Shown here piece after piece: positions 1 to 56,046 of a stretch of DNA of 56,046 nucleotides. Made by a program: the position numbers and the translations under genes. A model generated the notes under the pieces. It had not been told where the DNA came from. It saw only the letters and a list, made by a program, of their open reading frames with translations, and did no database searches. Numbering within the stretch: the first letter of the stretch is position 1; every line of letters begins with the position of its first letter. The stretch is taken from the NCBI GenBank assembly GCA_016188455.1, contig JACPHR010000007.1:1-56046 (forward strand), read 5' to 3'. This stretch comes from Candidatus Tayloriibacteriota bacterium. Lineage in GTDB: Bacteria; Patescibacteriota; Minisyncoccia; Phycocordibacterales; SIBU01.

Positions 1-250
1 ATCGCCGCGTGAGAAGTGATGCCGCCTTCGTCCGTGATGAAGGCGGCGGCCCTCTTCATCGTCGGTACCATATTGGGCGTAGTCATGCTTGTTACTAAAA
101 TATCACCCGGTTTTACTTTTTCCAAATCCTCTTTTTTAAAAATAAGCCGTGCTTGCCCCCGCACTTTTCCGCGGCAGGCGGTTGTTCCGCGAAGTTCGGA
201 AACATCAGTCGTATCAATTTTGAAAAATTCTCGAATCTTCTCGCTCTCCA
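1..250 (-). CDS. PEP-utilising enzyme mobile-domain protein, partial (runs off the left edge; 5' boundary uncertain)
   Basis: Manual minus-strand translation gives ...ELRGTTACRGKVRGQARLI...GDILVTSMTTPNMVPTMKRAAAFITDEGGITSHAA, the phospho-His swivel motif GG.TSHAA. Confidence 0.75.
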
Positions 251-393
251 CTCCCGAAGCGCAAGGCATCACCGACGGCGAGGGAATCCAAAAAATTCTG
301 GACGCCAAGGAGTTGGTCGGTAATGGTTTTCGGGTCTTCAAAGTCACAAACAGTGCCATTAAGTTGTTGGGGTAGAAATATTGCCAACAGCGC

Positions 394-428
394 CCGCCCC
401 GATGCAACATCGGGGCGGTTTTTTATTT
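394..428 (+). terminator. Palindromic REP-like hairpin followed by a T-run (likely terminator)
   Basis: ccgccccgatg-caa-catcggggcgg followed by a T-rich tract. Confidence 0.55.
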
Positions 429-520
429 TCTGGAGAACACTTAAAACGTCACGTAACACAACTCAAGCTATCGCTTTAGTTGTGTTACATGCCCTTGCGT
501 ACGCCGTTTTAAAATTTTAG

Positions 521-1978
521 TTACTTCTCAATGTCAATTCGCCTTTCGGGCATCGTGCCTTTGGCGTATTTCAGAAGCGGCGCGGCGGCTTTGCGCCACG
601 CCGCCAGAATCGGCATAACGATTTTCCACTCCGCGACGACTTCGTCGGTAGAAGTGAAAAGCGTCTGGTCTCCTTTGATAGCGTCAAGCAAAACTTTCTC
701 GTAAGCTTCGTTTTTTGTTTCGCCAACCGCGCCACCATAGGTTGAAAAAGGAATTTCGGCAGGATTTCCGGAATGGCGCATGATTGAAATTTCTTCTTTC
801 GGCTGGATTTTGAATTTTACCGCCGCCGCCAAAACACGCTCGCCTGAAATTGTAACCTCTATCGGTTTCTTAAAATAAACCTCAATGGCCGCGTAAGACT
901 GCGGCAAACCCTTGCCGCTCTCAAGGATAAAGCCGACGCCGCGCCAGCGCGGCGTCGCCAGACCGAGCTCTATTTTGAAATAAGTTTCGGTAGTTGAACT
1001 CGGACTGACCCCGGGCTCTGTCTTGTACCCTTGATATTGGGCGCGCGCCGCGTCCTTTGCTAATTTAAATTTCTTGAGAATCGCGGCTCGTTTAGCCCGC
1101 ACCGCGGCCGCTGAAAAATCTTCGGGCTTTTCCATCGCCACCAGCGCCGCCATCTGCAGGGCGTGATTTTGGCCGACATCGCGCAAAGCCCCAAGGGCGT
1201 CGTAAAACGCGCCGCGGCCGTTAATGCCTTCTTTTTCAAAAAGTTTGATTGCAATTTTTTCAATATGCTCCCGATTCCAAAACGGCTCAAAAGCGCCGTC
1301 GGAAAATCGGAATTTTAGAATATGCTGTAAGGTTTCCTTGGCCAGGTAATGGTCAATCCGAAAAATTTGGGTTTCGGAAAAAAGCTCGCCGAGCAAACGG
1401 TCAAGTTTTTCGGCGTTTTTGAGGTCACTGCCAAACGGTTTTTCAATCAGAATACGGGTCCACCCTGTTAGACGTCCGTCATAAAATGCCGGCCGTCCCG
1501 ATGCCGCATCGGGACGGACTTCTAACGGGGTCCACCCTTCTCCAACCTCAACCGGCGCGCAGGGAATGGCGAGGCCAGATGTAGAAATATGATCCAATAT
1601 GCCTTCATAGGATACAGGCGGTGTAGCCAGATAAAAAAGTTTGTTCATGCACACGCCGGCTTCGGCATCAAGCCTCCCTAGGACCTCGGCCACTTTTTGG
1701 TAACTATCCGAACTGCCCAAATCACCTTCAATATAAAGAAAATGCTCAAGAAACTTTTTTAACGTCTCGGACGGCAAATTTGGCGATTTTTCCAAAAGTG
1801 TATCGCTTAAAAACTGCCGAAACTGGTCATCGCCCCACGGCCTGCGGGAAAAAGCCGCCACCCGAAAAACTTCAGGCGTTTGCCCTTTAGCGAAAAGCTT
1901 GTAAAGCGCCGGGGCCAGTTTTTTTCGGAACAAATCACCCGTGGCCCCAAAAATGACGACGGCTGTGGGATTAGTCAT
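521..1978 (-). CDS. zwf: Glucose-6-phosphate 1-dehydrogenase
   Basis: VIFGATGDL, EKPFG, RIDHYLAKE and GALRDVGQNH motifs. Likely start MTNPTAVV at 1978. Carries an in-frame palindromic insertion at about 1457-1537. Confidence 0.95.
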   Translation of the reverse strand: MTNPTAVVIFGATGDLFRKKLAPALYKLFAKGQTPEVFRVAAFSRRPWGDDQFRQFLSDTLLEKSPNLPSETLKKFLEHFLYIEGDLGSSDSYQKVAEVLGRLDAEAGVCMNKLFYLATPPVSYEGILDHISTSGLAIPCAPVEVGEGWTPLEVRPDAASGRPAFYDGRLTGWTRILIEKPFGSDLKNAEKLDRLLGELFSETQIFRIDHYLAKETLQHILKFRFSDGAFEPFWNREHIEKIAIKLFEKEGINGRGAFYDALGALRDVGQNHALQMAALVAMEKPEDFSAAAVRAKRAAILKKFKLAKDAARAQYQGYKTEPGVSPSSTTETYFKIELGLATPRWRGVGFILESGKGLPQSYAAIEVYFKKPIEVTISGERVLAAAVKFKIQPKEEISIMRHSGNPAEIPFSTYGGAVGETKNEAYEKVLLDAIKGDQTLFTSTDEVVAEWKIVMPILAAWRKAAAPLLKYAKGTMPERRIDIEK

Positions 1979-2114
1979 AAAGAAATTTCTTAACATTATA
2001 CAATGGTTTCCGCTCACCGCCGAAAGAAGGACTCGTATAAACCGTTTGACACCGAAAATTTTATACTGTAGAGTAACAACAGACAAAAAAGCAGAACGGC
2101 TACGGAGGTGCAAA

Positions 2115-2918
2115 GTGAACACTACAATAGCGATATTCCGCCACGGCCATACGGACTACCGACAGGGCAACAGGTCCGTCTCAATTGAGATGGCGAACGA
2201 CCTGTCAATGCCTTCGGCGGATGGCGAGCCGCCCGAGCACTCATTCCTGAACGCCGTAAATGACCTGAAAAATAAGGCCAAGGCATTATCTTACTATATC
2301 AACCCCGGTAAGAGAACCGTCATCCACTCGTCAGGAACGGGACGCACCCTTAGCACGGCGAAAATCATTCAGCTGGAACTGGCGAGTGAGGGACTAGCAT
2401 TCGAGAGGCACGATGGTCCTTGGGCGATTCACCACGAGCCTCTATTGGATGAAGTCGGCTGCTTTGACTGGAAGCTGTTCCTGGCTCTGGTCAACGGCGG
2501 CTACACGGAGTTTGGAGACGATATGTGGGTCATTGACCCTCAAGACTCCAACCCGAAAGGCCTCGGCGCCGACGACTACTTCTACTTTGATTGCTTGCAC
2601 AAACTGCCAGGGGCCGTCCTCAAAAAATGGCCGGAGGGTTTCGCCAGTCGCGTCAAATCTTTTGAGACGTCGGCGCACTGCCTTGAGCGTCTCAAGGAGG
2701 CGATCAGAAACGCCGCGCGACAGCCGGAGCGCCAGTGGATTTTCGTGACTCACGGGGGGTTAGCGGCTTTTCCCGTCAGGGTCTTTACCAACCATCAAGT
2801 GAAGGAACTGGAGCGCGGGTCGTGGGCGCTCCTTGACGCCACAGATGGCAAAGCGACCATCCGCCGATTGTGTGAACAGCCGTTCGGCAACAAGGAAGCA
2901 AACCTGCTTGAACTTTAG
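2115..2918 (+). CDS. Histidine phosphatase family protein
   Basis: IFRHG and VTHGG motifs. GTG start at 2115 preceded by GGAGG. Confidence 0.75.
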   Translation: MNTTIAIFRHGHTDYRQGNRSVSIEMANDLSMPSADGEPPEHSFLNAVNDLKNKAKALSYYINPGKRTVIHSSGTGRTLSTAKIIQLELASEGLAFERHDGPWAIHHEPLLDEVGCFDWKLFLALVNGGYTEFGDDMWVIDPQDSNPKGLGADDYFYFDCLHKLPGAVLKKWPEGFASRVKSFETSAHCLERLKEAIRNAARQPERQWIFVTHGGLAAFPVRVFTNHQVKELERGSWALLDATDGKATIRRLCEQPFGNKEANLLEL

Positions 2919-2959
2919 CAAAGTTTGCCTCAAAGCGGCCCGGACAACTGGCCGCTTTT

Positions 2960-4012
2960 TTATTGCCAGCCGAAAACCTGACGCTTTAGAATTTTTTTAA
3001 CCGCCGCAAAGAAGCTTTGCTCGGCGGCGGCCTCATTGTCTGGATGAAAGCCCGGATTACAGTAAAGAAGCGCCAGCAAGCCGAGGGGCAAGCAAAGAGT
3101 TTGTCTGATTTCCTTGTCACCCGCCTTAGCCGCGTAGCTTTCAATAAATAATTCTCCCAGTTTCTTAAAATAAGAATTGCCCGTGCTGTGATAAAACCAA
3201 AGGTACTGGGCGACAAAATAGCCGACGTCAATGCCCGGTTCGCCGTAAGGAATGCGGGAAAAATCAATGACCGAAACCTTGCCCTTGGGCTGGCAAAAAA
3301 TATTGGCGCCCCAAAAATCGCCGTGCAGCGGCCGCAAGCGGTCCGCGCGACCTTGCCAACGGTAGATAAGGTCAAGAATCAAACCGATATAATCGGCGTG
3401 CGAGGAGCGTGGTAATAATGGATGCTTGTCGCCGAAATCGGCTAGAAACAAAAAAAAGTAGCCGGGGTAGGCGAGGAGCGACTGCAGGCTGTCGTTATAA
3501 AGAGTTTTTAGAGCGGCGGCGGAAAAGTCGGGGCGCGGACCGGCGTGAATGCGGACAAGAAGGTCAGCAATGGCTTTAATTTCTTTTTTGTCTTTTTCAT
3601 CCGGCGTTTTTTTGGCTTTTCTGCCGGCAAGCGATGCCCAGTAACTGTCGCCCAAATCATCGGCAAACTTTTGTAAATGATAGAGGGAAGCGCGCTCGTC
3701 AAGGTCAGGCAAAATAATCGTCTCGCCTTCTCGCCCGACCATCACGCCGATAGGCTCCGGCGAAAGAGCCGCTCTTTTGGCCATGCCGTGGCTGACCGCG
3801 TAAGAAAACAGATGCCGCTCCGCAATCTCAAAACCGGCCTCACCGTCGCGCTTCATCTTCTTCAGAAAAAACCGCTCGCCGCCTTGGGCGGTCAGCTGAA
3901 AGGCCTCCGACTGAAAACCGCCCTTCATCGCCTTGGCGCTCACAAAGAGAATGGGTCGGCCCAAACGTTTTGAAACAGCCTCGGAGAGTTTTTTCAATTC
4001 ATGGCTTTCCAT
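2960..4012 (-). CDS. Aminoglycoside/choline phosphotransferase (APH-like kinase) family protein
   Basis: LHGDFWGANI and VIDFS kinase motifs. Confidence 0.8.
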   Translation of the reverse strand: MESHELKKLSEAVSKRLGRPILFVSAKAMKGGFQSEAFQLTAQGGERFFLKKMKRDGEAGFEIAERHLFSYAVSHGMAKRAALSPEPIGVMVGREGETIILPDLDERASLYHLQKFADDLGDSYWASLAGRKAKKTPDEKDKKEIKAIADLLVRIHAGPRPDFSAAALKTLYNDSLQSLLAYPGYFFLFLADFGDKHPLLPRSSHADYIGLILDLIYRWQGRADRLRPLHGDFWGANIFCQPKGKVSVIDFSRIPYGEPGIDVGYFVAQYLWFYHSTGNSYFKKLGELFIESYAAKAGDKEIRQTLCLPLGLLALLYCNPGFHPDNEAAAEQSFFAAVKKILKRQVFGWQ

Positions 4013-4235
4013 CTTTCAAACAAGATTACCCTTTTTGTAAAATTTTCACAACTCCGATATCAGCATCCACCCCAGTAGCAGATCCGCCAGCTGGCAGATC
4101 GCTACGGGGCAGGCTTCCACCACATCCCCGTCCTTTACTCCAGAGGAGGGCCCTCCTTTGGAGGACAAACTTCTGTGGCAATTTTGGTGCCGATGATGCG
4201 AAATTATCCATCAAACGAAAACTGTCATTGTGATG

Positions 4236-4925
4236 TCAATCAAGCCCCAAAAGTTCGCGGGCGATTTTTTTAGTTTCTTCTTGAAAGAATTTTTTGATAT
4301 TACCCCAACTGGCGTTAAAAAAAAGTGTGGGCATCGGGTCGTCTTCGGCATCAACAAAATACACCAAACTTTTAAGAATGTGATTTGGATTTTGTTTTAC
4401 GCGATAGTGCCGCTCTGCCCGCCGTATGCTCTCTTTAAGCGGTTGGATGTTTTTACTAATCCAGTACAAATCTACAAAATCGCGTTTTTTACCGCGCTGG
4501 CTAATCGCCGCGATTTTCATGGCGGCGATATCGGGAGGAGTTAAAATAGAAACCGAACCGATTTTGAGCACCGATTCCGCGGGATCAAAAAATGGGTAAG
4601 CAATCAGACTCATTTTCGCCCCCAACAATCTTCCGTAAACCGTTCCCCGGTCAAGCGAGTCTGTTTCCCATTTCCCAGTCGTACTTAATTGTTCCACTAT
4701 TTTCTTTTCGTCAAAAGATTTTTCCGGCGTAAAAAAATCCAGGTCAACGGATTGGCGATGACCGGCTTGGAGTGCCAGCGCCGTGCCACCCGCCAAATAC
4801 CATCCGCCCGACGAAAAAAACGGCGTTATAATACAACGTTTAAAAGCCTCACGCGCCACAGTGGGAAGCGCTTCAAGACGCAACTGTTCCAAAACGCCGG
4901 CATTTATGTGAGAAGAAGCGACCAT
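4236..4925 (-). CDS. AbiEii/AbiGii-type nucleotidyltransferase toxin
   Basis: YLAGGTALALQAGHRQSVDLDFF, MKIAAISQRG and RDFVDLY. Confidence 0.85.
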   Translation of the reverse strand: MVASSHINAGVLEQLRLEALPTVAREAFKRCIITPFFSSGGWYLAGGTALALQAGHRQSVDLDFFTPEKSFDEKKIVEQLSTTGKWETDSLDRGTVYGRLLGAKMSLIAYPFFDPAESVLKIGSVSILTPPDIAAMKIAAISQRGKKRDFVDLYWISKNIQPLKESIRRAERHYRVKQNPNHILKSLVYFVDAEDDPMPTLFFNASWGNIKKFFQEETKKIARELLGLD

Positions 4926-5167
4926 AAAGCTTTTGACTTATCGTGTACCTGACTTCGAGGTAATTCCATCACTCGCTTGATTTCGCTTTTCGGGTAATAC
5001 CGGAAAAGCCAACGCACCTCCTCCGTATTGCCAAAATCAAGAATGCGCTCGATGATGTACACCGCGTGCTTTTCGGGGTCTATGGTTTTCGGGTCCACGT
5101 CCCAAAAAAGCGACTGGCGAAAAACCATCACAGGCAGTTTTTTGGTCTGCTGTTTTTTAACTTTCAT
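4904..5167 (-). CDS. Small partner (putative antitoxin) of the AbiEii-type toxin, DUF6922-like
   Basis: SLFWDVD...YIIERILDFG; overlaps the toxin start. Confidence 0.7.
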   Translation of the reverse strand: MKVKKQQTKKLPVMVFRQSLFWDVDPKTIDPEKHAVYIIERILDFGNTEEVRWLFRYYPKSEIKRVMELPRSQVHDKSKALWSLLLT

Positions 5168-5186
5168 CGCTCTATACTAGCACATT

Positions 5187-5627
5187 TTATGTCTTTTTCC
5201 CAGCCGATTTTTCCACAAACTCTGCTATGTATTTCATATATTCTACATATTGCCCGATACCGCCTGAAATATCATCCATCACAAGTTTTCTTTGAATTTT
5301 CTCATATCCGTGCACTAAGCGATTGCGCAAGCCAACCGAACCTGAAATCTTTTCCGCAAGATCAACCGGCAGGACGCCGTGTTTGCCTAAAATACGAAAC
5401 GTTCCCTCATAATCATCCGACGGTTCAAGTTTAGCGCGAGTCATAATATGCGTATTGATATCAATCGCCGCATCGGCAATAAGTTGAAACAGCCGCTCCA
5501 CAATAAATATCTCCGGGTCATGAAGTTCCATCTTGCCCTGCCTATATTTTTCAAGATATGGCATAAGCTTGCGAAGATACAAACTCATTGCCGCCAGCTT
5601 GCTTTTAATCACATCCTCATTGGGCAT
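5187..5627 (-). CDS. HEPN (DUF86) ribonuclease toxin
   Basis: GLRNRLVHGY (R-X4-H motif); downstream of an MNT gene. Confidence 0.9.
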   Translation of the reverse strand: MPNEDVIKSKLAAMSLYLRKLMPYLEKYRQGKMELHDPEIFIVERLFQLIADAAIDINTHIMTRAKLEPSDDYEGTFRILGKHGVLPVDLAEKISGSVGLRNRLVHGYEKIQRKLVMDDISGGIGQYVEYMKYIAEFVEKSAGKKT

Positions 5628-6021
5628 AGCTTTTTAGAAAATTCTTTACATAACTATCCCGATAAACGCGAAGTGGTTTGGTCTCCATATAGAGGCGATT
5701 AGCATACATTGAAAACATGTCGAACGTACTGCTGTCCTCTTCAAACAAAACGATGCTCTGATCAGCCGCTTGTTTTTTGAGCTCGGGCGATACATTGCGC
5801 ATATTTACAAATTCCACGTCTGGATTTTTAAAAATACGAGCCAGTTCAAGAGCGATATTGTAGGATTCGCGGTAACCAATATCTCTTCGCGACAAATAAC
5901 CCACGTCCACATCGCTTTTTTTGTGCGTATGCCCAGTTGCTTGCGAGCCAAACAGCACCACGAGCCCAAGATCATGCTTTTTGGCCATTTCTGCTATTTT
6001 CTTTTTGTCCACTTCTATCAT
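5617..6021 (-). CDS. Minimal nucleotidyltransferase (MNT) antitoxin
   Basis: VLFGSQATG...SDVDVG; likely start MIEVDKK. Confidence 0.9.
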   Translation of the reverse strand: MIEVDKKKIAEMAKKHDLGLVVLFGSQATGHTHKKSDVDVGYLSRRDIGYRESYNIALELARIFKNPDVEFVNMRNVSPELKKQAADQSIVLFEEDSSTFDMFSMYANRLYMETKPLRVYRDSYVKNFLKSYAQ

Positions 6022-6049
6022 ACAAATACCATAACATAAAATGAACAAA

Positions 6050-7381
6050 TTAAGAAGCTTTTTTTATTATTTTCACAATACCTTTATCCGCGTCCACTTC
6101 CACCAAATCCTCGTCTTTTACCACTTGAGTAATGACTTTAATGCCGGTCACGCATGGGGTTTTGAGTTCACGGGCGACGATGGCAGCGTGGCAGGTGATA
6201 CCGCCGTCTTCGGTCACAATGGCCGCCGCTTTTTTCATGGCGGGCACGAGCGAAGGGAAGGTCGTATGGGATACCATAATGTCGCCTTGTTTCATTTTGC
6301 CCATTTCCTCGGGCTGATTGACGATTTTTACTATCCCTTTGGCATAGCCGCTACAAGCGCATGTGCCTTTGAATGTATCCTCGCTGCTTTTGACTTCTTC
6401 TTTTTTAATAGTTTTTGATTTAATGAATTTGTCGGCTTCCTCGCCTGTAAGAACGGAGAGTTTGTTGTTCTTACGAATCACAACCGCGTGGATTTTCCGC
6501 CTTTTAATTTCCGCTTTATCGGCTTTTCTGTTGTTAAGCAAAAGGTTTTCAATTTCCGTATGAAGTAGCATATGCGTTTCTTTGACACTTAGGCCAAGAC
6601 GCTTGCTTATTTCATTCATAATCTTATCCAGAACAAAAAAGGCGAAATAACAAGAATCTTTTCGGTATCCTTTGAGAAAAGTGATATCGGCCGCCAGTTC
6701 ATAGACTTTTTGCAAGTCTTTCGGAATCTTTAACTTTTTTATTAAATCCGCCTTTTGTTTTTTAATCTCCTTCGGCCGGTCAACAATCTTTTTGATTTCC
6801 TTTTTTGGGTCAATTCCCTCGCGAATCAGTCCCGACCATACCGACAAATAGTAATCAATTCCGTAAGCCGGACCTAAATAACCAAACGGCGTCCATCGCC
6901 ACTTTTCATAATGCTTTAATATCGCCTCTTTAAGGGAAGGCTTAAGATTGGCGGGAACTTTGGAATAATCTTTAAGTTCTTTAAATATGTCTCCGGCTTC
7001 TTTATCTTCCGATATTTTTTGAACTATTTCCAAAGATTCCAATTCCTCTTTTTGGCCAAAGCTTGTTTTTTCCGATGTGGTGAGAGCGGTAAATACTTCG
7101 GCGGGATTTAACTTTGAATTGTTTACAGAAATTAGAGCTTTGGCTTTTTCAAGAAGTGAATTAGCAAAAGTGCCGCCATAATTGTCCACATACCAAGTAC
7201 TGCCGAGCGAATGTTGGTGAGACTCTTCGTAGGCCGCAAGAACTTTAAGGTAAATGGCCGATAATTCCTTGTTTGTCGCCTTTTTTAAATCTTTCCTCAA
7301 ACTCTTCCTCGCCGCATTGAAACATTCGTCATTTAACTTATAAGACTCTTGATGATTTTTCAGTAGGGTTGTCCTTGCCAA
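6050..7381 (-). CDS. PEP-utilising enzyme, C-terminal part with mobile His domain (second half of a split ppsA-like gene)
   Basis: C-terminal TEDGGITCHAAIVARELKTPCV. Overlaps the upstream PPDK_N ORF out of frame. Confidence 0.8.
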   Translation of the reverse strand: MARTTLLKNHQESYKLNDECFNAARKSLRKDLKKATNKELSAIYLKVLAAYEESHQHSLGSTWYVDNYGGTFANSLLEKAKALISVNNSKLNPAEVFTALTTSEKTSFGQKEELESLEIVQKISEDKEAGDIFKELKDYSKVPANLKPSLKEAILKHYEKWRWTPFGYLGPAYGIDYYLSVWSGLIREGIDPKKEIKKIVDRPKEIKKQKADLIKKLKIPKDLQKVYELAADITFLKGYRKDSCYFAFFVLDKIMNEISKRLGLSVKETHMLLHTEIENLLLNNRKADKAEIKRRKIHAVVIRKNNKLSVLTGEEADKFIKSKTIKKEEVKSSEDTFKGTCACSGYAKGIVKIVNQPEEMGKMKQGDIMVSHTTFPSLVPAMKKAAAIVTEDGGITCHAAIVARELKTPCVTGIKVITQVVKDEDLVEVDADKGIVKIIKKAS

Positions 7382-8594
7382 AGAGGGTTTTCTGGAACTG
7401 CCACATGCCGAAATTTAAGAATTGAGAAACAAGATTATAACCGCAGTCAGCGGAAAAATTTTCAATCCAAACTTCCCCTTCGACGGCAGATTTGGCGGAT
7501 CCTCCTAAAATATTCTTAAGCGTGGTAATCGGGCGGGATTGGGTAATATAGAATTTTCCTGACGCAAAAGCCCACTCAATGTCGCAGGGAAAACCGTAGT
7601 GGTTTTCAATTTTTAAAATCAGTTCGGCCAGCGAAAAAATTTGGTCGTCGGAAAGTTTTTGCGCCGCGCCTTTCTCTTTTGAAATATAGGCAAAACTATT
7701 TCGCGACCCGCTCTCCTCCATTTTTAACATCCCTATATTCTCAAGTTTGTAAGGATGTTTTCTTTGTGTTGTAAAATTGGCCCGGAACAAACCGCGTTCC
7801 TGCTCCGAAACATTTTTATCAATGATTCGGCGCGGCGACTTTTCAACAACATAACTGTCGGGCGTGATTTGCCCCGAGACAATCGCCTCTCCAAGCCCGA
7901 ACCCTGCCTCAATGATGAGCTGGTTTCTGTCTTCGGTTACCGGATGAACGGAAAAAGCGATGCCGGAAATTTCACTCTCAACCATTTTTTGCACCACTCT
8001 GTCTTCGGTTACCGGATGAACGGAAAAAGCGATGCCGGAAATTTCACTCTCAACCATTTTTTGCACCACCACCGCCACCGAAATTTTGGTCTTGTGCAAA
8101 TCTTTTTCAAATCTGTAGAAGATGGCGCGGGGCGTGAAAAGCGACGCCCAACAGCGCTGAACATTTTTCAAAAGCTCCGCTTCCGTGGTATTTAGATATG
8201 TATCAAGTTGCCCCGCCCAAGCCGCCGAGCTTGAGTCTTCCGCCGTAGCGGACGAGCGCACCGCCACAAACTTAGCACCCAACTTTTTGAAATGTTTTTT
8301 GATTTCCGCTCCGATGTCCTTCGGCATCTCCGCCGTCAGAATGAGCGCCTGAATTTTTTCCGAAGCGGCGTCTACCGTGTGAATTTCCTGGTGGTTAACT
8401 GCGTGAAGCACGGTGTCAATTTCAACATTAAGGTCGGTCTCTTCCAAAAACTTTTCAAACGCCGAAGCAAGCAGGACAAACCCCGGCGGCACCGAAATAC
8501 CGGCTTGGGTCATCTCGCCAAGTGATGCCCCTTTGCCGCCGGCCAGCGCCGCGTCGTTTTTGTTTATAGCCTTAAAATCGCGGAGCAGTTCCAT
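7338..8594 (-). CDS. PEP synthase/pyruvate-phosphate dikinase N-terminal ATP-grasp domain
   Basis: GGKGASLGEM, VAVRSSATAED, EAGFGLGEAIVSG, DIEWA and QSRPIT. Contains a 72-bp tandem duplication. Confidence 0.9.
   Translation of the reverse strand: MELLRDFKAINKNDAALAGGKGASLGEMTQAGISVPPGFVLLASAFEKFLEETDLNVEIDTVLHAVNHQEIHTVDAASEKIQALILTAEMPKDIGAEIKKHFKKLGAKFVAVRSSATAEDSSSAAWAGQLDTYLNTTEAELLKNVQRCWASLFTPRAIFYRFEKDLHKTKISVAVVVQKMVESEISGIAFSVHPVTEDRVVQKMVESEISGIAFSVHPVTEDRNQLIIEAGFGLGEAIVSGQITPDSYVVEKSPRRIIDKNVSEQERGLFRANFTTQRKHPYKLENIGMLKMEESGSRNSFAYISKEKGAAQKLSDDQIFSLAELILKIENHYGFPCDIEWAFASGKFYITQSRPITTLKNILGGSAKSAVEGEVWIENFSADCGYNLVSQFLNFGMWQFQKTLFGKDNPTEKSSRVL
7926..8069. repeat. Perfect 72-bp tandem duplication inside the ppsA-like gene
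   Basis: 7926-7997 is identical to 7998-8069; encodes VVQKMVESEISGIAFSVHPVTEDR twice. Confidence 0.95.
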
Positions 8595-8672
8595 GGCATA
8601 TACCGTAGCATATTTCCTTTGTTTTTTCTACCGTCCTTTCTACTGCTGGTCTATCTCTGGATTTATCCTCCT

Positions 8673-8716
8673 CCCACACATCAACTTTACACTACAGTGT
8701 ATAATTGATGTGTGGG
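8673..8716. promoter_or_regulatory. Palindromic operator-like site containing the -10 box of the PaaX/Cas2-like gene
   Basis: cccacacatcaa...cactacagtg...ttgatgtgtggg. TATAAT at 8700-8705 ends 6 nt before GTG 8712. Confidence 0.7.
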
Positions 8717-9290
8717 GAAAATGGAACAAGAATCGCGCAGAAAGACAAAACGGGCAAATATCCAAAAGATAATCCTGCAAACAGTCGCCGGGGTTGGCTT
8801 GCTCAGTGTGGCGCTCTTTGCGCCCAATGTGCTCTCCGCCCTGCAAAAGTTGGGGTTTATGCCTCACGGGCGGCAGAAAGACGTCATACGCGACTCGCGG
8901 CGAAAACTGGTGAAATTAGGCTATCTTGAATACACGCCGAGTAAATTACTGCGACTCACTCTAAAAGGGGAAGCGAGACTCCGACAGTTTTCGATTCATG
9001 AGTATCGTTTCAAAAAACCGAAACGGTGGGACAAAAAATGGCGCGTCCTGATTTTTGACATTCGGGAAGAAAGGCGTCCGACACGGGATAAAATCCGCCG
9101 CACACTCGCGGCTATCGGCTTCGTCCGGCTTCAAGATAGCGTATGGGTGTATCCCTACGACTGCGAAGATTTGATAAACCTGCTTAAAGCCGATTTTTAT
9201 ATCGGCAAAGACATGCTGTACATGATTGTTGAGTCTCTTGAATATGATACCCGGCTTCGGCAAGCTTTTGGCCTACGTTTGGATTCGTAA
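8712..9290 (+). CDS. PaaX-like regulator with Cas2-like C-terminal domain, paralog 1
   Basis: Winged-helix-like LRLTLKG, then WDKKWRVLIFDIRE...GFVRLQDSVWVYPY. Confidence 0.8.
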   Translation: MGKMEQESRRKTKRANIQKIILQTVAGVGLLSVALFAPNVLSALQKLGFMPHGRQKDVIRDSRRKLVKLGYLEYTPSKLLRLTLKGEARLRQFSIHEYRFKKPKRWDKKWRVLIFDIREERRPTRDKIRRTLAAIGFVRLQDSVWVYPYDCEDLINLLKADFYIGKDMLYMIVESLEYDTRLRQAFGLRLDS

Positions 9291-9356
9291 AAACGTCATG
9301 CTGCTTGCCACATTTGTTCCAGCTAGTCATTATTTGTTACAGCCAGTCATCGGCTC

Positions 9357-9394
9357 ACACATCAATTTTGCACTATAGTGAAAAATTGATGTGT
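9357..9394. repeat. Second copy of the palindrome, downstream of PaaX-like paralog 1
   Basis: acacatcaatttt-g-cactatagtg-a-aaaattgatgtgt. Confidence 0.85.
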
Positions 9395-9404
9395 TGTCTG
9401 CCAC

Positions 9405-9490
9405 AGAGAAACTGCCACCTACTGCCGGTAGAGAAACTACTACCTACTGCTACCCATAGAGAAACTATTACTCATAGAGAAACTACTACC
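9405..9490. repeat. Degenerate tandem repeat (agagaaact... x4)
   Basis: Four agagaaact copies followed by (c/t)tac/tacc-rich spacers. Confidence 0.7.
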
Positions 9491-9531
9491 GTTGGCACAA
9501 CCACAAAAGATTCTTATACCGCTGCTCGTAT

Positions 9532-10266
9532 TTATCCAACATGACCGAGGAGTACCCTCTCAAAAATGCCCGAGGCAATAAGCTCGCGGGGTTTGCCCGC
9601 CGCCACAACGGCGCCCTTGTCCAACACATACGCCCGACTGACGATTTCAAAAAGCGATTTCACATTGTGCTCCACCACAAGCACCGCGGTCTTGTGCCGT
9701 TCATTTATCCGCTTGATGGTTGCAAAAACTTCTTTGACGATTTTCGGCGCCAAGCCAAGCGACGGTTCGTCTAACAAAAGCACCTTCGGGTCAGTCATGA
9801 GACCGCGGGCAATGGCGAGCATTTGCTGCTGTCCGCCCGAGAGCGTACCGGACCTTGTTTTGATTTTAGGCTTGAGCGCCGGAAAGGTTTCCAACACTTC
9901 CGCAATTCGGCGAGCAACTTCTTTTTTATCTCGCACCGTGAAAGCGCCAATTTCCAGATTTTCAAAAACCGTCAGGTGCCGGAAAACCCGTCGGCCTTGG
10001 GGCACGAAAGAAATGCCCCGCGCCACAATCTCGTGCGGCACCGGTCGAATCGGCCTCTCGTGCCATAGCACTTTCCCGCTAGAAAGTTCCGCCAGTCCAA
10101 AAATGCTTTTAAGAATCGTGGACTTGCCGGCCCCGTTCGGCCCCATCAAAGCCACCATCTCGCCTTCGTCAAGCGAGATGCTCACGCCATCAAGCGCTTT
10201 GACGCCGCCGTAGTGGACGCGGATATCCTGAAGTTGCAATAAAATTTCGCGAATCATGAATGACAA
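9532..10266 (-). CDS. livF: Branched-chain amino acid ABC transporter ATP-binding protein
   Basis: GPNGAGKST, LSGGQQQML and LLDEPSLGLAP. Confidence 0.9.
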   Translation of the reverse strand: MSFMIREILLQLQDIRVHYGGVKALDGVSISLDEGEMVALMGPNGAGKSTILKSIFGLAELSSGKVLWHERPIRPVPHEIVARGISFVPQGRRVFRHLTVFENLEIGAFTVRDKKEVARRIAEVLETFPALKPKIKTRSGTLSGGQQQMLAIARGLMTDPKVLLLDEPSLGLAPKIVKEVFATIKRINERHKTAVLVVEHNVKSLFEIVSRAYVLDKGAVVAAGKPRELIASGIFERVLLGHVG

Positions 10267-10274
10267 ATTATGAA

Positions 10275-10682
10275 TTACGATTTAAGAATTACGAATTTCT
10301 TTTGATTTTTTAATTAGACCGTTCAAAACTTTATGCACTTCGGTTGACTGCTGAAATACCGGCAAAAATCTTTTTCGTCCAAAACAGAAACCCCTTGGGC
10401 GACAAGAAGCTGATTCTGTAATTCTGTAACCGAACCTTGAGCGATAGAATAAAACTGAACTTTCTCTCCGTACGATTGACGACTAAATCCTTCAGCGATA
10501 TTGGATGTAATTGAAACCGAGCAACGACGCATCTGGCTTACCAAACCAAATAATTCTTCCTTGGGAAATCTTTTGGTTATTTCATATATCATAAGAGTAA
10601 GCTTATACGCTTCTTTCCATGCATTCAGGTCAGTGAAGGTCTGAATCTTTGCGCTTCGTTCCGTTCGTAATTCGTAATTCAT
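10275..10682 (-). pseudogene. Four-helix bundle (23S rRNA IVP family) gene, frameshifted near the 3' end
   Basis: FTDLNAWK...FPKEELFGLVSQMRRCSVSITSNIAEG. The family-like C-terminus STEVHKVLNGLIKKSK lies in another frame, ending at 10275. Confidence 0.75.
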
Positions 10683-10688
10683 AATTCG

Positions 10689-11423
10689 TTATTCTCCTAA
10701 ATACGCTTCAATAACATCTCGGCGAGCAAGTACCGACTGCGGTTTGCCTTCGGCCAAAAGTTTACCGGCGTCCAACACATAGATGTGGTCCGAGAGTTCG
10801 CGAATCAAATCCATATTGTGCTCTATCAAAATTAACGTTTTACCCTTAACCTTTAACTCCTTACAAATGTCAACCACCACCTTGAGCATTTCAGGAAAAA
10901 GACCGGCGAACGGCTCGTCGAGAAGTATGGTATCGGCGTCCGTGGCCAGCACCCGCGCTATTTCCAAAAGTTTCCGTTGGCCATAGGAAAGTCCCAGCGC
11001 AAGCTCGTGGCGCTTACCCCACAGGCCAACCCGCCTTAAAACCTCCTCGGCTTTCTCCAAATGATAGGGACTGTGTTTTTCAAAAAGCGACGCGAACACT
11101 CCTCGCTCCGTCAAAACCACAAGCACGTTATCCAAAACCGGCATCTGTTCAAACAGCCGCACATCCTGAAACGTCCTAGTGATGCCATAGTCCTTCACCT
11201 CATGCGACTTTATTTTGGTAAAGCGAACCGAACCGGCCACTACGATTTCGCCGCCATCAACAGGAATCATACCTGTCAAAAGATTGACGAGGGTGGATTT
11301 GCCGGAGCCGTTCGGCCCAACCACTGAGGTGATTTGGCCTTTTTCAAAGGCAACAGAAAGATGGTCCACCGCCCGGACGCCGTCAAAATGCTTGTATAAA
11401 TGTTTTGTTTCGATAATCGGCAT
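10689..11423 (-). CDS. livG: Branched-chain amino acid ABC transporter ATP-binding protein
   Basis: GPNGSGKST, RTFQDVRLF, LSYGQRKLLEIAR and VIEAYLG. Confidence 0.9.
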   Translation of the reverse strand: MPIIETKHLYKHFDGVRAVDHLSVAFEKGQITSVVGPNGSGKSTLVNLLTGMIPVDGGEIVVAGSVRFTKIKSHEVKDYGITRTFQDVRLFEQMPVLDNVLVVLTERGVFASLFEKHSPYHLEKAEEVLRRVGLWGKRHELALGLSYGQRKLLEIARVLATDADTILLDEPFAGLFPEMLKVVVDICKELKVKGKTLILIEHNMDLIRELSDHIYVLDAGKLLAEGKPQSVLARRDVIEAYLGE

Positions 11424-11428
11424 GAAAT

Positions 11429-12295
11429 TTATAATTTATATTCCCCCATCAAGCCCTGCGGCCTGTACATCATAAGTATAACCAAAAGGAGACCGTAGAC
11501 CACTTGCCGCATCTGGGCGGCGATGTCGGGGGGGAAACCGACAAAACGTAGAGCTTCCGGCAAGAGTACCAGAACCGCGGCGCCGAGGACGGCGCCGCGG
11601 TTAGACGCCAGGCCTCCCAAAATAACGACTGCCAAAATAAAAATTGACTCATTGACGAAAAAGGTTGAAGGGTCAATAAAAGTAATGTAACTGGCATAGA
11701 GAGAGCCGGCAAAGGCCGAGAACGCCGCGGCGACAACAAAAGTCGCGAGCTTAAAATACAAAACTTCATAACCAAACACACTAACAGCTTTTTCATCCTC
11801 GCGAATGGCCCTAAGGACGCGCCCGAAAGAAGATTGTTCAATGAAACGGCAGGCCAAAAAGACCAGAATTACGAGTAACGAAGCAAGAATTAGGAAAGAA
11901 AAATTGTCACTGAACGAGAGACCAAAAATAGACGGCCGCGGGATGCCGGGAATGCCCAAGGGGCCGCGGGTAACAGTTTGCCAATTAAGAAAAACACTGT
12001 AGATAATAATATTGAAACCGACCGAGGCCAGGGTATAGTAATCGCCTCTGAATTTTGACAAAACGGCCCCGATAGCAAACGCGATAAGCGCGCTAAAAAG
12101 GGCTCCGACAATACAAGCGAGAAAAAAGTTGAAGCCGAAACTTGTCATCACGATAGCGGTCACATAGGCGCCGATGCCGAAAAACGCCGCCGCCGCCACA
12201 AACACCAGCCCCGTGAAGCCGACAACCAGATTAAGAGAAAGGGCGAGTATTGAATAGATTGAGACCATTATCAACAGATGAATAACGTATGGCAT
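11429..12295 (-). CDS. livM: Branched-chain amino acid ABC transporter permease
   Basis: LNLVVGFTG, GDYYTLAS, GRVLRAIREDE and RPQGL. Confidence 0.9.
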   Translation of the reverse strand: MPYVIHLLIMVSIYSILALSLNLVVGFTGLVFVAAAAFFGIGAYVTAIVMTSFGFNFFLACIVGALFSALIAFAIGAVLSKFRGDYYTLASVGFNIIIYSVFLNWQTVTRGPLGIPGIPRPSIFGLSFSDNFSFLILASLLVILVFLACRFIEQSSFGRVLRAIREDEKAVSVFGYEVLYFKLATFVVAAAFSAFAGSLYASYITFIDPSTFFVNESIFILAVVILGGLASNRGAVLGAAVLVLLPEALRFVGFPPDIAAQMRQVVYGLLLVILMMYRPQGLMGEYKL

Positions 12296-12296
12296 G

Positions 12297-13163
12297 TTAT
12301 TTTTTAAAAATTCCTTGCGGTCGGAAAACTAAAAATAGAATGAGAACCGCGAAGGCAATGGCGTCTTTCCATTCGCCGGAGATTTTCCAAATGCCGAAGT
12401 TTTCAACGAAACCCAAAAGAAACGCCCCCGCCACGCCGCCGTAGACATTGCCGATACCGCCGACAATTGACGCGATAACGCCCTTGAGGAGAAGCGGCAA
12501 ACCCATAATCGGCTCAATGCCAGTGTCAAAACCGACTAAAATCGCCGCCAGCCCGGCAATGGCCGAGCCGATGAAAAAAACTTTGCCAATTATTTTGTCC
12601 GTGTTAATGCCGACGATTTTGGCGACTTCTTCGTCATCCCCGACCGCTTTCACCGCTTTGCCAAACAGCGTCAGTTTGAGAACAAAAGCTAAACCTAAAA
12701 GCACCGCCACGGCCGTCAAAAGGATAATGACCTGCGTCTCGGTAATGGACCCGGAAAATAAGGAGAATAACCTCTCTCCCGAGGAGGTGGCGGAGAGAGT
12801 CTGAAACTGGCTGGAAAAGAAAATCGCCAGAAGCGCCTGGAGAGCGGTCAACACTCCGAGGGAAGCGACGAGAAGCACGGTGTTTGAAGACCGTCTCATC
12901 CGGAGGCGCCGGTACACGCTGGTGTAAAGCAAAAAACCGATGGTACCCGAAATCAAAACGCCAAGAGGGACGGCGACAAAAAGCGGCCACCCCAATAGTT
13001 TGGAAAAATAGAAAACGGCGTACGCGCCGATGACCGCGACTGCTCCGTACGACAAGTCAAAAAAATTAACCGTGCTGAAAATGAGATTGAAACCAAGCGC
13101 CAGAATGGCGTAAATTGAGCCGGCGATGAGACTGTTGAGGATGAGTTGGGGCAGAATGTCCAT
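12297..13163 (-). CDS. livH: Branched-chain amino acid ABC transporter permease
   Basis: GSIYAILALGFNLIF, GKAVKAV, IVGGIG and RPQGIF. Confidence 0.9.
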   Translation of the reverse strand: MDILPQLILNSLIAGSIYAILALGFNLIFSTVNFFDLSYGAVAVIGAYAVFYFSKLLGWPLFVAVPLGVLISGTIGFLLYTSVYRRLRMRRSSNTVLLVASLGVLTALQALLAIFFSSQFQTLSATSSGERLFSLFSGSITETQVIILLTAVAVLLGLAFVLKLTLFGKAVKAVGDDEEVAKIVGINTDKIIGKVFFIGSAIAGLAAILVGFDTGIEPIMGLPLLLKGVIASIVGGIGNVYGGVAGAFLLGFVENFGIWKISGEWKDAIAFAVLILFLVFRPQGIFKK

Positions 13164-13183
13164 GGAGAGACTGCTTTGCTCCT

Positions 13184-14332
13184 TTACTCGGTATACAATT
13201 CCGTTTTGCCGTCCTTAACAATCTTGAGAACATGGCCAGATGCTCGGTCGCCAGTCGCTTCAATGGTAACCTGGCCGGAGGCCCCATCCCAATCCTTAAT
13301 AGTCCGCGACCACGCCGCCAGTTTCTGCCCGTCAAGACCGACCGCGGCAATACCCTCTTTCACCAAGTACAAAGCGTCATACTCGGTTTGGCCATACGCT
13401 TGGTAAGGCAATTCAGCATTATACTTTTGCTTATAACTCTCCAAGAGATGCTGGAACTTGGGGTTGTTCGGGTCAACGCCGAACTCCGCTCCAAACGCTC
13501 CTTCAAAAAGAGCTTTGTTTTCACTGACCGTTTTTGGATCGCCTACTACTATATCGGCGACCAGAAGCGGCGGATTCCATTTAAGCTCCTTTACCTGTTT
13601 GGCGATTCGAACGGAGGCGGCCGGCGCTTGGGTATCCACAAACAAAGCGTCCGGTTTTTGAGATTGCAGTTTAGCGATTGAAGACCGGAAGTCGCTCGCG
13701 CCGGTCGGAAACTCTTCCTTGACGGTTTTGCCGCCGAGTTCGGAAAATCTGGCGTCAAAAGCCTTAAAAATGCCGAGCGGGTAATCAAGCGATTCTTGGA
13801 TGAAAGCCACGGTCCGCCAGCCTTTTTTGTAGGCCAGTTCGGCCAGCACCCTGCCCTGCGAAGCGTCACTGGGGTAATCGCGGAAAAAATACGGACTTCG
13901 GCCCGTCAAATCGGGACTGCTGGCGCCGGGAGAAAAGAGCGCGACTTTGCCCGCTTCGGCAATCGGCACCGCCGCCAACGACTCGCTGCTGCAAATGCCG
14001 CCGATAATAATTTGAACCTTGTCCACATTGACAAGCTTCTGAGCGGCGTTGGCTCCGTCTTTGCCGTTACATTTGCCGTCTTCCACTACCAGGACAAGGT
14101 CTCGCCCGCCAACGCCTCCCGACTTATTTATTTCATCCACCGCGAGCTGATAGACATTTAGAGCCGGCTCGCCGTACACCGCCCCGTCACCGGTCAGGGG
14201 CAAAATTACTCCGAGGCTGATCGGCCCGGCGACTTCCGGCGCTTTGGCGGTGCGGGCAAAAAAGAACCCGCCGACAATAATGACGGCCAGAAGGATGACC
14301 CAACTAAGAATCTTTGGCTTGTTGTCTTCCAT
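13184..14332 (-). CDS. livK: Branched-chain amino acid ABC transporter substrate-binding protein
   Basis: N-terminal TM anchor, GVILPLTG, EINKSGGVGG and GGICSS; first gene of the liv cluster. Confidence 0.85.
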   Translation of the reverse strand: MEDNKPKILSWVILLAVIIVGGFFFARTAKAPEVAGPISLGVILPLTGDGAVYGEPALNVYQLAVDEINKSGGVGGRDLVLVVEDGKCNGKDGANAAQKLVNVDKVQIIIGGICSSESLAAVPIAEAGKVALFSPGASSPDLTGRSPYFFRDYPSDASQGRVLAELAYKKGWRTVAFIQESLDYPLGIFKAFDARFSELGGKTVKEEFPTGASDFRSSIAKLQSQKPDALFVDTQAPAASVRIAKQVKELKWNPPLLVADIVVGDPKTVSENKALFEGAFGAEFGVDPNNPKFQHLLESYKQKYNAELPYQAYGQTEYDALYLVKEGIAAVGLDGQKLAAWSRTIKDWDGASGQVTIEATGDRASGHVLKIVKDGKTELYTE

Positions 14333-14473
14333 AGTTTATAAATTTTATATCTAATAAAAGGACCTTTTTGTTAATACCCCTATGCTATACCCCATAAAAA
14401 ATTTTGCAAGCGGGCCAATGAAAACCGCCCCGACGTACATCGAGGCGGTTTTATTGAACCTGACTATAGCAAA

Positions 14474-14689
14474 CTACATGCCCGTACCGGCGCTGCAATT
14501 CTTGCAGTTCTTCTTGTGGGTTACAATTTCAGCCACCGCCGACAGGCCGACGAGCGCGTAAACAGCCGTGGCGAGAGTTGACCCCGCCCCCAAAAGGCTC
14601 TCAACCAAATTATAGCCGAGCGCGACCAAACCCCAGTTTAATCCTCCGATGATAAGGAGAATAAACGCAACCATGTGTAGTCCCTTCAT
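14474..14689 (-). CDS. DUF378 family small membrane protein
   Basis: LLIIGGLNWGL and YALVGLSA. Confidence 0.85.
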   Translation of the reverse strand: MKGLHMVAFILLIIGGLNWGLVALGYNLVESLLGAGSTLATAVYALVGLSAVAEIVTHKKNCKNCSAGTGM

Positions 14690-14845
14690 AAAATATATTT
14701 AGAGCTTCCGCTCTTACATTATATAAAAACCTCCGACCTAGGCCTATTAAAGCTTGGTTATATTATACAAGACTTCCGCAAGTCGCGGAATACTGAAAAG
14801 TGGATAACTAAATGCCCTCATGTACGGCATCGGATGTCGGATAAC

Positions 14846-15247
14846 TTAGGGTTTTGGCCCCTCTTCAAGGTCAAGACAGACCGAATTGAGGCAATAGCGC
14901 TTGCCGGTTGCCGTTGGACCGTCGGGAAACACGTGCCCGAGATGCGAGTTACAACGGGAGCAAACAATTTCGGTGCGGCGCGTACCATATTCATTGTCGG
15001 AAATTTCCCGAACTGAGCCGGGAAGGGCTTGGTCAAAAGAAGGCCAGCCAGTGCCGGAGTCAAACTTGGCATCCGAGGAGAAAAGCGCCTGGCCGCAGGC
15101 GGCACAATTATAGGTGCCGGCTTTTTTCTCGTGCAAAAGTTTGCCGCTAAACGGCGCCTCGGTCCCTTTGCCGCGTAAAACCGCGTACTGCTCCGGCGTC
15201 AGTTTATTCTTCCACTCCTCCTCGTTTTTCGCCATTTCCTTTTTCAT
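14846..15247 (-). CDS. msrB: Peptide-methionine (R)-S-oxide reductase
   Basis: GTEAPF, KFDSGTGWPSF, HLGHVFPDGP and RYCLNS. Confidence 0.95.
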   Translation of the reverse strand: MKKEMAKNEEEWKNKLTPEQYAVLRGKGTEAPFSGKLLHEKKAGTYNCAACGQALFSSDAKFDSGTGWPSFDQALPGSVREISDNEYGTRRTEIVCSRCNSHLGHVFPDGPTATGKRYCLNSVCLDLEEGPKP

Positions 15248-15271
15248 ACTGTAATCTTTAATCTCTTAACT

Positions 15272-15835
15272 TCAATCTGCTTTTGTCTCCAAAAGCTCGA
15301 CAAACTGTTTCTGCACCTTCTCCAGCTTGGGGTTGATGACCACTTCACAGTAGGGATTGCCCGGATGGGCGGCGAAATAATCACGGTGGTAATTTTCCGC
15401 TTCGTAAAAAACGTCTAGCGGCACCAGTTCGGTTACCACGGACGCGCCGTGTTTATTTGAGATGTTGATTTCTTTGATAAAATCTTCAGCCGTCTTTTTC
15501 TGCTCCGGCGTGGTGTAAAAAATGACCGAGCGGTATTGTGTGCCTACATCGTTCCCTTGCCTATTTTGGGTTGTCGGGTCGTGGCTGCCGAAAAAGACCG
15601 TCAACAAATCCTTGTATGTTGTAAGTTGTGGGTTGTAAGTTATTCGTACTACTTCGGCGTGTCCCGTCCCGCCGCCGCTTACTTCCTCATAGGTGGGATT
15701 TTTGGTCGTGCCGCCGGCGTAGCCGGGTAAAACCGAACTCACTCCGCGGAGCATCTTAAACACCGCCTCGGTGCACCAAAAACAGCCTCCACCGAAGACT
15801 GCTATTTCACTAACATCTCTTTTCTCTTTAACCAT
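15272..15835 (-). CDS. msrA: Peptide-methionine (S)-S-oxide reductase
   Basis: GGGCFWC, GHAEVV, QGNDVGTQYRS and AENYH; likely start MVKEK. Confidence 0.95.
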   Translation of the reverse strand: MVKEKRDVSEIAVFGGGCFWCTEAVFKMLRGVSSVLPGYAGGTTKNPTYEEVSGGGTGHAEVVRITYNPQLTTYKDLLTVFFGSHDPTTQNRQGNDVGTQYRSVIFYTTPEQKKTAEDFIKEINISNKHGASVVTELVPLDVFYEAENYHRDYFAAHPGNPYCEVVINPKLEKVQKQFVELLETKAD

Positions 15836-16009
15836 ACAAACAAGATTATAAAAAAATATCTGGGCTGTTTTTGGAAAAAGCCCTGCCCCGTAGGCCCCGA
15901 TGGACATCGGGGTGCTTCGGGGAGAGGCCGTCGAATACCGCCACTAAGGTTTTTATACTCTTGTTATGACCATAATTATAACATAAAAACCCTATCAGTG
16001 CTTATCTCC

Positions 16010-16216
16010 CTAAAACCACCTCTTGATTTTCCTCCACAGAAGCAACTTTACGCCCAACAATTCCAAACCCAAGAAAATAAGCCACGCGCCGGGCGTTAAG
16101 GGCGTAATAAGCGCAATGAAACCAATTGCCACCAAAACAACGCCGATAATTTTCGTCAGCTTTGGTCTGTGTTCAAACATTTTTTCAAGACGCTCTTTCA
16201 TCTCTTCTGTAAGCAA
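16010..16216 (-). CDS. Small membrane protein (PGPGW-like)
   Basis: Two hydrophobic segments around TPLTPGAW. Confidence 0.6.
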   Translation of the reverse strand: MLTEEMKERLEKMFEHRPKLTKIIGVVLVAIGFIALITPLTPGAWLIFLGLELLGVKLLLWRKIKRWF

Positions 16217-16264
16217 ACATCAAGCGGGACTCTTGCTTACCTATACAATATAATATAACACAGA

Positions 16265-16394
16265 ATAAAGTTTGGCCTCGTCTTATCCCCGCCCGCGTTG
16301 CGGGGACGGGGCATGAGGCGAGACGTCGGGGCAAACTTTGTTGCAGACGAGTCGGCTCCGCCGACGCCCCTTTGCTCTTGCGGATTCATCCCCG
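16265..16394. repeat. Left arm of an approximately 130-bp imperfect inverted repeat
   Basis: Reverse complement of 18405-18531 (ataaagtttggcctcg...gagtcggctccgccgac...gcggattcatccccg). Confidence 0.85.
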
Positions 16395-16587
16395 CAGCAC
16401 CCGCCCGTACCGAAACGCCAGCCCGACAGAGTCATTCCGGCTTCAGGGAACCGCCGCCGAACACCGCCAGTTCCGTTCCCCTGCTGACTTTCATTTCATA
16501 GGTTCTAACATCATCGGAAGCTTAAGTAAAAAACAAAAGAAAAAGCGCCTTGATATCATCAAGACGCCGTGAACTTAAAACTGCGGG

Positions 16588-17511
16588 CTAATCAAGCCGA
16601 AGCACCTCCACCTCGTCGCCCACCCGTATGATACCGGTGTTCTGGTGGTCAAAGTTTCTGCCAAAAAACACTTTGTTTTCGGCATCGCCTTCAATGCCGA
16701 GGTGCTTGCCTAGGCGATAGGCGACCAGTGTCGCCAGCGGCTCTTTGCCGCGCAGAGCGGTATGCTGCTCCGTGCAAGTGACGACGCAACGGTCGCAAAG
16801 TTTCTTGCCTTCAAAGACCACCTCCCCGATACGGATAAGGGAAAAGTGGTCCTCTTGGTGCGGCTCGCAACCGCGAAGCCATATATTGGGTCGGAAACGG
16901 TTGGCCTCCACGCACAGTGAACCTTTGCCGAGAAGCAGGTCGTTGAGATTGCCGAGCGAAGCGTCGGAAATCATCATAAAAGGAAAACCGTCATGGAAAC
17001 CTTGAAGCGCGGAGCCGCCCTTGCTCTGCCACCGGCAGGTATCGGCCATGCGCATCAGTCGGTAATACCCCGGCCGCTCCCGCGAAAGAAATTTAGTAAA
17101 CCACAGAGAAGCTTCTTTCCCTTGGTCCACCGCCTTTAGTTTACGGTCCTGCCACACGGTAATCGTTTCTTCTTTTCCGGGGAAACCGTCTATCGGCAAA
17201 CGCAACAGAGCCATGTCCGGGGCAGAGACGATAAGTTCTTTGCCTGAAACGCGGGGAGTAACCTGGCACAGCCGCCGCACCTCAATGCCAAGCCCCGAAG
17301 GGCCAAGCGCGTCCTTGACCAATCCTGGTAACGGCAACGGCAAACTGTCCCGGCGTTGGGCGACAAACATGTCGCCTTCCACCACCACGTATTGCCGGTC
17401 GTGCTTGAAACCCCGCGGGGTAACCTCAACACCTTGGCCTTGAGCGCTAAGCCGCGCGCCGCCGGCCGATTTAATCGGCGAATAAAAAAGAGCCGAAACG
17501 GTAATACTCAT
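16588..17511 (-). CDS. MOSC domain protein
   Basis: SPIKSAGG, HDRQY, FHDGFP, RFRPNI and CDRCVVT. Confidence 0.85.
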   Translation of the reverse strand: MSITVSALFYSPIKSAGGARLSAQGQGVEVTPRGFKHDRQYVVVEGDMFVAQRRDSLPLPLPGLVKDALGPSGLGIEVRRLCQVTPRVSGKELIVSAPDMALLRLPIDGFPGKEETITVWQDRKLKAVDQGKEASLWFTKFLSRERPGYYRLMRMADTCRWQSKGGSALQGFHDGFPFMMISDASLGNLNDLLLGKGSLCVEANRFRPNIWLRGCEPHQEDHFSLIRIGEVVFEGKKLCDRCVVTCTEQHTALRGKEPLATLVAYRLGKHLGIEGDAENKVFFGRNFDHQNTGIIRVGDEVEVLRLD

Positions 17512-17645
17512 AGTAAAAGTCCTGTTCTGTTGTCTCCCGCCATTCTACCTATTTCATTCAAAAAAGCAAAGCGTGCGTTTGAATTAAAAATTAGCAATTG
17601 TTTTTTCAATGTGATACAGTTCAAACAGAAAAAAGAAAGGCCTGC

Positions 17646-18329
17646 ATGAACGAGCAAAGAATATATCCCTCTAAGGTAACGGCTAACGGCTCTGCCATCG
17701 CCCTATATGGGATTGAGGCACCCAACCGCCGGACGGCCGTACGGAAAGCGCTCCAGTGGTTCTGGGACAAGTATGAGGGGAAATATGGACCCGCTTCGGA
17801 CGTGTTCACCATCGGCGACCCGTACAAGGAAGTGGTTTTTAAGGAGCCATTCAATTGCAACGACAAAGGCAATAATTATCTCGACGAGGCGACCAAGGCG
17901 CGGGTCATTGAGCAGTCCAAAGGAATCCTGGAGCGCGATTCTAAAACCGGTTCGCGGCATCACCCGCCTCGCTCCCTGCGGCGCAAAAAACGCCGAAGAG
18001 AATATCGCGTCACGATAGCTCCGAACATCCAGGAGTCAAACACCGGCACACTGTACTATCGGATTGTCGTCACGCCGCAGCAATCAAAGAACGGCGTCAT
18101 CACAACCAAGCGGAAAGTACTGGACATTAAATTGGAAGCAAAAACGCTTGCCCAGGCACTTGAAGAAATAAAAACTAAAAATCTTCGGGGGTTAAACAAG
18201 GTGTCGCGACGAATGAAAAAACGGTCGCTGAAGCTGGTCGCTCATCTGTCGGGGCTGCAAACTTTAACCCAAAGCGACCGGTCCTTCTTCGCTCCGGTGC
18301 TCAAAAATGCCGCCCGTCTTAGTCAATAA
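17646..18329 (+). CDS. Hypothetical basic protein
   Basis: Long ORF; start MNEQRIY follows an AAGG RBS-like sequence. Confidence 0.65.
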   Translation: MNEQRIYPSKVTANGSAIALYGIEAPNRRTAVRKALQWFWDKYEGKYGPASDVFTIGDPYKEVVFKEPFNCNDKGNNYLDEATKARVIEQSKGILERDSKTGSRHHPPRSLRRKKRRREYRVTIAPNIQESNTGTLYYRIVVTPQQSKNGVITTKRKVLDIKLEAKTLAQALEEIKTKNLRGLNKVSRRMKKRSLKLVAHLSGLQTLTQSDRSFFAPVLKNAARLSQ

Positions 18330-18404
18330 CTCTAGCCGCGCTTCCGTAAACATCGGAGCGCGGCATTTTATTGTAACTGCGGAGAATACCCCTAGGCTTT
18401 GCCT

Positions 18405-18531
18405 CGGGGATGAATCCGCAACGAGAAAGACGAGTCGGCGGAGCCGACTCTTATACAACAAGGTTTGCCCCGATGCCTCGCCTCATACCCCGACCGCTTT
18501 GTGGCGGGGATAGAACGAGGCCAAACTTTAT
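18405..18531. repeat. Right arm of the approximately 130-bp imperfect inverted repeat
   Basis: See 16265-16394. Confidence 0.85.
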
Positions 18532-18604
18532 TTTCCTTTCAGCCTCCGCCACGGCCCCGCGTGGCGGGACCGTGGCGGGCAAAATTTAAATCAATCAATT
18601 TTTT

Positions 18605-19486
18605 CTAGCGCGATTCGTCTGATTCAGATTCTGACTTTGTAGATGAAGCGTTACCGCGCGTCTCGCCCTTGAGCTCCCCTTTCACTTCCATCTTCATCAT
18701 TGATTTCAAACTTTGCACAATCTCTCCGGCATCCCGCCGCGCCGCTTTCAAATCTTCCCGACCGGCCTTCAGTTTGAGCCTCGCATCCATCAGAGCTTTT
18801 TTATTGGCTTGGAACTGCGCTTCGCCTTGGTCGGGCTGAAGCGCGGCCGTGATTGAGAGCGCGGCGTCCGCCTGCGCTTTGGCGTCGGTCAGTTTGGCGT
18901 TAAAGTCCGCCAGTGTCGTCTCAAGAGCGCTCACCTCTTTGCCGGCCGTCTTGGCGGCAGCGATTCTCGTTTGCAATTTCACGCCGACCGCGGCCATCAT
19001 ATCGGCGGTTGATTTGATTTTGTCCGCCGTGGCCGCGATATGACCGGCGGGAATAATGAGAGCGAAAATCCGATACGATTGGCTGATTGATTTAATGTCA
19101 ATCTTCAGAGCGTCAATATCGGCATCCGCGGCAATCTTGGCCTTGAGGGCCGTGAGGCTGCTGATTTCAGCCGTTACTGCCGCCGCCATCTGGGTTTTGA
19201 CATCCGCTGAAACGCGATTCATTGACTGTATCCGCGCGGTCAGTCTAGTCAGTGCTTCAATCCGCCGCTCTATTTCCTGGTCAGCGCGGCTTTTGGCTTT
19301 GGCTATCCGCGCTTCAAGGTTCACGCCTGCTTTAATTGTGGTGGTGCCAACCTTGGATGTCTTGGCAGACGCCCGTATTGACCCGTCAGCTCCAGGCGAC
19401 AAGGCTAGGGCCGGAATGGCGCCGGCAAGCAGGATGGCCCCGGTCGCAAATGACGCGAGAAATTTAGTGAATGTGATTTTTATCAT
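18605..19486 (-). CDS. Secreted Ala/Lys-rich coiled-coil protein
   Basis: Signal peptide ending PALA; heptad-rich helical sequence. Confidence 0.75.
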   Translation of the reverse strand: MIKITFTKFLASFATGAILLAGAIPALALSPGADGSIRASAKTSKVGTTTIKAGVNLEARIAKAKSRADQEIERRIEALTRLTARIQSMNRVSADVKTQMAAAVTAEISSLTALKAKIAADADIDALKIDIKSISQSYRIFALIIPAGHIAATADKIKSTADMMAAVGVKLQTRIAAAKTAGKEVSALETTLADFNAKLTDAKAQADAALSITAALQPDQGEAQFQANKKALMDARLKLKAGREDLKAARRDAGEIVQSLKSMMKMEVKGELKGETRGNASSTKSESESDESR

Positions 19487-19498
19487 GGTAATAAAAAA

Positions 19499-19792
19499 TT
19501 ATTCGGTCTGGGGCACCGGTTGGTCATTCAAACCGCTGTCGACCGCGGCGGAGTTTGCGTCAACATCGGCAAGTCCGTCATCAATTGACTTCATGTCCTG
19601 CTCAAGCGAATCGTCCGAACCGTCTCGCGAGGAAACCGCGTCGCTCACGGCTTCAGTGGCCGCGGCGGTATCAGGCGCGGCGGGAACCTTTGCCGACTGG
19701 GGCGTATTGCCGCGCCACAAGTACCAGCCCCCGACAATAACCACTATCAAAACAACCAGCCACAAAAGACCTTTGGAAGAGTTGTCATTCAT
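19499..19792 (-). CDS. Small single-TM protein with acidic tail
   Basis: N-terminal TM helix and D/S-rich C-terminus. Confidence 0.7.
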   Translation of the reverse strand: MNDNSSKGLLWLVVLIVVIVGGWYLWRGNTPQSAKVPAAPDTAAATEAVSDAVSSRDGSDDSLEQDMKSIDDGLADVDANSAAVDSGLNDQPVPQTE

Positions 19793-20012
19793 AATTTGCT
19801 AATTTAATTATTGATTGATAAACGACCCTCAAACTCAATAACGATTATACTAAAAATAGCCCCGTCGTGACAAGACGGAGCCAAAGGTGATTGTAATATA
19901 AATACGCGCGCGAATAAATAAAACAGCTCTTTATTAAGAGCCGTTTTATTATCCGCAAACTTGATTATTTATCAAGTATATTACCTATTTGTATATGTTG
20001 TGCAACCCAACA

Positions 20013-20267
20013 TCAAGAAATATAACGCGCTCTATTTTTGCCATAGATTCGCAGCGCTTCTCTGATAGAAGAAGCTTTTATGGTTTTTCCGGAGCGGTAT
20101 TCTCTAATTCCCTCATTTACCAACGCATCTGCCTCTTCTGCTCGCTTGCCAGTAAGATAGTATGTCGGCACGGCTCTCGCCACAAGCTCCTCGTATTTTT
20201 TAACGGGAAGTATCACCACACCTTCCTCTTTGGCTATTCTGCTTTTTGAAACGGTTATCGTGTTCAT
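20013..20267 (-). CDS. Orphan antitoxin-like small protein
   Basis: VVILPVKKYEEL...EGIREYRSGKT pattern typical of type II antitoxins; no adjacent toxin seen. Confidence 0.55.
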   Translation of the reverse strand: MNTITVSKSRIAKEEGVVILPVKKYEELVARAVPTYYLTGKRAEEADALVNEGIREYRSGKTIKASSIREALRIYGKNRARYIS

Positions 20268-20410
20268 AAGGCAATATTACCACTTTTTAATTCCCGCCGC
20301 AAATTGCGTCCGGGATTATTTTATCCCATTCTCTTTCGCCCATTTTGCAGTAGTCTCAGCCCCTACTAGGAGTCGGAGCGGGGCCAATCTTCATTCCGCG
20401 AACTAAAAAA

Positions 20411-20584
20411 TCAGGAGGGTACGCCGTGGCTCAAACACCTGATACAGACCATTTGCTTTTCCCGAGTCTTGATGTACTTATTGCCGCAGGCGCACAAAAG
20501 CACCTCGCTTTGGCGCGGCCGCTCCACCCATTTTCCGGCCTGCTGGAAAGTTCTTTTGCCTACCGGTTTGAAATGGCCTTTCAT
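20411..20584 (-). CDS. 57-aa putative zinc-binding protein (below the ORF-track cutoff)
   Basis: Manual translation MKGHFKPVGKRTFQQAGKWVERPRQSEVLLCACGNKYIKTREKQMVCIRCLSHGVPS has CxC and CxxC. Confidence 0.65.
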   Translation of the reverse strand: MKGHFKPVGKRTFQQAGKWVERPRQSEVLLCACGNKYIKTREKQMVCIRCLSHGVPS

Positions 20585-20665
20585 AAAAATGCCGATAGCA
20601 TATAAGAAAACTAAATTTTTGTCAATAAAAAAGCTCGCGGGGCGAGCTTTTAACTTGAGATTCCT

Positions 20666-21082
20666 TCAGACATGATGCCTCGGTCTAATTTCATCAATGT
20701 AATGGAATCTTCTGCGCATCGGTTCTTCTGCTGGCGGCAAGAATTGGTGAGTGTTAAAAATATAGCCGCTATAACGCATCAGCGCGTTGTAATGCCTGGC
20801 AGATTCATTGCGCTGTTGTGCCAGCCGGAAATGATTCGCGGAGTGGCCGTGTTTGATTGCCTGATTACATTTCTTCACCTTATCGGCAAGCCGAAGCAAT
20901 TTTTTGTACTGACGGAGACACCGACCCTTAAGAACGAATCCTTCCGCTGTAACTAGCCAAAGATAAAAACAATACCGATGAGGACCAAACTTCCATCGCC
21001 AGTATAAATTATGGCGGAGGGAAACAACAAAGATGATGGCCATGATAATGCCGCAACATATGATATATTCAGAGACGGTCAT
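20666..21082 (-). CDS. Hypothetical membrane-anchored protein (weak LemA-like C-terminus)
   Basis: N-terminal TM; RNESARHYNALMR. GGAG RBS upstream. Confidence 0.5.
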   Translation of the reverse strand: MTVSEYIICCGIIMAIIFVVSLRHNLYWRWKFGPHRYCFYLWLVTAEGFVLKGRCLRQYKKLLRLADKVKKCNQAIKHGHSANHFRLAQQRNESARHYNALMRYSGYIFNTHQFLPPAEEPMRRRFHYIDEIRPRHHV

Positions 21083-21173
21083 TTTCGCGCTCCTTTCTTT
21101 TCTCTATTTTCTATTGAAAAGACTAGCGCGATTTAGGTCGATGTCAAGCCGTTCAGGTGGGAAAAGATGGCGA

Positions 21174-22133
21174 CTATTTAAGGCCGCATTTTGTCTTGAG
21201 CGCGGCCAGGTCAGAGGCCGTCAATTTTTCGTTGGCGCCTTGATTGAGTTCGTACATAATGGCTTTGGGGTCGGCGACATGTTCAAGGCCAAGCGCGTGG
21301 CCAAGCTCGTGCGCCAAAACCCGCAACAACTTTTCCCGGCTGCTGAACTCGTAAATATCAATCTCGGCGTTAAGCCCGTCGTTCTTGTAAACGCCCTCCT
21401 CAAACTCCTCGCCCCGCGCCAAGCTGACGGTATTGTATTTGTCAACTTTGATGTTAAGCGAGCCGGCGAGGCGGTTGAGGGCCTCTACAAGAGCGTTAAT
21501 TTGAGCGACATACTCATTAACGTTCGCCTGGAGCGCCCGCGCCTCACGGAGCGCCTCCTCCAGGGCCGCCCTCTCGGCCGAAAGGTCGGCGTACTCTTTT
21601 GGCGGCGCCCCGCCCCGCCCGTTCCAATAAGCCACCGCGCGGTCATAGGCTCCTTTTCTTTCCTCAAAGGCCGCCGAGCGCGCGCTATAATCCGCTTTGG
21701 CCTCCGCGTACTTTGCTTCAAGCTCGACGTACTTGGCCTTGAGAGCCTCATACGAAGCCTTGTCTTCTTTGACTGAGAGCCCTAAGTCCTTAAGCTTACT
21801 GGTGGCTTTTTGCCGGTAATCATAGGAGAGGTTGATTGCGAGCCATCCGTCCGGCCCGTAGGCAAAGAGGTCGCGGCCGACGGGCTTCTCCCATATTGCC
21901 TCGGCCTCTTTAACGACACTCAAGAAATTTACCTTGGAAAGGCCGAAGCGGCTGTCAAACGCGCCTAGTTTATAGGTCAGCGGTTTCTTACACGGCAGAT
22001 ACAAAGCTTCTATGTCGGCGAGCAGTTTGGCCAAACCGCTCTGGAGCGGCTGGCGCAATGCGTAGCCGCTATAGGCTAAGACGGCCAATGCCGCCCAGAT
22101 GATTACAACTTTAGAAAAATGCTTCATGGCCAC
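21174..22133 (-). CDS. Matrixin/M10-family zinc metalloprotease with coiled coil
   Basis: HELGHALGLEH and Met-turn AIMY. Confidence 0.85.
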   Translation of the reverse strand: MAMKHFSKVVIIWAALAVLAYSGYALRQPLQSGLAKLLADIEALYLPCKKPLTYKLGAFDSRFGLSKVNFLSVVKEAEAIWEKPVGRDLFAYGPDGWLAINLSYDYRQKATSKLKDLGLSVKEDKASYEALKAKYVELEAKYAEAKADYSARSAAFEERKGAYDRAVAYWNGRGGAPPKEYADLSAERAALEEALREARALQANVNEYVAQINALVEALNRLAGSLNIKVDKYNTVSLARGEEFEEGVYKNDGLNAEIDIYEFSSREKLLRVLAHELGHALGLEHVADPKAIMYELNQGANEKLTASDLAALKTKCGLK

Positions 22134-22235
22134 TCTTGGCTTTTATTTTACAACACTCCGAGAGTGTTGGACATGGGGCTTCACGTTGGGAGCCGTTGGT
22201 AGCTTGAAGCGGGCCTGAACTGCTATAATCTTGTC

Positions 22236-23522
22236 ATGGATTTATCAGTCAAGAGCCCGCCGCGGCCAAGCGGACCGGAAACATTCAAGCTCCACGGCTA
22301 CTACTTGGCGGTGGTGGCCACGAGTTTTCTGACGCTTCTCGCCTTGGCTTTTTTCATCAACGGTTTTCCCGATTATTTCCCGTGGATTCGCTACCGCCAG
22401 TTTTTGGTCTTCTCGCTCTTGGGCTTAGCCGGCAGTCAAGGTGTGCTTTTCATTCTTCAATCAATCTTTAAAAAGAAAATTCTTTTCACCTTTGACCGTT
22501 ACGCTTTTATCGTTTTCTTCTTTCTGGCCCTCTACGCCACCGGCGGGGCGGAAAGCCCTTTCACCTTCATTTTGATTTTTCCGCTTCTGGTTTCCGTCGT
22601 TGACCTTAACGCCCGGGCCACAAAGCAAGTGGGCGTCATTATCACGGCGGCGCTGGCGCTCTTAATTTTCGCCGACCCGCCCTACTGGCACGATGCCGAC
22701 CTTATTGCCAAACACGCCATCCGCGTCCTGCTCTACGGCTTGGTGGCTTTTTACTTGCATCGGATTGTCAAAGAAACCCTGCGGCAAAAATTCGAGAAAG
22801 AAGAAACCGCCCGCCGGTTCGTTGAACTGGCCGAGCTTGATAAATTAAAAACTGATTTTGTGGCAGTGGCGTCCCACCAGCTTCGCACCCCGCTTTCCGG
22901 CATCCGTTGGGGTCTGGAGAATATTTTAAACGAAGGTCTGGTCAAAGCGGAAGCCGTTCCAATGGTTGAGGAAATAGAGCAGCGCGCCGGCGCCGCCATC
23001 GGCATCGTCAACGAAATGCTCAATACGGCCGAGCAGGGTCTTGCGGCACTGCGAGAAGAAACGCGGCCCATCAATCTCACCGACCTCCTAAAAAACGCCC
23101 TAAGCGACCTCGCCTACGACATCAAACACAAGAAGGTGAAAGTGGAAACGGCGCTGGCCGGTCCCTGCTTGGTCCGCGGCGACCAGAAAAGCCTCAAGGC
23201 GGCCCTGACCAATATTTTGGACAACGCCGTCCGCTACGCCCCCGGCGGCACGGTCTCCTTGAAGCTCTCGCCTCACGGTTCGCAAGCGCTAGCCGTCATT
23301 AAAGACACGGGTATCGGCATCGCGCCTGAAGATTTGCCCTATGTTTCGGAACGTTTCTACCGCGGTAAAAATGCTTCCGCCCTTGAACCTAATGAGAGCG
23401 GGGTGGGGCTTTATATCGCCAAAAAAATCATTGAGCGGCACGGCGGCTCGGTTTCAATAGAATCCGCCCTCGGCGCCGGCACCACGGTTACCGTCAAACT
23501 GCCGCTCATGAAAAAGCAATAG
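22236..23522 (+). CDS. Membrane sensor histidine kinase (no adjacent response regulator)
   Basis: SHQLRTPL H-box, NILDNAVRY, DTGIGI and GVGLYIA. Confidence 0.92.
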   Translation: MDLSVKSPPRPSGPETFKLHGYYLAVVATSFLTLLALAFFINGFPDYFPWIRYRQFLVFSLLGLAGSQGVLFILQSIFKKKILFTFDRYAFIVFFFLALYATGGAESPFTFILIFPLLVSVVDLNARATKQVGVIITAALALLIFADPPYWHDADLIAKHAIRVLLYGLVAFYLHRIVKETLRQKFEKEETARRFVELAELDKLKTDFVAVASHQLRTPLSGIRWGLENILNEGLVKAEAVPMVEEIEQRAGAAIGIVNEMLNTAEQGLAALREETRPINLTDLLKNALSDLAYDIKHKKVKVETALAGPCLVRGDQKSLKAALTNILDNAVRYAPGGTVSLKLSPHGSQALAVIKDTGIGIAPEDLPYVSERFYRGKNASALEPNESGVGLYIAKKIIERHGGSVSIESALGAGTTVTVKLPLMKKQ

Positions 23523-23711
23523 CGCTTCATGCTCCAATCTTTCTTTCTTGCCCGCCGAAGCTTTATGCAAAACTCGGGTTTGCAGTCATTTTCAAGATTG
23601 CCGCACGTTTTTTGTCTGCCATCAAAGTCGCATTAACATACCGCGCGTTTAATTCGCCCTCGGTTCAAAACTTGAATAAATAAGAATTTTCCAGTATCTT
23701 AGAGGCTACTT

Positions 23712-23785
23712 TGCGGGATCGTCTAAAGGTAGGACGTCGCTCTCTGAAAGCGAAAATTTTGGTTCGATTCCAAGTCCCGCAGCCA
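23712..23785 (+). tRNA. tRNA-Gln(CTG)
   Basis: TGCGGGA/TCCCGCA acceptor stem, TCGCT-CTCTGAA-AGCGA anticodon arm, GGTTCGATTCC, CCA. Confidence 0.92.
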
Positions 23786-23933
23786 AAAGCCGAAGGGGTT
23801 TTGGTGCGGGAGGGAAACGACAAACTCGCTTCCGGCTTGGAATCAAAGCTTCGTTGAACATACAATTCGAGTCCTGAAGAATTGTACCCAACGAGGGTAC
23901 TGAAACTGTAAGTTTCGATAAGCGTATTCGCGG

Positions 23934-23948
23934 TCCAAGTCCCGCAGC
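23934..23948 (+). repeat. Direct repeat of the tRNA-Gln 3' end (att-like)
   Basis: tccaagtcccgcagc is identical to 23769-23783. Confidence 0.75.
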
Positions 23949-23996
23949 AAGCATTGCTAGTTATATGTTTTCTTGTTATAAAATAAGCACTTCCTT

Positions 23997-24902
23997 ATGA
24001 AACCCAAAACCCTAATTTCGCTCGGGCTTGCTCTCGCCTTCTCTGCCAGCCTCGCGGGCACTTTAGCCCACGCCCAGGCAGCGACGTACAGCGCGCCCGC
24101 CGACGACTCCACCCAAGACTTGCATATTGACAAAGACGGCAACATCAGCGTCCGCCAGGCCAAAGTGATGCAAATTACCGGCACCAGTTTTTACGTCCGC
24201 TATTACGTCGGGCTGGCATTCCTGCGGATATTGGTCAAGACTGACGCTGCCACCAAGGTGTTCCGGCGCTTCGGCGACGAGATAGACCTAGGCCAGATTG
24301 CCACGGGTGACACCTTGAACATAGAAGGCAAAATTGAAAGCGGCGCCGACAGCCTCAGCGTCATGGCCGGCAAGCTTACCGATTTCTCAAACCAAAAAGA
24401 AATCACCAACTTTCAAGGCACCATCGCCGGCACGGGCCCGACAACGGGCAGTTTTATCCTGACAACAAAAAATAATACCATTACCATACAGACCGGTACG
24501 ACCACCCAAATCAGAAAAGGCAGCCGAATTATCGGCCTTGACCTCGTCCGCTCCGGCGATACGGTCCTTGACGTGGTGGGCACCTACGACCATACGACCA
24601 AAACCATTGACGCCAATGTGGTGCTGATTTACATAGACAAGACAATTTTCCAGCCGCGCAATTTCCAAGGGACACTCAAGTCCATGAGCGCCGGCAATCC
24701 TCCCGTCCTGACTTTCAGCGCCGAAGGCAAGGATTACACGGTAACCCTTTTAAACGGCGCCGCCGTGCTCAACAAGCGAAGGCAGGCGGTCTCTCTGAAA
24801 CGCTACCTTGAAGGCGACGCCATCAGGGTTTATGGCGCCATCCGCGAGGCGGAGGAGCCGATTATTGACGTGGAGGTCATTCGCAACCTGAGCTTGCAGT
24901 AA
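23997..24902 (+). CDS. Secreted beta-rich repeat protein (DUF5666-like)
   Basis: Signal peptide; three repeats ending GD.(L/V/I)..G. Confidence 0.65.
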   Translation: MKPKTLISLGLALAFSASLAGTLAHAQAATYSAPADDSTQDLHIDKDGNISVRQAKVMQITGTSFYVRYYVGLAFLRILVKTDAATKVFRRFGDEIDLGQIATGDTLNIEGKIESGADSLSVMAGKLTDFSNQKEITNFQGTIAGTGPTTGSFILTTKNNTITIQTGTTTQIRKGSRIIGLDLVRSGDTVLDVVGTYDHTTKTIDANVVLIYIDKTIFQPRNFQGTLKSMSAGNPPVLTFSAEGKDYTVTLLNGAAVLNKRRQAVSLKRYLEGDAIRVYGAIREAEEPIIDVEVIRNLSLQ

Positions 24903-24959
24903 ATTGCCAAACAGCGCCGGTCTTGGCCCCGTACCGGCCAAATGTTTTTAACTTCCCCC

Positions 24960-24989
24960 TATTGTCTAATTCTCACGAATTAGACAATA
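24960..24989. repeat. Palindrome downstream of the ArsR gene
   Basis: tattgtctaattc-tcac-gaattagacaata. Confidence 0.85.
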
Positions 24990-25049
24990 GTTTCATAACG
25001 GGAGAGGAAAGGAAAAAGATAGGAAAAAAGAGAACGCGGAAATTGAAAT

Positions 25050-25319
25050 TTAAAGCATGGAAACTGCCGGCCGGGCAAGCGCGGGCAGCTCGGAAGCAAT
25101 CTCGTAATAAACTTCCAAACTGATTTGTTCCCTGTCAACGATACGGGCGGAGGCCAACACCGCCAAGTGCCGCGAAGTGGATTTGAAGGACAGTTTTATC
25201 TGCCCCGCAATCTCTCCGACTGTAAGGTCTTTCTTCCGCTTCAGGGCGCGCAAAATCTCCAAACGCCGATAGTTCGCCAAGGCTTTGAACACATTCGCCA
25301 TCTCTTTGGTTTTTATCAT
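25050..25319 (-). CDS. ArsR/SmtB family transcriptional regulator
   Basis: FKALANYRRLEIL...TVGEIA...STSRHLAVL. Confidence 0.9.
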   Translation of the reverse strand: MIKTKEMANVFKALANYRRLEILRALKRKKDLTVGEIAGQIKLSFKSTSRHLAVLASARIVDREQISLEVYYEIASELPALARPAVSML

Positions 25320-25333
25320 CTAAATTTATCCCG

Positions 25334-25371
25334 CTATTATTGTCTAATTCGTGAGAATTAGACAATAATAG
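25334..25371. promoter_or_regulatory. Palindrome upstream of the ArsR gene (operator-like)
   Basis: ctattattgtctaattc-gtga-gaattagacaataatag; inverted copy of 24960-24989. Confidence 0.75.
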
Positions 25372-25403
25372 CACACGCTAAAGCAAAAGGTAATCGCCCA
25401 CCG

Positions 25404-26279
25404 CTAACCTGTAATCACCGCGAGTGCGACCGCCGCGCCAACAGCTACTACCAAACCGATTTTCTGATGGATATCAAGCCGTTCACGATTGACGGCAAGT
25501 CCAAGGAGCACCGCGATGACAATGTAACTTTCCGAAAGGGCGACGGCAATAGAAATCGGCGCCGCTACCATGGCGAAAGCGAAAGCGACCCACGCCGCTT
25601 TGTCGGCAACCGACATCTGCAAAAGCACCGGAAGATTTCCACGAATATCGCGAAGGGTTTTACCGACTCCGCCCTGATAGATAATCATACATCCGGTCAC
25701 GAGAGCAATAAAAACATCTGAAATGAAATTCGCCATAATGGGGTCTGAAAGTCTGGAGCTTAATCCCATGAAAAAGTTCGCCGCGCCCATCATGACCGCC
25801 CCGAGAAAAGCGATAAGAATGCCTTTTTCGAAAATAAACCTGTGAAGTTTGAAATTACCTTTAAGAGAAACCAGCGCGAGTCCCAACAGGAGAAACACAA
25901 TAAGAGCTATGGCAATGCCGCCAATCCTCTCGCCAAGCAGGAAAAACGCGATAAGCCCGGCCACCGGCACTTCAAAGGACCATATGGGTTCCACCACGGC
26001 GAGCTTCCCCACCCTAAGGGCTTCAAAATCAAGAAAGGCGGCTATGAGAAGCGTCACGCAAAGCACCCCCACAACCAAAAGAGTCTGCGCCGGCGCGTTC
26101 ATAAATTCCCAGAGTCTAGGATAGGCAAAAGGCGCGAGAACGAAAGCGCCAAAAAAAGTAATGAAGAAAAGCGCCTCCAAATCGCCCACCTTGCGCGCGG
26201 ATTTTTGAATCCAAAAATCGCCGATGCCCCACGAAAGCATGGCCACAAACGCCAAGCCTATTCCAACACTTACAGACAT
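25404..26279 (-). CDS. DMT/EamA family transporter
   Basis: About 10 TM segments, two repeats ending LGER and NRERL. Confidence 0.85.
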   Translation of the reverse strand: MSVSVGIGLAFVAMLSWGIGDFWIQKSARKVGDLEALFFITFFGAFVLAPFAYPRLWEFMNAPAQTLLVVGVLCVTLLIAAFLDFEALRVGKLAVVEPIWSFEVPVAGLIAFFLLGERIGGIAIALIVFLLLGLALVSLKGNFKLHRFIFEKGILIAFLGAVMMGAANFFMGLSSRLSDPIMANFISDVFIALVTGCMIIYQGGVGKTLRDIRGNLPVLLQMSVADKAAWVAFAFAMVAAPISIAVALSESYIVIAVLLGLAVNRERLDIHQKIGLVVAVGAAVALAVITG

Positions 26280-26341
26280 GTGATTTAACTACATTCTGGT
26301 GTTCTCAAGAACATCAGAATATCGCTTGAATGGAGTAAATT

Positions 26342-28066
26342 TTATCTTTTCTTGCCTCGCTCCGCCGCCGCTTTGAGAAAGGCCGTGAATAAGTGGTGCG
26401 GGGCAAGGGGGCGAGCCTGCAGTTCGGGATGAAATTGGGTGCCCAGGAAAAACGGATGCGCCCTGCGGGGCAGTTCGGCGATTTCCATCAGCACCCCGTC
26501 CGGGGACGCGCCGGAAAAAATCAGGCCAGCTTTTTCAAGCGCCGCGATGTATTCGGGGTTAACTTCATAGCGGTGGCGGTGACGTTCGCTAATCAGTTTA
26601 TAGTTTTCAGTTTTTAGTTTATAGTTTCCTGATTTAGAACCGACATAGGCTTTGAAGGCAGCAGTCCCGGGCTTTAAAACGCACGGATACGCGCCGAGCC
26701 GCATGGTGGCGCCGTACTTGCCCGCCGCCATGTGCTTTTTCTGCTCGGGCATGATGTCAATGACCGGATATGGTGTCTCTTTGTTTATTTCCGTGGTATT
26801 GGCGTCTTTGAGTCCCGCGACGTGGCGGGCAAACTCAACGACGGCAAGCTGCATACCGTAACAGAGCCCGAAGTAGGGAATTTTATTTTCGCGGGCGAAT
26901 TGGATCACTTTTATCTTGCCCTCAATGCCCGTCTCGCCGAATCCTCCCGGCACGATAACACCGTCAAAATCACGGAGTGTGGCAACCTCTTTCGCCATCG
27001 CCTTGCCCGATCCGTCATCGGATTTAGGGTCGAAATCCTTGGCATTGAGCCAGGCTAAGGCGGGCTTTCTTCCTAGGGCATAGGCCGAATGCTTAATGGC
27101 TTCAATTACTGAAATATAAGCATCCGAGAGAATGAAATCGCCGGTGTCAAAATATTTGCCGATGACGGCAATTTTCACCTCCTCCTTGGCGCTCTGGGCG
27201 CGGCTGACAAATTTCTTCCATTTCTCCAGACCATCGCGACGGCGGCGAGTTTTCAGGGAAAGCGCTTGGAGCAAAAGATTGCCGAGATTTTCTTTTTCAA
27301 AATTAAGCGGCACTTCGTAAATACTTTCAATGTCCGGCGCGGAGATGACGCGCTCCGCCTCCACATTGCACCAAACCGCCAGTTTCTCTTTCCGTTTCCC
27401 GTCAAGCGCCACCGGCCCGCGGGCGATAATGAAATCAGGCTGAATGCCGTAGGAATTGAGTTGATGCACCGCGGTCTGGGTTGGTTTGGTTTTCATTTCC
27501 CCTATGGTGCCGGGCACGGGAAGATAGGACACCAGCACAAAAACCACGTCCGCCGGCTGGCGCAAGCGAAGCACCCGCGCCGCCTCAATGAAAAGGAAGT
27601 TTTGGTAATCGCCGACGGTACCGCCGATTTCAATGACAGAGATGTCTGACTGGCTGACTTCGGCGGCGCGCAGAAATCGCCCCCGTATCTCATCCGTCAC
27701 ATGCGGAATGGCTTCCACAAATTTGCCCTTGTAACCGAGAGCGCGCTCTTTCTCAATGACATGCTGATACACCATGCCGCTCGTCATGTAATCCTCCGGC
27801 AATAAGTCGCGGCCGAGAAACCGCTCATAATTGCCCATGTCCTGGTCGGTCTCAAGTCCTGAATTCAAAACAAAAACCTCGCCGTGCTCGGTGGGGTTCA
27901 TGGTGCCGGCGTCCACGTTGAGATACGGGTCTATCTTCATGAGGCTGACCGAAAAACCTTTGGCCTGCAAAATGGTGCCGATGGAAGAGGTGGCGATGCC
28001 CTTACCGACACCGGACATCACGCCGCCGATGACGAAGATGTACTTATGTCGCTTCGCTCCGCTCAT
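26342..28066 (-). CDS. pyrG: CTP synthase
   Basis: GGVMSGVGKG, DPYLNVDAGTMNP, KTKPTQ, GLCYGMQ, RHRHRYE and QFHPE. Confidence 0.97.
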   Translation of the reverse strand: MSGAKRHKYIFVIGGVMSGVGKGIATSSIGTILQAKGFSVSLMKIDPYLNVDAGTMNPTEHGEVFVLNSGLETDQDMGNYERFLGRDLLPEDYMTSGMVYQHVIEKERALGYKGKFVEAIPHVTDEIRGRFLRAAEVSQSDISVIEIGGTVGDYQNFLFIEAARVLRLRQPADVVFVLVSYLPVPGTIGEMKTKPTQTAVHQLNSYGIQPDFIIARGPVALDGKRKEKLAVWCNVEAERVISAPDIESIYEVPLNFEKENLGNLLLQALSLKTRRRRDGLEKWKKFVSRAQSAKEEVKIAVIGKYFDTGDFILSDAYISVIEAIKHSAYALGRKPALAWLNAKDFDPKSDDGSGKAMAKEVATLRDFDGVIVPGGFGETGIEGKIKVIQFARENKIPYFGLCYGMQLAVVEFARHVAGLKDANTTEINKETPYPVIDIMPEQKKHMAAGKYGATMRLGAYPCVLKPGTAAFKAYVGSKSGNYKLKTENYKLISERHRHRYEVNPEYIAALEKAGLIFSGASPDGVLMEIAELPRRAHPFFLGTQFHPELQARPLAPHHLFTAFLKAAAERGKKR

Positions 28067-28091
28067 AACTAATGACTTATAACTGAATAAC

Positions 28092-28460
28092 TTATAACTT
28101 ATCAGAACGAATCCTTTTCTTAAAACCTCCTAACTGGTCCGAAATACTCAGAGTTAATTTCTCGATCTCTGAAAAAACAGTTTGATCGACTAATTGACAT
28201 TCCAAGAGCACATCAACAGCCGCGAACGCTTCGAACAGAGAACCGAGAGCTATGTCAATAAAACGATTTAATTCGGCATCAGAATGTTTTCCGCTTCCTT
28301 CAGCAATGTTAAGCGCGACAGAAAGTCCAGCACGAATGATTTGACTCCCGATTTCAAACCGGTATTCCCTAGGGAGCTTCTTAACTACCGATAACAAAAG
28401 AACAAACAATCGCTTCGAATCTTTATAAACCTGCCACTCACGAAATCGAAATTTATTCAT
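28092..28460 (-). CDS. Four-helix bundle (23S rRNA IVP family) protein
   Basis: FREWQVY...QIIRAGLSVALNIAEGSG...IALGSLFE. Confidence 0.88.
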   Translation of the reverse strand: MNKFRFREWQVYKDSKRLFVLLLSVVKKLPREYRFEIGSQIIRAGLSVALNIAEGSGKHSDAELNRFIDIALGSLFEAFAAVDVLLECQLVDQTVFSEIEKLTLSISDQLGGFKKRIRSDKL

Positions 28461-28495
28461 TCTGGTTATTCAGTAATTCAGTTATGCGTCATAGG

Positions 28496-29422
28496 TTATA
28501 TGGTGAGGTAGCGTCTCACCGCCAAGTAGCTTGAAACCGCGCCCAGAAAAACTCCCGAACCTATAATGATACCGAAGAATTCGCCGAAATTCGCGATGTA
28601 ATAATGATAGACATTGATGCCGCTGAAGAAACCCGCCGTGGCCTCGCCGAGCCAGTAGGTCAAGGGGTAAAAAACCGCCAGCGTCAGTACGCCAGCCACC
28701 ACGCCGTACATGGTGCCGGAAATCATAAACGGCCAGCGGATGTATTTATTGGAAGCGCCGACCAGCCTCATAACCGAAATTTCCTCGCGGGCGGTGTAAA
28801 TGGCCAATCTGATGGTATTAAAGACAATCATAATGGAAATAATCACCAACACGATGGTCGCCGCCAGCCCAAGTTTTTGGGCCGAATTAATAATTTTGGA
28901 GAGTACCGTGATGGCCGTCTTATTGTCGTCATAGTTGACCTTTCTGACGATAACCTGCTGGTCTTTGGAAAGGGCGTCGTCGCTTTTGAGAAAATGGGCG
29001 ATGGCTTCGTATTGGCCGGGGTCTTTGGCGACAATATTGAGCACCGCGCTTAGGGGATTGTCGGGAACTTCTTCCAGCGCCTCTAGTATCGGCGCGTCAT
29101 TCTCGTGCCGCTTTTTGAAATTCTCCAAGGCCTGCGAGCGCGACAGGTACTCCACGCTCTCGACCTCCGGCAGAGACCGCAGGGAGGCCTGAAGCGCCAG
29201 GATTTCCTGCTCGGCAGCGGTGGTCGTCAAATAGACGTTGACGTCAACCTTGCTCTTGAGGTCGCTGAGCGAGGCGTCAAGCGTGGCCAAAAGAAAAATA
29301 ACGGAGCCGATGACGAATAAGGTCACCGCCATGACCAAGACCGAGGCGAGCGACACAAAGCCGTTGCGCCAAAAACTGACGAACCCCGCTTTTATTACCC
29401 TCTTAATGTTTATCCAAAACAT
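28496..29422 (-). CDS. ftsX: Cell division permease-like protein FtsX
   Basis: FWRNG, NPL, NTIRLAIYTAREEISVMRLVGASNKYIRWPF. Confidence 0.92.
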   Translation of the reverse strand: MFWINIKRVIKAGFVSFWRNGFVSLASVLVMAVTLFVIGSVIFLLATLDASLSDLKSKVDVNVYLTTTAAEQEILALQASLRSLPEVESVEYLSRSQALENFKKRHENDAPILEALEEVPDNPLSAVLNIVAKDPGQYEAIAHFLKSDDALSKDQQVIVRKVNYDDNKTAITVLSKIINSAQKLGLAATIVLVIISIMIVFNTIRLAIYTAREEISVMRLVGASNKYIRWPFMISGTMYGVVAGVLTLAVFYPLTYWLGEATAGFFSGINVYHYYIANFGEFFGIIIGSGVFLGAVSSYLAVRRYLTI

Positions 29423-29433
29423 ATCACTAGTAT

Positions 29434-29593
29434 AAATCACAAACCACAAATTCCAAACTACAAACTACAAACAAATTACAAATTAAAAATTCTAAAGGTA
29501 AACTGTGGGATTATTTGAATTTTGGTCATTGGTATTGTTTGTGCTTTGCCTGCCCGCCGATTGGCAGGCGGGGTGCTTGGGATTTAGTGCTTG
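29434..29593. repeat. Inverted heptamer arrays with no gene between them, containing a REP-like insert
   Basis: aaa(t/c)(c/t)ac-type heptamers at 29434-29495 and their complement at about 29513-29593; cctgcccgccgattggcaggcggg at about 29549-29572. Confidence 0.65.
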
Positions 29594-29597
29594 AAGT

Positions 29598-30278
29598 TTA
29601 CAACGAGTACCTCCCCTCCTTGTCATCCCTCGCAATCCTGCCTTTCTCCATGGTCACCACTCGCCGGCCCAGCGAGTCAATGACGCCTTTGTTGTGAGTG
29701 GTAAGAATGACCGTGGTGCCCAAATCGTTGATGCGCTTCAAAATCTGGACGACTTCGTGGGTATTGATGGGATCAAGATTGCCCGTCGGCTCGTCGGCGA
29801 TGATGATGTCCGGCTGATTGATGATGGCCCGGGCGATGGCCACCCGCTGTTTTTCGCCGGCGCTGAGCTCTCGCGGAAAACTCCAGATTTTTTTGCTCAG
29901 GCCGACAAGCTCAAGGACATGCGGCACGTCCGATTCTATTTCTTCATCGGTGCGCCCCGACGCTTCCATGGCGAAGGCGATATTTTCGTAAGAAGTTTTG
30001 TTGGGCAACAGCCGGAAATCCTGGAAAACGGTGCCGATGCGCCGGCGCAAATGGTTCATCTCCTGCTTTTTGAGCGAATGAATGTCCGCCGACTCAAAAA
30101 AAACCTGGCCGGAGGTCGGCCGCTCTTCGGCCAAAATCATCTTGAGCAAGGTCGTCTTGCCCGCGCCGGAATGGCCGACGATTGAAACAAATTCCTTGGG
30201 CGAGACCCGAAGCGTCACCTCGGAAAGGGCGGCGCAGTCGTCTGGATAGATTTTTGAAACTTTATCAAAATAGAGCAT
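29598..30278 (-). CDS. ftsE: Cell division ATP-binding protein FtsE
   Basis: GHSGAGKTT, VFQDFRLL and ADEPTGNLD; adjacent to ftsX. Confidence 0.93.
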   Translation of the reverse strand: MLYFDKVSKIYPDDCAALSEVTLRVSPKEFVSIVGHSGAGKTTLLKMILAEERPTSGQVFFESADIHSLKKQEMNHLRRRIGTVFQDFRLLPNKTSYENIAFAMEASGRTDEEIESDVPHVLELVGLSKKIWSFPRELSAGEKQRVAIARAIINQPDIIIADEPTGNLDPINTHEVVQILKRINDLGTTVILTTHNKGVIDSLGRRVVTMEKGRIARDDKEGRYSL

Positions 30279-30317
30279 GGGGGCATTTACTTCCTTCGTG
30301 AATCTGAAAAAAGTTTG

Positions 30318-30740
30318 TTAATTTTTATTCAAGTAATCATCAACCTGAATTATGTATGTCTTAAAATCAGAGAAGTTACGCTTTAGATTATTCAAAAAGA
30401 TGTTCGTATCTAATTTTTCGTACCGGTGAACAAGCATATTTCTTACACCCACAATAGGAGCAATCTTGGTCGCAAATTCTTTTTCAAGGACGTCAAAATC
30501 ACCGAGCATTTTAAAGGTGCTTTGCAAATCATCAATAGTGCCGAAATTGCCCTCTTTGATGAGGTGAATGTTTATATCAACCATGACATCAACTGCTTGC
30601 TGAAAATAGCGCTCTGTCGCAGGGAGAGTCAACTCATCTTTTTTTATGGAAGAAACGTCAGTTTTGATTAGCCGCTCCAATTTTCCGATATAACCGGACA
30701 GCATATCCATTTTCTTTTTTATAAAGGCTTTATCCGGCAT
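30318..30740 (-). CDS. HEPN (DUF86) ribonuclease toxin
   Basis: GVRNMLVHRY; likely start MPDKAF at 30740. Confidence 0.88.
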   Translation of the reverse strand: MPDKAFIKKKMDMLSGYIGKLERLIKTDVSSIKKDELTLPATERYFQQAVDVMVDINIHLIKEGNFGTIDDLQSTFKMLGDFDVLEKEFATKIAPIVGVRNMLVHRYEKLDTNIFLNNLKRNFSDFKTYIIQVDDYLNKN

Positions 30741-31212
30741 TTTTGTATTCGCCCATTCTTCGTTTGAGATAGTGTTCTCGCAGCTCAAAAAGGGGCTTCG
30801 CTTCTTCGTACGTCCGCAAGGCGTACAAAAATATCTCTGTGAAAAGATGGGGATTTTTCTCATAGAGCACAATAGCGTTTGTTGCAATTTGCTTCAGCAA
30901 AAGCGGGGGAGCTTTCTTAATGTTCACCAAGGATATTTTATCGTTCTTAAAAACAGGAATCAAATCGGAATTGAGAGTTGTTTCCTCTTCAAACGACAAT
31001 TTCCTGTCCGAAAAATACGCGATATCCACATCGCTTTCCGTATGCGTAAAACCGTTCGCCTGCGAACCAAAAAGTACCACGAGCGCCAGGCCGTGTTTTT
31101 GGGCGATTTCCGCTATCCCGCCTGCCAACGCCTGAAACTCTCGGCTATGGCGGGCAGGTCTTTTTTTATCCGCTTCGGTCATGCGGATACTATACCACGG
31201 AAAGTGTTTCAA
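30730..31212 (-). CDS. MNT antitoxin
   Basis: VLFGSQANG...SDVDIA; N-terminal in-frame REP-like insertion. Confidence 0.88.
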   Translation of the reverse strand: MKHFPWYSIRMTEADKKRPARHSREFQALAGGIAEIAQKHGLALVVLFGSQANGFTHTESDVDIAYFSDRKLSFEEETTLNSDLIPVFKNDKISLVNIKKAPPLLLKQIATNAIVLYEKNPHLFTEIFLYALRTYEEAKPLFELREHYLKRRMGEYKNAG

Positions 31213-31229
31213 TGCATTGAGTTTATTCG

Positions 31230-32114
31230 CTACAAATTCTTTTCCGCCGCAATGAATTCATCCAGTTCACCCGAGAGCACCTTGTCCACTTGGGCGGTTT
31301 CCACGCCGGTGCGGTGGTCCTTGACCATTTTGTAGGGGTGCAAAACATAGGAGCGGATTTGATTGCCCCATTCTATGGAGGTGGTTTTTGAGATGTACAT
31401 GCCCTTTTCTTTGGCAATACGCTCGGCTTCTTGCAGCTTCCAAAGCTTGCCGCGCAGGATTTCAATGGCTTTTTCTTTGTTCTGGGCCTGACTTCTCTCC
31501 GAGGTAACATGGACCGAAAGTTTCGTGGGAATATGAACAATGCGCACGGCGGTCTCGCGCTTGTTGACATTTTGTCCCCCCGGGCCGCCTGATTTGGCGA
31601 TGGCAACTTCAAGGTCTTTGTCGGCAATGACAATGTCGCTTTGATGAGTTTTTGCGAACTTCGGTATCACCTCCACCATGGAAAACGAGGTGTGCCGTTT
31701 CTTCTGGGCGTTAAAGGGCGAGCTGCGCACCAGGCGGTGCACCCCGCTCTCGTTCTTGAGCGTCCCGTACGCGAGCGCTCCCATAATCTCCATCGTCACA
31801 TTGCGAAATCCGCCGTGGTCATTCTTGTTTTCGTGGACGATAGAAACATTCCATCCTTTCCGCGCGAAAAACTTCCGGTACATTTCAAGAAGCATCGCAG
31901 AAAAATCCTCGGCGTCGTCTCCGCCCGCGCCGGAAAAAATGGTCATGACCGCGTCTCCCCCGTCGTACGAGCTTCCGCCTAGGGCCTCGGCTTTAAGCGT
32001 CTGGAGTTTTTTGATGAGGACTTGCGCCCGAGCCTTGTCCGACCAAAAATCGGGCGCGTTCATCGCCTCTTCAATTCCTTTTATCCGCGCTTCTTTTTTT
32101 TGTTTTTCTTCCAT
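31230..32114 (-). CDS. prfB: Peptide chain release factor 2 (short N-terminus)
   Basis: FWSD, GVHRLVRSSPF (SPF), GPGGQNVN and WGNQIRSYV. Confidence 0.93.
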   Translation of the reverse strand: MEEKQKKEARIKGIEEAMNAPDFWSDKARAQVLIKKLQTLKAEALGGSSYDGGDAVMTIFSGAGGDDAEDFSAMLLEMYRKFFARKGWNVSIVHENKNDHGGFRNVTMEIMGALAYGTLKNESGVHRLVRSSPFNAQKKRHTSFSMVEVIPKFAKTHQSDIVIADKDLEVAIAKSGGPGGQNVNKRETAVRIVHIPTKLSVHVTSERSQAQNKEKAIEILRGKLWKLQEAERIAKEKGMYISKTTSIEWGNQIRSYVLHPYKMVKDHRTGVETAQVDKVLSGELDEFIAAEKNL

Positions 32115-32167
32115 TCGGGTCTGTCTTAATATTTTACAACTTGAAACTTTATAACTTGAAACTACCC

Positions 32168-32455
32168 TGGAGCCACCCCCGAGGAGCGAACTCGGGACCC
32201 CCGCTTTATCCGCCCGAAACGACTGTTTCAGTCGGGCGGGCGAAAGCGGTGCCCCGCCTGCCCTCGCCTGAGCCCACGGTCAGAATTGAACTGACAACCT
32301 ACGGTTTACGATACCGTTGCTCTACCAATTGAGCTACGTGGGCTTGGGCGATGGCGGGCAGGTCTACCAACTGAGCTACTCCGGCTCTAACGGGACCAAC
32401 TACCTGCCCCGTTGGCAAACATTCTGATGTTTTGCTTCGGGGGAGCTAGGGTGGC
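32168..32455 (-). pseudogene. tRNA-Thr(CGT) interrupted by three insertions
   Basis: Removing 32373-32442, 32253-32362 and 32209-32240 yields a 76-nt cloverleaf GCCACCC TA GCTC AGTTGGTA GAGC A CCGCT TTCGTAA AGCGG GGGTC CCGAG TTCGCTC CTCGG GGGTGGC T CCA. Confidence 0.8.
32271..32343 (-). tRNA. tRNA-Thr(CGT), intact, nested
   Basis: GCCCACG/CGTGGGC acceptor stem; ACGGT-ATCGTAA-ACCGT anticodon arm. Confidence 0.9.
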
Positions 32456-32502
32456 GTTTTAACTTTACAAACTTTCAACTTTATAACTTGAAACTGTCTC
32501 GG

Positions 32503-32575
32503 AGCCGTTGTCCGGGATTGAACCGGAGACCTCCGTCTTACCAAGACGACGCTCTACCAACTGAGCTACAACGGC
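32503..32575 (-). tRNA. tRNA-Thr(GGT)
   Basis: GCCGTTG/CAACGGC acceptor stem; TCGTC-TTGGTAA-GACGG anticodon arm. Confidence 0.93.
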
Positions 32576-32665
32576 GTATAAATATAACAAATAACTAATA
32601 ACCGATAACTTATAACGGAAAGAGAGACAACAATATCCTATTTTATTTCCAGCCTTTTTGCAAAG

Positions 32666-33712
32666 CTAGGGATGAAAGAAGAATGCGGCGGCGATAATGA
32701 CGTAAGCAAACACCAGCTGAACCCCCTCGAGCCAGTTGCTCTCGCCGTCTTGTACTATTGTATTAACCACCAAAACCGACATGATAACGGCTACCAATTC
32801 CAAGGTATTGAACACCAGGCTCATCTGGTCCTTGAAAAACAAACTGGCTAGCACCAGAGCGGGGGCGACGAACATGGCAATTTGACTGGCCGAACCGATG
32901 GCAATCTGGAGCGCTAAGTCCATCCGGTTTTTAAGAGCGACAGTGATAGCTGACATGTGTTCGGCGATATTGCCGATAATGGCCACAAACACCACACCGA
33001 CGAAAAGCTCCGTCCAACCAAAACGCGCGACCACGGGCTCAATAGTAGACACTAGCACGTTGCTTGCCCACGAAACGGCCAAAGTTGCCGCCACTAAAAT
33101 GACGACGCTTCTTCTCATGCTCCAATAAGATTCGTAGGTGCCCACTTCCTCGGTATAGAGATGCTTGTGAGTGAATAGTGAAAACCATAAATTGGCAAAA
33201 TAAATGATAATCATGCACACGGCGACAAAGATACTGAGTTTTTCAACGGTTGCCGCGCCGGCTGTAGGAGCAGTTTGCAGAAAAATCGCCGGCATGACTA
33301 AGGCGGTTACCGCCAAGAGCAAGGTGGAAGCACTGGCCAAAGCCGCGGTTTTGTTGAATTGCTGCTTCTTCCGTTTTCGGCCGCCGAAAAACATGGCCAT
33401 GCCCAAAACCAAAAGCAAATTGCCGATGATAGAACCGGTGATGGAAGCCTTGACCACTTCAATCAGCCCGGCCTTGATGGCCAGGACGCCGATAATCAGT
33501 TCCGTGGCGTTACCGAAGGTGGCGTTGAGAAAGCCGCCCAAAGCCGGACCGGTACGGGTGGCGATTTCTTCAGTAGCCTCGCCAATGTACTTTGCCAAAG
33601 GAATAATGGCTAGAGCGGACAGGAAAAAAAGCCAGACCGGCGAAACACCAAGGAGAGTGGCCACAAAGGTAGCCGGGATAAACACGAGGAGCGCGAGAAA
33701 AAATCTATCCAT
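32666..33712 (-). CDS. cax: Calcium/proton exchanger (CAX/ChaA family)
   Basis: NATFGNATE and IIGNIAEH alpha-repeats, SNWLEG; likely start MDRFF. Confidence 0.92.
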   Translation of the reverse strand: MDRFFLALLVFIPATFVATLLGVSPVWLFFLSALAIIPLAKYIGEATEEIATRTGPALGGFLNATFGNATELIIGVLAIKAGLIEVVKASITGSIIGNLLLVLGMAMFFGGRKRKKQQFNKTAALASASTLLLAVTALVMPAIFLQTAPTAGAATVEKLSIFVAVCMIIIYFANLWFSLFTHKHLYTEEVGTYESYWSMRRSVVILVAATLAVSWASNVLVSTIEPVVARFGWTELFVGVVFVAIIGNIAEHMSAITVALKNRMDLALQIAIGSASQIAMFVAPALVLASLFFKDQMSLVFNTLELVAVIMSVLVVNTIVQDGESNWLEGVQLVFAYVIIAAAFFFHP

Positions 33713-34212
33713 GGTAACCACAGAAGTATTGTAATATTTTTTAAAATTGAAGGCAAAGGGCAAGCCCGCTCCGATGGCCATCGGCTCGGAGGTTGCCAGA
33801 AATTCTCAACTTTCAAAACCTGTGGCGTATTTGCATTTTGTGTGCCTCCATTGTCCGTTGAAGAAGCGGCTGGCGCTTTTAATGAGTCGCTTGCCTGTTT
33901 GAAGGTCTCATTGGCGGCTTTGACCGCCGCATTGGTAAGCATGGCGCGCCGTCTGGGCCGCGGCTTTGTAGCCGTCTCTTGCCGCCTGAACCGCTTTTCT
34001 ATAGGTTTCTCGAGCTGTCTTTGCCTAGTCCGTTGAACTAACGGTTTTTGCCACTTCTGTTGACAAGTATCAATACCAATGCTAGGTTGAAAATGGAGGC
34101 GCCTCTAAAACTCAATGATTGGATGTCAAATCTGGCCGGTCTTGAAACCGGCATAGTGGGGACTTGAATCCCTTTTGTCATTGTGGAAAGTGGCCAAACA
34201 AAAAGACAGAAA

Positions 34213-34768
34213 AATGAATAATAAACAAGTGTTGTTCCTGCTCAGGAACGGCCTGATCAACCCGCTCCTCGTTAAAAAGTGGGAAGAGAATAATAAACCA
34301 TGGAAAGCCGAAGAAAACGTCCGTGGGGGAATTGTTCTCAATTGGATAGCCTCGATTTTTTGCTGCTTCGTGGCCATAATGCTCGTACGATTAGCCCCAA
34401 TAATAGTAAGCGCAGAAATTGGGCCAATGTTAGGGTGGCGGTCTCTATGCCTTATGTCATCGGTTCTGCTCTGCTCAGTTATTGGTATTGGCTGGTTGCG
34501 CTTCTTTAGACAAAGCCCGTTTACCCAAGACCTAAGCGAACTTCATCACACCGCCCACCATGATATCTATTGCCTCAACAGAGAGGCAAACTGGCTACTG
34601 GAAGCGGCAGAAGCAGAACTCAAAAGCCAGCAGCTTACTCTGAAACATTTAGAGGACCTACATGGTATTGACAATCTACATACCAAAGCCATCCTTACAA
34701 AATTAAAGAGAACACATGCTACGCTGCTAAATTTTGGGCTCTGCGACGCCAATCAAAGGAGTCCTTAA
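34213..34768 (+). CDS. Hypothetical two-TM protein
   Basis: ORF with two hydrophobic helices, followed by a terminator-like hairpin. Confidence 0.55.
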
Positions 34769-34894
34769 GTGCAATTTTTCTCTTTCCCTCCCGCGTGGCG
34801 CGCCACGCGGGATTTTTTAATAATATATAAACACAGTCGCGGTTTACATATTATTTTCTAATATGTCGGCGTGAGGTATACTGTGCGCAATAAA

Positions 34895-35587
34895 ATGTTT
34901 CGCGCCTTTCTTCAAAAATTGCCGAAAAATGTGGCCGGCGTTTATCTGAGACATAATTGGCTATGGCATCTGGTTGCCATAATACTCACCTATGTTCTGG
35001 TGATTAGCGGCTTTGATTGGTGGTATTTTGAATCCACCCGAGGCGGCCTGTGGCTATCGCTCACCTTGCCCGCGGCCATCATCGGATTTTTTGTGCCGAT
35101 TATCGTGCCGGTCAGTCTGTACCTCTGGGGCGAAGCGCGGAAAGATTCTAAAATCAGAAACGTCGCCGCGGCCGCGGCGCAGGCGGGCATCATCGCCCTG
35201 ATTATTTCTTCAGTCTATAAAGCTTTTACCGGCAGGATACAGCCGGAATTTTTCACCCACCTTTCTACTCTTGATATCAGCCGAGAGTTTCAGTTCGGCT
35301 TCCTGCGGCACGGCGTGTTTTGGGGTTGGCCGTCATCGCACGCGGCGGTGGCTTTCGCGGGGGCAGTAACGTTAGCGCTTCTATATCCGAAAAATAAAAT
35401 TCTGCGCGGCACGTCAATCCTTTACGCCTCATACATCGGCTTCGCCGTATCCATCAGCATCCATTGGTTCTCGGATTTTCTGGCGGGCGCCATCATAGGA
35501 ACGCTCATCGGTTTAGTGGTCGCCAAAAGTTTCCAATCCCAAAACAGGCCCCGCCCCGACGTACGTCGGGGCGGGGCTGGGGTTTAA
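34895..35587 (+). CDS. PAP2 family phosphatase
   Basis: KAFTGRIQP, WPSSHA and IHWFSD. Confidence 0.85.
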   Translation: MFRAFLQKLPKNVAGVYLRHNWLWHLVAIILTYVLVISGFDWWYFESTRGGLWLSLTLPAAIIGFFVPIIVPVSLYLWGEARKDSKIRNVAAAAAQAGIIALIISSVYKAFTGRIQPEFFTHLSTLDISREFQFGFLRHGVFWGWPSSHAAVAFAGAVTLALLYPKNKILRGTSILYASYIGFAVSISIHWFSDFLAGAIIGTLIGLVVAKSFQSQNRPRPDVRRGGAGV

Positions 35588-36012
35588 TGTTTAATGGAAA
35601 ACTGGCGGCTATTTCTACTTCGGTAGAAATAATACAGCGCCAGCGGCGCCGCCCAGTTGGCGGAACGTTCAATAAAATCCAACCAGCCAACGCCAACCAA
35701 AGGCCTGACGAGCGCCGTCCAAAAACCCCAGAATCCCATCCACAACAATAACGGGCGAATCGGCCTGACAAGAATGACAAGAGCCATAATGACATCCGCC
35801 ACGCCTATGATAAGCAATAGGTTAGCGGCCATAGAGGCATCCGCGCCGGTCATTTGACTTATCCATTTTATCCAATCGGCCTTGCCTCCTACTGCCAGCA
35901 GTCCGTGGCCCGTAAATTCACCGGCCACCCCCACGCGCAAAAGCCATTCAATCTTTTTCTCGTTTGTCACGTTATTTTTTTGCAATCTGCTGCCAAAGCC
36001 AGACGCCGACAA
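35584..36012 (-). CDS. Small multi-TM membrane protein (DoxX-like); start uncertain
   Basis: LLRVGVAGEFTGHG...DFIERSANW. Confidence 0.6.
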   Translation of the reverse strand: MSASGFGSRLQKNNVTNEKKIEWLLRVGVAGEFTGHGLLAVGGKADWIKWISQMTGADASMAANLLLIIGVADVIMALVILVRPIRPLLLWMGFWGFWTALVRPLVGVGWLDFIERSANWAAPLALYYFYRSRNSRQFSIKH

Positions 36013-36203
36013 GAATCAAATCAATAAAAATGACAAGCCAAGTGAGAAGGCCGAGCGTGCCGGCGCTTCCCATCATTTCTCCATAGCCATACATCATAGT
36101 AATTTTGTTAACTAATAATAAGTAATATTATATCACGAGTGCAATCAACATATCCGTCTAAATCTCGCCGGCGCAAAACCGCCCAAAGGGGTGTAAAAAG
36201 TTT

Positions 36204-36671
36204 TTATTCGTAACTCAGTTCTATCTTGTCCCCATCTCTCATGACATAGTTTTCGTACTCGGTATTTTCTTTGCCGTTCAGCGTCATGCGCATGTTCTGA
36301 CCGAAAGAGCGCATGTCTTCGCCCCAAATTTTGAAAAATTGTCCAAGAGTCAGGTCTTCTTTTCGCACGGGCCCGTTGGTGAACTCAAAGTGGATGACCC
36401 CAGTCGCGTCGTGCGTATGCACTGCCGCCATCCGCATCTGCGGGTCATAACCGCTAGTACCCGCGTGCTGAGAACCGATGCCGATGTTCGCCGGAATTTC
36501 TTGCTTTACGCCCTTCACGTAAATTGCGAGAGTCGGATGCCAGTGAATGCCGACTTGAGAAACAACATCAGGGTCGTTTGCTTGCAGATTCTGTGACCAC
36601 CAGAGACCGACGATGAAAGTTATTAGAGCGATTCCCCCAATAAGAATTATTTTCATGATTTTAGTTTTCAT
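36204..36671 (-). CDS. Exported putative metal-binding protein
   Basis: N-terminal TM, HWH and HTHD motifs; downstream of the Cu-ATPase. Confidence 0.65.
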   Translation of the reverse strand: MKTKIMKIILIGGIALITFIVGLWWSQNLQANDPDVVSQVGIHWHPTLAIYVKGVKQEIPANIGIGSQHAGTSGYDPQMRMAAVHTHDATGVIHFEFTNGPVRKEDLTLGQFFKIWGEDMRSFGQNMRMTLNGKENTEYENYVMRDGDKIELSYE

Positions 36672-36772
36672 AGATTAATAAACTCCTGCTCGTCCTTATC
36701 CCCGCAGCAAGCTGCCGGGGAATTCTGCGGATAGATTAATGATTCAGCGGCGCTGAACCGAAGCTGCGAAAA

Positions 36773-37171
36773 CTAAAAAATTTTTGGATGCATTAATCCG
36801 CGAGCCATAAAGAGCCGTAAACTGTCATACATGACGATTGCCGGATCGTAAAAAATACGGACGGCCTGAGGGGGTGGGTAGAGAAACCGTAAGTATTGAT
36901 TGAAACGAAGGAAGAAAAACAGCGCCAGCAACAGCATGAATAACATCATCGCGTTCTGGGCGGGAACGGCAGCGAACAGGTTTTGCCACCCACTGAGGTG
37001 TTTCAGCGGATTCATGCCGCACACGGCCTCATTGTGTCCCATGAGAGCACAGCCAACCATATCACCCATATTGCCTTGACCCGCCATCATGCCGGCATGC
37101 GCCGCGCCCGCGGCGCCCGCAAGCAAGAGAACGATAATGAATAGGCCGGCGGATAATTTCGCGAAACGCAT
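36773..37171 (-). CDS. Met/His/Cys-rich membrane protein in the copper cluster
   Basis: MMAGQGNMGDMVGCALMGHNEAVCGMNPLKH. Confidence 0.6.
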   Translation of the reverse strand: MRFAKLSAGLFIIVLLLAGAAGAAHAGMMAGQGNMGDMVGCALMGHNEAVCGMNPLKHLSGWQNLFAAVPAQNAMMLFMLLLALFFFLRFNQYLRFLYPPPQAVRIFYDPAIVMYDSLRLFMARGLMHPKIF

Positions 37172-37179
37172 GATAGTGA

Positions 37180-39258
37180 TTATAACATTTGGCGGCGGAG
37201 CAACAACGCGTTGATTGCCACAATGACTGTGCTCAGGGACATAAATACGGCCGCGAGCCAGGGTTGAAGGATGATGCCCTTCGGCGCCAAAACCCCGGCC
37301 GCCAGCGGAATGGCAACGACGTTATAACCGGTGGCCCAGAAAAGATTCTGCATCATCTTGTTGTAGGTAAGCCTGGAGAGATTAAAGATTTTCGGAATAT
37401 CCCTCGGGTCGTTTTTTACCAAGATAATGCCGGCGGATTCAATCGCCACATTGGTGCCGGCGCCGATGGCAATACCGAGGTCGGCTTGCGCCAGAGCGGG
37501 AGCGTCATTGACGCCATCGCCGACCATGGCCACTTTTTTGCCTTTGCCTTGGAGCAGTTTCACTTTATCCGCTTTCTCACTTGGCATGACTTTGGCGAAA
37601 TACTCGTCCAGGCCAAGCTCTTTTGAGACCCACGCGGCCACATCTTCGGAATCGCCCGTTATCATGGCGGTTTTCAAACCGGCCTGTTTCAAACTCCGCA
37701 CGGCCTCGCGCGATTCCTCGCGGATAATATCGGCCAGCGCAATACTGCCGAGAAGCTTGCCGTCAGCAATCGCGTGAATGACGGTTTTGCCTTGTTTTGA
37801 AAGAGCGTTTATTTTATTTTGGTGCTCATCTGAAAAAGAAATATGGTTTTCTTTAAGAATATTTTCGTTGCCGACAGACACTTCGCTATTCTCAATCCTG
37901 GCCTTCGCGCCTTTGCCGGGAAGACTCCTGAAATTTTTGATGACCGCCAGTTTGATCCGCCGGTTTTCAGCTTCCTTGACCATGGCCCGGGCAAGCGGGT
38001 GTTCGGAATGACTGTTAACCGAGGCGGCGGTTTTTAGCGCCTGGTTTTCAGTCACTCCGCTCGTTGCGACAATCGCGCTGACGCCGAATTCCCCTTTGGT
38101 GAGCGTGCCTGTTTTGTCGAAGAGCACCGTATCAACCTTACGGGCTCCTTCAAGCGCGACCCGTTGTCTGATTAAAAGACCGTGCCGAGCGGCCATGGTC
38201 GTGGAAATGGCGGCTACAAGCGGCACGGCCAGACCAAGAGCGTGGGGGCAGGTAATGACAAGCACGCTCACCAACCGCTCCGTGGCCACCGCGATGCCGG
38301 AGCGCGCCAAAAGCCAGACGATGAATGTCATACCGCCGGCGAAGATGGCGATGACGGTAAGATAAAAAGCCGCCCTGTCGGAAAGCACTTGAAGCCTGGA
38401 TTTAGAGGCTTGAGCGTCCGCCACCAAGCGCCTGACGCCTGAGAGAAATGTTTTTTCTCCGATGGAGTCAACCTCTACCTTGAGACTGCCTTCCCCGTTG
38501 ATTGAACCGGCAATGACGCCGTCCCCGGCCCGTTTCGCCGCAGGTTTAGACTCCCCGGTAAGAATTGACTCATTGACATCGGAGCGGCCCTCGGTGACTT
38601 TGCCGTCAGCCGGCACTTTTGAACCCGGCTTGACCAAAACAACGTCGCCGACTTTAAGGTCGGCAAGCGGCACAAGTTTTGTTTTATCGCCTCGTATGAT
38701 TTCGGCGGTATCCGGCAGCAATTTTGAAAGCTCCTTGAGAGCGCCTTGCGCGCCTTGAACTGACTTCATCTCGACCCAGTGACCGAGGAGCATGATGGTA
38801 ATAAGCGACGACAGCTCAAACAAAAGGTCGTGTTTTGCTCCAGACAGAATCGAAAACACGCTATAGAGATAGGCGGCGATGACGGCGATGGAAATAAGCG
38901 TCATCATTCCGGGGAGCCGGGCTTTGAGCTCACGATAGGCGCTGGTAAGGAAAATCAAGCCGCAGTAGAAAAAGACGATGCTTCCCAAGGCAAGCAGAAC
39001 ATATTCCGACCCGACAAACTTGGGAGCTTGAATTTTAAAAACCGTCATGGCTATTTCCGAATAGAAAAAGATCGGAATGGTCAACGCGAGGGCAATCCAA
39101 AACTTCATCAAAAATGAAGAAGTCTTGTGACCGACATGCTTGTCATGCTCTATGCGGTCAACTTTCTTTTTAGCAGTCGGCACCAGATTCATGCCGCACT
39201 CGGGACAGAGTCCCGGCTTCTCACTTTGGACTTCAGGGTGCATGGGGCAAGTGTACAC
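37180..39258 (-). CDS. copB: Copper-translocating P1B-type ATPase (CopB-like)
   Basis: YTCPMHP, TGES, CPH, DKTGT, GDGVND, YN and MSLST. Confidence 0.9.
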   Translation of the reverse strand: MYTCPMHPEVQSEKPGLCPECGMNLVPTAKKKVDRIEHDKHVGHKTSSFLMKFWIALALTIPIFFYSEIAMTVFKIQAPKFVGSEYVLLALGSIVFFYCGLIFLTSAYRELKARLPGMMTLISIAVIAAYLYSVFSILSGAKHDLLFELSSLITIMLLGHWVEMKSVQGAQGALKELSKLLPDTAEIIRGDKTKLVPLADLKVGDVVLVKPGSKVPADGKVTEGRSDVNESILTGESKPAAKRAGDGVIAGSINGEGSLKVEVDSIGEKTFLSGVRRLVADAQASKSRLQVLSDRAAFYLTVIAIFAGGMTFIVWLLARSGIAVATERLVSVLVITCPHALGLAVPLVAAISTTMAARHGLLIRQRVALEGARKVDTVLFDKTGTLTKGEFGVSAIVATSGVTENQALKTAASVNSHSEHPLARAMVKEAENRRIKLAVIKNFRSLPGKGAKARIENSEVSVGNENILKENHISFSDEHQNKINALSKQGKTVIHAIADGKLLGSIALADIIREESREAVRSLKQAGLKTAMITGDSEDVAAWVSKELGLDEYFAKVMPSEKADKVKLLQGKGKKVAMVGDGVNDAPALAQADLGIAIGAGTNVAIESAGIILVKNDPRDIPKIFNLSRLTYNKMMQNLFWATGYNVVAIPLAAGVLAPKGIILQPWLAAVFMSLSTVIVAINALLLRRQML

Positions 39259-39389
39259 GCCTTACATGTTAGCACACCTTCTTCCCTATCACTATTTTGC
39301 GGTTCTGAAACGTCGCCGGCGGCGACTCAACACAAAATTTTCAAGAGTTTTTCCGCCGGGGCTTTAAGGGATTCCAGAGCGTATAAAAC

Positions 39390-39409
39390 TGCGCGGCTGA
39401 CCGGATTTG
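39390..39409 (-). repeat. Direct repeat of the tRNA-Asp 3' end (att-like)
   Basis: tgcgcggctgaccggatttg is identical to 39572-39591. Confidence 0.8.
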
Positions 39410-39573
39410 CCCGCGACTCAAAGCTCGCCGTCGCTCGCTTTGGTCTGGGCACCGGCTCGCTTGTTTTTTCTGCTGAAAAAACATAGTTCCGCCGTTCAAA
39501 TCCGGACGGAAGTGAAGCGGTTCACTTCCTCCAGCGGCGCAAAATGAAAACGCCCTCTCGGGCGGTCATTTTG

Positions 39574-39648
39574 CGCGGCTGACCGGATTTGAACCGGCGA
39601 CCTCTCCCGTGACAGGGGAGCGCTCTAAACCAGCTGAGCTACAGCCGC
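39574..39648 (-). tRNA. tRNA-Asp(GTC)
   Basis: GCGGCTG/CAGCCGC acceptor stem; CTCCC-CTGTCAC-GGGAG anticodon arm. Confidence 0.93.
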
Positions 39649-39834
39649 ATTGCTATTAACACAAGTCAAATGTAACAGATTTTTCGGGGGTGGGCAATCT
39701 AACAAATTGACCCCAGCACCAGAGGGCAATCGGGCTCGCGCTTCGCGCGACAAGGGATGTGGCTATTCGACACGCTCCTCGCTCGTTGAAATAAAAAGCG
39801 GCCCAAGAGCATGGGGCCGCGACCGACACGAACA

Positions 39835-40344
39835 CTAAAATTTGCAAGAAAGGCCGACACCAGTTAAAACGCGTCCCCCTACGGCGCTGGGAGAATCCCA
39901 GACGAATACGGGAAACAACAACTCCACCCTCGGAGAAAGCCGCCACCGCCTGCCAAAAATATCAGTTTCCTCTTCCCTGCTGGTCAACCGTTCAAGGTGA
40001 ACATAGTAAAGGTTGGGCATCACTTCCTTTGCCGGCAAAATAAGAGGGGTCGGAATTTTTGCTTCAGGAACTTCCACCGGCTTTCGCAACTTGATGCGAA
40101 GAAACTTATTTGTACGAGTATCGGGAAGGCTTGCTCGAGGCCGCGGCGGCAAGGGCGCAAACGACCACTTTGGAATTGCTGCCACTTTTACTACATCGGG
40201 TGTCAGATTAGTCTGACTAGTTTGAAGAGTTTTGGCTCCTTGACACCGCGCTTCCTGCAGCAACAGGAAAACGCTGACCAGTGGGAATATAACACTTTTC
40301 ATAGGTGTCCGAATGGGTTGAAGTTCACTGTCAAAACTGAGCAT
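39835..40344 (-). CDS. Hypothetical secreted protein; start uncertain
   Basis: Signal-like MKSVIFPLVSVFLLL; C-terminus ends in F. Confidence 0.5.
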   Translation of the reverse strand: MLSFDSELQPIRTPMKSVIFPLVSVFLLLQEARCQGAKTLQTSQTNLTPDVVKVAAIPKWSFAPLPPRPRASLPDTRTNKFLRIKLRKPVEVPEAKIPTPLILPAKEVMPNLYYVHLERLTSREEETDIFGRRWRLSPRVELLFPVFVWDSPSAVGGRVLTGVGLSCKF

Positions 40345-40406
40345 GATTGTACCACAAAGAAAGAACCCGCTCCGTTTTTGAAACGGAACGGCAAGAAAGT
40401 CAATTT

Positions 40407-40694
40407 TGGTGCCGGTGAATGGAGTCGCACCATTTTTTAGGGTTTACCCCCACACCAAACATTCGTTATGGTGTGGGGGTTTACTCGCCCGCCTAAATTT
40501 TGATTAGTGACGGAGGTGGGGATCGAACCCACGACCCCGGGCTTATGAGTCCCGTGCTCTACCGACTGAGCTACTCCGTCAAAATTTGGTCTGGTGAATC
40601 CCTCGTTCCCTGCCCTGTACCGAGCTTGGCTCTGGTACTGGGGTACTGTTGCCTGCCCGCCGTAGCTTTATGCGAAGGCGGGAACTACACCGGC
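40407..40694 (-). pseudogene. tRNA(CAT) interrupted by multiple palindromic insertions
   Basis: Removing the inserts gives GCCGGTG TA GTTC AACAGTA GAAC G AGGGA TTCATAA ACCCT AAAA AATGG TGCGACT CCATT CACCGGC A CCA. Confidence 0.72.
40508..40580 (-). tRNA. tRNA(CAT), elongator Met or Ile2, intact, nested
   Basis: GACGGAG/CTCCGTC acceptor stem; CTCATAA loop; GTGGG-TTCGATC-CCCAC T arm. Confidence 0.9.
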
Positions 40695-40830
40695 AATGTT
40701 CACAAAATAACACAACTGTCGGCCTTATTCAATCATTTGTTAATATCTCTTAACGCTTCTCTCTATAATATGGCAGTGCAATTAATACTCTTGATTTGCG
40801 GATAAGAATATGCAATACTACTGGAGTTAT

Positions 40831-40901
40831 AGCGGGGTAGAGTAACAGTAATTCGCAAGGCTCATAACCTTGAGATCCCCGTGCAAATCGGGGCCCCGCA
40901 A
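40831..40901 (+). tRNA. tRNA-Met(CAT), initiator-like
   Basis: 1:72 mismatch (A/A), GCGGGG/CCCCGC stem, CAAGG-CTCATAA-CCTTG; atypical D loop AACAGTA and T loop TGCAAAT. Confidence 0.8.
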
Positions 40902-40949
40902 CAAGCAAAGGAAAAATGCCCTGCCCAGGGCATTTTTCCTTTGCTTGTT
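40900..40949. terminator. Perfect inverted repeat with 24-bp arms after tRNA-fMet
   Basis: aacaagcaaaggaaaaatgccctg-cc-cagggcatttttcctttgcttgtt. Confidence 0.7.
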
Positions 40950-41285
40950 TGCTTTCTTACTTTGAATTACGAAACTGGCGCTTCAAGAACTTCCTCCCGC
41001 TTGCCCCAACGCCAATTTAACAAAACAGATATGCAGTGATTGTCGCGTGTCCATACCCGCCTCTCTCGTCAAAACCCCTCGCGCATCTTTGGTGAAATTG
41101 GTGCGGGGACTTGCCTCAGTCCGGACAAGGCGCGCGGTTTCTTACTTCGTACATTCGTACCGATTCGCCCGCCTGCCATCGCCCAAAGCAACTTACAATA
41201 TGCGTACACGGTTACAGTGTTATAAACATTTTTATTCATCCTATCACTGCTTGTTGCTCCGGCTTTGGCGGGCAGGTAATTCGCA

Positions 41286-41894
41286 TTACATATAATGAAA
41301 TTCCTTGAACACCTCCTCGTAGAGGCCGACTACTCTTCTCGCTTCGCGGTCGGTAATTTGAAAATTGCTGCCCTCGTGGGCAATGGCGTTTCTGACGCGG
41401 TGCGCTTCCCAGGCTTTGTCAATGGTCAAGAAATCGCTTTTCTCCACGGCTTTAAGTTTGTCGCTTACAGTCTCGCCGTGGTAACTCATCTTGGTGAGCA
41501 TCTCGTCAAGAATGATGTCGCACTCAAGAATAGAGAGTCGCCAATCGCTCGGGTTTGCCGAATCAATGTGTTGCGTGATTTTCTGCCAACGAGCGCTTGA
41601 AGGCTTTAGAGCTTCAGCCGCCCCCGAGACGCGCCCTACGGCATGAGATTCGACTCCGCTGTAACCTCGGACTTTCTCCGTCACCTCCAGCATAATCGCC
41701 CGCGTGCGGATTATGGCATAAATAATGCCGGTCAGAAAGAAAAGCGACAGCAAAATGGACAAGGGTTTGATAAATGAGAGAATGGCGGCCATCAGGGCAA
41801 GGAACGAATCCCCGCTGGGAAAATACTGGCCGGTCAGCAGGTCGTAAATCTTCTGAAAAACGTAGGCGAGATTGAAAAAATTAGTGGATTGCAT
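41286..41894 (-). CDS. Conserved hypothetical membrane-anchored protein
   Basis: TM helix, then RWQKI...DWRLSILECD...AWEAHRVRNAIAHE. Confidence 0.75.
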   Translation of the reverse strand: MQSTNFFNLAYVFQKIYDLLTGQYFPSGDSFLALMAAILSFIKPLSILLSLFFLTGIIYAIIRTRAIMLEVTEKVRGYSGVESHAVGRVSGAAEALKPSSARWQKITQHIDSANPSDWRLSILECDIILDEMLTKMSYHGETVSDKLKAVEKSDFLTIDKAWEAHRVRNAIAHEGSNFQITDREARRVVGLYEEVFKEFHYM

Positions 41895-41911
41895 GATGTT
41901 GGATTATTAAA

Positions 41912-43378
41912 TTATTGGCCGCCGAAAGCTCTCCCGATGGCAAACAACGTCGCCTCACCGCCAGCCGGAGCCATGAATTGCAGACCGAGCGGCAGTTGCC
42001 TGCCGGCCACTGCCGCAAAACCCGACGGCACCGAAATGGCCGGCAAGCTCGCGATATTGGCGCTGACCGTAAAAATGTCGCCGAGATACATGGCTAAAGG
42101 GTCGCTTGACTTGTCGCCGAGCTTAAAAGCGGGTGTGGGCGTGGTAGGAGTGGCGACAACGTCGACCGTCTCAAAGACCCTCGCAAAATCCGCCGTGATC
42201 ACTTCGCGGGCGTTGACCGCCTTATTGTAATAGGCGTCGTAATAACCCGAGGAAAGCACGTGCGTGCCTAAAATAATCCGCCGGCGGACTTCGCGGCCAA
42301 AACCCGCGCCTCGCGACAGCCGGTAATCCTCCAGAAGATTTTCCCCGGCCTTGTGAAAGCCGTATTTCACGCCGTCAAAACGGGCCAGGTTGGCGGAAGC
42401 TTCCGCGGGCATGATGATGTAATAGGCGGCCAGAGCGTAACCGACGGTCGGCAGAGAAATATCTTGAATCTGATGCCCGAGCTTTTTCAAAGTCGCCAGA
42501 GATTGATTAAAATTGGCCAAAACTTCCTTATCCACCCCTTGGCTTTCGGTAAAAGCTCTCGGCACGCCAACAACTAAACTTTTGACTTTTGACTTTTGAA
42601 TTTTGACTTCGGTTGAGGTGCTGTCCATCGAGTCGCGGACTTTGACGCAGTTAAAAATAATTGCCGCGTCCTCCACGGTCTTGGCAATCGGCCCAATTTG
42701 GTCAAGGGATGACGCCATGGCCATCAGGCCGTATCGGGAGACCGCGCCGTAGGTTGGTTTCAAGCCCACCACCCCGCAAAAGCTCGCCGGCTGTCTGATG
42801 GAGCCGCCAGTGTCGGAGCCGAGCGCGGCAAGCGCCATATCCGAGGCAACCGCGGTGGCGGAGCCGCCGGAGGAGCCGCCGGGAACGCGCGACGGGTCGT
42901 GAGGATTTTTCGTCGCGCCATAGGCGGAATTTTCGGTGGAACTGCCCATAGCGAACTCGTCCATGTTTGTCCGACCAAGAAACACCGCTCCGGCTTCTTT
43001 CAGTTTGGCGATAACCGTCGCGTCGTAACTCGCTATGTAATTTTCCAAAATTTTTGAAGCTGAACCGGCGCGGCGGCCTTTAATCAAAATGTTGTCTTTG
43101 ACGGCAAGCGGGATGCCAACTAAGTTGGAAAGTCCGCCCTCACCGAGCGGACTCTGGTCCGTTCGGGCGGGTTTTGAAGTTGGAAAGTTTTGAAGTTTTT
43201 TGTCCGCCTCAGCCGCTTGCTCAAGCACGTCGTCATACACTTCAAGATAGGCGTTGAGTTCTTTATTTTTCTTCGCAATTTCCTCAAGATACGTCTCTGC
43301 CAGCTCCACGGCGGAAAAATCGCCTTTTATCAAAGCTTCATGGGCCTTTTTTATGGTGAGAGTTTTTAAATCAATCAT
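41912..43378 (-). CDS. gatA: Asp/Glu-tRNA amidotransferase subunit A
   Basis: NMDEFAMGSS, PGGSSGGS, GSDTGGSIRQP and SANLARFDG. Confidence 0.96.
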   Translation of the reverse strand: MIDLKTLTIKKAHEALIKGDFSAVELAETYLEEIAKKNKELNAYLEVYDDVLEQAAEADKKLQNFPTSKPARTDQSPLGEGGLSNLVGIPLAVKDNILIKGRRAGSASKILENYIASYDATVIAKLKEAGAVFLGRTNMDEFAMGSSTENSAYGATKNPHDPSRVPGGSSGGSATAVASDMALAALGSDTGGSIRQPASFCGVVGLKPTYGAVSRYGLMAMASSLDQIGPIAKTVEDAAIIFNCVKVRDSMDSTSTEVKIQKSKVKSLVVGVPRAFTESQGVDKEVLANFNQSLATLKKLGHQIQDISLPTVGYALAAYYIIMPAEASANLARFDGVKYGFHKAGENLLEDYRLSRGAGFGREVRRRIILGTHVLSSGYYDAYYNKAVNAREVITADFARVFETVDVVATPTTPTPAFKLGDKSSDPLAMYLGDIFTVSANIASLPAISVPSGFAAVAGRQLPLGLQFMAPAGGEATLFAIGRAFGGQ

Positions 43379-43381
43379 AAC

Positions 43382-43478
43382 TAATTTAAAATTGAAAAAT
43401 CAAAATGTAAAATGACACTGTAAAATCTTAAAATTTTCAATTTTGGATTGTAATTTTGATTTTTGATATTTACATTTT
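43382..43478. repeat. AT-rich inverted heptamer arrays between gatC and gatA (no gene inside)
   Basis: aaaatt/aaaatg units followed by complementary attttg/attttc units. Confidence 0.6.
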
Positions 43479-43761
43479 AAAGTATTTTCTTGACGCGAAT
43501 ATAATTCCCTTCCCGCTTCGGCGCGGCGGAAAGCAGAGCTTCGGTATGAATGCCGCTCTCGTGCGGATTGGCGTCCTCCCGCATGACATTGCGAAGCAAA
43601 CCGGCCTTTTTTTCGGCAGACCCGTTGCCGGAAACTTTTTGCACTTGTTCCACATAACCCAAAATGGCATCCATATCTTTGCGCAAAGCCTCTTTCTCCT
43701 CCGGTGGCAAAGCGATGCGGCTCAACGCCGCCAAGTTTTCAATTTCTTTGAGACTAATCAT
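43477..43761 (-). CDS. gatC: Asp/Glu-tRNA amidotransferase subunit C
   Basis: LAALSRI, ILGYVEQ and NVMRED; start ATG overlaps the RT stop (ATGA). Confidence 0.9.
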   Translation of the reverse strand: MISLKEIENLAALSRIALPPEEKEALRKDMDAILGYVEQVQKVSGNGSAEKKAGLLRNVMREDANPHESGIHTEALLSAAPKREGNYIRVKKIL

Positions 43762-44774
43762 GGCTCTATGGTAACATCTCGCCCACATATTTTCAAAATC
43801 CGATTTTGTAGCCTAAAACCACTGCAGTGCGATAGAACTCCATGGTAAGATGCCAAAGATTTCAAACTGACCAGCCTAATAATCCGCCGCGCCGTTCTTG
43901 TCCGCAACACCTTATAATGCGGCAGAGAAACATAACCTAAAAAATCAACGCCTTGATGTAATTTTCTAATTTCAATTTTCCTCGGGTGCAGTTCTAAATA
44001 CAGTTTTTCTCCTAGAAATCGCTGAAGTTCCAAAATATATACTTCAAGATGATGGTGTGAGTCATCAAGAATCACGATATCATCGCAATATCTTATATAA
44101 TGTTTCGTCTTGAGTCTGTGTTTCGCAAATTGGTCAAGTTCGTTGAGATATATGTTTGCAAAGAGCTGGCTCGTTACGTTGCCAAGTGGCAAACCCTTAC
44201 TGTCCGAGACCTGAAACGAAGCAACAATTTTCTTGATAAGTTCAAATAGTTTCAAGTCGGAAACCTTTCTAGCCACAAGGAAAAGCAATACTTTATGGTC
44301 AACTGAATCAAAAAACTTTTTGATGTCGCATTTGAGCGCAAAACCTTGCTTCCTAGAGTTTTTCGTGACTTTTCGTGCAAATGATTCAAAACGCGTAACA
44401 GCCCGATGCGTGCCTTTGCCATTGCGCGAAGAGTAAGAATCATGTATAAATCCGTCATCAAACAGAAAATAAAGAGAACTATAAACGGCTTGATACAAAA
44501 CCCTGTCGCGGACACTCGCTTTGTGAATCAGGCGGAGTTTTGGGTCTTGAACGCAAAACGCTGTATATGGGTCGGGCTTCCAAGCGCCGTAAACCAGCTC
44601 ACGATGAAGAGCAAACAAATTTTCTTCCAAATGCAGTTCAAACTCGGCCACGTCCCGCTTGGAACGTTTGCCTCTGCGAAACTCCTTCCACGCCACCAAT
44701 AAATTTTCAAGAGAAATTACATCACAAAAATTAACTTTATGACGCCCCCCGACAGCACTTTGCCGATTATCCAT
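43758..44774 (-). CDS. DGR reverse transcriptase
   Basis: DPKLRLI, VRDRV, CDIKKFF, GLPLGNVTSQLFAN (DGR-type GxxxSQ), RYCDD and VDFLGY; 338 aa with no endonuclease domain. Confidence 0.95.
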   Translation of the reverse strand: MDNRQSAVGGRHKVNFCDVISLENLLVAWKEFRRGKRSKRDVAEFELHLEENLFALHRELVYGAWKPDPYTAFCVQDPKLRLIHKASVRDRVLYQAVYSSLYFLFDDGFIHDSYSSRNGKGTHRAVTRFESFARKVTKNSRKQGFALKCDIKKFFDSVDHKVLLFLVARKVSDLKLFELIKKIVASFQVSDSKGLPLGNVTSQLFANIYLNELDQFAKHRLKTKHYIRYCDDIVILDDSHHHLEVYILELQRFLGEKLYLELHPRKIEIRKLHQGVDFLGYVSLPHYKVLRTRTARRIIRLVSLKSLASYHGVLSHCSGFRLQNRILKICGRDVTIEP

Positions 44775-45104
44775 GCGATTAGAATACTACACAAAGACCT
44801 GTATTGCATCGCAGGAAAACTCTCAAAGCGAGACAAGCTCGGTCTCCATGCTCGTGTAGAGACTTCTTGTATAGAAATTCTCGGACTAGCCGTAGAAGCC
44901 GCTTTCAAACCAAAAACTCAAAAAATCGGGTCTCTTGAATCTTTGCGAATCAAAGTGGAAATTCTTAAACATCTCATTCGCACCGAGCACGAGCTCGAAA
45001 TCATAGATGTTAAAACTTATCTTCGTCTTTCCGAAAAACTGGTTAAAATTTCAAAAATGACAAATGGTTGGATCAATTTTGTCACGCAAAAAGGAGCAGT
45101 ATAG
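44739..45104 (+). CDS. avd: DGR accessory variability determinant (Avd-like four-helix bundle)
   Basis: 121-aa basic helical protein, LSKRDKLGL...LKHLIR...ISKMTNGW; lies between TR and RT. Confidence 0.82.
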   Translation: MTPPDSTLPIIHAIRILHKDLYCIAGKLSKRDKLGLHARVETSCIEILGLAVEAAFKPKTQKIGSLESLRIKVEILKHLIRTEHELEIIDVKTYLRLSEKLVKISKMTNGWINFVTQKGAV

Positions 45105-45126
45105 CTCCTTTGGTTGCGAGAAATTT

Positions 45127-45240
45127 CTCGGCGAAACCGCAAGTTGTCGTTTGCGTTGCTCGGATTCCAGTAGTTGACGTTGACATTGCCATCGTTATTG
45201 AGGTTCACGCTCGGCACATTGCCGTCAACATTGCGGGAAC
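45127..45240 (-). ncRNA. DGR template repeat (TR)
   Basis: 114-nt ungapped match to VR; 12 AAY codons in the VR frame. Confidence 0.95.
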
Positions 45241-45418
45241 GTACTGCCCGGTTTCTTCCTGTTCACCAGATACCATTTTCACAGTATCTTGAGTTATGCA
45301 CCCCCGAGGTATATCCGGCATAGTATAAAATCGGGCAGGCAATTTCTATAAATGACCAATCGTTATTCCGCGTTGCGGAACCGATTGCACAGTCACAGCT
45401 TTATTATATAAAAAGAAA

Positions 45419-45459
45419 ATCCCTCTTCGCAAATCTTTTGAAGATTTTTGAAGAGGGAT
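45419..45459 (-). promoter_or_regulatory. Hairpin downstream of VR (candidate DGR homing cruciform and/or terminator)
   Basis: atccctcttc-gc-aaatctt-ttg-aagattt-tt-gaagagggat, about 39 nt after the VR end. Confidence 0.7.
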
Positions 45460-45486
45460 GCAAGGGAACAAGGCACAAGGTCAAAG

Positions 45487-46266
45487 CTAAACGATTGCTC
45501 GGCGAAACCGCAAGCTGCCGCCTGCGTCGCCCGGATCCCAGCCGCGGACGCCGACATCGCCATCGCCATCGAGGCCCACGCTCGGCACAACGCCGCCAAC
45601 ATCGCGGGAACCGGGACAAAGAGTAATAACTGTTCGGTCCAGATGCTCTTTTCGCTCTAGGAGATAGACATCCCCGTCAACCAAGCGCTCCGGCAGTGTT
45701 GTGGTAATCCAACCTCGGTCCCAGGTGTCTTGACTTGAAAGGTTTTTCTTCTGCTCTTCATCAAAACCATCAGGGGCCTCGGAAACATCTGCGACCCAGA
45801 TACCGTAAGTACCACTACGGATATGTTGGGGAATGCCGGCATTAAGATTATCCGTCCACTGCCACCATTTATCGGCACAGCGTTTTTTGTAAACGCTTGC
45901 GATGCGCTGCGGCCGATTTGAAACATCGGCGTGCATAAGGATGAGGCGGGCCGGATACGCGTGAGGTGTAGGAATTTCCGTCTCGCCCAGAGAGCATGTA
46001 ATGCCGTACCAGTCACGGTAGTATTTCTGCCAGCGCTCGGCTTCCGGGTGTGGAATGATTATCCGCTTGGGAAGCAGGAGCTCTAAAGCAGCCGCCACCG
46101 CCTCGGTGATGACCGAAGATTGCCCGACAAATTGCTGGGCATAAGCGGGCGGCAATCGCCTCAAAAAAGGCGTAACGCCGCGCAGAGCGGCAGAGTTGAT
46201 TTCTTGGATTTGTCCCGGATCAATGCCGAGAGCCGGTTGTTTTTCTAAGACGCTCGCATTTTTCAT
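45487..46266 (-). CDS. DGR target protein (C-terminal variable region; CLec-like fold inferred)
   Basis: VR encodes the C-terminal SRDVGGVVPSVGLDGDGDVGVRGWDPGDAGGSLRFRR; no signal peptide or TM segment. Confidence 0.92.
   Translation of the reverse strand: MKNASVLEKQPALGIDPGQIQEINSAALRGVTPFLRRLPPAYAQQFVGQSSVITEAVAAALELLLPKRIIIPHPEAERWQKYYRDWYGITCSLGETEIPTPHAYPARLILMHADVSNRPQRIASVYKKRCADKWWQWTDNLNAGIPQHIRSGTYGIWVADVSEAPDGFDEEQKKNLSSQDTWDRGWITTTLPERLVDGDVYLLERKEHLDRTVITLCPGSRDVGGVVPSVGLDGDGDVGVRGWDPGDAGGSLRFRRAIV
45498..45611 (-). repeat. DGR variable repeat (VR)
   Basis: 23 mismatches to TR, 22 of them at TR adenines. Confidence 0.95.
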
Positions 46267-46324
46267 ACGCGCTTCCTTTCTTATGTTCTCCGGCGAGCCG
46301 CATCTGCGACCGCTTTGTGTTTAA

Positions 46325-46375
46325 GCCGGGGAATTTTGTCCTGAACATCTTATGTGAAGGACAAAATTCCCCGGC
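46325..46375. promoter_or_regulatory. Hairpin with an 18-bp stem in the predicted 5' UTR of the DGR target
   Basis: gccggggaattttgtcct...aggacaaaattccccggc. Confidence 0.6.
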
Positions 46376-46412
46376 CAACCTTTGTTTGCAAGGTACTCCA
46401 ATAACTAGAACA

Positions 46413-46441
46413 AGTTTAACGCAATACTATTATTTTGTCAA
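46413..46441 (-). promoter_or_regulatory. Sigma70-type promoter facing the DGR target
   Basis: TTGACA-N17-TAAACT on the minus strand. Confidence 0.65.
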
Positions 46442-46444
46442 TAT

Positions 46445-46478
46445 ACATACATTATTCACTATAGTTTATAATACATGT
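46445..46478. promoter_or_regulatory. Imperfect palindrome containing the -10 box of PaaX-like paralog 2
   Basis: 28/34 identical to 47066-47099; TATAAT at 46467-46472 ends 6 nt before ATG 46479. Confidence 0.7.
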
Positions 46479-47048
46479 ATGGGAATAATGGAAGAAAAAT
46501 CAAGACAGAGGACTCAAAAGCACGTCATCCAAAAAGCCATCCTCAAAATTGTGGCGGCGGCTGGCGTTTTAAGCATAGCTCTTGTCGCTCCAAACGCTTT
46601 GCAGACATTACGCGCGTTCGGCTTTGACCCGCGCAAACGCCGCAACGAAAGCGTCAATAACTCCAGAATACGACTGGTCAAAAACGGCTTGCTGGAATAT
46701 ACCAACAAAGGTCTACTGAGGCTGACGCCTAAGGGCGAGGCGAAACTCCGGCAACTGGAACTCTATGAATACAAAATCAAAAAACCGAAACGGTGGGACA
46801 AAAAGTGGAGAGTGCTTATCTTTGACATTAAGGAAGAAAGGCGGTCTACACGGGACAAAATACGCCGCACCTTGGTTGCCATCGGTTTCCTGCGCTTGCA
46901 GGACAGCGTATGGGTCTATCCCTACGACTGCGAAGACCTCATCACCTTGCTCAAAGCCGATTTCAAAATCGGCAAAGACGTTTTGTACATAATCGCTGAC
47001 TCCATAGAAAACGATTCCTGGCTCAAAAAGCAATTCAACCTGTCTTGA
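46479..47048 (+). CDS. PaaX-like regulator with Cas2-like C-terminal domain, paralog 2
   Basis: Close paralog of 8712-9290 (KKPKRWDKKWRVLIFDI...RLQDSVWVYPYDCEDLI). Confidence 0.8.
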   Translation: MGIMEEKSRQRTQKHVIQKAILKIVAAAGVLSIALVAPNALQTLRAFGFDPRKRRNESVNNSRIRLVKNGLLEYTNKGLLRLTPKGEAKLRQLELYEYKIKKPKRWDKKWRVLIFDIKEERRSTRDKIRRTLVAIGFLRLQDSVWVYPYDCEDLITLLKADFKIGKDVLYIIADSIENDSWLKKQFNLS

Positions 47049-47065
47049 GCCATCTTTACGGTTAT

Positions 47066-47099
47066 ACACGCATTATTCACTATAGTGAATAATGCGTGT
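47066..47099. repeat. Perfect 34-bp palindrome
   Basis: acacgcattattcacta/tagtgaataatgcgtgt. Confidence 0.9.
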
Positions 47100-47193
47100 T
47101 GGAATATATAAGCAACACACAAAGAGTGGCGGCAAACAAAAAGTGCCGCTACCAAGAGACATGCCATGAAAACGAGACCGAGTACTCCGATTT

Positions 47194-49293
<2,100 letters not shown>

Positions 49294-49423
49294 TTAAGAG
49301 CGACCCCTCCCCGCAGAGCAGGGCAGGGTGTTTTATTCGTAGCCATCCGCCCGGATGGATGGGACATTCCCCCATTCGGACAGGTTCGTTGCATTCGTAT
49401 CATTGTTATATTGGTATGTTTGT

Positions 49424-49975
49424 CTAATAGGTTACGCGCAAGCCGCGTTCAACATAGGTCGGATTGCCCGTATCGCAAGTGTTGTGACCGCGCGATTCAA
49501 TGGTGGTCAAGCTGAAACCATCGCCGTCAGAATCGTTTTTGGCCACCGTAACATCGGCGCAGACAGGCGCGCCTAAACTAAATGAACTGACGGCATTGCG
49601 GGTATCTCTATATCCCGGAATAGGGGTAATATTTTGCTCGGCGCAGATAATTGGAGCACCGGGCGGTGAATCGGTTGAAGTGGCAAAAGCGCCTTTCAAA
49701 TCCCAATACAGAGCGCATTCGGCGCCGGAATCGGAGGCGTAAAAAGCGCTCAGCGATTCTCGGCCGAAAGACGACAAAACGACCTCGCGAAGGGCGATGC
49801 TCCAAATGGCGACCGCCACCGAAAGCAGAACGCTGGAGGCCAGAATAGCGAACAAGAGGGCGAAGCCGCGCCGCGGCGGCGCGGCTGAATCACGAATCAC
49901 GAAGCATGAATCATGATGAGGCCTTTTTTTCTCCTTTCTTTTTCTCCTATTCATAATTCCCGATTCGTTATTCAT
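49424..49975 (-). CDS. PilX-like minor pilin
   Basis: RRG|FALLFAIL...AFYASDSGAECA; leader built from heptamer repeats. Confidence 0.8.
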   Translation of the reverse strand: MNNESGIMNRRKRKEKKRPHHDSCFVIRDSAAPPRRGFALLFAILASSVLLSVAVAIWSIALREVVLSSFGRESLSAFYASDSGAECALYWDLKGAFATSTDSPPGAPIICAEQNITPIPGYRDTRNAVSSFSLGAPVCADVTVAKNDSDGDGFSLTTIESRGHNTCDTGNPTYVERGLRVTY

Positions 49976-49999
49976 GATTCTTCATTCTTGATTCTACCC

Positions 50000-50785
50000 C
50001 TACTGCGCCGGATACCAGTTAAAAATTCTCTCATTGATGACTACGCTTTTTTGAAGCAGACCGGTTTGCCAAGACACCGTGACCGCCAGGTCGGCTTCGC
50101 CGTTTAGGTCGCTCCCGACAGCAATAGGCGTAATGATAAGCTTCCTTGTAAATATACTGTCCTGTAAATTACCGACAGGGTCGCCGTTGCCATTGTCCCT
50201 ATGGTCACCGTATATGCCAGTTGATGGATCAAAAGTGAGCTGGCAGGGTCTCAATTTGGGATTGCCCTTATCATCACAATCAATAATTCGCCCGGCATTC
50301 ACATCGATACCGCATTCAGTTGATTTCTTGCAAGTTTCCAAACCCTTCAACCAATCCCCAGTTCGGGAACGACCGATTAAATTATTGTTGTCGCGGATAT
50401 TGCGCACGTATTCAATCGCCTCTTGAGCCAGATAAAAAGCCGTTACCTGGTCCCGAGCGTAAATTGAACTGTTGAGACCGCGCTGAGCCAAAGTCAAAGG
50501 CGCCACCACCACCACCGAAAGTATGGCGATGGCCACGATGGTCTCCACAATTGAGAAGCCTCTTGCCCGATGCGAAAATTGCGAATTAGCACGCGAATGC
50601 CGCGAACGAAGAATCGGCCTTCGTGTCATTCGCATGAATTCGTATATTGGCATCGCTATTTTTTGCATGGATTCGTAGTCTCGCATCGCTTTATTTCGCG
50701 TCATTCGCGTGAATTCGCAGATTAGCATCGGTTTTTTAGCGTCATTCGCATGAATTCGCAGGTTCGTGTCGCTACTACCGCACAT
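50000..50785 (-). CDS. PilV-like minor pilin with a repeat-derived long leader; start uncertain
   Basis: ARG|FSIVETIVAIAIL...AFYLAQEAIEYVRNIRD. Confidence 0.8.
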   Translation of the reverse strand: MCGSSDTNLRIHANDAKKPMLICEFTRMTRNKAMRDYESMQKIAMPIYEFMRMTRRPILRSRHSRANSQFSHRARGFSIVETIVAIAILSVVVVAPLTLAQRGLNSSIYARDQVTAFYLAQEAIEYVRNIRDNNNLIGRSRTGDWLKGLETCKKSTECGIDVNAGRIIDCDDKGNPKLRPCQLTFDPSTGIYGDHRDNGNGDPVGNLQDSIFTRKLIITPIAVGSDLNGEADLAVTVSWQTGLLQKSVVINERIFNWYPAQ

Positions 50786-51410
50786 CCGGAACCCTCTGGG
50801 AAACAAAAGTTTGAATGTCAAAACGCGACGCGGTTCTCGCTTTGGCGCCAGCGGCGGTCAAACTGCTGACAGCGCCCCCCGCGACAATTAAGACTCTGGG
50901 TTGCTGATTGGTCGCACTGACGCCGTCAACGTAAAAGTCCAGACGGTCAATGACAATTTCCGGGGCGGTCATCGGGTCGGAAGCGGCGCCGCAAGCAATA
51001 CCTTGCTTGGCTATTCTGATGGCTCCATCGTAAAAACAGTAAGTTACCGTGTCGCCCGTCTGGTCTTTAAAAGCGATAACGTTTGAAGGGCTGCCGGAAC
51101 AATCCGACCTGCCAACCCCGCCGCACTGATAATCACTGCCCGTGCGCAGGTTGCGGGCCATGCTTTCAAGCGTCAGGCTAAGGTTGTTCATGGCGGTTTT
51201 AAGCCCTTGGGCTTTGTGGTTAGCGTCAACGACGCTCAAAAGCACCGTGGTGGTGGCGAGCATCACAAAACTGAAAAGGGCGATTGAAACAATCATCTCG
51301 ACGAGCGTGAAGCCCTTTTGGGTAGAATCGCGAATCAAGAATAAAGAATCACGAGCAGCCTCGCCGGATTTTGTCATGATTTTCGTCTTTATTCCTGATT
51401 CCTGATTCAT
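50775..51410 (-). CDS. PilW-like minor pilin
   Basis: QKG|FTLVEMIVSIALF. Confidence 0.85.
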   Translation of the reverse strand: MNQESGIKTKIMTKSGEAARDSLFLIRDSTQKGFTLVEMIVSIALFSFVMLATTTVLLSVVDANHKAQGLKTAMNNLSLTLESMARNLRTGSDYQCGGVGRSDCSGSPSNVIAFKDQTGDTVTYCFYDGAIRIAKQGIACGAASDPMTAPEIVIDRLDFYVDGVSATNQQPRVLIVAGGAVSSLTAAGAKARTASRFDIQTFVSQRVPDVR

Positions 51411-51421
51411 GATTCTTGATT

Positions 51422-52378
51422 CTATTTAATGGATATCTGCCCGCTGCCTAAAACCTTTACGCCCTTGGTCACGCCCTGAGGCGAGCTTACCGTAACAAGG
51501 GCACTCAAATAAGTTACCGCTTGGCCATTGGCGGTAATGACGGGCTCCGGGTCGGGCCGGTGGAAAACAATATCAAGACTGGCCACGGAGTCGCAAGGAT
51601 TGCCCGCGCAAAGCCCGGCGATGGAGTTGCCTTTTTCAATTTTGAAAAAACTGACGCATTCGGTGTCTGAAAGACATTCACTGCCGTCATCCCCGCCGGC
51701 TTCATAGTGCTTGTTATCGTTATTATCCACAAAAAGAATAAAATAGCCGGGGGGGCCGAAATGAACGCCGTAACTTTTATCAAAACCGGCGCTGCTGTGC
51801 TTAACGCTGATACCGTAAACCTGCGCCTGGCGGATGCCGAGCGCCACGTCGTAGGCAAGGTTGGTGATAAGAATGTTGCCGCCGAAGCGGTGCTGGCTCA
51901 CTGTTATCACGCTCATGATAACAAGAAAAATGGCTATGGAGACCGCGAGTTCCACCAGCGTAAAACCTTTTGACCGATGCGAAAAATGCGAATCGGAAGG
52001 CGAATGATGCGAATTAAGAACTCGTTTTGGTTTCAGATATGTATCTTTGAAATTTACAATGAGACCGAGTTTCAAATTAGCCCCACGTAAGTATCGCTGC
52101 ATCTGCGCATAGTCATCGTTGGTAATAAATGACTTCGCTTTTGCGTCAAGTATTATTTGGTTCTCAATCAAAAAGTCAGCGCGGTTTCCTTTGGGAGAAT
52201 TTGCGTTAAACTCAATCAACTCAAATTCGCGTTTATACAAAAAATGTTCCATTTTCAATAATTCTTCTAACCGATCGGCGTATTGTCGCTCACGACAAAA
52301 ACGGCCTAATTCTTTTTGAACTTGGAAACACAAACCGTTGATTTTATAGGATAATTCCTTGTGTATGATCTCGCTCAT
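51422..52378 (-). CDS. GxxExxY (PD-(D/E)XK-like) domain fused to a FimT/GspH-like pilin
   Basis: Residues 1-~122 include ELGRFCRERQY, ADFLIENQIILDAKA and QMQRYL...GLIVNF; then SKG138|F139TLVELAVSIAIF. Confidence 0.85.
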   Translation of the reverse strand: MSEIIHKELSYKINGLCFQVQKELGRFCRERQYADRLEELLKMEHFLYKREFELIEFNANSPKGNRADFLIENQIILDAKAKSFITNDDYAQMQRYLRGANLKLGLIVNFKDTYLKPKRVLNSHHSPSDSHFSHRSKGFTLVELAVSIAIFLVIMSVITVSQHRFGGNILITNLAYDVALGIRQAQVYGISVKHSSAGFDKSYGVHFGPPGYFILFVDNNDNKHYEAGGDDGSECLSDTECVSFFKIEKGNSIAGLCAGNPCDSVASLDIVFHRPDPEPVITANGQAVTYLSALVTVSSPQGVTKGVKVLGSGQISIK

Positions 52379-52435
52379 ATTATTTTCGCGTCTCCCTATT
52401 TCGTGTCATTCGCATGCATTCGCAGATTAGCATCG

Positions 52436-53290
52436 CTACATTGTAATCAAGGCTCCCAATCCGACAACATCAATGCCGAAAAAATATACCGCCATCAATC
52501 CCAAAATAAGGAACGGCGCGAGCGGCACCTCGCTTCTCATTGTAAGATTTTTAAGCCCGCCCCGCAACGCGGGGCGGGCAAACCCGGCCCGAGACAAGGC
52601 TGGAAGCGCCAAGAGGCAAAGGGAAACAACAGCCCCGACCCCAAACCCGAGAACCACTGCCGAGATGCCGAGGGAAAAACCCAAAAACCAGCCGATGCCG
52701 AGCGCGAGTTTGGCGTCACCGAGTCCTATCCACCTGCCGGAAGAGGCCAGCCAGAGAAGAAAAAGTGGCAGGGCGAGAATCGGACCGGCCAGTAAATCCA
52801 GAAGGTGAGGCAAACGGGCGGCGGTTGAAAATTCCGCGCTCAAAAAAAGTTTAACGAGAGAAAGAAAGCCGAACAAAAAGACCAGCCGGTCGGGAATAAT
52901 CTTGTGCCGGAAGTCGTAAACGGCAATCACGAGGAGAAGGCATAGAGAAAGTAAATTGATAGAAAATAGAAAATAGAAAATAGAAAATGTGTGAAGAGAA
53001 ACGGAAGAAGAAAACTGCCAAAAGGTGGCAGCAAAAATGAGACCAGTCAGCATCTCCACCAAGGGGTACTGAAAAGAAATTTTGCCTTTGCAATGTCGGC
53101 AACGGCCCTTGAGAAAAATAAAACTGAAAACCGGCGCGAGGTCGTGCCATTTGATGTCTTTGCCGCAGGAAAAACAGCGGGAACGGCCGTCAAGGCCCGC
53201 TCCGGTGTTGAAACGCAAAATGACGACATTTAAGAAACTGCCGACGACAGTGCCGAGAGCAAAAAAGAAAAGTGTAAGAAGAATCTGCAT
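52436..53290 (-). CDS. pilD: Prepilin peptidase
   Basis: GSFLNVVILR, RSRCFSC, GRCRHC, YD...IIPD, GLGDAKL and PLAPFL. Confidence 0.93.
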   Translation of the reverse strand: MQILLTLFFFALGTVVGSFLNVVILRFNTGAGLDGRSRCFSCGKDIKWHDLAPVFSFIFLKGRCRHCKGKISFQYPLVEMLTGLIFAATFWQFSSSVSLHTFSIFYFLFSINLLSLCLLLVIAVYDFRHKIIPDRLVFLFGFLSLVKLFLSAEFSTAARLPHLLDLLAGPILALPLFLLWLASSGRWIGLGDAKLALGIGWFLGFSLGISAVVLGFGVGAVVSLCLLALPALSRAGFARPALRGGLKNLTMRSEVPLAPFLILGLMAVYFFGIDVVGLGALITM

Positions 53291-53431
53291 GCCGTAATAA
53301 GTATACCCCCCAGCAACTTTTACGCCAAAAAGTTGGTGTGGGGGTATAGCGCAAACAAAAACCCGCGGCGACTTCGCCGCGGGCTTTTCCCCGCTTTACC
53401 GACTTTATGAACTTTAAAAACTTTCAGGCTG

Positions 53432-53950
53432 TCAAGGTGTTACGTCAAAGCACTGGTCTGGCGAGGCCGAGGTCGTGCTGTTGCAAGCAGTGGTGCCAGT
53501 CGTCAGTCCGTGAAAATCAGTCGTAGCGGCGATAGAAGTGCCGCCGCAACTGCCGGCGGCGGCCACCGTACCGGCGGCGGCGTCTGAATCATTCGTTAAA
53601 ACTGTATTGCTGCCAAGCTCGAGGGCTCCGCCCAAGTGGTAACTGTTACAGGTGGAATTTAGAGGCACATAGGCGTAGTCGGTCTGACTCACCCCTGTGG
53701 TGGGCGGTGTGGGAACAGTTGATATGTAAGTTGGAGTCAAATCGCCGAGCACCCCGGGGTATTTGCTGTTGGCGTCAAAGTAGAGCGCGAGAGCCAGCTG
53801 CAGCGACTTTACATCGGCCACCCGTTTGACATCGCGGGCTTTCTGCCGGGCGCTGTTTAAACTCGCCAAAACAACCGAGGAGAGAACGCCGACGATGGCA
53901 ATGACCACCAGCAGTTCAATTAAAGTAAAAGCTCTAGTTTGTTTATTCAT
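53432..53950 (-). CDS. Type IV pilin/GspG-like major pilin
   Basis: TRA|FTLIELLVVIAIVGVL...ARQKARDVKRVAD; start MNKQ. Confidence 0.9.
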   Translation of the reverse strand: MNKQTRAFTLIELLVVIAIVGVLSSVVLASLNSARQKARDVKRVADVKSLQLALALYFDANSKYPGVLGDLTPTYISTVPTPPTTGVSQTDYAYVPLNSTCNSYHLGGALELGSNTVLTNDSDAAAGTVAAAGSCGGTSIAATTDFHGLTTGTTACNSTTSASPDQCFDVTP

Positions 53951-54010
53951 AAAAATAGAAAAAATATTAATGCGTCCATTATACAATAGAAACGTCCGCG
54001 CTCTATCCCC

Positions 54011-54774
54011 ATATCAAGGAGACTCCTTGATATTGATATTTTCAAAATCTATCCACTCTTCTAGCATATCGCCAAAATCTGAGAACGAACCAAAATAATC
54101 AGGAAAGGAACTTGGCTCAATAATTAAACCCTCGTCCCTCCTTTGTCCAGAATAATCCTGGAAACTCGAGTACTTGTAGGAATAAAGAAATTTTTTTGCC
54201 GCAGATTTGTCTTTAAGTTTTTTCTCTTTCCAACCAACATCAACAATCCCAATCGGATTGAGATGAATGTAAGCGTATTGATACTTAAGATATTCGTCTG
54301 TGTTCAGATGTTTGGCACGGAATGGTCTATTAAACAAAGTACCCTTTCTTTTATACTTGGCATTGAAGTACATTGAATAGCCAGTCAGTAATTTCCGCAT
54401 GAAAAGACTGAGGCCGTTTCCTTGTTTCTCTTTAACAAGCAAGTGAAAGTGATTCGGCATAATGCACCACGCGCCAATATCAACAATGGTTTTTCCGCCT
54501 CTTGGAATTTCTAGCAAGGAGACTCCTTGATAATTGCTCAGGTGTATGGGTATAGAGCTGTTAGCTGTATATAAAAGAGTGGTAAATCGTTTATGATCAC
54601 CAGAGTCTAAAAAGATTTTCCTTTTTTCTACAGCTCTATCGTAGAGGTGATAATATTCATTTTCCGAAAAATTTAGATTCCTGCCCATTTCTTAATTCTA
54701 CACAAATAATCTTTTTACAGCAAGGAGACTCCTTGCCTTTGAATATCAAGGAGGAATATCAAGGAGACTCCTTG
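54011..54774. repeat. REP-like palindromes caaggag-a-ctccttg (4 copies)
   Basis: At 54015-54029, 54515-54529, 54721-54735 and 54760-54774. Confidence 0.9.
54014..54688 (-). CDS. REP-associated tyrosine transposase (RAYT, Y1 HUH)
   Basis: YYHLYDR, MPNHFHLL (HUH), YSMYFN, YIHLNP and YSSF. Confidence 0.88.
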   Translation of the reverse strand: MGRNLNFSENEYYHLYDRAVEKRKIFLDSGDHKRFTTLLYTANSSIPIHLSNYQGVSLLEIPRGGKTIVDIGAWCIMPNHFHLLVKEKQGNGLSLFMRKLLTGYSMYFNAKYKRKGTLFNRPFRAKHLNTDEYLKYQYAYIHLNPIGIVDVGWKEKKLKDKSAAKKFLYSYKYSSFQDYSGQRRDEGLIIEPSSFPDYFGSFSDFGDMLEEWIDFENINIKESP

Positions 54775-55898
54775 CTGTGTCCTCTCCACTCCTCCATTGA
54801 GCGGTAAATAAAAAGGCTGCCGAATCGGTCGTCCAGCACATCTTCCTCCTTTTTTAAAAGCCAAGCCACCGCCCAATAGACGGCAAAACCGACAAAAATG
54901 CCAGCGACCATATCAACGGCAAAGTGTTGCTCAAGATAAACCGCTCCAACAATGAGCCCCAGATACCACACGGCCGAGACGCCGCCCAATATCGGGCTTA
55001 AACTCCATAGTGCCAAAACGGCGAAAAGTCCATAAGCGGCATGCGCGCTGGGAAAACTGCTGACACTGAAAGAAACCCCCGTTGGGTCAAACCAAAAGTT
55101 ATAAAGCTCTTTCAAGTTCCTGGCTAAATAAGGACTTTGAGGAATGTTGGCCAGGGTGCTCTTTACCACAGAAACGTCTTGCCCGCCAAAATTATTTTGC
55201 CGATACATAATCTGCGGAGCAATAGCAGGAATAAACGCCCAAAACGGCAGGCAAAGGAAGCCGCTTAGAATAAAAGACAAAAGCAGAGTGCGAAAAGCTT
55301 TCGGTTTGAAGAAAAAAAGAACGGCAAAGACCAAAGACATAATCGGAGAAATCGCCTGATAAGAAAAAACCAAAAACCAGTCAAGAAAAGTGCCCGAGAA
55401 CCATTGCCGCAGATACACCGCCGGGTAGCCGTGGAAGAGACGGCTATCAAGCGCCGCGACCTGATTGGTGGCGGCAATCACCTGCTCTCTAGGCACTGTG
55501 ACAAAAATGTATCTTAGAAACAAGCTGAAAATGGCGTAGGAAACAAAGAGAAATAAAGCGAAGACCGCCAGAGAAAAAATAATCTTCAAAGCCTTCTTAA
55601 AGCGATTCCGAAAAAGCTCGCGAGAAAACAAGAAAGCGGAAAAACCGAAAATGGCAACCGTCGCCCCGTAAAAAAACGGCCCCAGAAAAAGCTGGCTGAC
55701 CGGAAAACCGCCCCGCAAACGCAGTGAAAAATCAAGAAAATCCGGTTTAACCGCCACCAGCAAAACAAAAAGAGAGACGAACCATAAAAGCAGAAAAACT
55801 TCCAGACTAAAGCTTGTGGACGTTTCTATAAAACGCGACAGAAACGGCGTCGGGGAAACGTCCCCTAACTTTGAATTGCCTTGAAATTTACTGGGCAT
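54759..55898 (-). CDS. PAP2 superfamily membrane protein (inositol-phosphorylceramide-synthase-like)
   Basis: PAIAP, SFPSAH and QHFAVD. Confidence 0.75.
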   Translation of the reverse strand: MPSKFQGNSKLGDVSPTPFLSRFIETSTSFSLEVFLLLWFVSLFVLLVAVKPDFLDFSLRLRGGFPVSQLFLGPFFYGATVAIFGFSAFLFSRELFRNRFKKALKIIFSLAVFALFLFVSYAIFSLFLRYIFVTVPREQVIAATNQVAALDSRLFHGYPAVYLRQWFSGTFLDWFLVFSYQAISPIMSLVFAVLFFFKPKAFRTLLLSFILSGFLCLPFWAFIPAIAPQIMYRQNNFGGQDVSVVKSTLANIPQSPYLARNLKELYNFWFDPTGVSFSVSSFPSAHAAYGLFAVLALWSLSPILGGVSAVWYLGLIVGAVYLEQHFAVDMVAGIFVGFAVYWAVAWLLKKEEDVLDDRFGSLFIYRSMEEWRGHSKESP

Positions 55899-55912
55899 AA
55901 ATTAAAAGGTAA

Positions 55913-56046
55913 TTAGACGGAAACGTAACCAAAATAGACGCTGATAAAGAGTTTGAATAAGTTGTCGTTTCGATGATTGAATCGGTACTCCACCTCTTTA
56001 AGATACATCGGGAAATGATATTTGGAAACCCCGCGATAATTGTAAA
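55913..56046 (-). mobile_element. IS1595-family transposase, C-terminal fragment (runs off the right edge)
   Basis: Manual translation YNYRGVSKYHFPMYLKEVEYRFNHR... Confidence 0.75.

What the first reader, a model, noticed from the sequence alone, without database searches (positions are those of the whole stretch)
32168..32455. Nested tRNA locus 1: intact tRNA-Thr(CGT) inside a palindromic element inside an interrupted tRNA-Thr(CGT)
Seen: excising three inserts regenerates a 76-nt tRNA-Thr(CGT) with all four stems perfectly paired and an encoded CCA. Insert A (32209-32240) is a 32-nt hairpin splitting the anticodon as CG|T. Insert B (32253-32362) is a cccgcctgcc...ggcgggcagg element whose loop holds a different, intact tRNA-Thr(CGT) (32271-32343). 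Insert C (32373-32442) is bounded by a TAGCTC duplication and carries the 5' end of a third tRNA (GCCGGAGTAGCTC). Inference: either hairpin elements carry an isoacceptor as cargo and replace the gene they disrupt, or the inserts are removed at RNA level as unrecognised tRNA introns. The intact outer stems are hard to explain by simple decay, although its T loop lacks the usual A58. I know of no description of this arrangement.
Basis: partly seen in the sequence, partly recalled or inferred. Interest (0 to 1): 0.85.

Follow-up and report, generated by a model that had tools for sequence, protein, structure and literature searches.

The report
Mobile tRNA cassettes nested inside tRNA genes
A small groundwater bacterium carries a working threonine tRNA gene inside a short palindromic DNA element that sits inside an older, disabled copy of the same tRNA gene, and the same element turns up in many related bacteria, which points to an undescribed kind of mobile DNA that replaces the gene it breaks.

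Summary
Joining four minus-strand pieces (32455-32443, 32372-32363, 32252-32241, 32208-32168) gives a 76-nt tRNA-Thr(CGT). It is 91-93% identical to uninterrupted genes at the same syntenic place in relatives. An intact, different tRNA-Thr(CGT) (32343-32271) lies in the loop of the 110-nt insert. Independent contigs from two runs support every junction.

It is not a one-off. The same genome holds tRNA-Thr(TGT) in Thr(TGT), a tRNA-Pro nest and an Arg(CCG) nest, plus several orphan tRNA 5' fragments. The exact junction 22-mer recurs with the same architecture in 37 of 41 metagenome contigs and 13 of 16 species genomes, nearly all labelled Patescibacteria. The insertion point is always 23|24. The 3' arm is near-invariant, cargo and outer genes vary, and nests reach three levels.

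The innermost gene was intact wherever it could be read. Outer shells range from intact to chimeric or truncated. The genome has no EndA and no RtcB.

Best reading: a non-autonomous palindromic cassette carries a whole tRNA gene, inserts into the cognate gene and replaces it. The outer gene is a relic, and this locus looks like a partly collapsed three-level nest. RNA-level splicing is unsupported but untested, because no RNA data exist. Three literature searches found no description.

The parts
32501..32575 (-). Intact tRNA-Thr(GGT), the upstream neighbour. It fixes the synteny Thr(GGT) - Thr(CGT) - release factor.
   Evidence: ARAGORN; Rfam 66.8 bits. The same order is seen in 10 of 22 relatives' loci that show both genes.
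32443..32455 (-). Outermost tRNA-Thr(CGT), positions 1-13 (acceptor strand GCCACCC, TA, GCTC).
   Evidence: Pairs 7 of 7 with GGGTGGC at 32178-32172.
32402..32442 (-).
   Evidence: Sequence; fold of insert C. Hairpins at the same 13|14 site occur in G000 C1:55449, C26:28013 and window 40651-40682, and in L047, L088 and L093.
32386..32401 (-). AGTTGGT, which looks like positions 14-20 of the outermost gene, followed by CCCGTTAGA, read as the remnant of a 5' arm.
   Evidence: Inference from sequence and from the arm CCCGCCTGCCTTAGA in L086.
32363..32385 (-). Positions 1-23 of a middle tRNA (GCCGGAG TA GCTC AGTTGGTAGA).
   Evidence: Its acceptor strand pairs only 4 of 7 with the 3' strand GGGTGGC. 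The same 5' strand GCCGGAG occurs in L058 and L097.
32344..32362 (-). 5' arm of the cassette (CCTGCCCGCCATCGCCCAA), inserted after position 23.
   Evidence: Its 16-mer occurs exactly at 6 other places in G000. The junction 22-mer occurs in 41 metagenome and 16 genome contigs.
32271..32343 (-). Cargo: intact tRNA-Thr(CGT) without encoded CCA, taken to be the working gene.
   Evidence: ARAGORN; Rfam 70.3 bits. It is 97.3% identical to the Thr(CGT) of G019 and 95.9% to that of G036. It is the only intact Thr(CGT) in the genome. A CCA-adding enzyme is present.
32253..32270 (-). 3' arm of the cassette (CAGGCGAGGGCAGGCGGG).
   Evidence: Pairs with the 5' arm. It is near-invariant in 27 distinct arm-cargo combinations although it was not part of the search pattern.
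32241..32252 (-). Outer tRNA positions 24-35 (GC A CCGCT TTCG).
32209..32240 (-). 32-nt hairpin at 35|36 (insert A), read as an arm-only element.
   Evidence: Fold. A sister copy sits at 35|36 of an orphan tRNA-Arg 5' half at G000 C1:35897-35930.
32168..32208 (-). Outer tRNA positions 36-76 with encoded CCA. The T loop is TTCGCTC, with C where A58 is expected.
   Evidence: The contig that covers it has 0 differences.
31117..31158 (-). Cargo-less copy of the same palindromic element, downstream of the release-factor gene.

Best explanation
The locus is a stack of DNA insertions, not a split gene that is put back together.

The unit is a short non-autonomous element. It has two GC-rich arms (CCTGCCCGCC... 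/ ...GGCAGGCGGG) that pair with each other, and a complete tRNA gene in the loop between them. It inserts at fixed points of a chromosomal tRNA gene of the same identity: D stem 23|24 for this arm type, and anticodon 35|36 for related types. The insertion destroys the resident gene.

The cargo is then cut out of the read-through transcript by the ordinary tRNA-processing enzymes and receives CCA. The cell loses nothing, so the insertion persists. Insertions into non-cognate tRNA genes would be lethal or costly and are not seen.

Repeated invasions give nests of shells within shells. Recombination between the nearly identical D arms or anticodon arms of the shells then deletes parts and leaves chimeric or truncated shells.

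In this window the working gene is the inner tRNA-Thr(CGT). The ancestral gene of this lineage is the outer one. It now carries a 13|14 hairpin, the 5' stub of a middle tRNA, the cargo cassette, a 35|36 hairpin and an A58-to-C change.

Shown: the architecture, its recurrence, the conserved arms and sites, the matching of cargo and target, the variable decay of outer shells, and the absence of a known splicing enzyme.

Inferred: that the element moves as DNA, that the cargo alone is functional, and the order of events. The enzyme that moves it is unknown.
For: 1. Recurrence in this genome. tRNA-Thr(TGT) lies in Thr(TGT) at C21:7572-7762 (ARAGORN intron mode, 119-nt insert at position 34). A tRNA-Pro nest lies at C22:22322-22506. 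An Arg(CCG) nest lies at C29:10546-10875. Orphan 5' fragments stand before intact Lys, Ser(CGA), Ser(GCT), Asn and Arg(TCT) genes.

2. Recurrence elsewhere. The junction 22-mer occurs in 41 metagenome contigs, of which 37 show the nest and 4 are chance hits in coding DNA. It occurs in 16 species genomes, of which 13 show the nest and 3 are chance hits. The 16-mer occurs in 5 of 401 sampled genomes of the phylum against 0 for the reversed control.

3. The 3' arm is near-invariant across 27 distinct arm-cargo combinations of 33 parsed, while the cargo varies in all stems and in anticodon.

4. The same cargo occurs with different outer genes, for example L084 versus L098.

5. Cargo and outer anticodon agree in 18 of 18 loci (16 distinct) whose outer loop is uninterrupted.

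6. An intact tRNA-Thr follows the 5' arm in 33 of 38 regions. In 3 it lies one level deeper, and 2 regions are cut by the contig end.

7. Outer shells, 44 distinct loci: 11 are restored by removing one element; 3 have a complementary acceptor further away; 6 are not assessable; in 24 the script found no T arm with a complementary acceptor. Clear breaks are L059 and L070 (4 of 7 acceptor pairs), L055 (no T arm), L075 (truncated) and L043, L073 and L078 (no outer 3' part).

8. Presence or absence among close kin. Same-genus G004 has an uninterrupted outer-type gene. L043 has the same upstream spacer and cargo but no 3' arm and no outer 3' part. Runs X5 and X7 hold that form.

9. Arm-only copies are dispersed in G000.

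10. There is no EndA, no RtcB and no ribozyme match.

11. The outer gene has C58 where 16 of 16 comparators have A.
Against: No RNA data exist for this organism. The RNA runs hold only 0.04 of the sampled words, so non-function of the outer gene is inferred, not observed.

Eleven outer genes are perfectly restorable, and in L086 all three shells are intact. That is what selection on spliced products would also give.

No mobilising enzyme is identified. The four Y1-transposase-like ORFs of G000 are not beside these arms, and the one in the window is flanked by a different palindrome. Small GIY-YIG ORFs lie within the fetched DNA of only 4 loci when all 57 loci L042-L098 were scanned.

There is no target-site duplication and no obvious common target motif among the three sites. 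Strong arm conservation could also reflect a role at RNA level.

The count of 24 unparsed outer shells is an upper bound for broken ones, because my script cannot read shells that carry extra hairpins. The search demanded an exact 22-mer, so only one arm variant was sampled.
Confidence: 0.75

Rival explanations
1. The inserts are true introns of a new bacterial kind. An unknown endonuclease recognises the conserved arms, the cargo tRNA is released, and the outer halves are religated, so that one locus yields two or three mature tRNAs.
For: The arm sequence is highly conserved across several Patescibacteria classes. Insertion points are fixed. Eleven of 38 assessable outer genes are restored exactly, and all three shells are intact in L086. 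The whole precursor folds far better than shuffles (z -6.8).
Against: The 98%-complete genome has no EndA and no RtcB, while the control genomes gave hits for both families. By inspection, the arms pair end to end and no bulge-helix-bulge is seen.

Many outer shells could not function even if spliced: acceptor strands pair 4 of 7, or T arms or 3' halves are missing. The outer gene here has C58, and its proximal 5' strand does not fit its 3' strand. The genome needs no second Thr(CGT): the tRNA set covers all 20 amino acids without it.
Confidence: 0.08
2. There is no dedicated mobile element. Foreign tRNA genes with their flanking processing or terminator-like hairpins enter by DNA uptake and recombine with the resident gene through the conserved D-arm and anticodon-arm sequences. 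The nests are by-products of homologous and illegitimate recombination.
For: Chimeric shells and collapsed nests show that recombination between tRNA segments does happen (L098, L059, the window). Inner-type genes exist as ordinary chromosomal genes without arms in G019 and G036.
Against: Recombination through shared tRNA sequence would give replacements or tandem chimeras. It would not give a complete gene inserted at one exact phosphodiester bond (23|24) in 50 independent contigs with the same arms.

Arm-only copies are dispersed at unrelated places in G000. The hairpins do not look like intrinsic terminators: no site was found in the locus.
Confidence: 0.12
3. Assembly artefact: reads of co-occurring strains with different tRNA-Thr alleles were joined wrongly.
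For: tRNA sequences are shared between organisms, and Logan contigs break inside them.
Against: Contigs with 0 differences bridge every junction in two runs. The same architecture occurs in 50 other contigs from many projects and assemblers.
Confidence: 0.02

Closest known systems
Genomic islands and prophages that integrate into tRNA genes by tyrosine integrases (sublocation classes of Williams 2002; recalled, not read here)
   Same: They target fixed points of tRNA genes, including the anticodon loop, and bring replacement tRNA sequence so that the host keeps a working gene. Serial integrations leave tRNA fragments.
   Different: Those elements carry only the displaced 3' part, leave direct repeats at both ends, encode an integrase and are kilobases long. 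Here a whole tRNA gene is carried in about 110 nt, there is no repeat at the B and A junctions, and there is no ORF.
REP/REPIN, MITE and Rickettsia palindromic elements (recalled)
   Same: They are short, GC-rich, palindromic, non-coding and present in many dispersed copies. Arm-only copies of this family behave the same way in G000.
   Different: None is known to me to carry a tRNA gene or to nest in the cognate gene. No target-site duplication is seen here, and the cognate transposase is not identified.
Archaeal multi-intron, split and permuted tRNA genes with bulge-helix-bulge introns, including proposed intron transposition (search listings: PMC4033280, PMC4090602, PMC3293823; listings and abstract openings only)
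   Same: Inserts lie at non-canonical positions in the D arm and anticodon loop, several per gene, and GC-rich helices hold the halves together.
   Different: This is a bacterium without EndA or RtcB. The insert contains another complete tRNA, and the outer genes are often broken.
[quoted passage not shown]
   Same: They interrupt bacterial tRNA genes and are frequent in metagenomic lineages.
   Different: Those are ribozymes of 200 nt or more found only in the anticodon loop. Here there is no ribozyme match, the sizes are 32-110 nt, and D-stem sites are used.
Free-standing homing endonuclease SegB in the phage T4 tRNA gene cluster (recalled)
   Same: Selfish inheritance of a tRNA gene region. 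Small GIY-YIG ORFs do sit between orphan 5' fragments and intact tRNA-Ser(GCT) and tRNA-Asn genes in G000.
   Different: No endonuclease gene lies in or beside the Thr cassette, and small GIY-YIG ORFs were found in only 4 of the 57 loci scanned.

Membership tests
Bulge-helix-bulge (archaeal/eukaryal type) tRNA intron | Splicing endonuclease EndA encoded in the genome | tested here: not met
   PF01974: 0 matches in G000 (98% complete). The control genomes gave hits in 4 archaea.
Bulge-helix-bulge (archaeal/eukaryal type) tRNA intron | RtcB-type RNA ligase encoded in the genome | tested here: not met
   PF01139: 0 matches in G000. Ten of the 14 control genomes gave hits.
Bulge-helix-bulge (archaeal/eukaryal type) tRNA intron | Two 3-nt bulges separated by a 4-bp helix at the exon-intron borders | tested here: inconclusive
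   By inspection of the folds, the arms pair end to end up to the junction and no such motif is seen. No dedicated BHB scanner was run.
Bulge-helix-bulge (archaeal/eukaryal type) tRNA intron | Exons kept functional wherever the intron is present | tested here: not met
   Of 38 assessable distinct loci, only 11 are restored by removing the element. Several have non-complementary acceptor strands or lack parts.
Group I intron in a tRNA gene | Ribozyme core detectable (Rfam Intron_gpI) | tested here: not met
   Only tRNA matches were found in the window at gathering score and in L001 at E up to 0.01.
Group I intron in a tRNA gene | Located in the anticodon loop, about 200 nt or more | tested here: not met
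   Insert A is in the loop but is 32 nt long. B and C lie in the D stem.
Integrase-mediated tRNA-targeting island | Integrase gene inside the insert | tested here: not met
   The inserts are 32, 110 and 70 nt long. The only ORF of 60 aa or more that touches them is 32141-32332 (+), which runs across tRNA sequence.
Integrase-mediated tRNA-targeting island | Direct repeat of the tRNA part at both ends (attL/attR) | tested here: not met
   None at A or B. There is only a 6-nt TAGCTC repeat at C, which is explained by the stub of a third tRNA.
REP/REPIN/MITE-like non-autonomous palindromic repeat | Many dispersed copies in one genome | tested here: met
   The 16-mer of the 5' arm occurs exactly at 6 other places, and the 10-mer occurs at 32 places counting both strands.
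REP/REPIN/MITE-like non-autonomous palindromic repeat | Ends that pair as a hairpin; no coding capacity | tested here: met
   Folds (z -6.2 with cargo, -2.9 for the arm-only copy at 31117-31158).
REP/REPIN/MITE-like non-autonomous palindromic repeat | Target-site duplication (MITE) or a cognate Y1 transposase beside the repeats (REP/RAYT) | tested here: inconclusive
   No duplication is seen at the junctions. Four Y1_Tnp ORFs exist, but the window copy is flanked by a different palindrome.
Homing-endonuclease-driven homing | Endonuclease gene in or next to the mobile unit | tested here: not met
   None at this locus. An HMM of the five small GIY-YIG ORFs of G000 hit ORFs in 4 loci when the six-frame translations of L042-L098 (57 loci) were searched, at 370 to 2100 nt from the nest.

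The most novel reading that the evidence does not exclude
The conserved arms are a recognition structure for an as yet unknown bacterial RNA cleavage-and-ligation pathway. Nested tRNA genes in Patescibacteria would then be expressed as two or three mature tRNAs from one transcript. That would be protein-dependent tRNA splicing in Bacteria, without EndA or RtcB.
Probability: 0.07. Interest if true: 0.95.

Novelty: new variant of a known kind. Interest (0 to 1): 0.82.

Why it matters
If the reading holds, Patescibacteria host a family of very small selfish elements with an unusual way of being tolerated. They carry a full spare copy of the essential gene they destroy, instead of splicing themselves out or restoring only a gene end.

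This would explain three things: why tRNA genes in these genomes are patchily related to the host phylogeny, why tRNA finders miss or miscount genes there, and how tRNA genes can be replaced horizontally one at a time.

The layered nests record successive invasions at one locus. The fixed insertion points and near-invariant arms imply a site-specific enzyme still to be found, possibly one that acts on folded single-stranded DNA.

Practically, annotation pipelines should mask these relics. The arms also give a simple marker for tracing the element.

Tried and rejected
- RNA evidence. The look-up of sequencing runs listed six RNA runs, each holding only 0.04 of the sampled words. None was laid, so nothing can be said about expression or splicing.

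- Orthologous nests in relatives. A BLAST of the Thr(TGT) nest (L023) against 41 genomes hit only the inner-gene part. The outer halves are too short for that search, so whether nests are shared by descent within the genus stays open.

- tRNA census of the genus with RF00005. It listed only the best 150 full-length matches, and the partial matches I wanted were not shown.

- ARAGORN intron mode on the genome. It is useful for C21 but otherwise gives mis-set or spurious calls, for example 'Ile(tat)' for the Pro nest. Brute-force deletion scans give many alternative tRNA calls and cannot fix boundaries. The Pro outer anticodon is TGG only if one extra T goes with the insert.

- Link to Y1 transposases and to GIY-YIG ORFs. 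No consistent association with the Thr cassette was found.

- Viral contigs. The 5' arm plus cargo start is found in 0 stretches. This is not evidence against a phage vector.

- Group I intron idea for the roughly 205-nt insert in tRNA-Thr(GGT) of relatives. There is no Rfam match at E up to 0.01 in L018 or L019, so it is left open.

- Terminator idea for the hairpins. No terminator-like or promoter-like site lies inside the locus.

Supplementary files of papers were not consulted.

- The phylum of G000 is not named by any tool. 'Patescibacteria' rests on genome size, the groundwater runs and the titles of other genomes that carry the identical junction.

Full report
**What is at the coordinates**

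The window is contig C14 of an 893-kb, 31-contig genome. The genome has a tmRNA and 45 tRNA genes, so it is a bacterium with a very small genome.

A script joined 32455-32443, 32372-32363, 32252-32241 and 32208-32168. ARAGORN calls the 76-nt product tRNA-Thr(cgt), with all stems paired and CCA encoded.

The three inserts lie after tRNA positions 13, 23 and 35. The middle insert (32362-32253) holds an intact, different tRNA-Thr(CGT) at 32343-32271. Its two arms pair end to end.

The outer T loop has C where A58 is expected. The inner gene and all 15 relatives' genes have A there.

**Is the sequence real?**

Four DNA runs of one groundwater study hold 94-96% of the sampled words. In X1 and in X4, one contig covers 31900-32315 and another 32298 or 32307 to 32533, each without a difference. 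Every junction is therefore bridged. These runs may include the source sample, so this is support for the assembly, not an independent organism.

**Which gene is the old one?**

In relatives of the same order, tRNA-Thr(GGT) is followed by tRNA-Thr(CGT) and then by a release-factor gene. The outer gene occupies that place.

- The outer gene is 93.2%, 90.8%, 89.2% and 87.8% identical to the uninterrupted genes of G008, G038, G034 and G011. It is of the same type as the gene of same-genus G004.
- The inner gene is 97.3% and 95.9% identical to the genes of G019 and G036, which belong to other families of the order. There it has no arms.

So the outer gene is the resident and the inner one is the incomer.

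**The arms are a repeat family**

The 16-mer at the start of the 5' arm occurs exactly at six other places in the genome. The 10-mer occurs at 32 places counting both strands. Most of these are palindromes of about 40 nt in which the two arms are joined directly. One lies in the window at 31117-31158.

**The nesting is systematic in this genome**

- C21:7572-7762 is a tRNA-Thr(TGT) split after position 35 by a 119-nt hairpin element that holds an intact tRNA-Thr(TGT).
- C22:22322-22506 is a tRNA-Pro-like gene split in the anticodon loop by an element with the same arm ends, which holds an intact tRNA-Pro(TGG).
- C29:10546-10875 is a tRNA-Arg(CCG)-like gene split in the D arm around an intact tRNA-Arg(CCG).
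- Before the intact genes for Arg(TCT), Lys(TTT), Ser(CGA), Ser(GCT) and Asn stand orphan 5' fragments of 13 to about 35 nt, followed by hairpins.
- The hairpin in the orphan Arg fragment is a sister of insert A and sits at the same 35|36 position.

**The element is widespread**

The 22-mer that spans the D arm and the 5' arm was searched in two collections.

- Among metagenome contigs it occurs in 41 stretches. Four are chance hits in coding DNA. The other 37 show the same architecture: outer tRNA-Thr positions 1-23, 5' arm, a whole tRNA-Thr, 3' arm, then the rest of the outer gene.
- Among species-representative genomes it occurs in 16 contigs. Three are chance hits. Thirteen show the nest. 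Eleven of those are titled Saccharibacteria, Moranbacteria/Moraniibacteriota, Paceibacteria, Falkowbacteria, Parcubacteria or Patescibacteria. Two are small contigs of bins labelled Gammaproteobacteria and Nanoarchaeota, which I suspect are mis-binned.
- In an even sample of the phylum the 16-mer occurs in 5 of 401 genomes including this one, against 0 for the reversed control. The distribution is rare and patchy.

**What is conserved and what is not**

Of 33 loci that could be parsed, 27 are distinct in arm plus cargo.

- The 3' arm was not part of the query, yet it is almost invariant.
- The cargo differs in acceptor, anticodon and T stems and carries either CGT or TGT.
- The same cargo occurs with different outer genes, for example L084 and L098.
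- Cargo and outer anticodon agree in 18 of 18 loci (16 distinct) whose outer loop is uninterrupted.

**State of the shells**

An intact tRNA-Thr starts 24-27 nt after the start of the pattern in 33 of 38 regions. In three it lies one level deeper, and two regions are cut by the contig end.

For the shell that carries the element, 51 loci reduce to 44 distinct ones:

| State of the outer shell | Distinct loci |
|---|---|
| Too short to judge | 6 |
| T arm and fully complementary acceptor at the distance expected for a single insert | 11 |
| Complementary acceptor further away, with more nested inserts | 3 |
| Extra insert in the 5' part | 8 |
| Script found no matching 3' end | 16 |

By eye some of the last two groups still have matching acceptor strands with hairpins in other arms (L072, L076). 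Others are plainly broken:

- acceptor strands pair 4 of 7 (L059, L070);
- no T arm (L055);
- truncated (L075);
- no 5' part (L071);
- no 3' arm and no outer 3' part (L043, L073, L078).

L061 holds two intact cargo genes at two sites of one outer shell, so insertion follows the site, not the function. L048, L057 and L086 are three levels deep.

**Reading of this locus**

The 5' strand next to the cassette is GCCGGAG, which pairs only 4 of 7 with the 3' strand. The distal GCCACCC pairs 7 of 7. Inside insert C, the hairpin is followed by AGTTGGT, the start of a D loop, and then by a short arm-like remnant.

I read the locus as a three-level nest that lost the middle shell's 3' half. The loss would be by recombination between the near-identical D or anticodon arms. 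L098 is read the same way. This is inference.

Contig L043 has the same upstream spacer and cargo but another 5' strand, no insert C, no 3' arm and no outer 3' part. That form is present in runs X5 and X7. Close kin therefore differ in state, and same-genus G004 has an empty site.

**Against RNA-level removal**

The genome is 98% complete and has no EndA and no RtcB, while the control genomes gave hits for both families. No Rfam family other than tRNA matches. No bulge-helix-bulge is apparent in the folds.

The tRNA set is complete without the outer genes. A CCA-adding enzyme is present for the cargo. No RNA data were available, so this remains an inference.

**Mechanism of movement**

It is unknown. 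The fixed sites, the absence of duplications and the hairpin ends are compatible with an enzyme that works on folded single strands. The genome has four Y1-transposase-like ORFs, but I could not tie them to these arms. Small GIY-YIG ORFs lie between orphan fragments and intact tRNA-Ser(GCT) and tRNA-Asn genes, but rarely near the Thr cassette.

**Literature**

Three full-text searches found nothing on tRNA genes nested in tRNA genes in bacteria. [quoted passage not shown] It does not describe this arrangement. Other comparisons in this report are recalled and are marked as such.

Noticed in passing
window 40651-40694 (-): An orphan tRNA 5' fragment (GCCGGTGTAGTT) is followed by a 13|14-type GC hairpin. 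It lies about 70 nt upstream of the intact tRNA-Met(CAT) at 40507-40580. It looks like a second relic locus of the same kind.
   Followed up: partly
window 41168-41276 (-): The same arm ends (CCTGCCCGCC ... GGCAGGCGGG) enclose about 80 nt that neither ARAGORN nor Rfam calls a tRNA. It may be a decayed or different cargo.
   Followed up: no
window 54014-54688 (-): A 224-aa Y1-transposase-like ORF is flanked on both sides by CAAGGAG(A)CTCCTTG palindromes. It is one of four such ORFs in the genome (C28, C19, C18). They resemble a REP-associated transposase with its own, different repeat.
   Followed up: partly
L018 (G003) 1380-1670; also G014, G013, G009, G007, G025, G001: tRNA-Thr(GGT) of many relatives is split after position 36 by an insert of about 185-205 nt that ends in G. 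The position fits a group I intron, but Rfam gave no match at E up to 0.01 in L018 and L019.
   Followed up: partly
L012 (G002) about 700-1500, L014 (G005), L018 (G003); G000 C29:10659-10850: Elements of about 190 nt follow tRNA genes and end in a copy of the tRNA's own 3' end. They are in tandem in G002. No Rfam match was found.
   Followed up: no
G000 C8:12845-13449 and C26:28067-28282: Small GIY-YIG ORFs (77-89 aa) lie between an orphan tRNA 5' fragment with a hairpin and the intact tRNA-Ser(GCT) or tRNA-Asn. A second such ORF lies just downstream of tRNA-Ser(GCT).
   Followed up: partly
G000 C19:4966-5256: Layered, decayed tRNA-Pro-like genes that ARAGORN does not call. The innermost has an aberrant T loop.
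   Followed up: no
window 32145-32163 and 32477-32495: An exact 19-nt AT-rich direct repeat flanks the whole outer tRNA locus. Similar short AT-rich repeats flank many of the GC hairpins in this genome.
   Followed up: no
window 31230-32114 (-): The release-factor ORF (294 aa) matches the PCRF profile only from profile position 96 onward. Its N-terminal part may lie in another frame, as with the frameshift known for prfB.
   Followed up: no
G000 C8:18422-18498 (-): ARAGORN calls a tRNA-Ile with anticodon TAT, which is unusual for bacteria.
   Followed up: no

Follow-up and report, generated by a model that had tools for sequence, protein, structure and literature searches.

On its minus strand, the window (the whole stretch of DNA analysed, 56,046 nt) carries a tRNA-Met(CAT) gene at positions 40694-40407 that is interrupted by three inserts. 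The anticodon insert splits this outer gene between CA and T and carries an inner tRNA-Met between inverted-repeat arms. Each element of the nest listed in the first-pass annotation is present on the minus strand, and the locus with its surroundings reads as follows:

40682-40694, minus: outer tRNA-Met(CAT), positions 1-13 (acceptor 5′ strand, positions 8-9, D-stem 5′ strand), pairing with 40417-40411
40651-40681, minus: hairpin insert 1, related to the family-A repeat and ending in GGCGGGCAGG
40644-40650, minus: outer D loop (ARAGORN cloverleaf)
40609-40643, minus: hairpin insert 2, ending in GGGCAGG
40595-40608, minus: outer D-stem 3′ strand, position 26, anticodon-stem 5′ strand and loop to position 35 (ending in CA)
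40581-40594, minus: left arm of the tRNA cassette, pairing with the right arm (inverted repeat; leader-trailer duplex)
40508-40580, minus: inner tRNA-Met(CAT) (Rfam tRNA, 68.8 bits; ARAGORN)
40484-40507, minus: right arm of the cassette (inverted repeat)
40447-40483, minus: family-B hairpin CCCCCACACC...GGTGTGGGGG, with a TAAA direct repeat on both sides
40407-40446, minus: rest of the outer tRNA-Met, with anticodon position 36 onward, T arm, acceptor 3′ strand and encoded CCA
40831-40902, plus: adjoining initiator-like tRNA-Met, divergent from the outer gene
41169-41276, minus: family-A arms that enclose 90 nt of non-tRNA sequence, a relative of the cassette without cargo

Apart from its tRNA, the anticodon insert consists of 38 nt of arms and a 37-nt repeat hairpin. 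The latter, the family-B hairpin, is a later insert; it has about nine copies in the genome, which agree in the outer stem and vary in their palindromic interior. Hairpins related to the left arm lie at C7:11087-11106 and C1:25057. Hairpin insert 1 has partial copies on contigs C1, C4 and C23 of the genome and a 31-nt, 100% identical match in the relative G026, and hairpin insert 2 finds matches of 86-88% in the relatives G024 and G051.

After scripted removal of the three inserts, ARAGORN draws the outer gene as a 74-nt tRNA-Met(CAT) cloverleaf whose sole mismatch is A.A at 31:39. Among 625 combinations of insert boundaries, 148 yield a tRNA, and all 148 are called Met(cat) by ARAGORN. The outer D loop has the same seven letters as that of the adjoining tRNA-fMet, and the outer 3′ part (40407-40446) gives 83-84% matches to intact tRNAs adjoining tRNA-fMet in the relatives G046 and G033. 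At the equivalent spot in G046, an intact homologue of the outer gene (locus L011) is divergent from tRNA-fMet and identical to the outer gene in its acceptor and D stems. Because the sequence becomes a canonical tRNA-Met(CAT) once the inserts are removed and has this intact homologue, the outer gene was once a real tRNA gene. The first-pass impression of a native-looking outer gene, which hung on the excised sequence behaving as a tRNA, is thereby borne out. Assignment of the outer CAT gene to tRNA-Ile2 (lysidine) was ruled out: TilS (PF01171) gave no match above the cut-off in any of the 61 genomes searched (controls positive in 14 of 14), and a tRNA-Ile(TAT) is present.

The host genome is of CPR type, measures 0.89 Mb (893 kb), is 98% complete and encodes 45 tRNAs; an Rfam scan of the window returned six tRNAs and nothing else at the gathering threshold. 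Only two of the 45 have a CAT anticodon, and since the other is initiator-like (ARAGORN), the inner tRNA-Met is the sole elongator tRNA-Met of the genome. It is 99% identical to a free-standing copy in the relative G002. That a genome of this completeness holds no other elongator tRNA-Met argues for the inner gene as the working one, and the best reading of these sequences is a functional inner gene within a relic.

At least four such nests occur in the genome: the Met nest and a Thr-CGT nest, both in the window, a Thr-TGT nest on contig C21 and a Pro-TGG nest on contig C22. The latter two likewise pair a cognate inner and outer tRNA. The Thr-CGT nest has three layers:

32168-32455, minus: Thr-CGT nest, whole locus
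32455-32443, minus: 5′ part of the resident allele
32442-32403, minus: hairpin
32385-32363, minus: 23-nt 5′ fragment of a further allele
32362-32344 and 32270-32253, minus: family-A arms
32343-32271, minus: inner tRNA-Thr(CGT)
32240-32209, minus: 32-nt hairpin in the anticodon, at a break between CG and T (35/36)
32208-32168, minus: 3′ part of the resident allele

This locus had been described as split at 35/36, like the Met locus. A break between CG and T does exist at that position, but it holds only a hairpin, and the inner tRNA sits in the D stem at 23/24. A simpler Thr-CGT nest with an intact outer gene is found in G046 (L014), and in relatives intact homologues of the resident Thr allele come after tRNA-Thr(GGT). 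The outer halves of the Thr-TGT nest found no match in 60 relatives at E<=1e-6. A deletion scan around all 45 tRNAs yielded robust outer genes only at the C21 and C22 nests; hits for Trp on C20 (six offsets) and Ala on C27 look like artefacts of neighbouring tRNAs. At the Ala-CGC locus on C27, arms that pair with each other accompany a 3′ tRNA-Ala remnant, from which the scan reconstructed no outer gene. Run over the whole genome with introns allowed, ARAGORN found the C21 nest and mis-parsed the C22 nest; its remaining intron calls are chimeras of neighbouring tRNAs or false (C24:1395-1649). A reverse transcriptase near the C21 nest reads as part of a diversity-generating retroelement. Most inner tRNAs lack an encoded CCA, which argues against retro-copies of mature tRNA.

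To survey related genomes we used the conserved arm pair CCTGCCCGCC...GGCAGGCGGG as search pattern, so that the counts cover the loci it retrieved. In the order sample it found seven arm-bracketed places in 6 of 401 genomes, every one a tRNA inside a cognate tRNA, whereas the reversed control pattern found 0 places. In the phylum sample, 21 of 29 arm-bracketed places hold a tRNA (15 of 401 genomes), and named public records added 23 further places, all labelled CPR or labelled automatically. De-duplication left 47 distinct places with an arm-bracketed tRNA. All 47 lie inside tRNA genes or their remnants and none is intergenic. The outer anticodon equals the inner one in 39 of the 47 (35 by script, comprising 26 from ARAGORN and 9 from the loop motif, and 4 by eye); none is clearly different, with one decayed case doubtful. 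Inner and outer genes are co-oriented in all readable cases. These data, together with the two further cognate nests of the genome, strongly support the earlier proposal that same-anticodon nesting reflects a mechanism rather than chance, and the random pairing that would have spoken against it is not seen among the loci retrieved. In contrast, the 35/36 split does not hold as a rule: judged from flanks read by eye, insertion sites range from 21/22 (n=10) and 23/24 (n=15) through the anticodon loop (33/34-37/38, n=21) to 39/40 (n=1).

The outer genes form a decay series from pristine to fragmentary. About half are still perfect (pristine at C21, C22, L058, L072-L074, L120 and L128), and about half are truncated (L069, L071, L080 and the Ile-GAT locus on C4) or bear further hairpins in the anticodon or D loop (the Met locus, L061, L070 and L086-L088). 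Identity between inner and outer genes is 0.65-0.82 in 13 of the 14 pairs compared, values that are rough since script boundary offsets are inexact, and the nearest matches of inner alleles are the inner or free-standing alleles of other genomes rather than the outer gene around them. Inner and outer sequences are thus usually different alleles. The Thr-CGT nest at D-stem position 23/24 recurs in many distant lineages, where the outer genes have diverged yet are intact. A literature search revealed no account of nested cognate tRNA genes or of this arm motif; a term search of PMC11270868 turned up neither tRNA, hairpin nor palindrome.

The arms belong to an abundant REP-like family of mobile hairpins. 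CCTGCCCGCC...GGCAGGCGGG is the commonest arm pair of the cassettes, and the Met locus uses related arms. Exact arm 10-mers occur 10-18 times each in the 893 kb, and canonical 39-45-nt hairpins number 10 in the genome versus 0 in five shuffles. Cargo-less hairpins are scattered through the genome, one of them in frame within the topA reading frame. Different classes of the phylum share a conserved arm sequence in which paired positions co-vary (CGCC/GGCG versus AGCC/GGCT). Of the two marks of a MITE (a non-autonomous DNA transposon), terminal inverted repeats and a target-site duplication, the tRNA cassettes show the first and lack the second, and their junctions share no direct repeat; the TAAA repeat flanks the family-B hairpin. 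A gene that may act on such repeats lies in the window:

54014-54691, minus: RAYT/IS200-like Y1 transposase gene (Pfam PF01797, 31.8 bits, above cut-off)

Its product scores 45.3 bits against NCBIfam NF047646 'REP-associated tyrosine transposase', below the cut-off of 80. We regard the gene as a candidate trans-acting mobiliser of the hairpin repeats. Genes for PF01797 Y1 transposases number four in this genome (G000), two in G013 and four in G046. The full arm motif is absent within 600 nt of the four Y1 genes, where only fragments with one mismatch occur. The lack of flanking repeats at the Y1 genes and the NF047646 score below the cut-off count against Y1 mobilisation.

On the basis of these results, we think it fairly probable that the locus is one copy of a DNA-level replacement cassette widespread in CPR/Patescibacteria, in which the inner gene works and the outer one is a relic. 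The cassette would be a GC-clamped palindromic repeat of REP/RPE-like character with a complete tRNA gene in the loop between its arms, placed inside a resident tRNA gene of the same anticodon and orientation. The whole locus is presumably transcribed from the promoter of the resident gene, and the inner tRNA presumably released by RNase P and 3′ processing, while the split outer gene would no longer make tRNA and would gather hairpin inserts as it decays. Anticodons may match because a cell could survive the loss of a single-copy tRNA gene only when the insert supplies an equivalent one. The nested allele may also spread between genomes by recombining through the outer tRNA halves, and the hairpins are probably mobilised by the RAYT/IS200-like Y1 transposases that these genomes encode. 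The recurrence, throughout the phylum, of a gene set inside one of its own kind points to an undescribed way of replacing tRNA genes. The first-pass annotation had left the choice between targeted replacement and splicing open. Replacement is favoured by the decay series, the extra hairpins, the different alleles and the lack of matches to EndA, RtcB or a ribozyme (below), but the word 'targeted' goes beyond what these data demonstrate, as the cognate pattern would also arise if non-cognate insertions did not survive, or if nests spread by recombination through the outer halves. Random transposition with selection nevertheless explains poorly why all 47 tRNA cassettes are confined to tRNA genes when cargo-less hairpins are dispersed, so that some targeting, or formation in place, seems needed. 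The perfect outer genes and the recurrent Thr-CGT design at 23/24 could mean that the outer gene is under selection. How a tRNA enters the hairpin loop is a step for which replacement gives no account.

Formation in place, which we consider unlikely, would run as follows: a hairpin enters a tRNA gene, which is copied into the loop during that event or in the course of its repair. Inner and outer genes would be the same at the start and would later diverge by decay, gene conversion or recombination with alleles of other cells. This would explain why the 47 cassettes all lie within cognates and have no intergenic copies. In agreement, the inner tRNA and outer halves of Pro-CGG in G013 are letter-identical, which fits self-duplication better than foreign cargo; at L074 and L084, inner and outer genes share identical stretches adjoining the insert, and two adjacent nests in G732 have the same outer hairpins and matching pairs (GGC/GGC and CGC/CGC). 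Against it stand the low identities in 13 of 14 pairs and the kinship of inner alleles with those of other genomes. In the C21 and C22 nests, moreover, every stem differs between inner and outer gene yet all pair perfectly, which is hard to reconcile with the simple decay of a duplicate and is not what neutral decay yields. Formation in place also requires the order 5′ half, arm, whole gene, arm, 3′ half, for which we know of no mechanism.

At the RNA level, the cassette could be an intervening sequence, with the outer pre-tRNA cut at the base of the arm helix and either rejoined or used in two pieces, so that one locus gives two isoacceptor tRNAs in the manner of a tRNA-encoding bacterial intron. 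The flawless state of many outer genes after insert removal, the conservation of the arms across classes with co-varying paired positions, and the constant co-orientation of inner and outer genes all fit this possibility. So do the insertion sites, since archaeal tRNA introns occur in the D arm and the anticodon loop, including 37/38. We nonetheless judge it improbable. RtcB (PF01139) and EndA (PF01974) gave no match in any of the three genomes searched, with controls positive in archaea. As read by eye, the arms pair to their very ends, abutting the exon bases, and form no bulge-helix-bulge. Rfam returned no intron or ribozyme for 40300-40800 at E<=1, where besides tRNA only a chance match of 23.6 bits appeared. 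About half of the outer genes are truncated or bear further hairpins, and the Met locus would need three precise excisions; hairpins read through in frame in a protein-coding frame are, at least there, not removed. No RNA run was found to match 32000-41000, and the candidate split matches in contigs had short sides and came from tRNAs of other organisms. That the cassette represents a new class of tRNA-encoding bacterial intervening sequence, whose arm helix is recognised by a hypothetical enzyme, is a doubtful proposition. If true, the inner tRNA would be released and the outer one rejoined or used in two pieces, with two isoacceptors from one promoter.

A nuclease could also drive allele replacement. 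Homing-type endonucleases with tRNA genes as their targets would then favour alleles whose site a cassette has broken, with the inner gene as a resistant spare, and the cassette would spread like an intron by double-strand-break repair, only without splicing. In G046, tRNA-Thr(GGT) and the nested Thr-CGT have between them an ORF that resembles an HNH endonuclease, a label that we presume from its motif, and the start of a homologous ORF follows tRNA-Thr(GGT) in G013. In relatives, inserts of about 135-235 nt, presumably group-I-like by their core motif, interrupt the Thr-GGT, Met and Asp tRNA genes, and the absence of target-site duplication at the cassettes fits such a route; introns of about 190 nt in relatives have no Rfam match at E<=0.1. 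However, reading of the ORFs up to about 2.5 kb from each of the four G000 nests revealed no endonuclease gene, and the many tRNA species and several sites would demand many nuclease specificities, which leaves little likelihood for this explanation. By reading, the ORFs around the nests are housekeeping genes; Pfam confirmed RF2 and a cation exchanger among five ORFs of the window and assigned no family to the two adjoining the Met locus.

Finally, an assembly artefact, in which contigs are misjoined through conserved tRNA words, has a negligible chance of being correct: Logan contigs do break within the inner tRNA, at 40540/40545 and at 32307-32315, but the flanking contigs each hold one arm and one outer half that pair across contigs, their depths are alike, and the same architecture occurs in dozens of independent assemblies. 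Contigs from three sequencing runs match both Met junctions without differences (39598-40540 and 40545-41000). As these runs belong to one study, possibly the source of the window, they do not count as independent support, which comes instead from the same design in the other assemblies. Misassembly, raised at the outset as an objection, is answered on these grounds.

The proposed replacement cassette resembles several known systems in part. In REP/REPIN-RAYT systems, the RAYT gene is flanked by its own REPs and the repeats are extragenic. The short, GC-rich, imperfect palindromes with many genomic copies and the IS200-like Y1 genes recall these systems, whereas here hairpins lie within tRNA genes and the topA frame and hold a whole tRNA in the loop, the 10-mer arms are common to a phylum, and the Y1 genes are not flanked by repeats. 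To our knowledge, there is no report of REPs with genes as cargo or of REPs placed in cognate genes. Rickettsia palindromic elements (RPEs) are similarly tolerated in genes and read through in frame, as in topA here, a likeness of behaviour; they differ in that, as far as we know, they bring no cargo with them and are no substitute for the gene they invade. Group I introns likewise occupy anticodon loops of tRNA genes and lack a target duplication, and relatives have introns in Thr-GGT at 36/37. Yet the 5′ exon of group I introns ends in U and here ends in A or G; such introns have a conserved catalytic core of about 200 nt or more that a covariance model can recognise, and the insert without its tRNA measures only about 40-75 nt and has no Rfam intron match. 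A spare gene makes good the harm done by the insert, a task that falls to self-splicing in group I introns. Archaea possess bulge-helix-bulge (BHB) tRNA introns, whose borders with the exons show two 3-nt bulges and a 4-bp helix between them, as well as split tRNAs and introns that move among tRNA genes. Multiple inserts in D arm and anticodon and related inserts across tRNA genes are common to both, but the present host is a bacterium, BHB geometry (by reading) and EndA/RtcB (three genomes) were not found, and the insert brings a whole cognate tRNA gene. Integrative elements targeting tRNA genes restore the 3′ part, and thus also disrupt a tRNA gene while supplying what keeps that tRNA. In contrast to them, the inserts here (116-148 nt) have no integrase and no att-type direct repeats, and they supply a whole nested gene instead of a replacement 3′ end.

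If the replacement reading is true, a mobile palindromic element may break an essential single-copy gene and bring a working copy along. We know of no other mobile element with compensation of this sort; self-splicing introns deal with gene disruption by other means, as do integrases that rebuild the 3′ end of a tRNA. Such replacement would explain the turnover of tRNA alleles in CPR genomes and the many tRNA fragments beside their tRNA genes, and annotators should take nested tRNA halves for relics or unusual precursors, not for artefacts. The survey raises the question why 39 of 47 pairs are cognate and none is clearly non-cognate. Guidance of the pairing by the cargo would make this a natural replace-and-rescue system, whereas splicing of the outer gene would make it a new kind of bacterial intron.

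Three inserts interrupt the outer tRNA gene of the Met locus (40694-40407, minus strand), whose acceptor stem (7 bp), D stem and T arm are present together with an encoded CCA.

Features of the Met locus and its neighbour
40681-40651, minus: hairpin insert at one edge of the D loop (sequence reading)
40643-40609, minus: hairpin insert at the other edge of the D loop (sequence reading)
40594-40447, minus: composite insert of 148 nt after anticodon position 35 (sequence reading)
40580-40508, minus: inner tRNA-Met (ARAGORN, Rfam)
40831-40902, plus: initiator-like tRNA-Met (ARAGORN, Rfam)

All parts that the first-pass annotation had described, D-loop hairpins and an anticodon insert holding an intact tRNA(CAT), are present. 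Within the composite insert the intact tRNA-Met lies between a left arm of 14 nt and a right arm of 24 nt, which pair with each other, and a separate CCCCCACACC/GGTGTGGGGG hairpin follows the right arm; we refer to such a tRNA gene between arms within an interrupted tRNA gene as a nest. The first-pass reading depended on the joined outer sequence folding as a tRNA. With the three inserts excised by script, ARAGORN finds a 74-nt tRNA-Met(CAT) cloverleaf with one A.A mismatch; among boundary variants of the excision, 148 of 625 were called tRNAs, all 148 as Met(cat). At the equivalent place the related genome G046 carries an intact tRNA, divergent from tRNA-fMet, whose acceptor and D stems are identical to those of the outer gene, which is therefore the resident gene of this site and native, as had been proposed. 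Since TilS is missing from the whole order (no PF01171 match over the cut-off in 61/61 genomes, the source genome and 60 relatives), identification of the outer gene as tRNA-Ile2 was rejected in favour of a Met paralogue. As the genome also encodes tRNA-Ile(TAT), it probably reads AUA without lysidine. The sole elongator tRNA-Met of the genome is the inner gene; it shares 99% identity with a free-standing copy in the relative G002, where the outer halves are absent.

The host, a bacterium of the CPR/Patescibacteria type, has a small genome; its assembly (893 kb, 98% complete, 31 contigs, of which the window is C14) encodes 45 tRNAs and a tmRNA, and all 45 working tRNAs are uninterrupted. ARAGORN and Rfam each count six tRNAs over the window. 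In the initiator-like tRNA-Met, A1 is mismatched with A72, the D loop lacks GG and the T loop is of the TGC type, which several further tRNAs of the genome share. The last 20 nt of tRNA-Asp recur exactly 182 nt downstream (39390-39409, 39572-39591), with an inverted copy of its T arm at 39485-39505; this is a further tRNA remnant.

Three runs of a single groundwater study yielded contigs that cover each junction and show no differences; this support is non-independent in that the study may be the source of the window. The read-run contigs break only within the conserved core of the inner tRNA, and on either side carry one arm and one outer half each, pairing with those opposite. The misassembly that the first-pass annotation had considered is not borne out, and an artefact is very unlikely because the same design is found in many other assemblies.

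The Thr-CGT locus (32455-32168) has three layers.

Parts of the Thr locus
Resident allele; in relatives its homologues are intact and lie after tRNA-Thr(GGT)
Hairpin after the 5' strand of the D stem
23-nt 5' fragment of a second allele
Inner tRNA-Thr(CGT) between family-A arms, situated in the D stem at 23/24
32-nt hairpin at CG|T

Of the 35/36 split thought to be common to the Met and Thr loci, the CG|T break is real, but it holds only the 32-nt hairpin, the inner tRNA-Thr lying at 23/24. A simple version occurs in G046, where a flawless outer Thr-CGT gene is interrupted solely at 23/24 by arms and an inner Thr-CGT (90% identity to the window over 136 nt). The sequences downstream of the outer tRNA-Thr(CGT) and of tRNA-Thr(GGT) (32138-32208 and 32470-32540) contain AACTTGAAAC-type repeats and are 70% alike over 71 nt, suggesting that the Thr genes were once duplicated in tandem, long ago.

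Scanning all 45 tRNAs for leader-trailer pairing and then reading the sequences revealed two pristine nests elsewhere in the genome, Thr-TGT within Thr-TGT on contig C21 (TG|T) and Pro-TGG within Pro-TGG on C22 (TG|G). An outer-type Pro-TGG gene is intact in four relatives, and its homology to the outer Pro-TGG stops exactly at 35/36. Fragmentary cases concern Ile-GAT (C4), Arg-CCG (C29) and Ala-CGC (C27). At C4:5570-5790, a second Ile-GAT gene is represented upstream of tRNA-Ile(GAT) by its 5' half, which stops at anticodon position 35; downstream of tRNA-Ile(GAT) come some hairpins and a fragment beginning at position 36. At C29:10586-10880, a 17-nt repeat of the 3' end of tRNA-Arg(CCG) lies downstream of this gene, together with the 3' part of another Arg-CCG gene. 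Upstream of the Thr-TGT nest, at a distance of about 2 kb (C21:~3300-5490), a reverse transcriptase ORF comes after two near-repeat C-terminal coding segments, an arrangement that reads like a diversity-generating retroelement.

Nests recur well beyond this genome. Of 401 genomes sampled from the order, 6 contain the pattern CCTGCCCGCCAT-N(80-108)-CAGGCGG, at 7 places altogether (reversed control, 0), and all seven hold a tRNA within a cognate tRNA (Thr-CGT twice, Pro-TGG, Pro-CGG, Pro-GGG, Arg-GCG, Arg-TCT). A looser pattern, run on 401 genomes of the phylum, matched 29 places in 20 of them (control, 5 matches); 21 of the 29, in 15 genomes, hold a tRNA. Among the 120 matches listed for named public genomes, at least 23 carry a tRNA, all in low-GC records labelled mostly as CPR groups (among them Parcubacteria, Saccharibacteria, Uhrbacteria and Doudnabacteria), the rest bearing automatic labels (for example 'uncultured Gammaproteobacteria', 'bacterium'); no tRNA was found between arms in the GC-rich actinomycete or Desulfobacterales matches listed. 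Pooling and de-duplication left at least 150 distinct matches, at least 47 with a tRNA between the arms. For 26 of these ARAGORN calls an outer tRNA of the same anticodon, 9 have the same anticodon-loop motif in the flank, and 12 were unreadable by script. Four of the 12 show the same anticodon by eye (L061, L063, L083, L201), in three a hairpin occupies the outer loop (L070, L087, L170), in four the outer gene is truncated or runs off the contig (L071, L078, L080, L112), and L082 pairs an inner CAG with a decayed outer arm reading like CAA. Thus the anticodon match holds beyond this window; random pairing was not seen, and no readable pair among the matches listed differs in amino acid. Inner and outer genes are co-oriented in all readable cases among these matches, the hairpin taking either orientation relative to the tRNA. 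The shared 35/36 split fails as a rule: sites read from the flanks fall at 23/24 (15), 21/22 (10), the anticodon loop 33/34-37/38 (21) and 39/40 (1).

The best-supported reading of the nests is a replacement at the DNA level. A hairpin repeat carrying a tRNA gene in its loop would come to sit in the resident cognate gene, and the inner gene would take over while the outer one decays; transcription would start from the resident promoter, with RNase P and 3' processing freeing the inner tRNA. This reading rests on four observations. Outer genes form a decay series from pristine through hairpin-riddled to truncated; extra hairpins accumulate only in interrupted tRNA genes and in none of the 45 working ones of this genome; inner and outer genes are distinct functional alleles rather than decayed duplicates, because their rough identities are usually 0.65-0.82 and on C21 and C22 no stem is the same in both genes although all pair perfectly; and known splicing parts were not found in the three genomes searched for RtcB and EndA. 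Of the two options proposed at first, targeted tRNA replacement and splicing, replacement is thus favoured. Selection alone could account for cognate pairing, as a non-cognate insertion into a single-copy tRNA gene would be lethal. It fails to account for the finding that, among the matches listed, none of the at least 47 tRNA cassettes is intergenic, while cargo-less hairpins lie scattered. Three further processes might fill this gap. Nested alleles might spread by recombination through the outer halves.

Nests may also form in place, as suggested by the relative G013, in which the inner gene matches the outer halves letter for letter; the usual divergence of the two genes is noted above. Nucleases cutting tRNA genes may drive the process: adjoining the G046 nest, between tRNA-Thr(GGT) and the nested tRNA-Thr(CGT), is an ORF of ~150 aa (L014:1640-2090, minus) with Cys pairs and a DH...N...N motif, a candidate HNH endonuclease. 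A start homologous to this ORF follows tRNA-Thr(GGT) in G013 (L032:~497-591). An RNA-level role is improbable. In its favour, distant lineages repeatedly show outer genes that are intact, and co-variation is seen at paired positions of the arms; against it, RtcB and EndA had no match in 3/3 genomes searched, Rfam gave no ribozyme match in 40300-40800, and reading revealed no bulge-helix-bulge geometry at the nests. Separately, tRNA-Thr(GGT) genes of relatives (L027-L034, for example L028:142-403 and L032:154-422) contain 177-204-nt inserts after anticodon position 36; these share what we presume to be a motif of group I intron cores and gave no Rfam intron match at E<=0.1. Met and Asp tRNA genes of other relatives have inserts of 135-230 nt (ARAGORN).

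The arms belong to wider hairpin families. Family A (CCTGCCCGCC...GGCAGGCGGG, both orientations) forms 10 canonical hairpins of 39-45 nt in the source genome versus 0 in shuffles, with 10-18 occurrences of each exact 10-mer in 0.89 Mb; the hairpin copies of family B (CCCCCACACC...GGTGTGGGGG), about nine in number, vary in their palindromic interiors; and the Met cassette arms resemble a third type found on C7 and C1. One family-A-like hairpin in topA is read through in frame; GC-rich hairpin repeats in topA (C20:~20130-20175) and tsf (C21:~6740-6770) keep the reading frame open and read as Pro/Ala/Gly-rich stretches. Four IS200/RAYT-like Y1 transposases are encoded, one at window 54014-54691. 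In records named Desulfobacterales (L097, L110, L136, L149), the 10-mer arms form tandem arrays and surround non-tRNA interiors, flanked by TTCGAAT-like repeats; the hairpin family reaches beyond the CPR, into another phylum.

REP/REPIN-RAYT systems, Rickettsia palindromic elements, bacterial tRNA group I introns, archaeal tRNA introns and tRNA-targeting integrative elements each resemble pieces of the nests; a defining feature of each was examined, and for part of them it is absent here. The literature searched, including a paper on CPR rRNA insertions covered by term search, yielded no description of nested cognate tRNA genes. We file the system as a palindromic mobile repeat with self-compensating tRNA cargo; if cargo-guided targeting or splicing were shown, it would be categorically new.

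What the first reader, a model, noticed from the sequence alone, without database searches (positions are those of the whole stretch)
51422..52437. GxxExxY nuclease-like domain sits in the cleavable leader of a type IV pilin
Seen: one 318-aa ORF joins a full GxxExxY domain, a repeat-derived linker (NSHHSPSDSHFSHR) and a canonical prepilin site KG138|FTLVE. There is no in-frame start codon in the linker, and pilD is immediately upstream. Established: PilD cleaves at G|F on the cytoplasmic side and discards the leader. Inference: PilD would release the nuclease-like domain into the cytoplasm while producing a normal pilin. This could be a selfish gene using prepilin processing as a harmless insertion site, or a pilus-coupled activation switch.
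Basis: partly seen in the sequence, partly recalled or inferred. Interest (0 to 1): 0.75.

Follow-up and report, generated by a model that had tools for sequence, protein, structure and literature searches.

The report
Nuclease cassette inside a pilin leader
A small selfish-looking nuclease gene, bracketed by inverted repeats, sits in frame in the part of a pilus-subunit gene that the cell normally cuts off, so one reading frame probably yields both a free nuclease and a normal pilin.

Summary
One 318-aa ORF (51422..52378, minus strand) joins a GxxExxY/PD-(D/E)XK domain (aa 7-120), a 16-residue linker and a prepilin site KG138|FTLVE. No in-frame ATG/GTG/TTG lies between codon 103 and G138, and pilD ends 57 nt upstream.

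The linker is the 3' arm of an inverted-repeat array whose 5' arm lies between the pilD stop and the ORF's ATG. The unit is therefore a repeat-bracketed GxxExxY cassette, a kind this scan has noted before on other DNA and that I could not find in print.

New here:
- The fusion recurs: about 50 of 63 database proteins of 174-557 aa with this GxxExxY subtype continue into a prepilin N-terminus. The join is almost always 1-2 codons before the Gly.
- Three neighbouring minor pilins carry gene-less hairpins at the same place.
- A second pilin in this genome carries an internally deleted cassette that is still in frame.

Insertions inside LepA and RecG are also always in frame, which argues for read-through translation rather than RNA excision.

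Best reading: translation starts at the cassette's ATG, and prepilin peptidase separates the nuclease from the pilin. Cleavage is inferred, not shown. Read-level checking failed.

The parts
52436..53290 (-). pilD: prepilin peptidase / N-methyltransferase, 284 aa. Its stop TAG (52436-52438) abuts the cassette's 5' terminus.
   Evidence: Pfam A24_N_bact 5e-31 and Peptidase_A24 8e-11. Read directly: the motifs AVYDFRH and GLGDAKL and two CxxC pairs are present. Their catalytic role is recalled knowledge.
52379..52437 (-). 5' arm of the cassette: terminus (T)AGCGATGCTAATCT, then GCGAATG-type repeat units, then a Shine-Dalgarno-like AGGGAG (52392-52397) 13 nt before the ATG. An in-frame TGA in this arm closes the frame, so translation must start at 52378.
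   Evidence: Inverted-repeat pairs I1, I2, I7. The long-range stem in the MFE fold pairs this arm with the linker. Termini compared across loci. Open frame 327 aa against ORF 318 aa.
52016..52378 (-). GxxExxY / PD-(D/E)XK domain, aa 1-121: the cassette's cargo.
   Evidence: AF2 pLDDT about 95 over aa 11-120. E30, Y33, E51, D68 and K80 are invariant and D78 nearly invariant in 30 aligned sequences. Weak Foldseek matches to Cas4 and other PD-(D/E)XK nucleases.
51971..52015 (-). 3' arm of the cassette, which is the 'linker' (aa 122-136, LNSHHSPSDSHFSHRS): ATTCGCAT-type units ending ...TTTTCGCATCGG(TCA). No stop in the pilin frame.
   Evidence: AF2 pLDDT below 50 for aa 125-136.
51962..51970 (-). 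Predicted prepilin peptidase site: K137-G138 | F139. The scissile bond lies between 51965 and 51964.
   Evidence: N_methyl / TIGR02532 matches. Motif KG|FTLVE with Glu at +5, read.
51422..51964 (-). Mature minor pilin (aa 139-318, stop at 51422-51424): hydrophobic alpha-1 helix plus a beta-sheet head, GspH/FimU-like.
   Evidence: AF2 helix 141-191 followed by strands. Weak Foldseek matches to EpsH 2qv8 and 4dq9 and to FimU 4ipu. Orthologues in 40 of 41 genomes of the order, this genome included; P0002 is 71% identical and has no cassette.
51325..51408 (-). Gene-less hairpin (GAATC/GATTC array family) translated in the leader of the next minor pilin (50775..51410, GspJ-like); it ends 3 codons before G|F.
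   Evidence: RNA fold z -2.8, 3 of 200 shuffles as good. Leader MNQESGIKTKIMTKSGEAARDSLFLIRDSTQKG|FTLVE.
50568..50725 (-). Gene-less element of the same family as the cassette (termini GCGATGC...TTTTCGCATCGG) in the leader of the third minor pilin (50000..50821), plus an extra 5'-arm copy upstream.
   Evidence: Leader ...MRMTRRPILRSRHSRANSQFSHRARG|FSIVE. The fold z-score for this stretch alone is weak (-1.2).
49863..49980 (-). Gene-less hairpin, then a G+C-rich hairpin, in the leader of the fourth pilin-like gene (49424..49975, N-terminus RRG|FALLFAIL without Glu5).
   Evidence: RNA fold z -6.2, 0 of 200 shuffles as good. No Pfam or NCBIfam match for this protein, so 'pilin-like' rests on the N-terminal sequence only.

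Best explanation
An inverted-repeat-bounded GxxExxY (PD-(D/E)XK nuclease-like) cassette occupies the whole gap between the pilD stop codon and the last two leader codons of a GspH/FimU-like minor pilin. It has displaced the pilin's own start codon. The pilin can therefore only be made by ribosomes that start at the cassette's own ATG (52378) and read through the nuclease domain and the stop-free 3' repeat arm into KG|FTLVE. The product is a two-domain precursor with the topology of a type II membrane protein: a folded cytoplasmic nuclease domain, a flexible 16-residue tether, then the pilin's hydrophobic helix in the membrane. Prepilin peptidase, encoded by the adjacent gene, cuts after G138 on the cytoplasmic face. 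That yields a 138-residue free GxxExxY protein, about the size of stand-alone family members, and an ordinary mature pilin, so PilD does the work of a stop codon plus restart. Such cassettes mostly land at stop/start junctions of operons. Those that swallow the downstream start survive mainly where an N-terminal extension is harmless, and a cleavable prepilin leader is such a place. This would explain why pilins dominate the fused forms. Shown here: the anatomy, the recurrence, the frame conservation and the decay in place. Inferred: translation as one chain, PilD cleavage, nuclease activity and the mode of mobility.
For: Anatomy:
- Domains; the flanking inverted arms pair in the fold; no internal start.
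- AF2 gives two confident domains joined by a disordered tether at aa 125-136.

Not ancestral:
- The orthologous pilin is found in 40 of 41 genomes of the order, this genome included, in open frames of 61-310 aa in the other genomes, none with the domain. The 12 leaders I read are ordinary ATG leaders of 4 to about 28 residues, e.g. MNKG|F three nt after pilD's stop.

Recurrence:
- With the nuclease domain alone as query, 64 proteins of 174-557 aa match, 63 besides the window's own. By my reading about 50 of the 63 run into a prepilin-type N-terminus. The 11 clear exceptions are 3 archease, RuvX, a TPR protein, MnmA, FolD, RecG, a glycosyltransferase and 2 merely extended ORFs.
- In the fusions picked out by my strict motif (39 of the 109 proteins), the arm ends in S-[HD]-R followed by 1-2 residues and then G|F in nearly all. 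None has Met in the last four positions before the Gly.

Persistence:
- Within pilin orthogroups the nuclease halves are 70-93% identical while the pilin halves have diverged to 38-65%, both still intact.

Several origins or moves:
- The pilin-fused label needs at least 4 changes on well-supported branches.
- The nearest relative, P0003, is fused to the orthologue of the next pilin in the operon.

Same genome:
- 3 of 7 array elements of this family lie in prepilin leaders.
- One of them, on contig C16 after pilC, keeps the 5' arm, the cassette's ATG, the last 14 codons of the nuclease and the 3' arm, all in frame with G|FTLLE.

Against RNA excision:
- Of 120 family matches in 301 genomes, 23 lie in open frames of 518 aa or more. 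The 17 I classified are inside LepA-like (10), RecG-like (6) and AsnB-like (1) frames without a stop.
- 37 stand-alone copies sit between complete genes.
- I saw no out-of-frame interruption.

Prepilin biology:
- The leader is variable in length, cytoplasmic and cut by the peptidase at the membrane's inner face (passages read in PMC10191384).
Against: - No direct evidence that the chain is made, inserted in the membrane or cut. A 138-residue leader with a folded domain has no precedent that I found.
- Fused forms were found by protein search, which cannot see broken versions, so 'always intact' is partly ascertainment.
- In the sampled genomes of the same class, pilin fusions are rare: 1, perhaps 2, of 120 matches.
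- Higher identity of the nuclease halves than of the pilin halves could also come from repeated transfer rather than co-inheritance.
- The fold z-score of the whole cassette RNA is unremarkable at -1.5.
- Foldseek matches for both halves are weak, all E >= 0.015.
- The exact pre-insertion sequence could not be reconstructed: the nearest cassette-free orthologue in the genomes searched is only 50% identical. Cutting the element at its consensus 8-nt termini leaves ATG-TCA-AAA-GGT-TTT (MSKG|F) but also removes pilD's stop, and the same rule is off by one base at the C16 copy (my reading).
Confidence: 0.62

Rival explanations
1. The fusion is translated, but the precursor is not processed or not assembled. 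The insertion has in effect disabled this minor pilin, and the cell tolerates that because minor pilins are partly redundant.
For: There is no precedent for so long a leader. The insertion is unique to this genome within its order, so it could be recent and not yet purged. Nothing tests cleavage.
Against: The 180-residue mature part is intact and 71% identical to a cassette-free orthologue. Fused architectures persist across orthogroups whose pilin halves have diverged to 38-65% while keeping the G|F motif, the hydrophobic helix and their length. The decayed copy on C16 has kept the frame into the pilin through a deletion of about 100 codons. That is expected only if translation into the pilin matters.
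Confidence: 0.14
2. The cassette is removed or cut at the RNA level. The two repeat arms pair into a long stem, as in the intervening sequences of 23S rRNA, so the protein made is not the fusion.
For: The MFE fold pairs the 5' and 3' arms around the ORF. Arms co-vary between loci, GCGAATG with CATTCGC in some and CCGAAT with ATTCGG in others. The nuclease fold weakly resembles tRNA-splicing endonucleases, E 0.055-0.4. Some cassettes are fused to archease, which I recall as an RNA-ligase cofactor.
Against: RNA removal would free the cassette from any frame constraint. Yet all 17 intragenic copies that I classified are open and in frame with LepA-like, RecG-like or AsnB-like frames, as are the MnmA, FolD, RecG and glycosyltransferase cases. 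None of 37 stand-alone copies splits a gene. Cutting the stem here would leave a pilin message with no start codon. Exact removal would also delete pilD's stop.
Confidence: 0.07
3. The fusion is domesticated. Tethering to the membrane and release by PilD regulate the nuclease, giving a pilus- or competence-linked switch, for example acting on incoming DNA.
For: Strong bias of the fused forms towards pilins. The candidate catalytic residues are conserved in fused forms. Type IV pili of such bacteria are often linked to DNA uptake (recalled).
Against: The same cassette kind is mostly stand-alone with its own stop and also sits in unrelated genes. The cargo is lost in place, leaving only hairpins. 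Presence is patchy: 68 of 301 genomes of the class carry the family, and this pilin carries it in only 1 of the 40 genomes of the order that have the pilin. Prepilin cleavage is not known to depend on pilus activity (PMC10191384 passages).
Confidence: 0.08
4. Assembly or sequencing artefact: a missing stop or a one-base error joins two separate genes.
For: Read-level check not possible.
Against: The exact protein is seen on 7 contigs, and four runs hold 0.97 of the words. Even with a stop, the pilin would have no start codon. The same join occurs in dozens of unrelated assemblies.
Confidence: 0.02

Closest known systems
Type IV prepilins with class III signal peptides (T4a leaders of about 6 aa, T4b leaders up to about 30 aa)
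   Same: KG|FTLVE with Gly at -1 and Glu at +5, a hydrophobic alpha-1 helix of about 22 residues, a lollipop-like predicted fold, a cognate A24 peptidase next door and a minor-pilin operon.
   Different: The leader is 138 residues and contains a folded nuclease-like domain. The start codon belongs to a mobile cassette, not to the pilin. The leader lengths quoted in the name are recalled; the review passages I read say only that the length is variable.
Rickettsia palindromic elements (selfish palindromic DNA inserted in frame in protein-coding genes; Ogata et al. 2000, recalled, not read here)
   Same: Hairpin-forming repeats that sit in frame inside ORFs and are apparently translated, here in pilin leaders and in loops of LepA and RecG.
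   Different: These elements can carry a 120-residue nuclease ORF between the arms. In pilins the inserted peptide can be removed by a host peptidase.
Inteins and homing-endonuclease genes
   Same: A nuclease-bearing selfish insert in frame in host genes; presence/absence at the same site in orthologues; removal at the protein level would restore a normal host protein.
   Different: Pfam finds no Hint/intein domain in the ORF. Removal would be done by a host enzyme at a host site, and only in pilins. There is no intron ribozyme. Cleavage of empty sites by GxxExxY is untested.
ORF-bearing intervening sequences of 23S rRNA, and MITEs with terminal inverted repeats
   Same: Long inverted arms enclose a small ORF; gene-less derivatives occur; there are multiple copies per genome.
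   Different: Located in mRNA-coding DNA and kept in frame. No transposase is recognisable. A target-site duplication was not established.
Earlier notes of this scan on GxxExxY cassettes (e1-2748064, e1-801008, e1-832244, e1-1000317)
   Same: The same cassette kind: repeat-array arms, operon junctions and in-frame copies in lepA. I re-derived these points independently.
   Different: Those notes do not describe, in the lines shown to me, the in-frame fusion to the prepilin cleavage site, its recurrence, or its decay series.

Membership tests
Type IV prepilin (class III signal peptide) | Gly or Ala at -1, followed by a hydrophobic stretch of 20-25 residues, often with Glu at +5 | tested here: met
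   KG138|FTLVELAVSIAIFLVIMSVITVS. N_methyl 30 bits against a cutoff of 21.2. TIGR02532 22.2 bits against a cutoff of 16.3.
Type IV prepilin (class III signal peptide) | Short hydrophilic leader that begins with the protein's own Met | tested here: not met
   The leader is 138 aa with a folded domain. No in-frame ATG/GTG/TTG between codon 103 and G138.
Type IV prepilin (class III signal peptide) | Pilin fold: long N-terminal helix packed on a beta-sheet head | tested here: met
   AF2 helix 141-191 followed by strands; pLDDT 80-96 in most of this half but below 50 at 229-265. Only weak Foldseek matches to EpsH and FimU, E 0.07-0.5.
Type IV prepilin (class III signal peptide) | Cleavage and N-methylation by a prepilin peptidase | not testable with these tools
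   A cognate A24 peptidase gene is adjacent; processing was not tested.
GxxExxY / PDDEXK_3 (TIGR04256, PF13366) | Family HMM match above the curated cutoff over the full length | tested here: met
   TIGR04256 68.1 bits against a cutoff of 35, profile positions 1-115 of 116. PF13366 68.3 bits against a cutoff of 22.
GxxExxY / PDDEXK_3 (TIGR04256, PF13366) | PD-(D/E)XK catalytic core: Asp, then (D/E)-x-K on the following strands | tested here: met
   D68 and K80 invariant and D78 nearly invariant in 30 aligned sequences; they lie on predicted strands 66-71 and 75-80. Assigning these residues as catalytic is by analogy.
GxxExxY / PDDEXK_3 (TIGR04256, PF13366) | Nuclease activity | not testable with these tools
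   No solved relative by sequence. Best fold match is Cas4 4r5q, E 0.015.
Intein | Hint domain with splice-junction residues | tested here: not met
   Pfam finds only PDDEXK_3 and N_methyl in the ORF. The junctions are repeat arms.
Homing-endonuclease-type mobile gene | Presence/absence polymorphism at a defined site in orthologous genes | tested here: met
   Orthologous pilins occur with and without the cassette. The join sits 1-2 codons before Gly(-1) in nearly all fusions.
Homing-endonuclease-type mobile gene | The encoded nuclease cuts the empty target site | not testable with these tools
TIR transposon / MITE | Terminal inverted repeats | tested here: met
   Arms at 51976-52016 and 52383-52415. 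Consensus termini AGCGATnCGAA...TTCGnATCGCT across loci.
TIR transposon / MITE | Target-site duplication and a cognate transposase | tested here: inconclusive
   No clear duplication at the ends that I compared. No transposase lies inside the cassette. An IS200/RAYT-like gene lies 1.6 kb away, with no shown link.

The most novel reading that the evidence does not exclude
Prepilin leaders are a dedicated landing and survival niche for a family of nuclease cassettes. The cassette supplies the start codon. The host's prepilin peptidase acts as the cassette's release factor, a host-protease counterpart of an intein. The nuclease may home to the conserved DNA that encodes the K/R-G-F-T-L-I/V-E junction, spreading between pilin paralogues and between genomes.
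Probability: 0.2. Interest if true: 0.85.

Novelty: new variant of a known kind. Interest (0 to 1): 0.7.

Why it matters
If PilD does cut this precursor, three things follow.
- It would be the first natural prepilin whose leader is a whole folded protein. That sets a new upper bound on what prepilin peptidases and the SRP/Sec route accept, and suggests a natural design for co-producing a cytoplasmic and a surface protein from one frame.
- It would show a new way for selfish DNA to be harmless: hiding in a segment that the host already discards after translation.
- It would give a handle on the function of GxxExxY proteins, a very large orphan family, and on the repeat-array cassettes that carry them. 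I could not find those cassettes described in the papers searched.

The decay series within one genome also explains where the odd, repeat-encoded long leaders of many Patescibacteria pilins come from: an intact cassette, an internally deleted cassette and bare hairpins, all in pilin leaders.

Tried and rejected
So there is no per-base check and no RNA evidence either way.
- Single-protein search for related loci gave only 12 loci. The alignment-based scan replaced it.
- Sequence search of the PDB with the nuclease domain found nothing at E <= 1. Foldseek of the whole model gave no match at E <= 0.001.
- Empty-site reconstruction failed: the closest cassette-free orthologue among the genomes searched is 50% identical, too far for a DNA alignment of the junction. 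Excision at the consensus termini gave inconsistent frames at the two pilin copies.
- dN/dS was considered and dropped. At 71% or lower protein identity, synonymous sites are saturated, and most divergence would predate the insertion.
- Complex prediction for PilD with the precursor was not run. An enzyme-substrate pair is a poor use of that test, and a fail would carry no weight.
- A literature search with the term 'PD-(D/E)XK' was rejected for syntax. Searches for GxxExxY, PDDEXK_3/PF13366, long prepilin leaders, CPR pilins, CPR in-frame palindromes and pilin-nuclease fusions found no description of this arrangement. I saw listings and abstracts only, except for passages of PMC10191384.
- An independent pilin start from a near-cognate codon was rejected: only CTG at codon 115 is available, and no Shine-Dalgarno-like sequence precedes it.
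Full report
**1. What is in the sequence**

On the minus strand, 51422..52378 is one ORF of 318 codons.
- Residues 7-120 match the GxxExxY/PDDEXK_3 family well above the curated cutoffs: TIGR04256 68.1 bits against 35, and PF13366 68.3 bits against 22.
- Residues 134-158 match the prepilin N-terminal methylation motif.
- The join reads ...KPKRVLNSHHSPSDSHFSHRSKG138|F139TLVELAVSIAIFLVIMSVITVS.

The last canonical in-frame start codons before G138 are ATG 93 and TTG 102, both inside the nuclease domain. The only near-cognate codon after that is CTG 115, with nothing like a ribosome-binding site before it.

pilD (A24_N_bact 5e-31, Peptidase_A24 8e-11) ends with TAG at 52436-52438, 57 nt before the ORF's ATG. 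Downstream follow three more pilin-type genes (50775..51410, 50000..50821, 49424..49975) and ligA. Upstream of pilD lie a GspG-like pilin and an IS200/RAYT-like gene.

**2. The linker is a terminal repeat arm**

The stretch that encodes NSHHSPSDSHFSHR (about 51971-52016) is an array of ATTCGCAT-type units. It is the inverted complement of an array of GCGAATG-type units that fills the gap between the pilD stop and the ATG (52383-52437) (pairs I1, I2, I7).
- When 51955-52440 is folded as RNA, the minimum-energy structure pairs these two arms into a long stem that encloses the whole GxxExxY ORF. The energy of the whole 486-nt stretch is not unusual, z -1.5.
- Across 13 related loci from other genomes, all but two or three show the same build: a 5' terminus (T)AGCGATnCGAA..., a 3' terminus ...TTCGnATCGCT, and units that differ between loci but stay complementary between the two arms of one locus.
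- The 5' terminus commonly abuts or supplies the stop codon of the upstream gene (TAG|CGAT here and in several others).
- In stand-alone copies the 3' terminus abuts the start codon of the next gene, for example CGGT|ATG, GGGT|ATG and CGC|GTG.

So the unit is a repeat-bounded cassette with the nuclease gene as cargo. The genome (893 kb, 31 contigs, 98% complete) has four GxxExxY genes. The other three are stand-alone, 131-151 aa with their own stops, and one of them lies between nusG and rplK.

**3. The insertion is not ancestral to this pilin**

The mature pilin part has orthologues in 40 of 41 genomes sampled from the same order, this genome included. In the other genomes they lie in open frames of 61-310 aa, none with the nuclease domain; the best is 50% identical. 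The 12 leaders that I read are ordinary, starting with ATG and 4 to about 28 residues long. One example is MNKG|FTLIE, beginning three bases after pilD's stop. In the protein collection the nearest orthologue (P0002, 71% identical) also lacks the domain.

**4. The fusion recurs**

A search with the whole ORF returned 109 proteins, many carrying both PF13366 and PF07963. To remove the pull of the pilin half, I searched again scoring residues 1-125 only. Among proteins of 174-557 aa, 64 match at E <= 1e-10, which is 63 besides the window's own.

By reading their sequences, I find that about 50 of the 63 continue from the nuclease domain through a repeat-arm linker into a prepilin-type N-terminus. 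The N-termini are GFTLVE-like or the GY(I/V)xLIxVL type of ComGG-like pseudopilins. The clear exceptions are:
- three archease fusions;
- one RuvX;
- one TPR protein;
- MnmA, FolD, RecG and a glycosyltransferase, with the cassette inside the gene;
- two merely extended ORFs.

This length window excludes stand-alone genes and the long LepA and RecG hosts, and candidates are found by shared words. It therefore measures partners among mid-sized fusions of this subtype only.

The pilin bodies belong to several unrelated orthogroups: GspH-like, GspJ-like, ComGG-like, major-pilin-like and others. The join is very regular. The arm ends in S-[HD]-R, then one or two residues, then G|F, and no fusion has Met in the last four positions.

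In a sample drawn without regard to fusion, 48 Patescibacteria-type loci from species-representative genomes, 5 cassettes are fused to a host frame. Two of these are pilins, one is RecG and two are others. About 40 are stand-alone, with a stop 3-22 codons after the domain. A prepilin motif within 600 nt downstream occurs only in the two fused cases.

**5. The fusion persists and moves**

Within four pilin orthogroups the nuclease halves are 70-93% identical while the pilin halves have diverged to 38-65%. Both halves remain intact, and the linkers are recognisably related.

I built a tree of 107 nuclease domains (122 columns, quick search, many unresolved forks). On it the pilin-fused state needs at least 4 changes on well-supported branches, and 17 on the best tree. 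Fused and stand-alone forms are interleaved. The sampling is uneven: fused rows come from the protein collection and stand-alone rows from genomes.

The window's nearest relative, P0003 (75% identical in the domain), is fused to the orthologue of the next pilin in the operon, the GspJ-like one, and not to the same pilin.

**6. A decay series in pilin leaders of this genome**

The three neighbouring pilin genes each have a hairpin element in the translated leader, ending 2-3 codons, and in the fourth gene 6 codons, before G|F:
- pilin 2: a GAATC/GATTC-array hairpin, z -2.8;
- pilin 4: the same kind, z -6.2;
- pilin 3: an element with the very termini of the cassette (GCGATGC...TTTTCGCATCGG) but no cargo.

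Genome-wide I find 7 elements of the CGAAT/ATTCG-array family, using a regular expression of my own, so weaker copies may be missed. Three of the 7 lie in prepilin leaders. The genome has 8 credible prepilin motif hits; a ninth hit looks false, and the Glu-less pilin 4 is not counted.

The third such element is on contig C16, directly after pilC. Its leader, MFNNSDANPRIHANDANNMNTVNLDNAYLKPKQILHSQHSNGNSQFSHRARG|FTLLE, consists of:
- the 5' arm;
- the cassette's ATG with two codons;
- the last 14 codons of the nuclease gene, which align base for base with 52016-52057 of the window;
- the 3' arm.

All of this is in frame. A deletion of about 100 codons that keeps the frame into the pilin is what one expects if the pilin depends on translation coming through the cassette.

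Database orthologues of the window's pilin show the end state. Their leaders are built only of the two arms, for example ...YEFMRMTR...SHHSHAFAISHRSKG|F in P0032.

**7. Translation through the cassette, or RNA excision?**

The family model found 120 matches in 68 of 301 genomes of the class. Of these, 23 lie in open frames of 518-896 aa. I fetched 20 of them. My screen recovered 17 long frames: 10 LepA-like, 6 RecG-like and 1 AsnB-like (motif-based labels of my own). The nuclease domain and both arms are in frame between conserved motifs, and 7 were read in full. Three fetched loci were not picked up by my screen and were not inspected further.

RadA, MnmA, FolD and a glycosyltransferase show the same pattern. 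The 37 stand-alone copies that I examined are wedged between complete co-directional genes:
- nusG|rplK four times, plus once in this genome;
- gap|pgk twice;
- pilB|pilC;
- pilD followed by the cassette.

I saw no cassette that interrupts a gene out of frame. RNA-level removal would not need the frame to be kept, so the simplest reading is that ribosomes read through. This bears on the pilin case. There, cutting the stem would in any case leave a message without a start codon.

**8. Structure**

AlphaFold2 with a 30-row alignment gives mean pLDDT 79.9:
- a confident alpha/beta domain at residues 7-121, blocks at 93-98 apart from a dip to 83-87 at residues 51-70;
- a disordered tether at 125-136, below 50;
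- a 50-residue helix at 141-191, followed by a beta-sheet head with one poorly predicted stretch at 229-265.

D68 and K80 are invariant and D78 nearly so in the alignment. Foldseek matches are weak, with none at E <= 0.001, but they point the expected way. Cas4, lambda-exonuclease-like, Hjc and tRNA-splicing endonucleases match the first half. EpsH and FimU minor pilins match the second half.

**9. Mechanism proposed**

Steps shown:
- the cassette structure;
- the displaced start codon;
- the open frame;
- an intact peptidase gene next door;
- an intact cleavage motif at the end of a flexible tether.

Steps inferred from established prepilin biology (the leader stays cytoplasmic, SRP/Sec inserts the hydrophobic segment, and the peptidase cuts after Gly at the inner face; passages of PMC10191384):
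- the precursor inserts with the nuclease domain in the cytoplasm;
- PilD cuts after G138;
- a 138-residue nuclease and a normal pilin result.

The bias towards pilins can be explained without invoking pilin-specific targeting. Cassettes land at stop/start junctions. Those that remove the downstream start survive only as in-frame fusions. A leader that is cut off makes such a fusion harmless. The tight spacing of 1-2 codons before Gly fits insertion next to the start codon of short-leader pilins, but it equally fits site-specific homing. I cannot separate the two.

**10. Comparison and novelty**

The arrangement works like an in-frame selfish insert (Rickettsia palindromic elements, recalled) and, in pilins, like an intein whose removal is outsourced to a host protease. 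It is not an intein: Pfam finds no Hint domain.

It meets the motif and predicted-fold features of a type IV prepilin but not the short-leader feature. The cassette kind has been noted repeatedly by this scan on other DNA. I re-derived its features myself.

I found no paper that describes it or a nuclease-bearing pilin leader. These were listings and abstracts only, and subscription journals are not covered.

I rate it a new variant of known kinds, with high interest for pilus biologists and for those who study mobile DNA. The rating is tempered because the central step, cleavage, is untested and the read-level check failed.

Noticed in passing
window 54014-54688 (-): IS200/Y1-type transposase-like gene. 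It also matches the REP-associated tyrosine transposase model at E 7.9e-12, 45 bits, below the cutoff of 80. It lies 1.6 kb from the cassette, beside the pilin cluster. No link to the repeat arms was shown.
   Followed up: no
L004 (own genome, contig C30) 1480-1875; L062, L073, L075, L081: The nusG|rplK junction carries a stand-alone GxxExxY cassette in this genome and in four other sampled genomes: a recurrent landing site in a ribosomal operon.
   Followed up: partly
L131 (own genome, contig C16) 258-857 (-): A second pilin gene, directly after pilC, has a leader that is an internally deleted cassette: 5' arm, cassette ATG, last 14 nuclease codons and 3' arm. All of it is in frame from an ATG that overlaps pilC's last codons.
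   Followed up: yes
L054 405-1666: In a Parcubacteria genome a stand-alone cassette, 64% identical in the domain, also follows pilD directly. Here it is followed by a 57-aa ORF and ligA, with no minor-pilin genes between.
   Followed up: partly
L029 and L031: GxxExxY cassettes in frame inside RadA/Sms, just after the Walker A motif (GIGKSTLLLQL). In RecG one of the two insertion sites is likewise just after the P-loop (L023).
   Followed up: no
window 52436-52438; L026, L053, L060: The stop codon TAG of the upstream gene overlaps the cassette's consensus 5' terminus (T)AGCGAT. The element may therefore bring the stop for the gene that it lands behind.
   Followed up: partly
L001 (own genome, contig C1) 389-850 (+): Next to another GxxExxY copy lies a small ORF whose sequence looks to me, from memory and without an HMM check, like the four-helix-bundle '23S rRNA intervening sequence protein' family. 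It sits within a conjugation-like gene cluster.
   Followed up: no
repeat units ATTCGCAT / ATGCGAAT (window 51976-52016, 52397-52423): The core unit has no stop codon in any of its six reading frames. Stops arise only from the spacers between units, which may be why so many arms read open.
   Followed up: no
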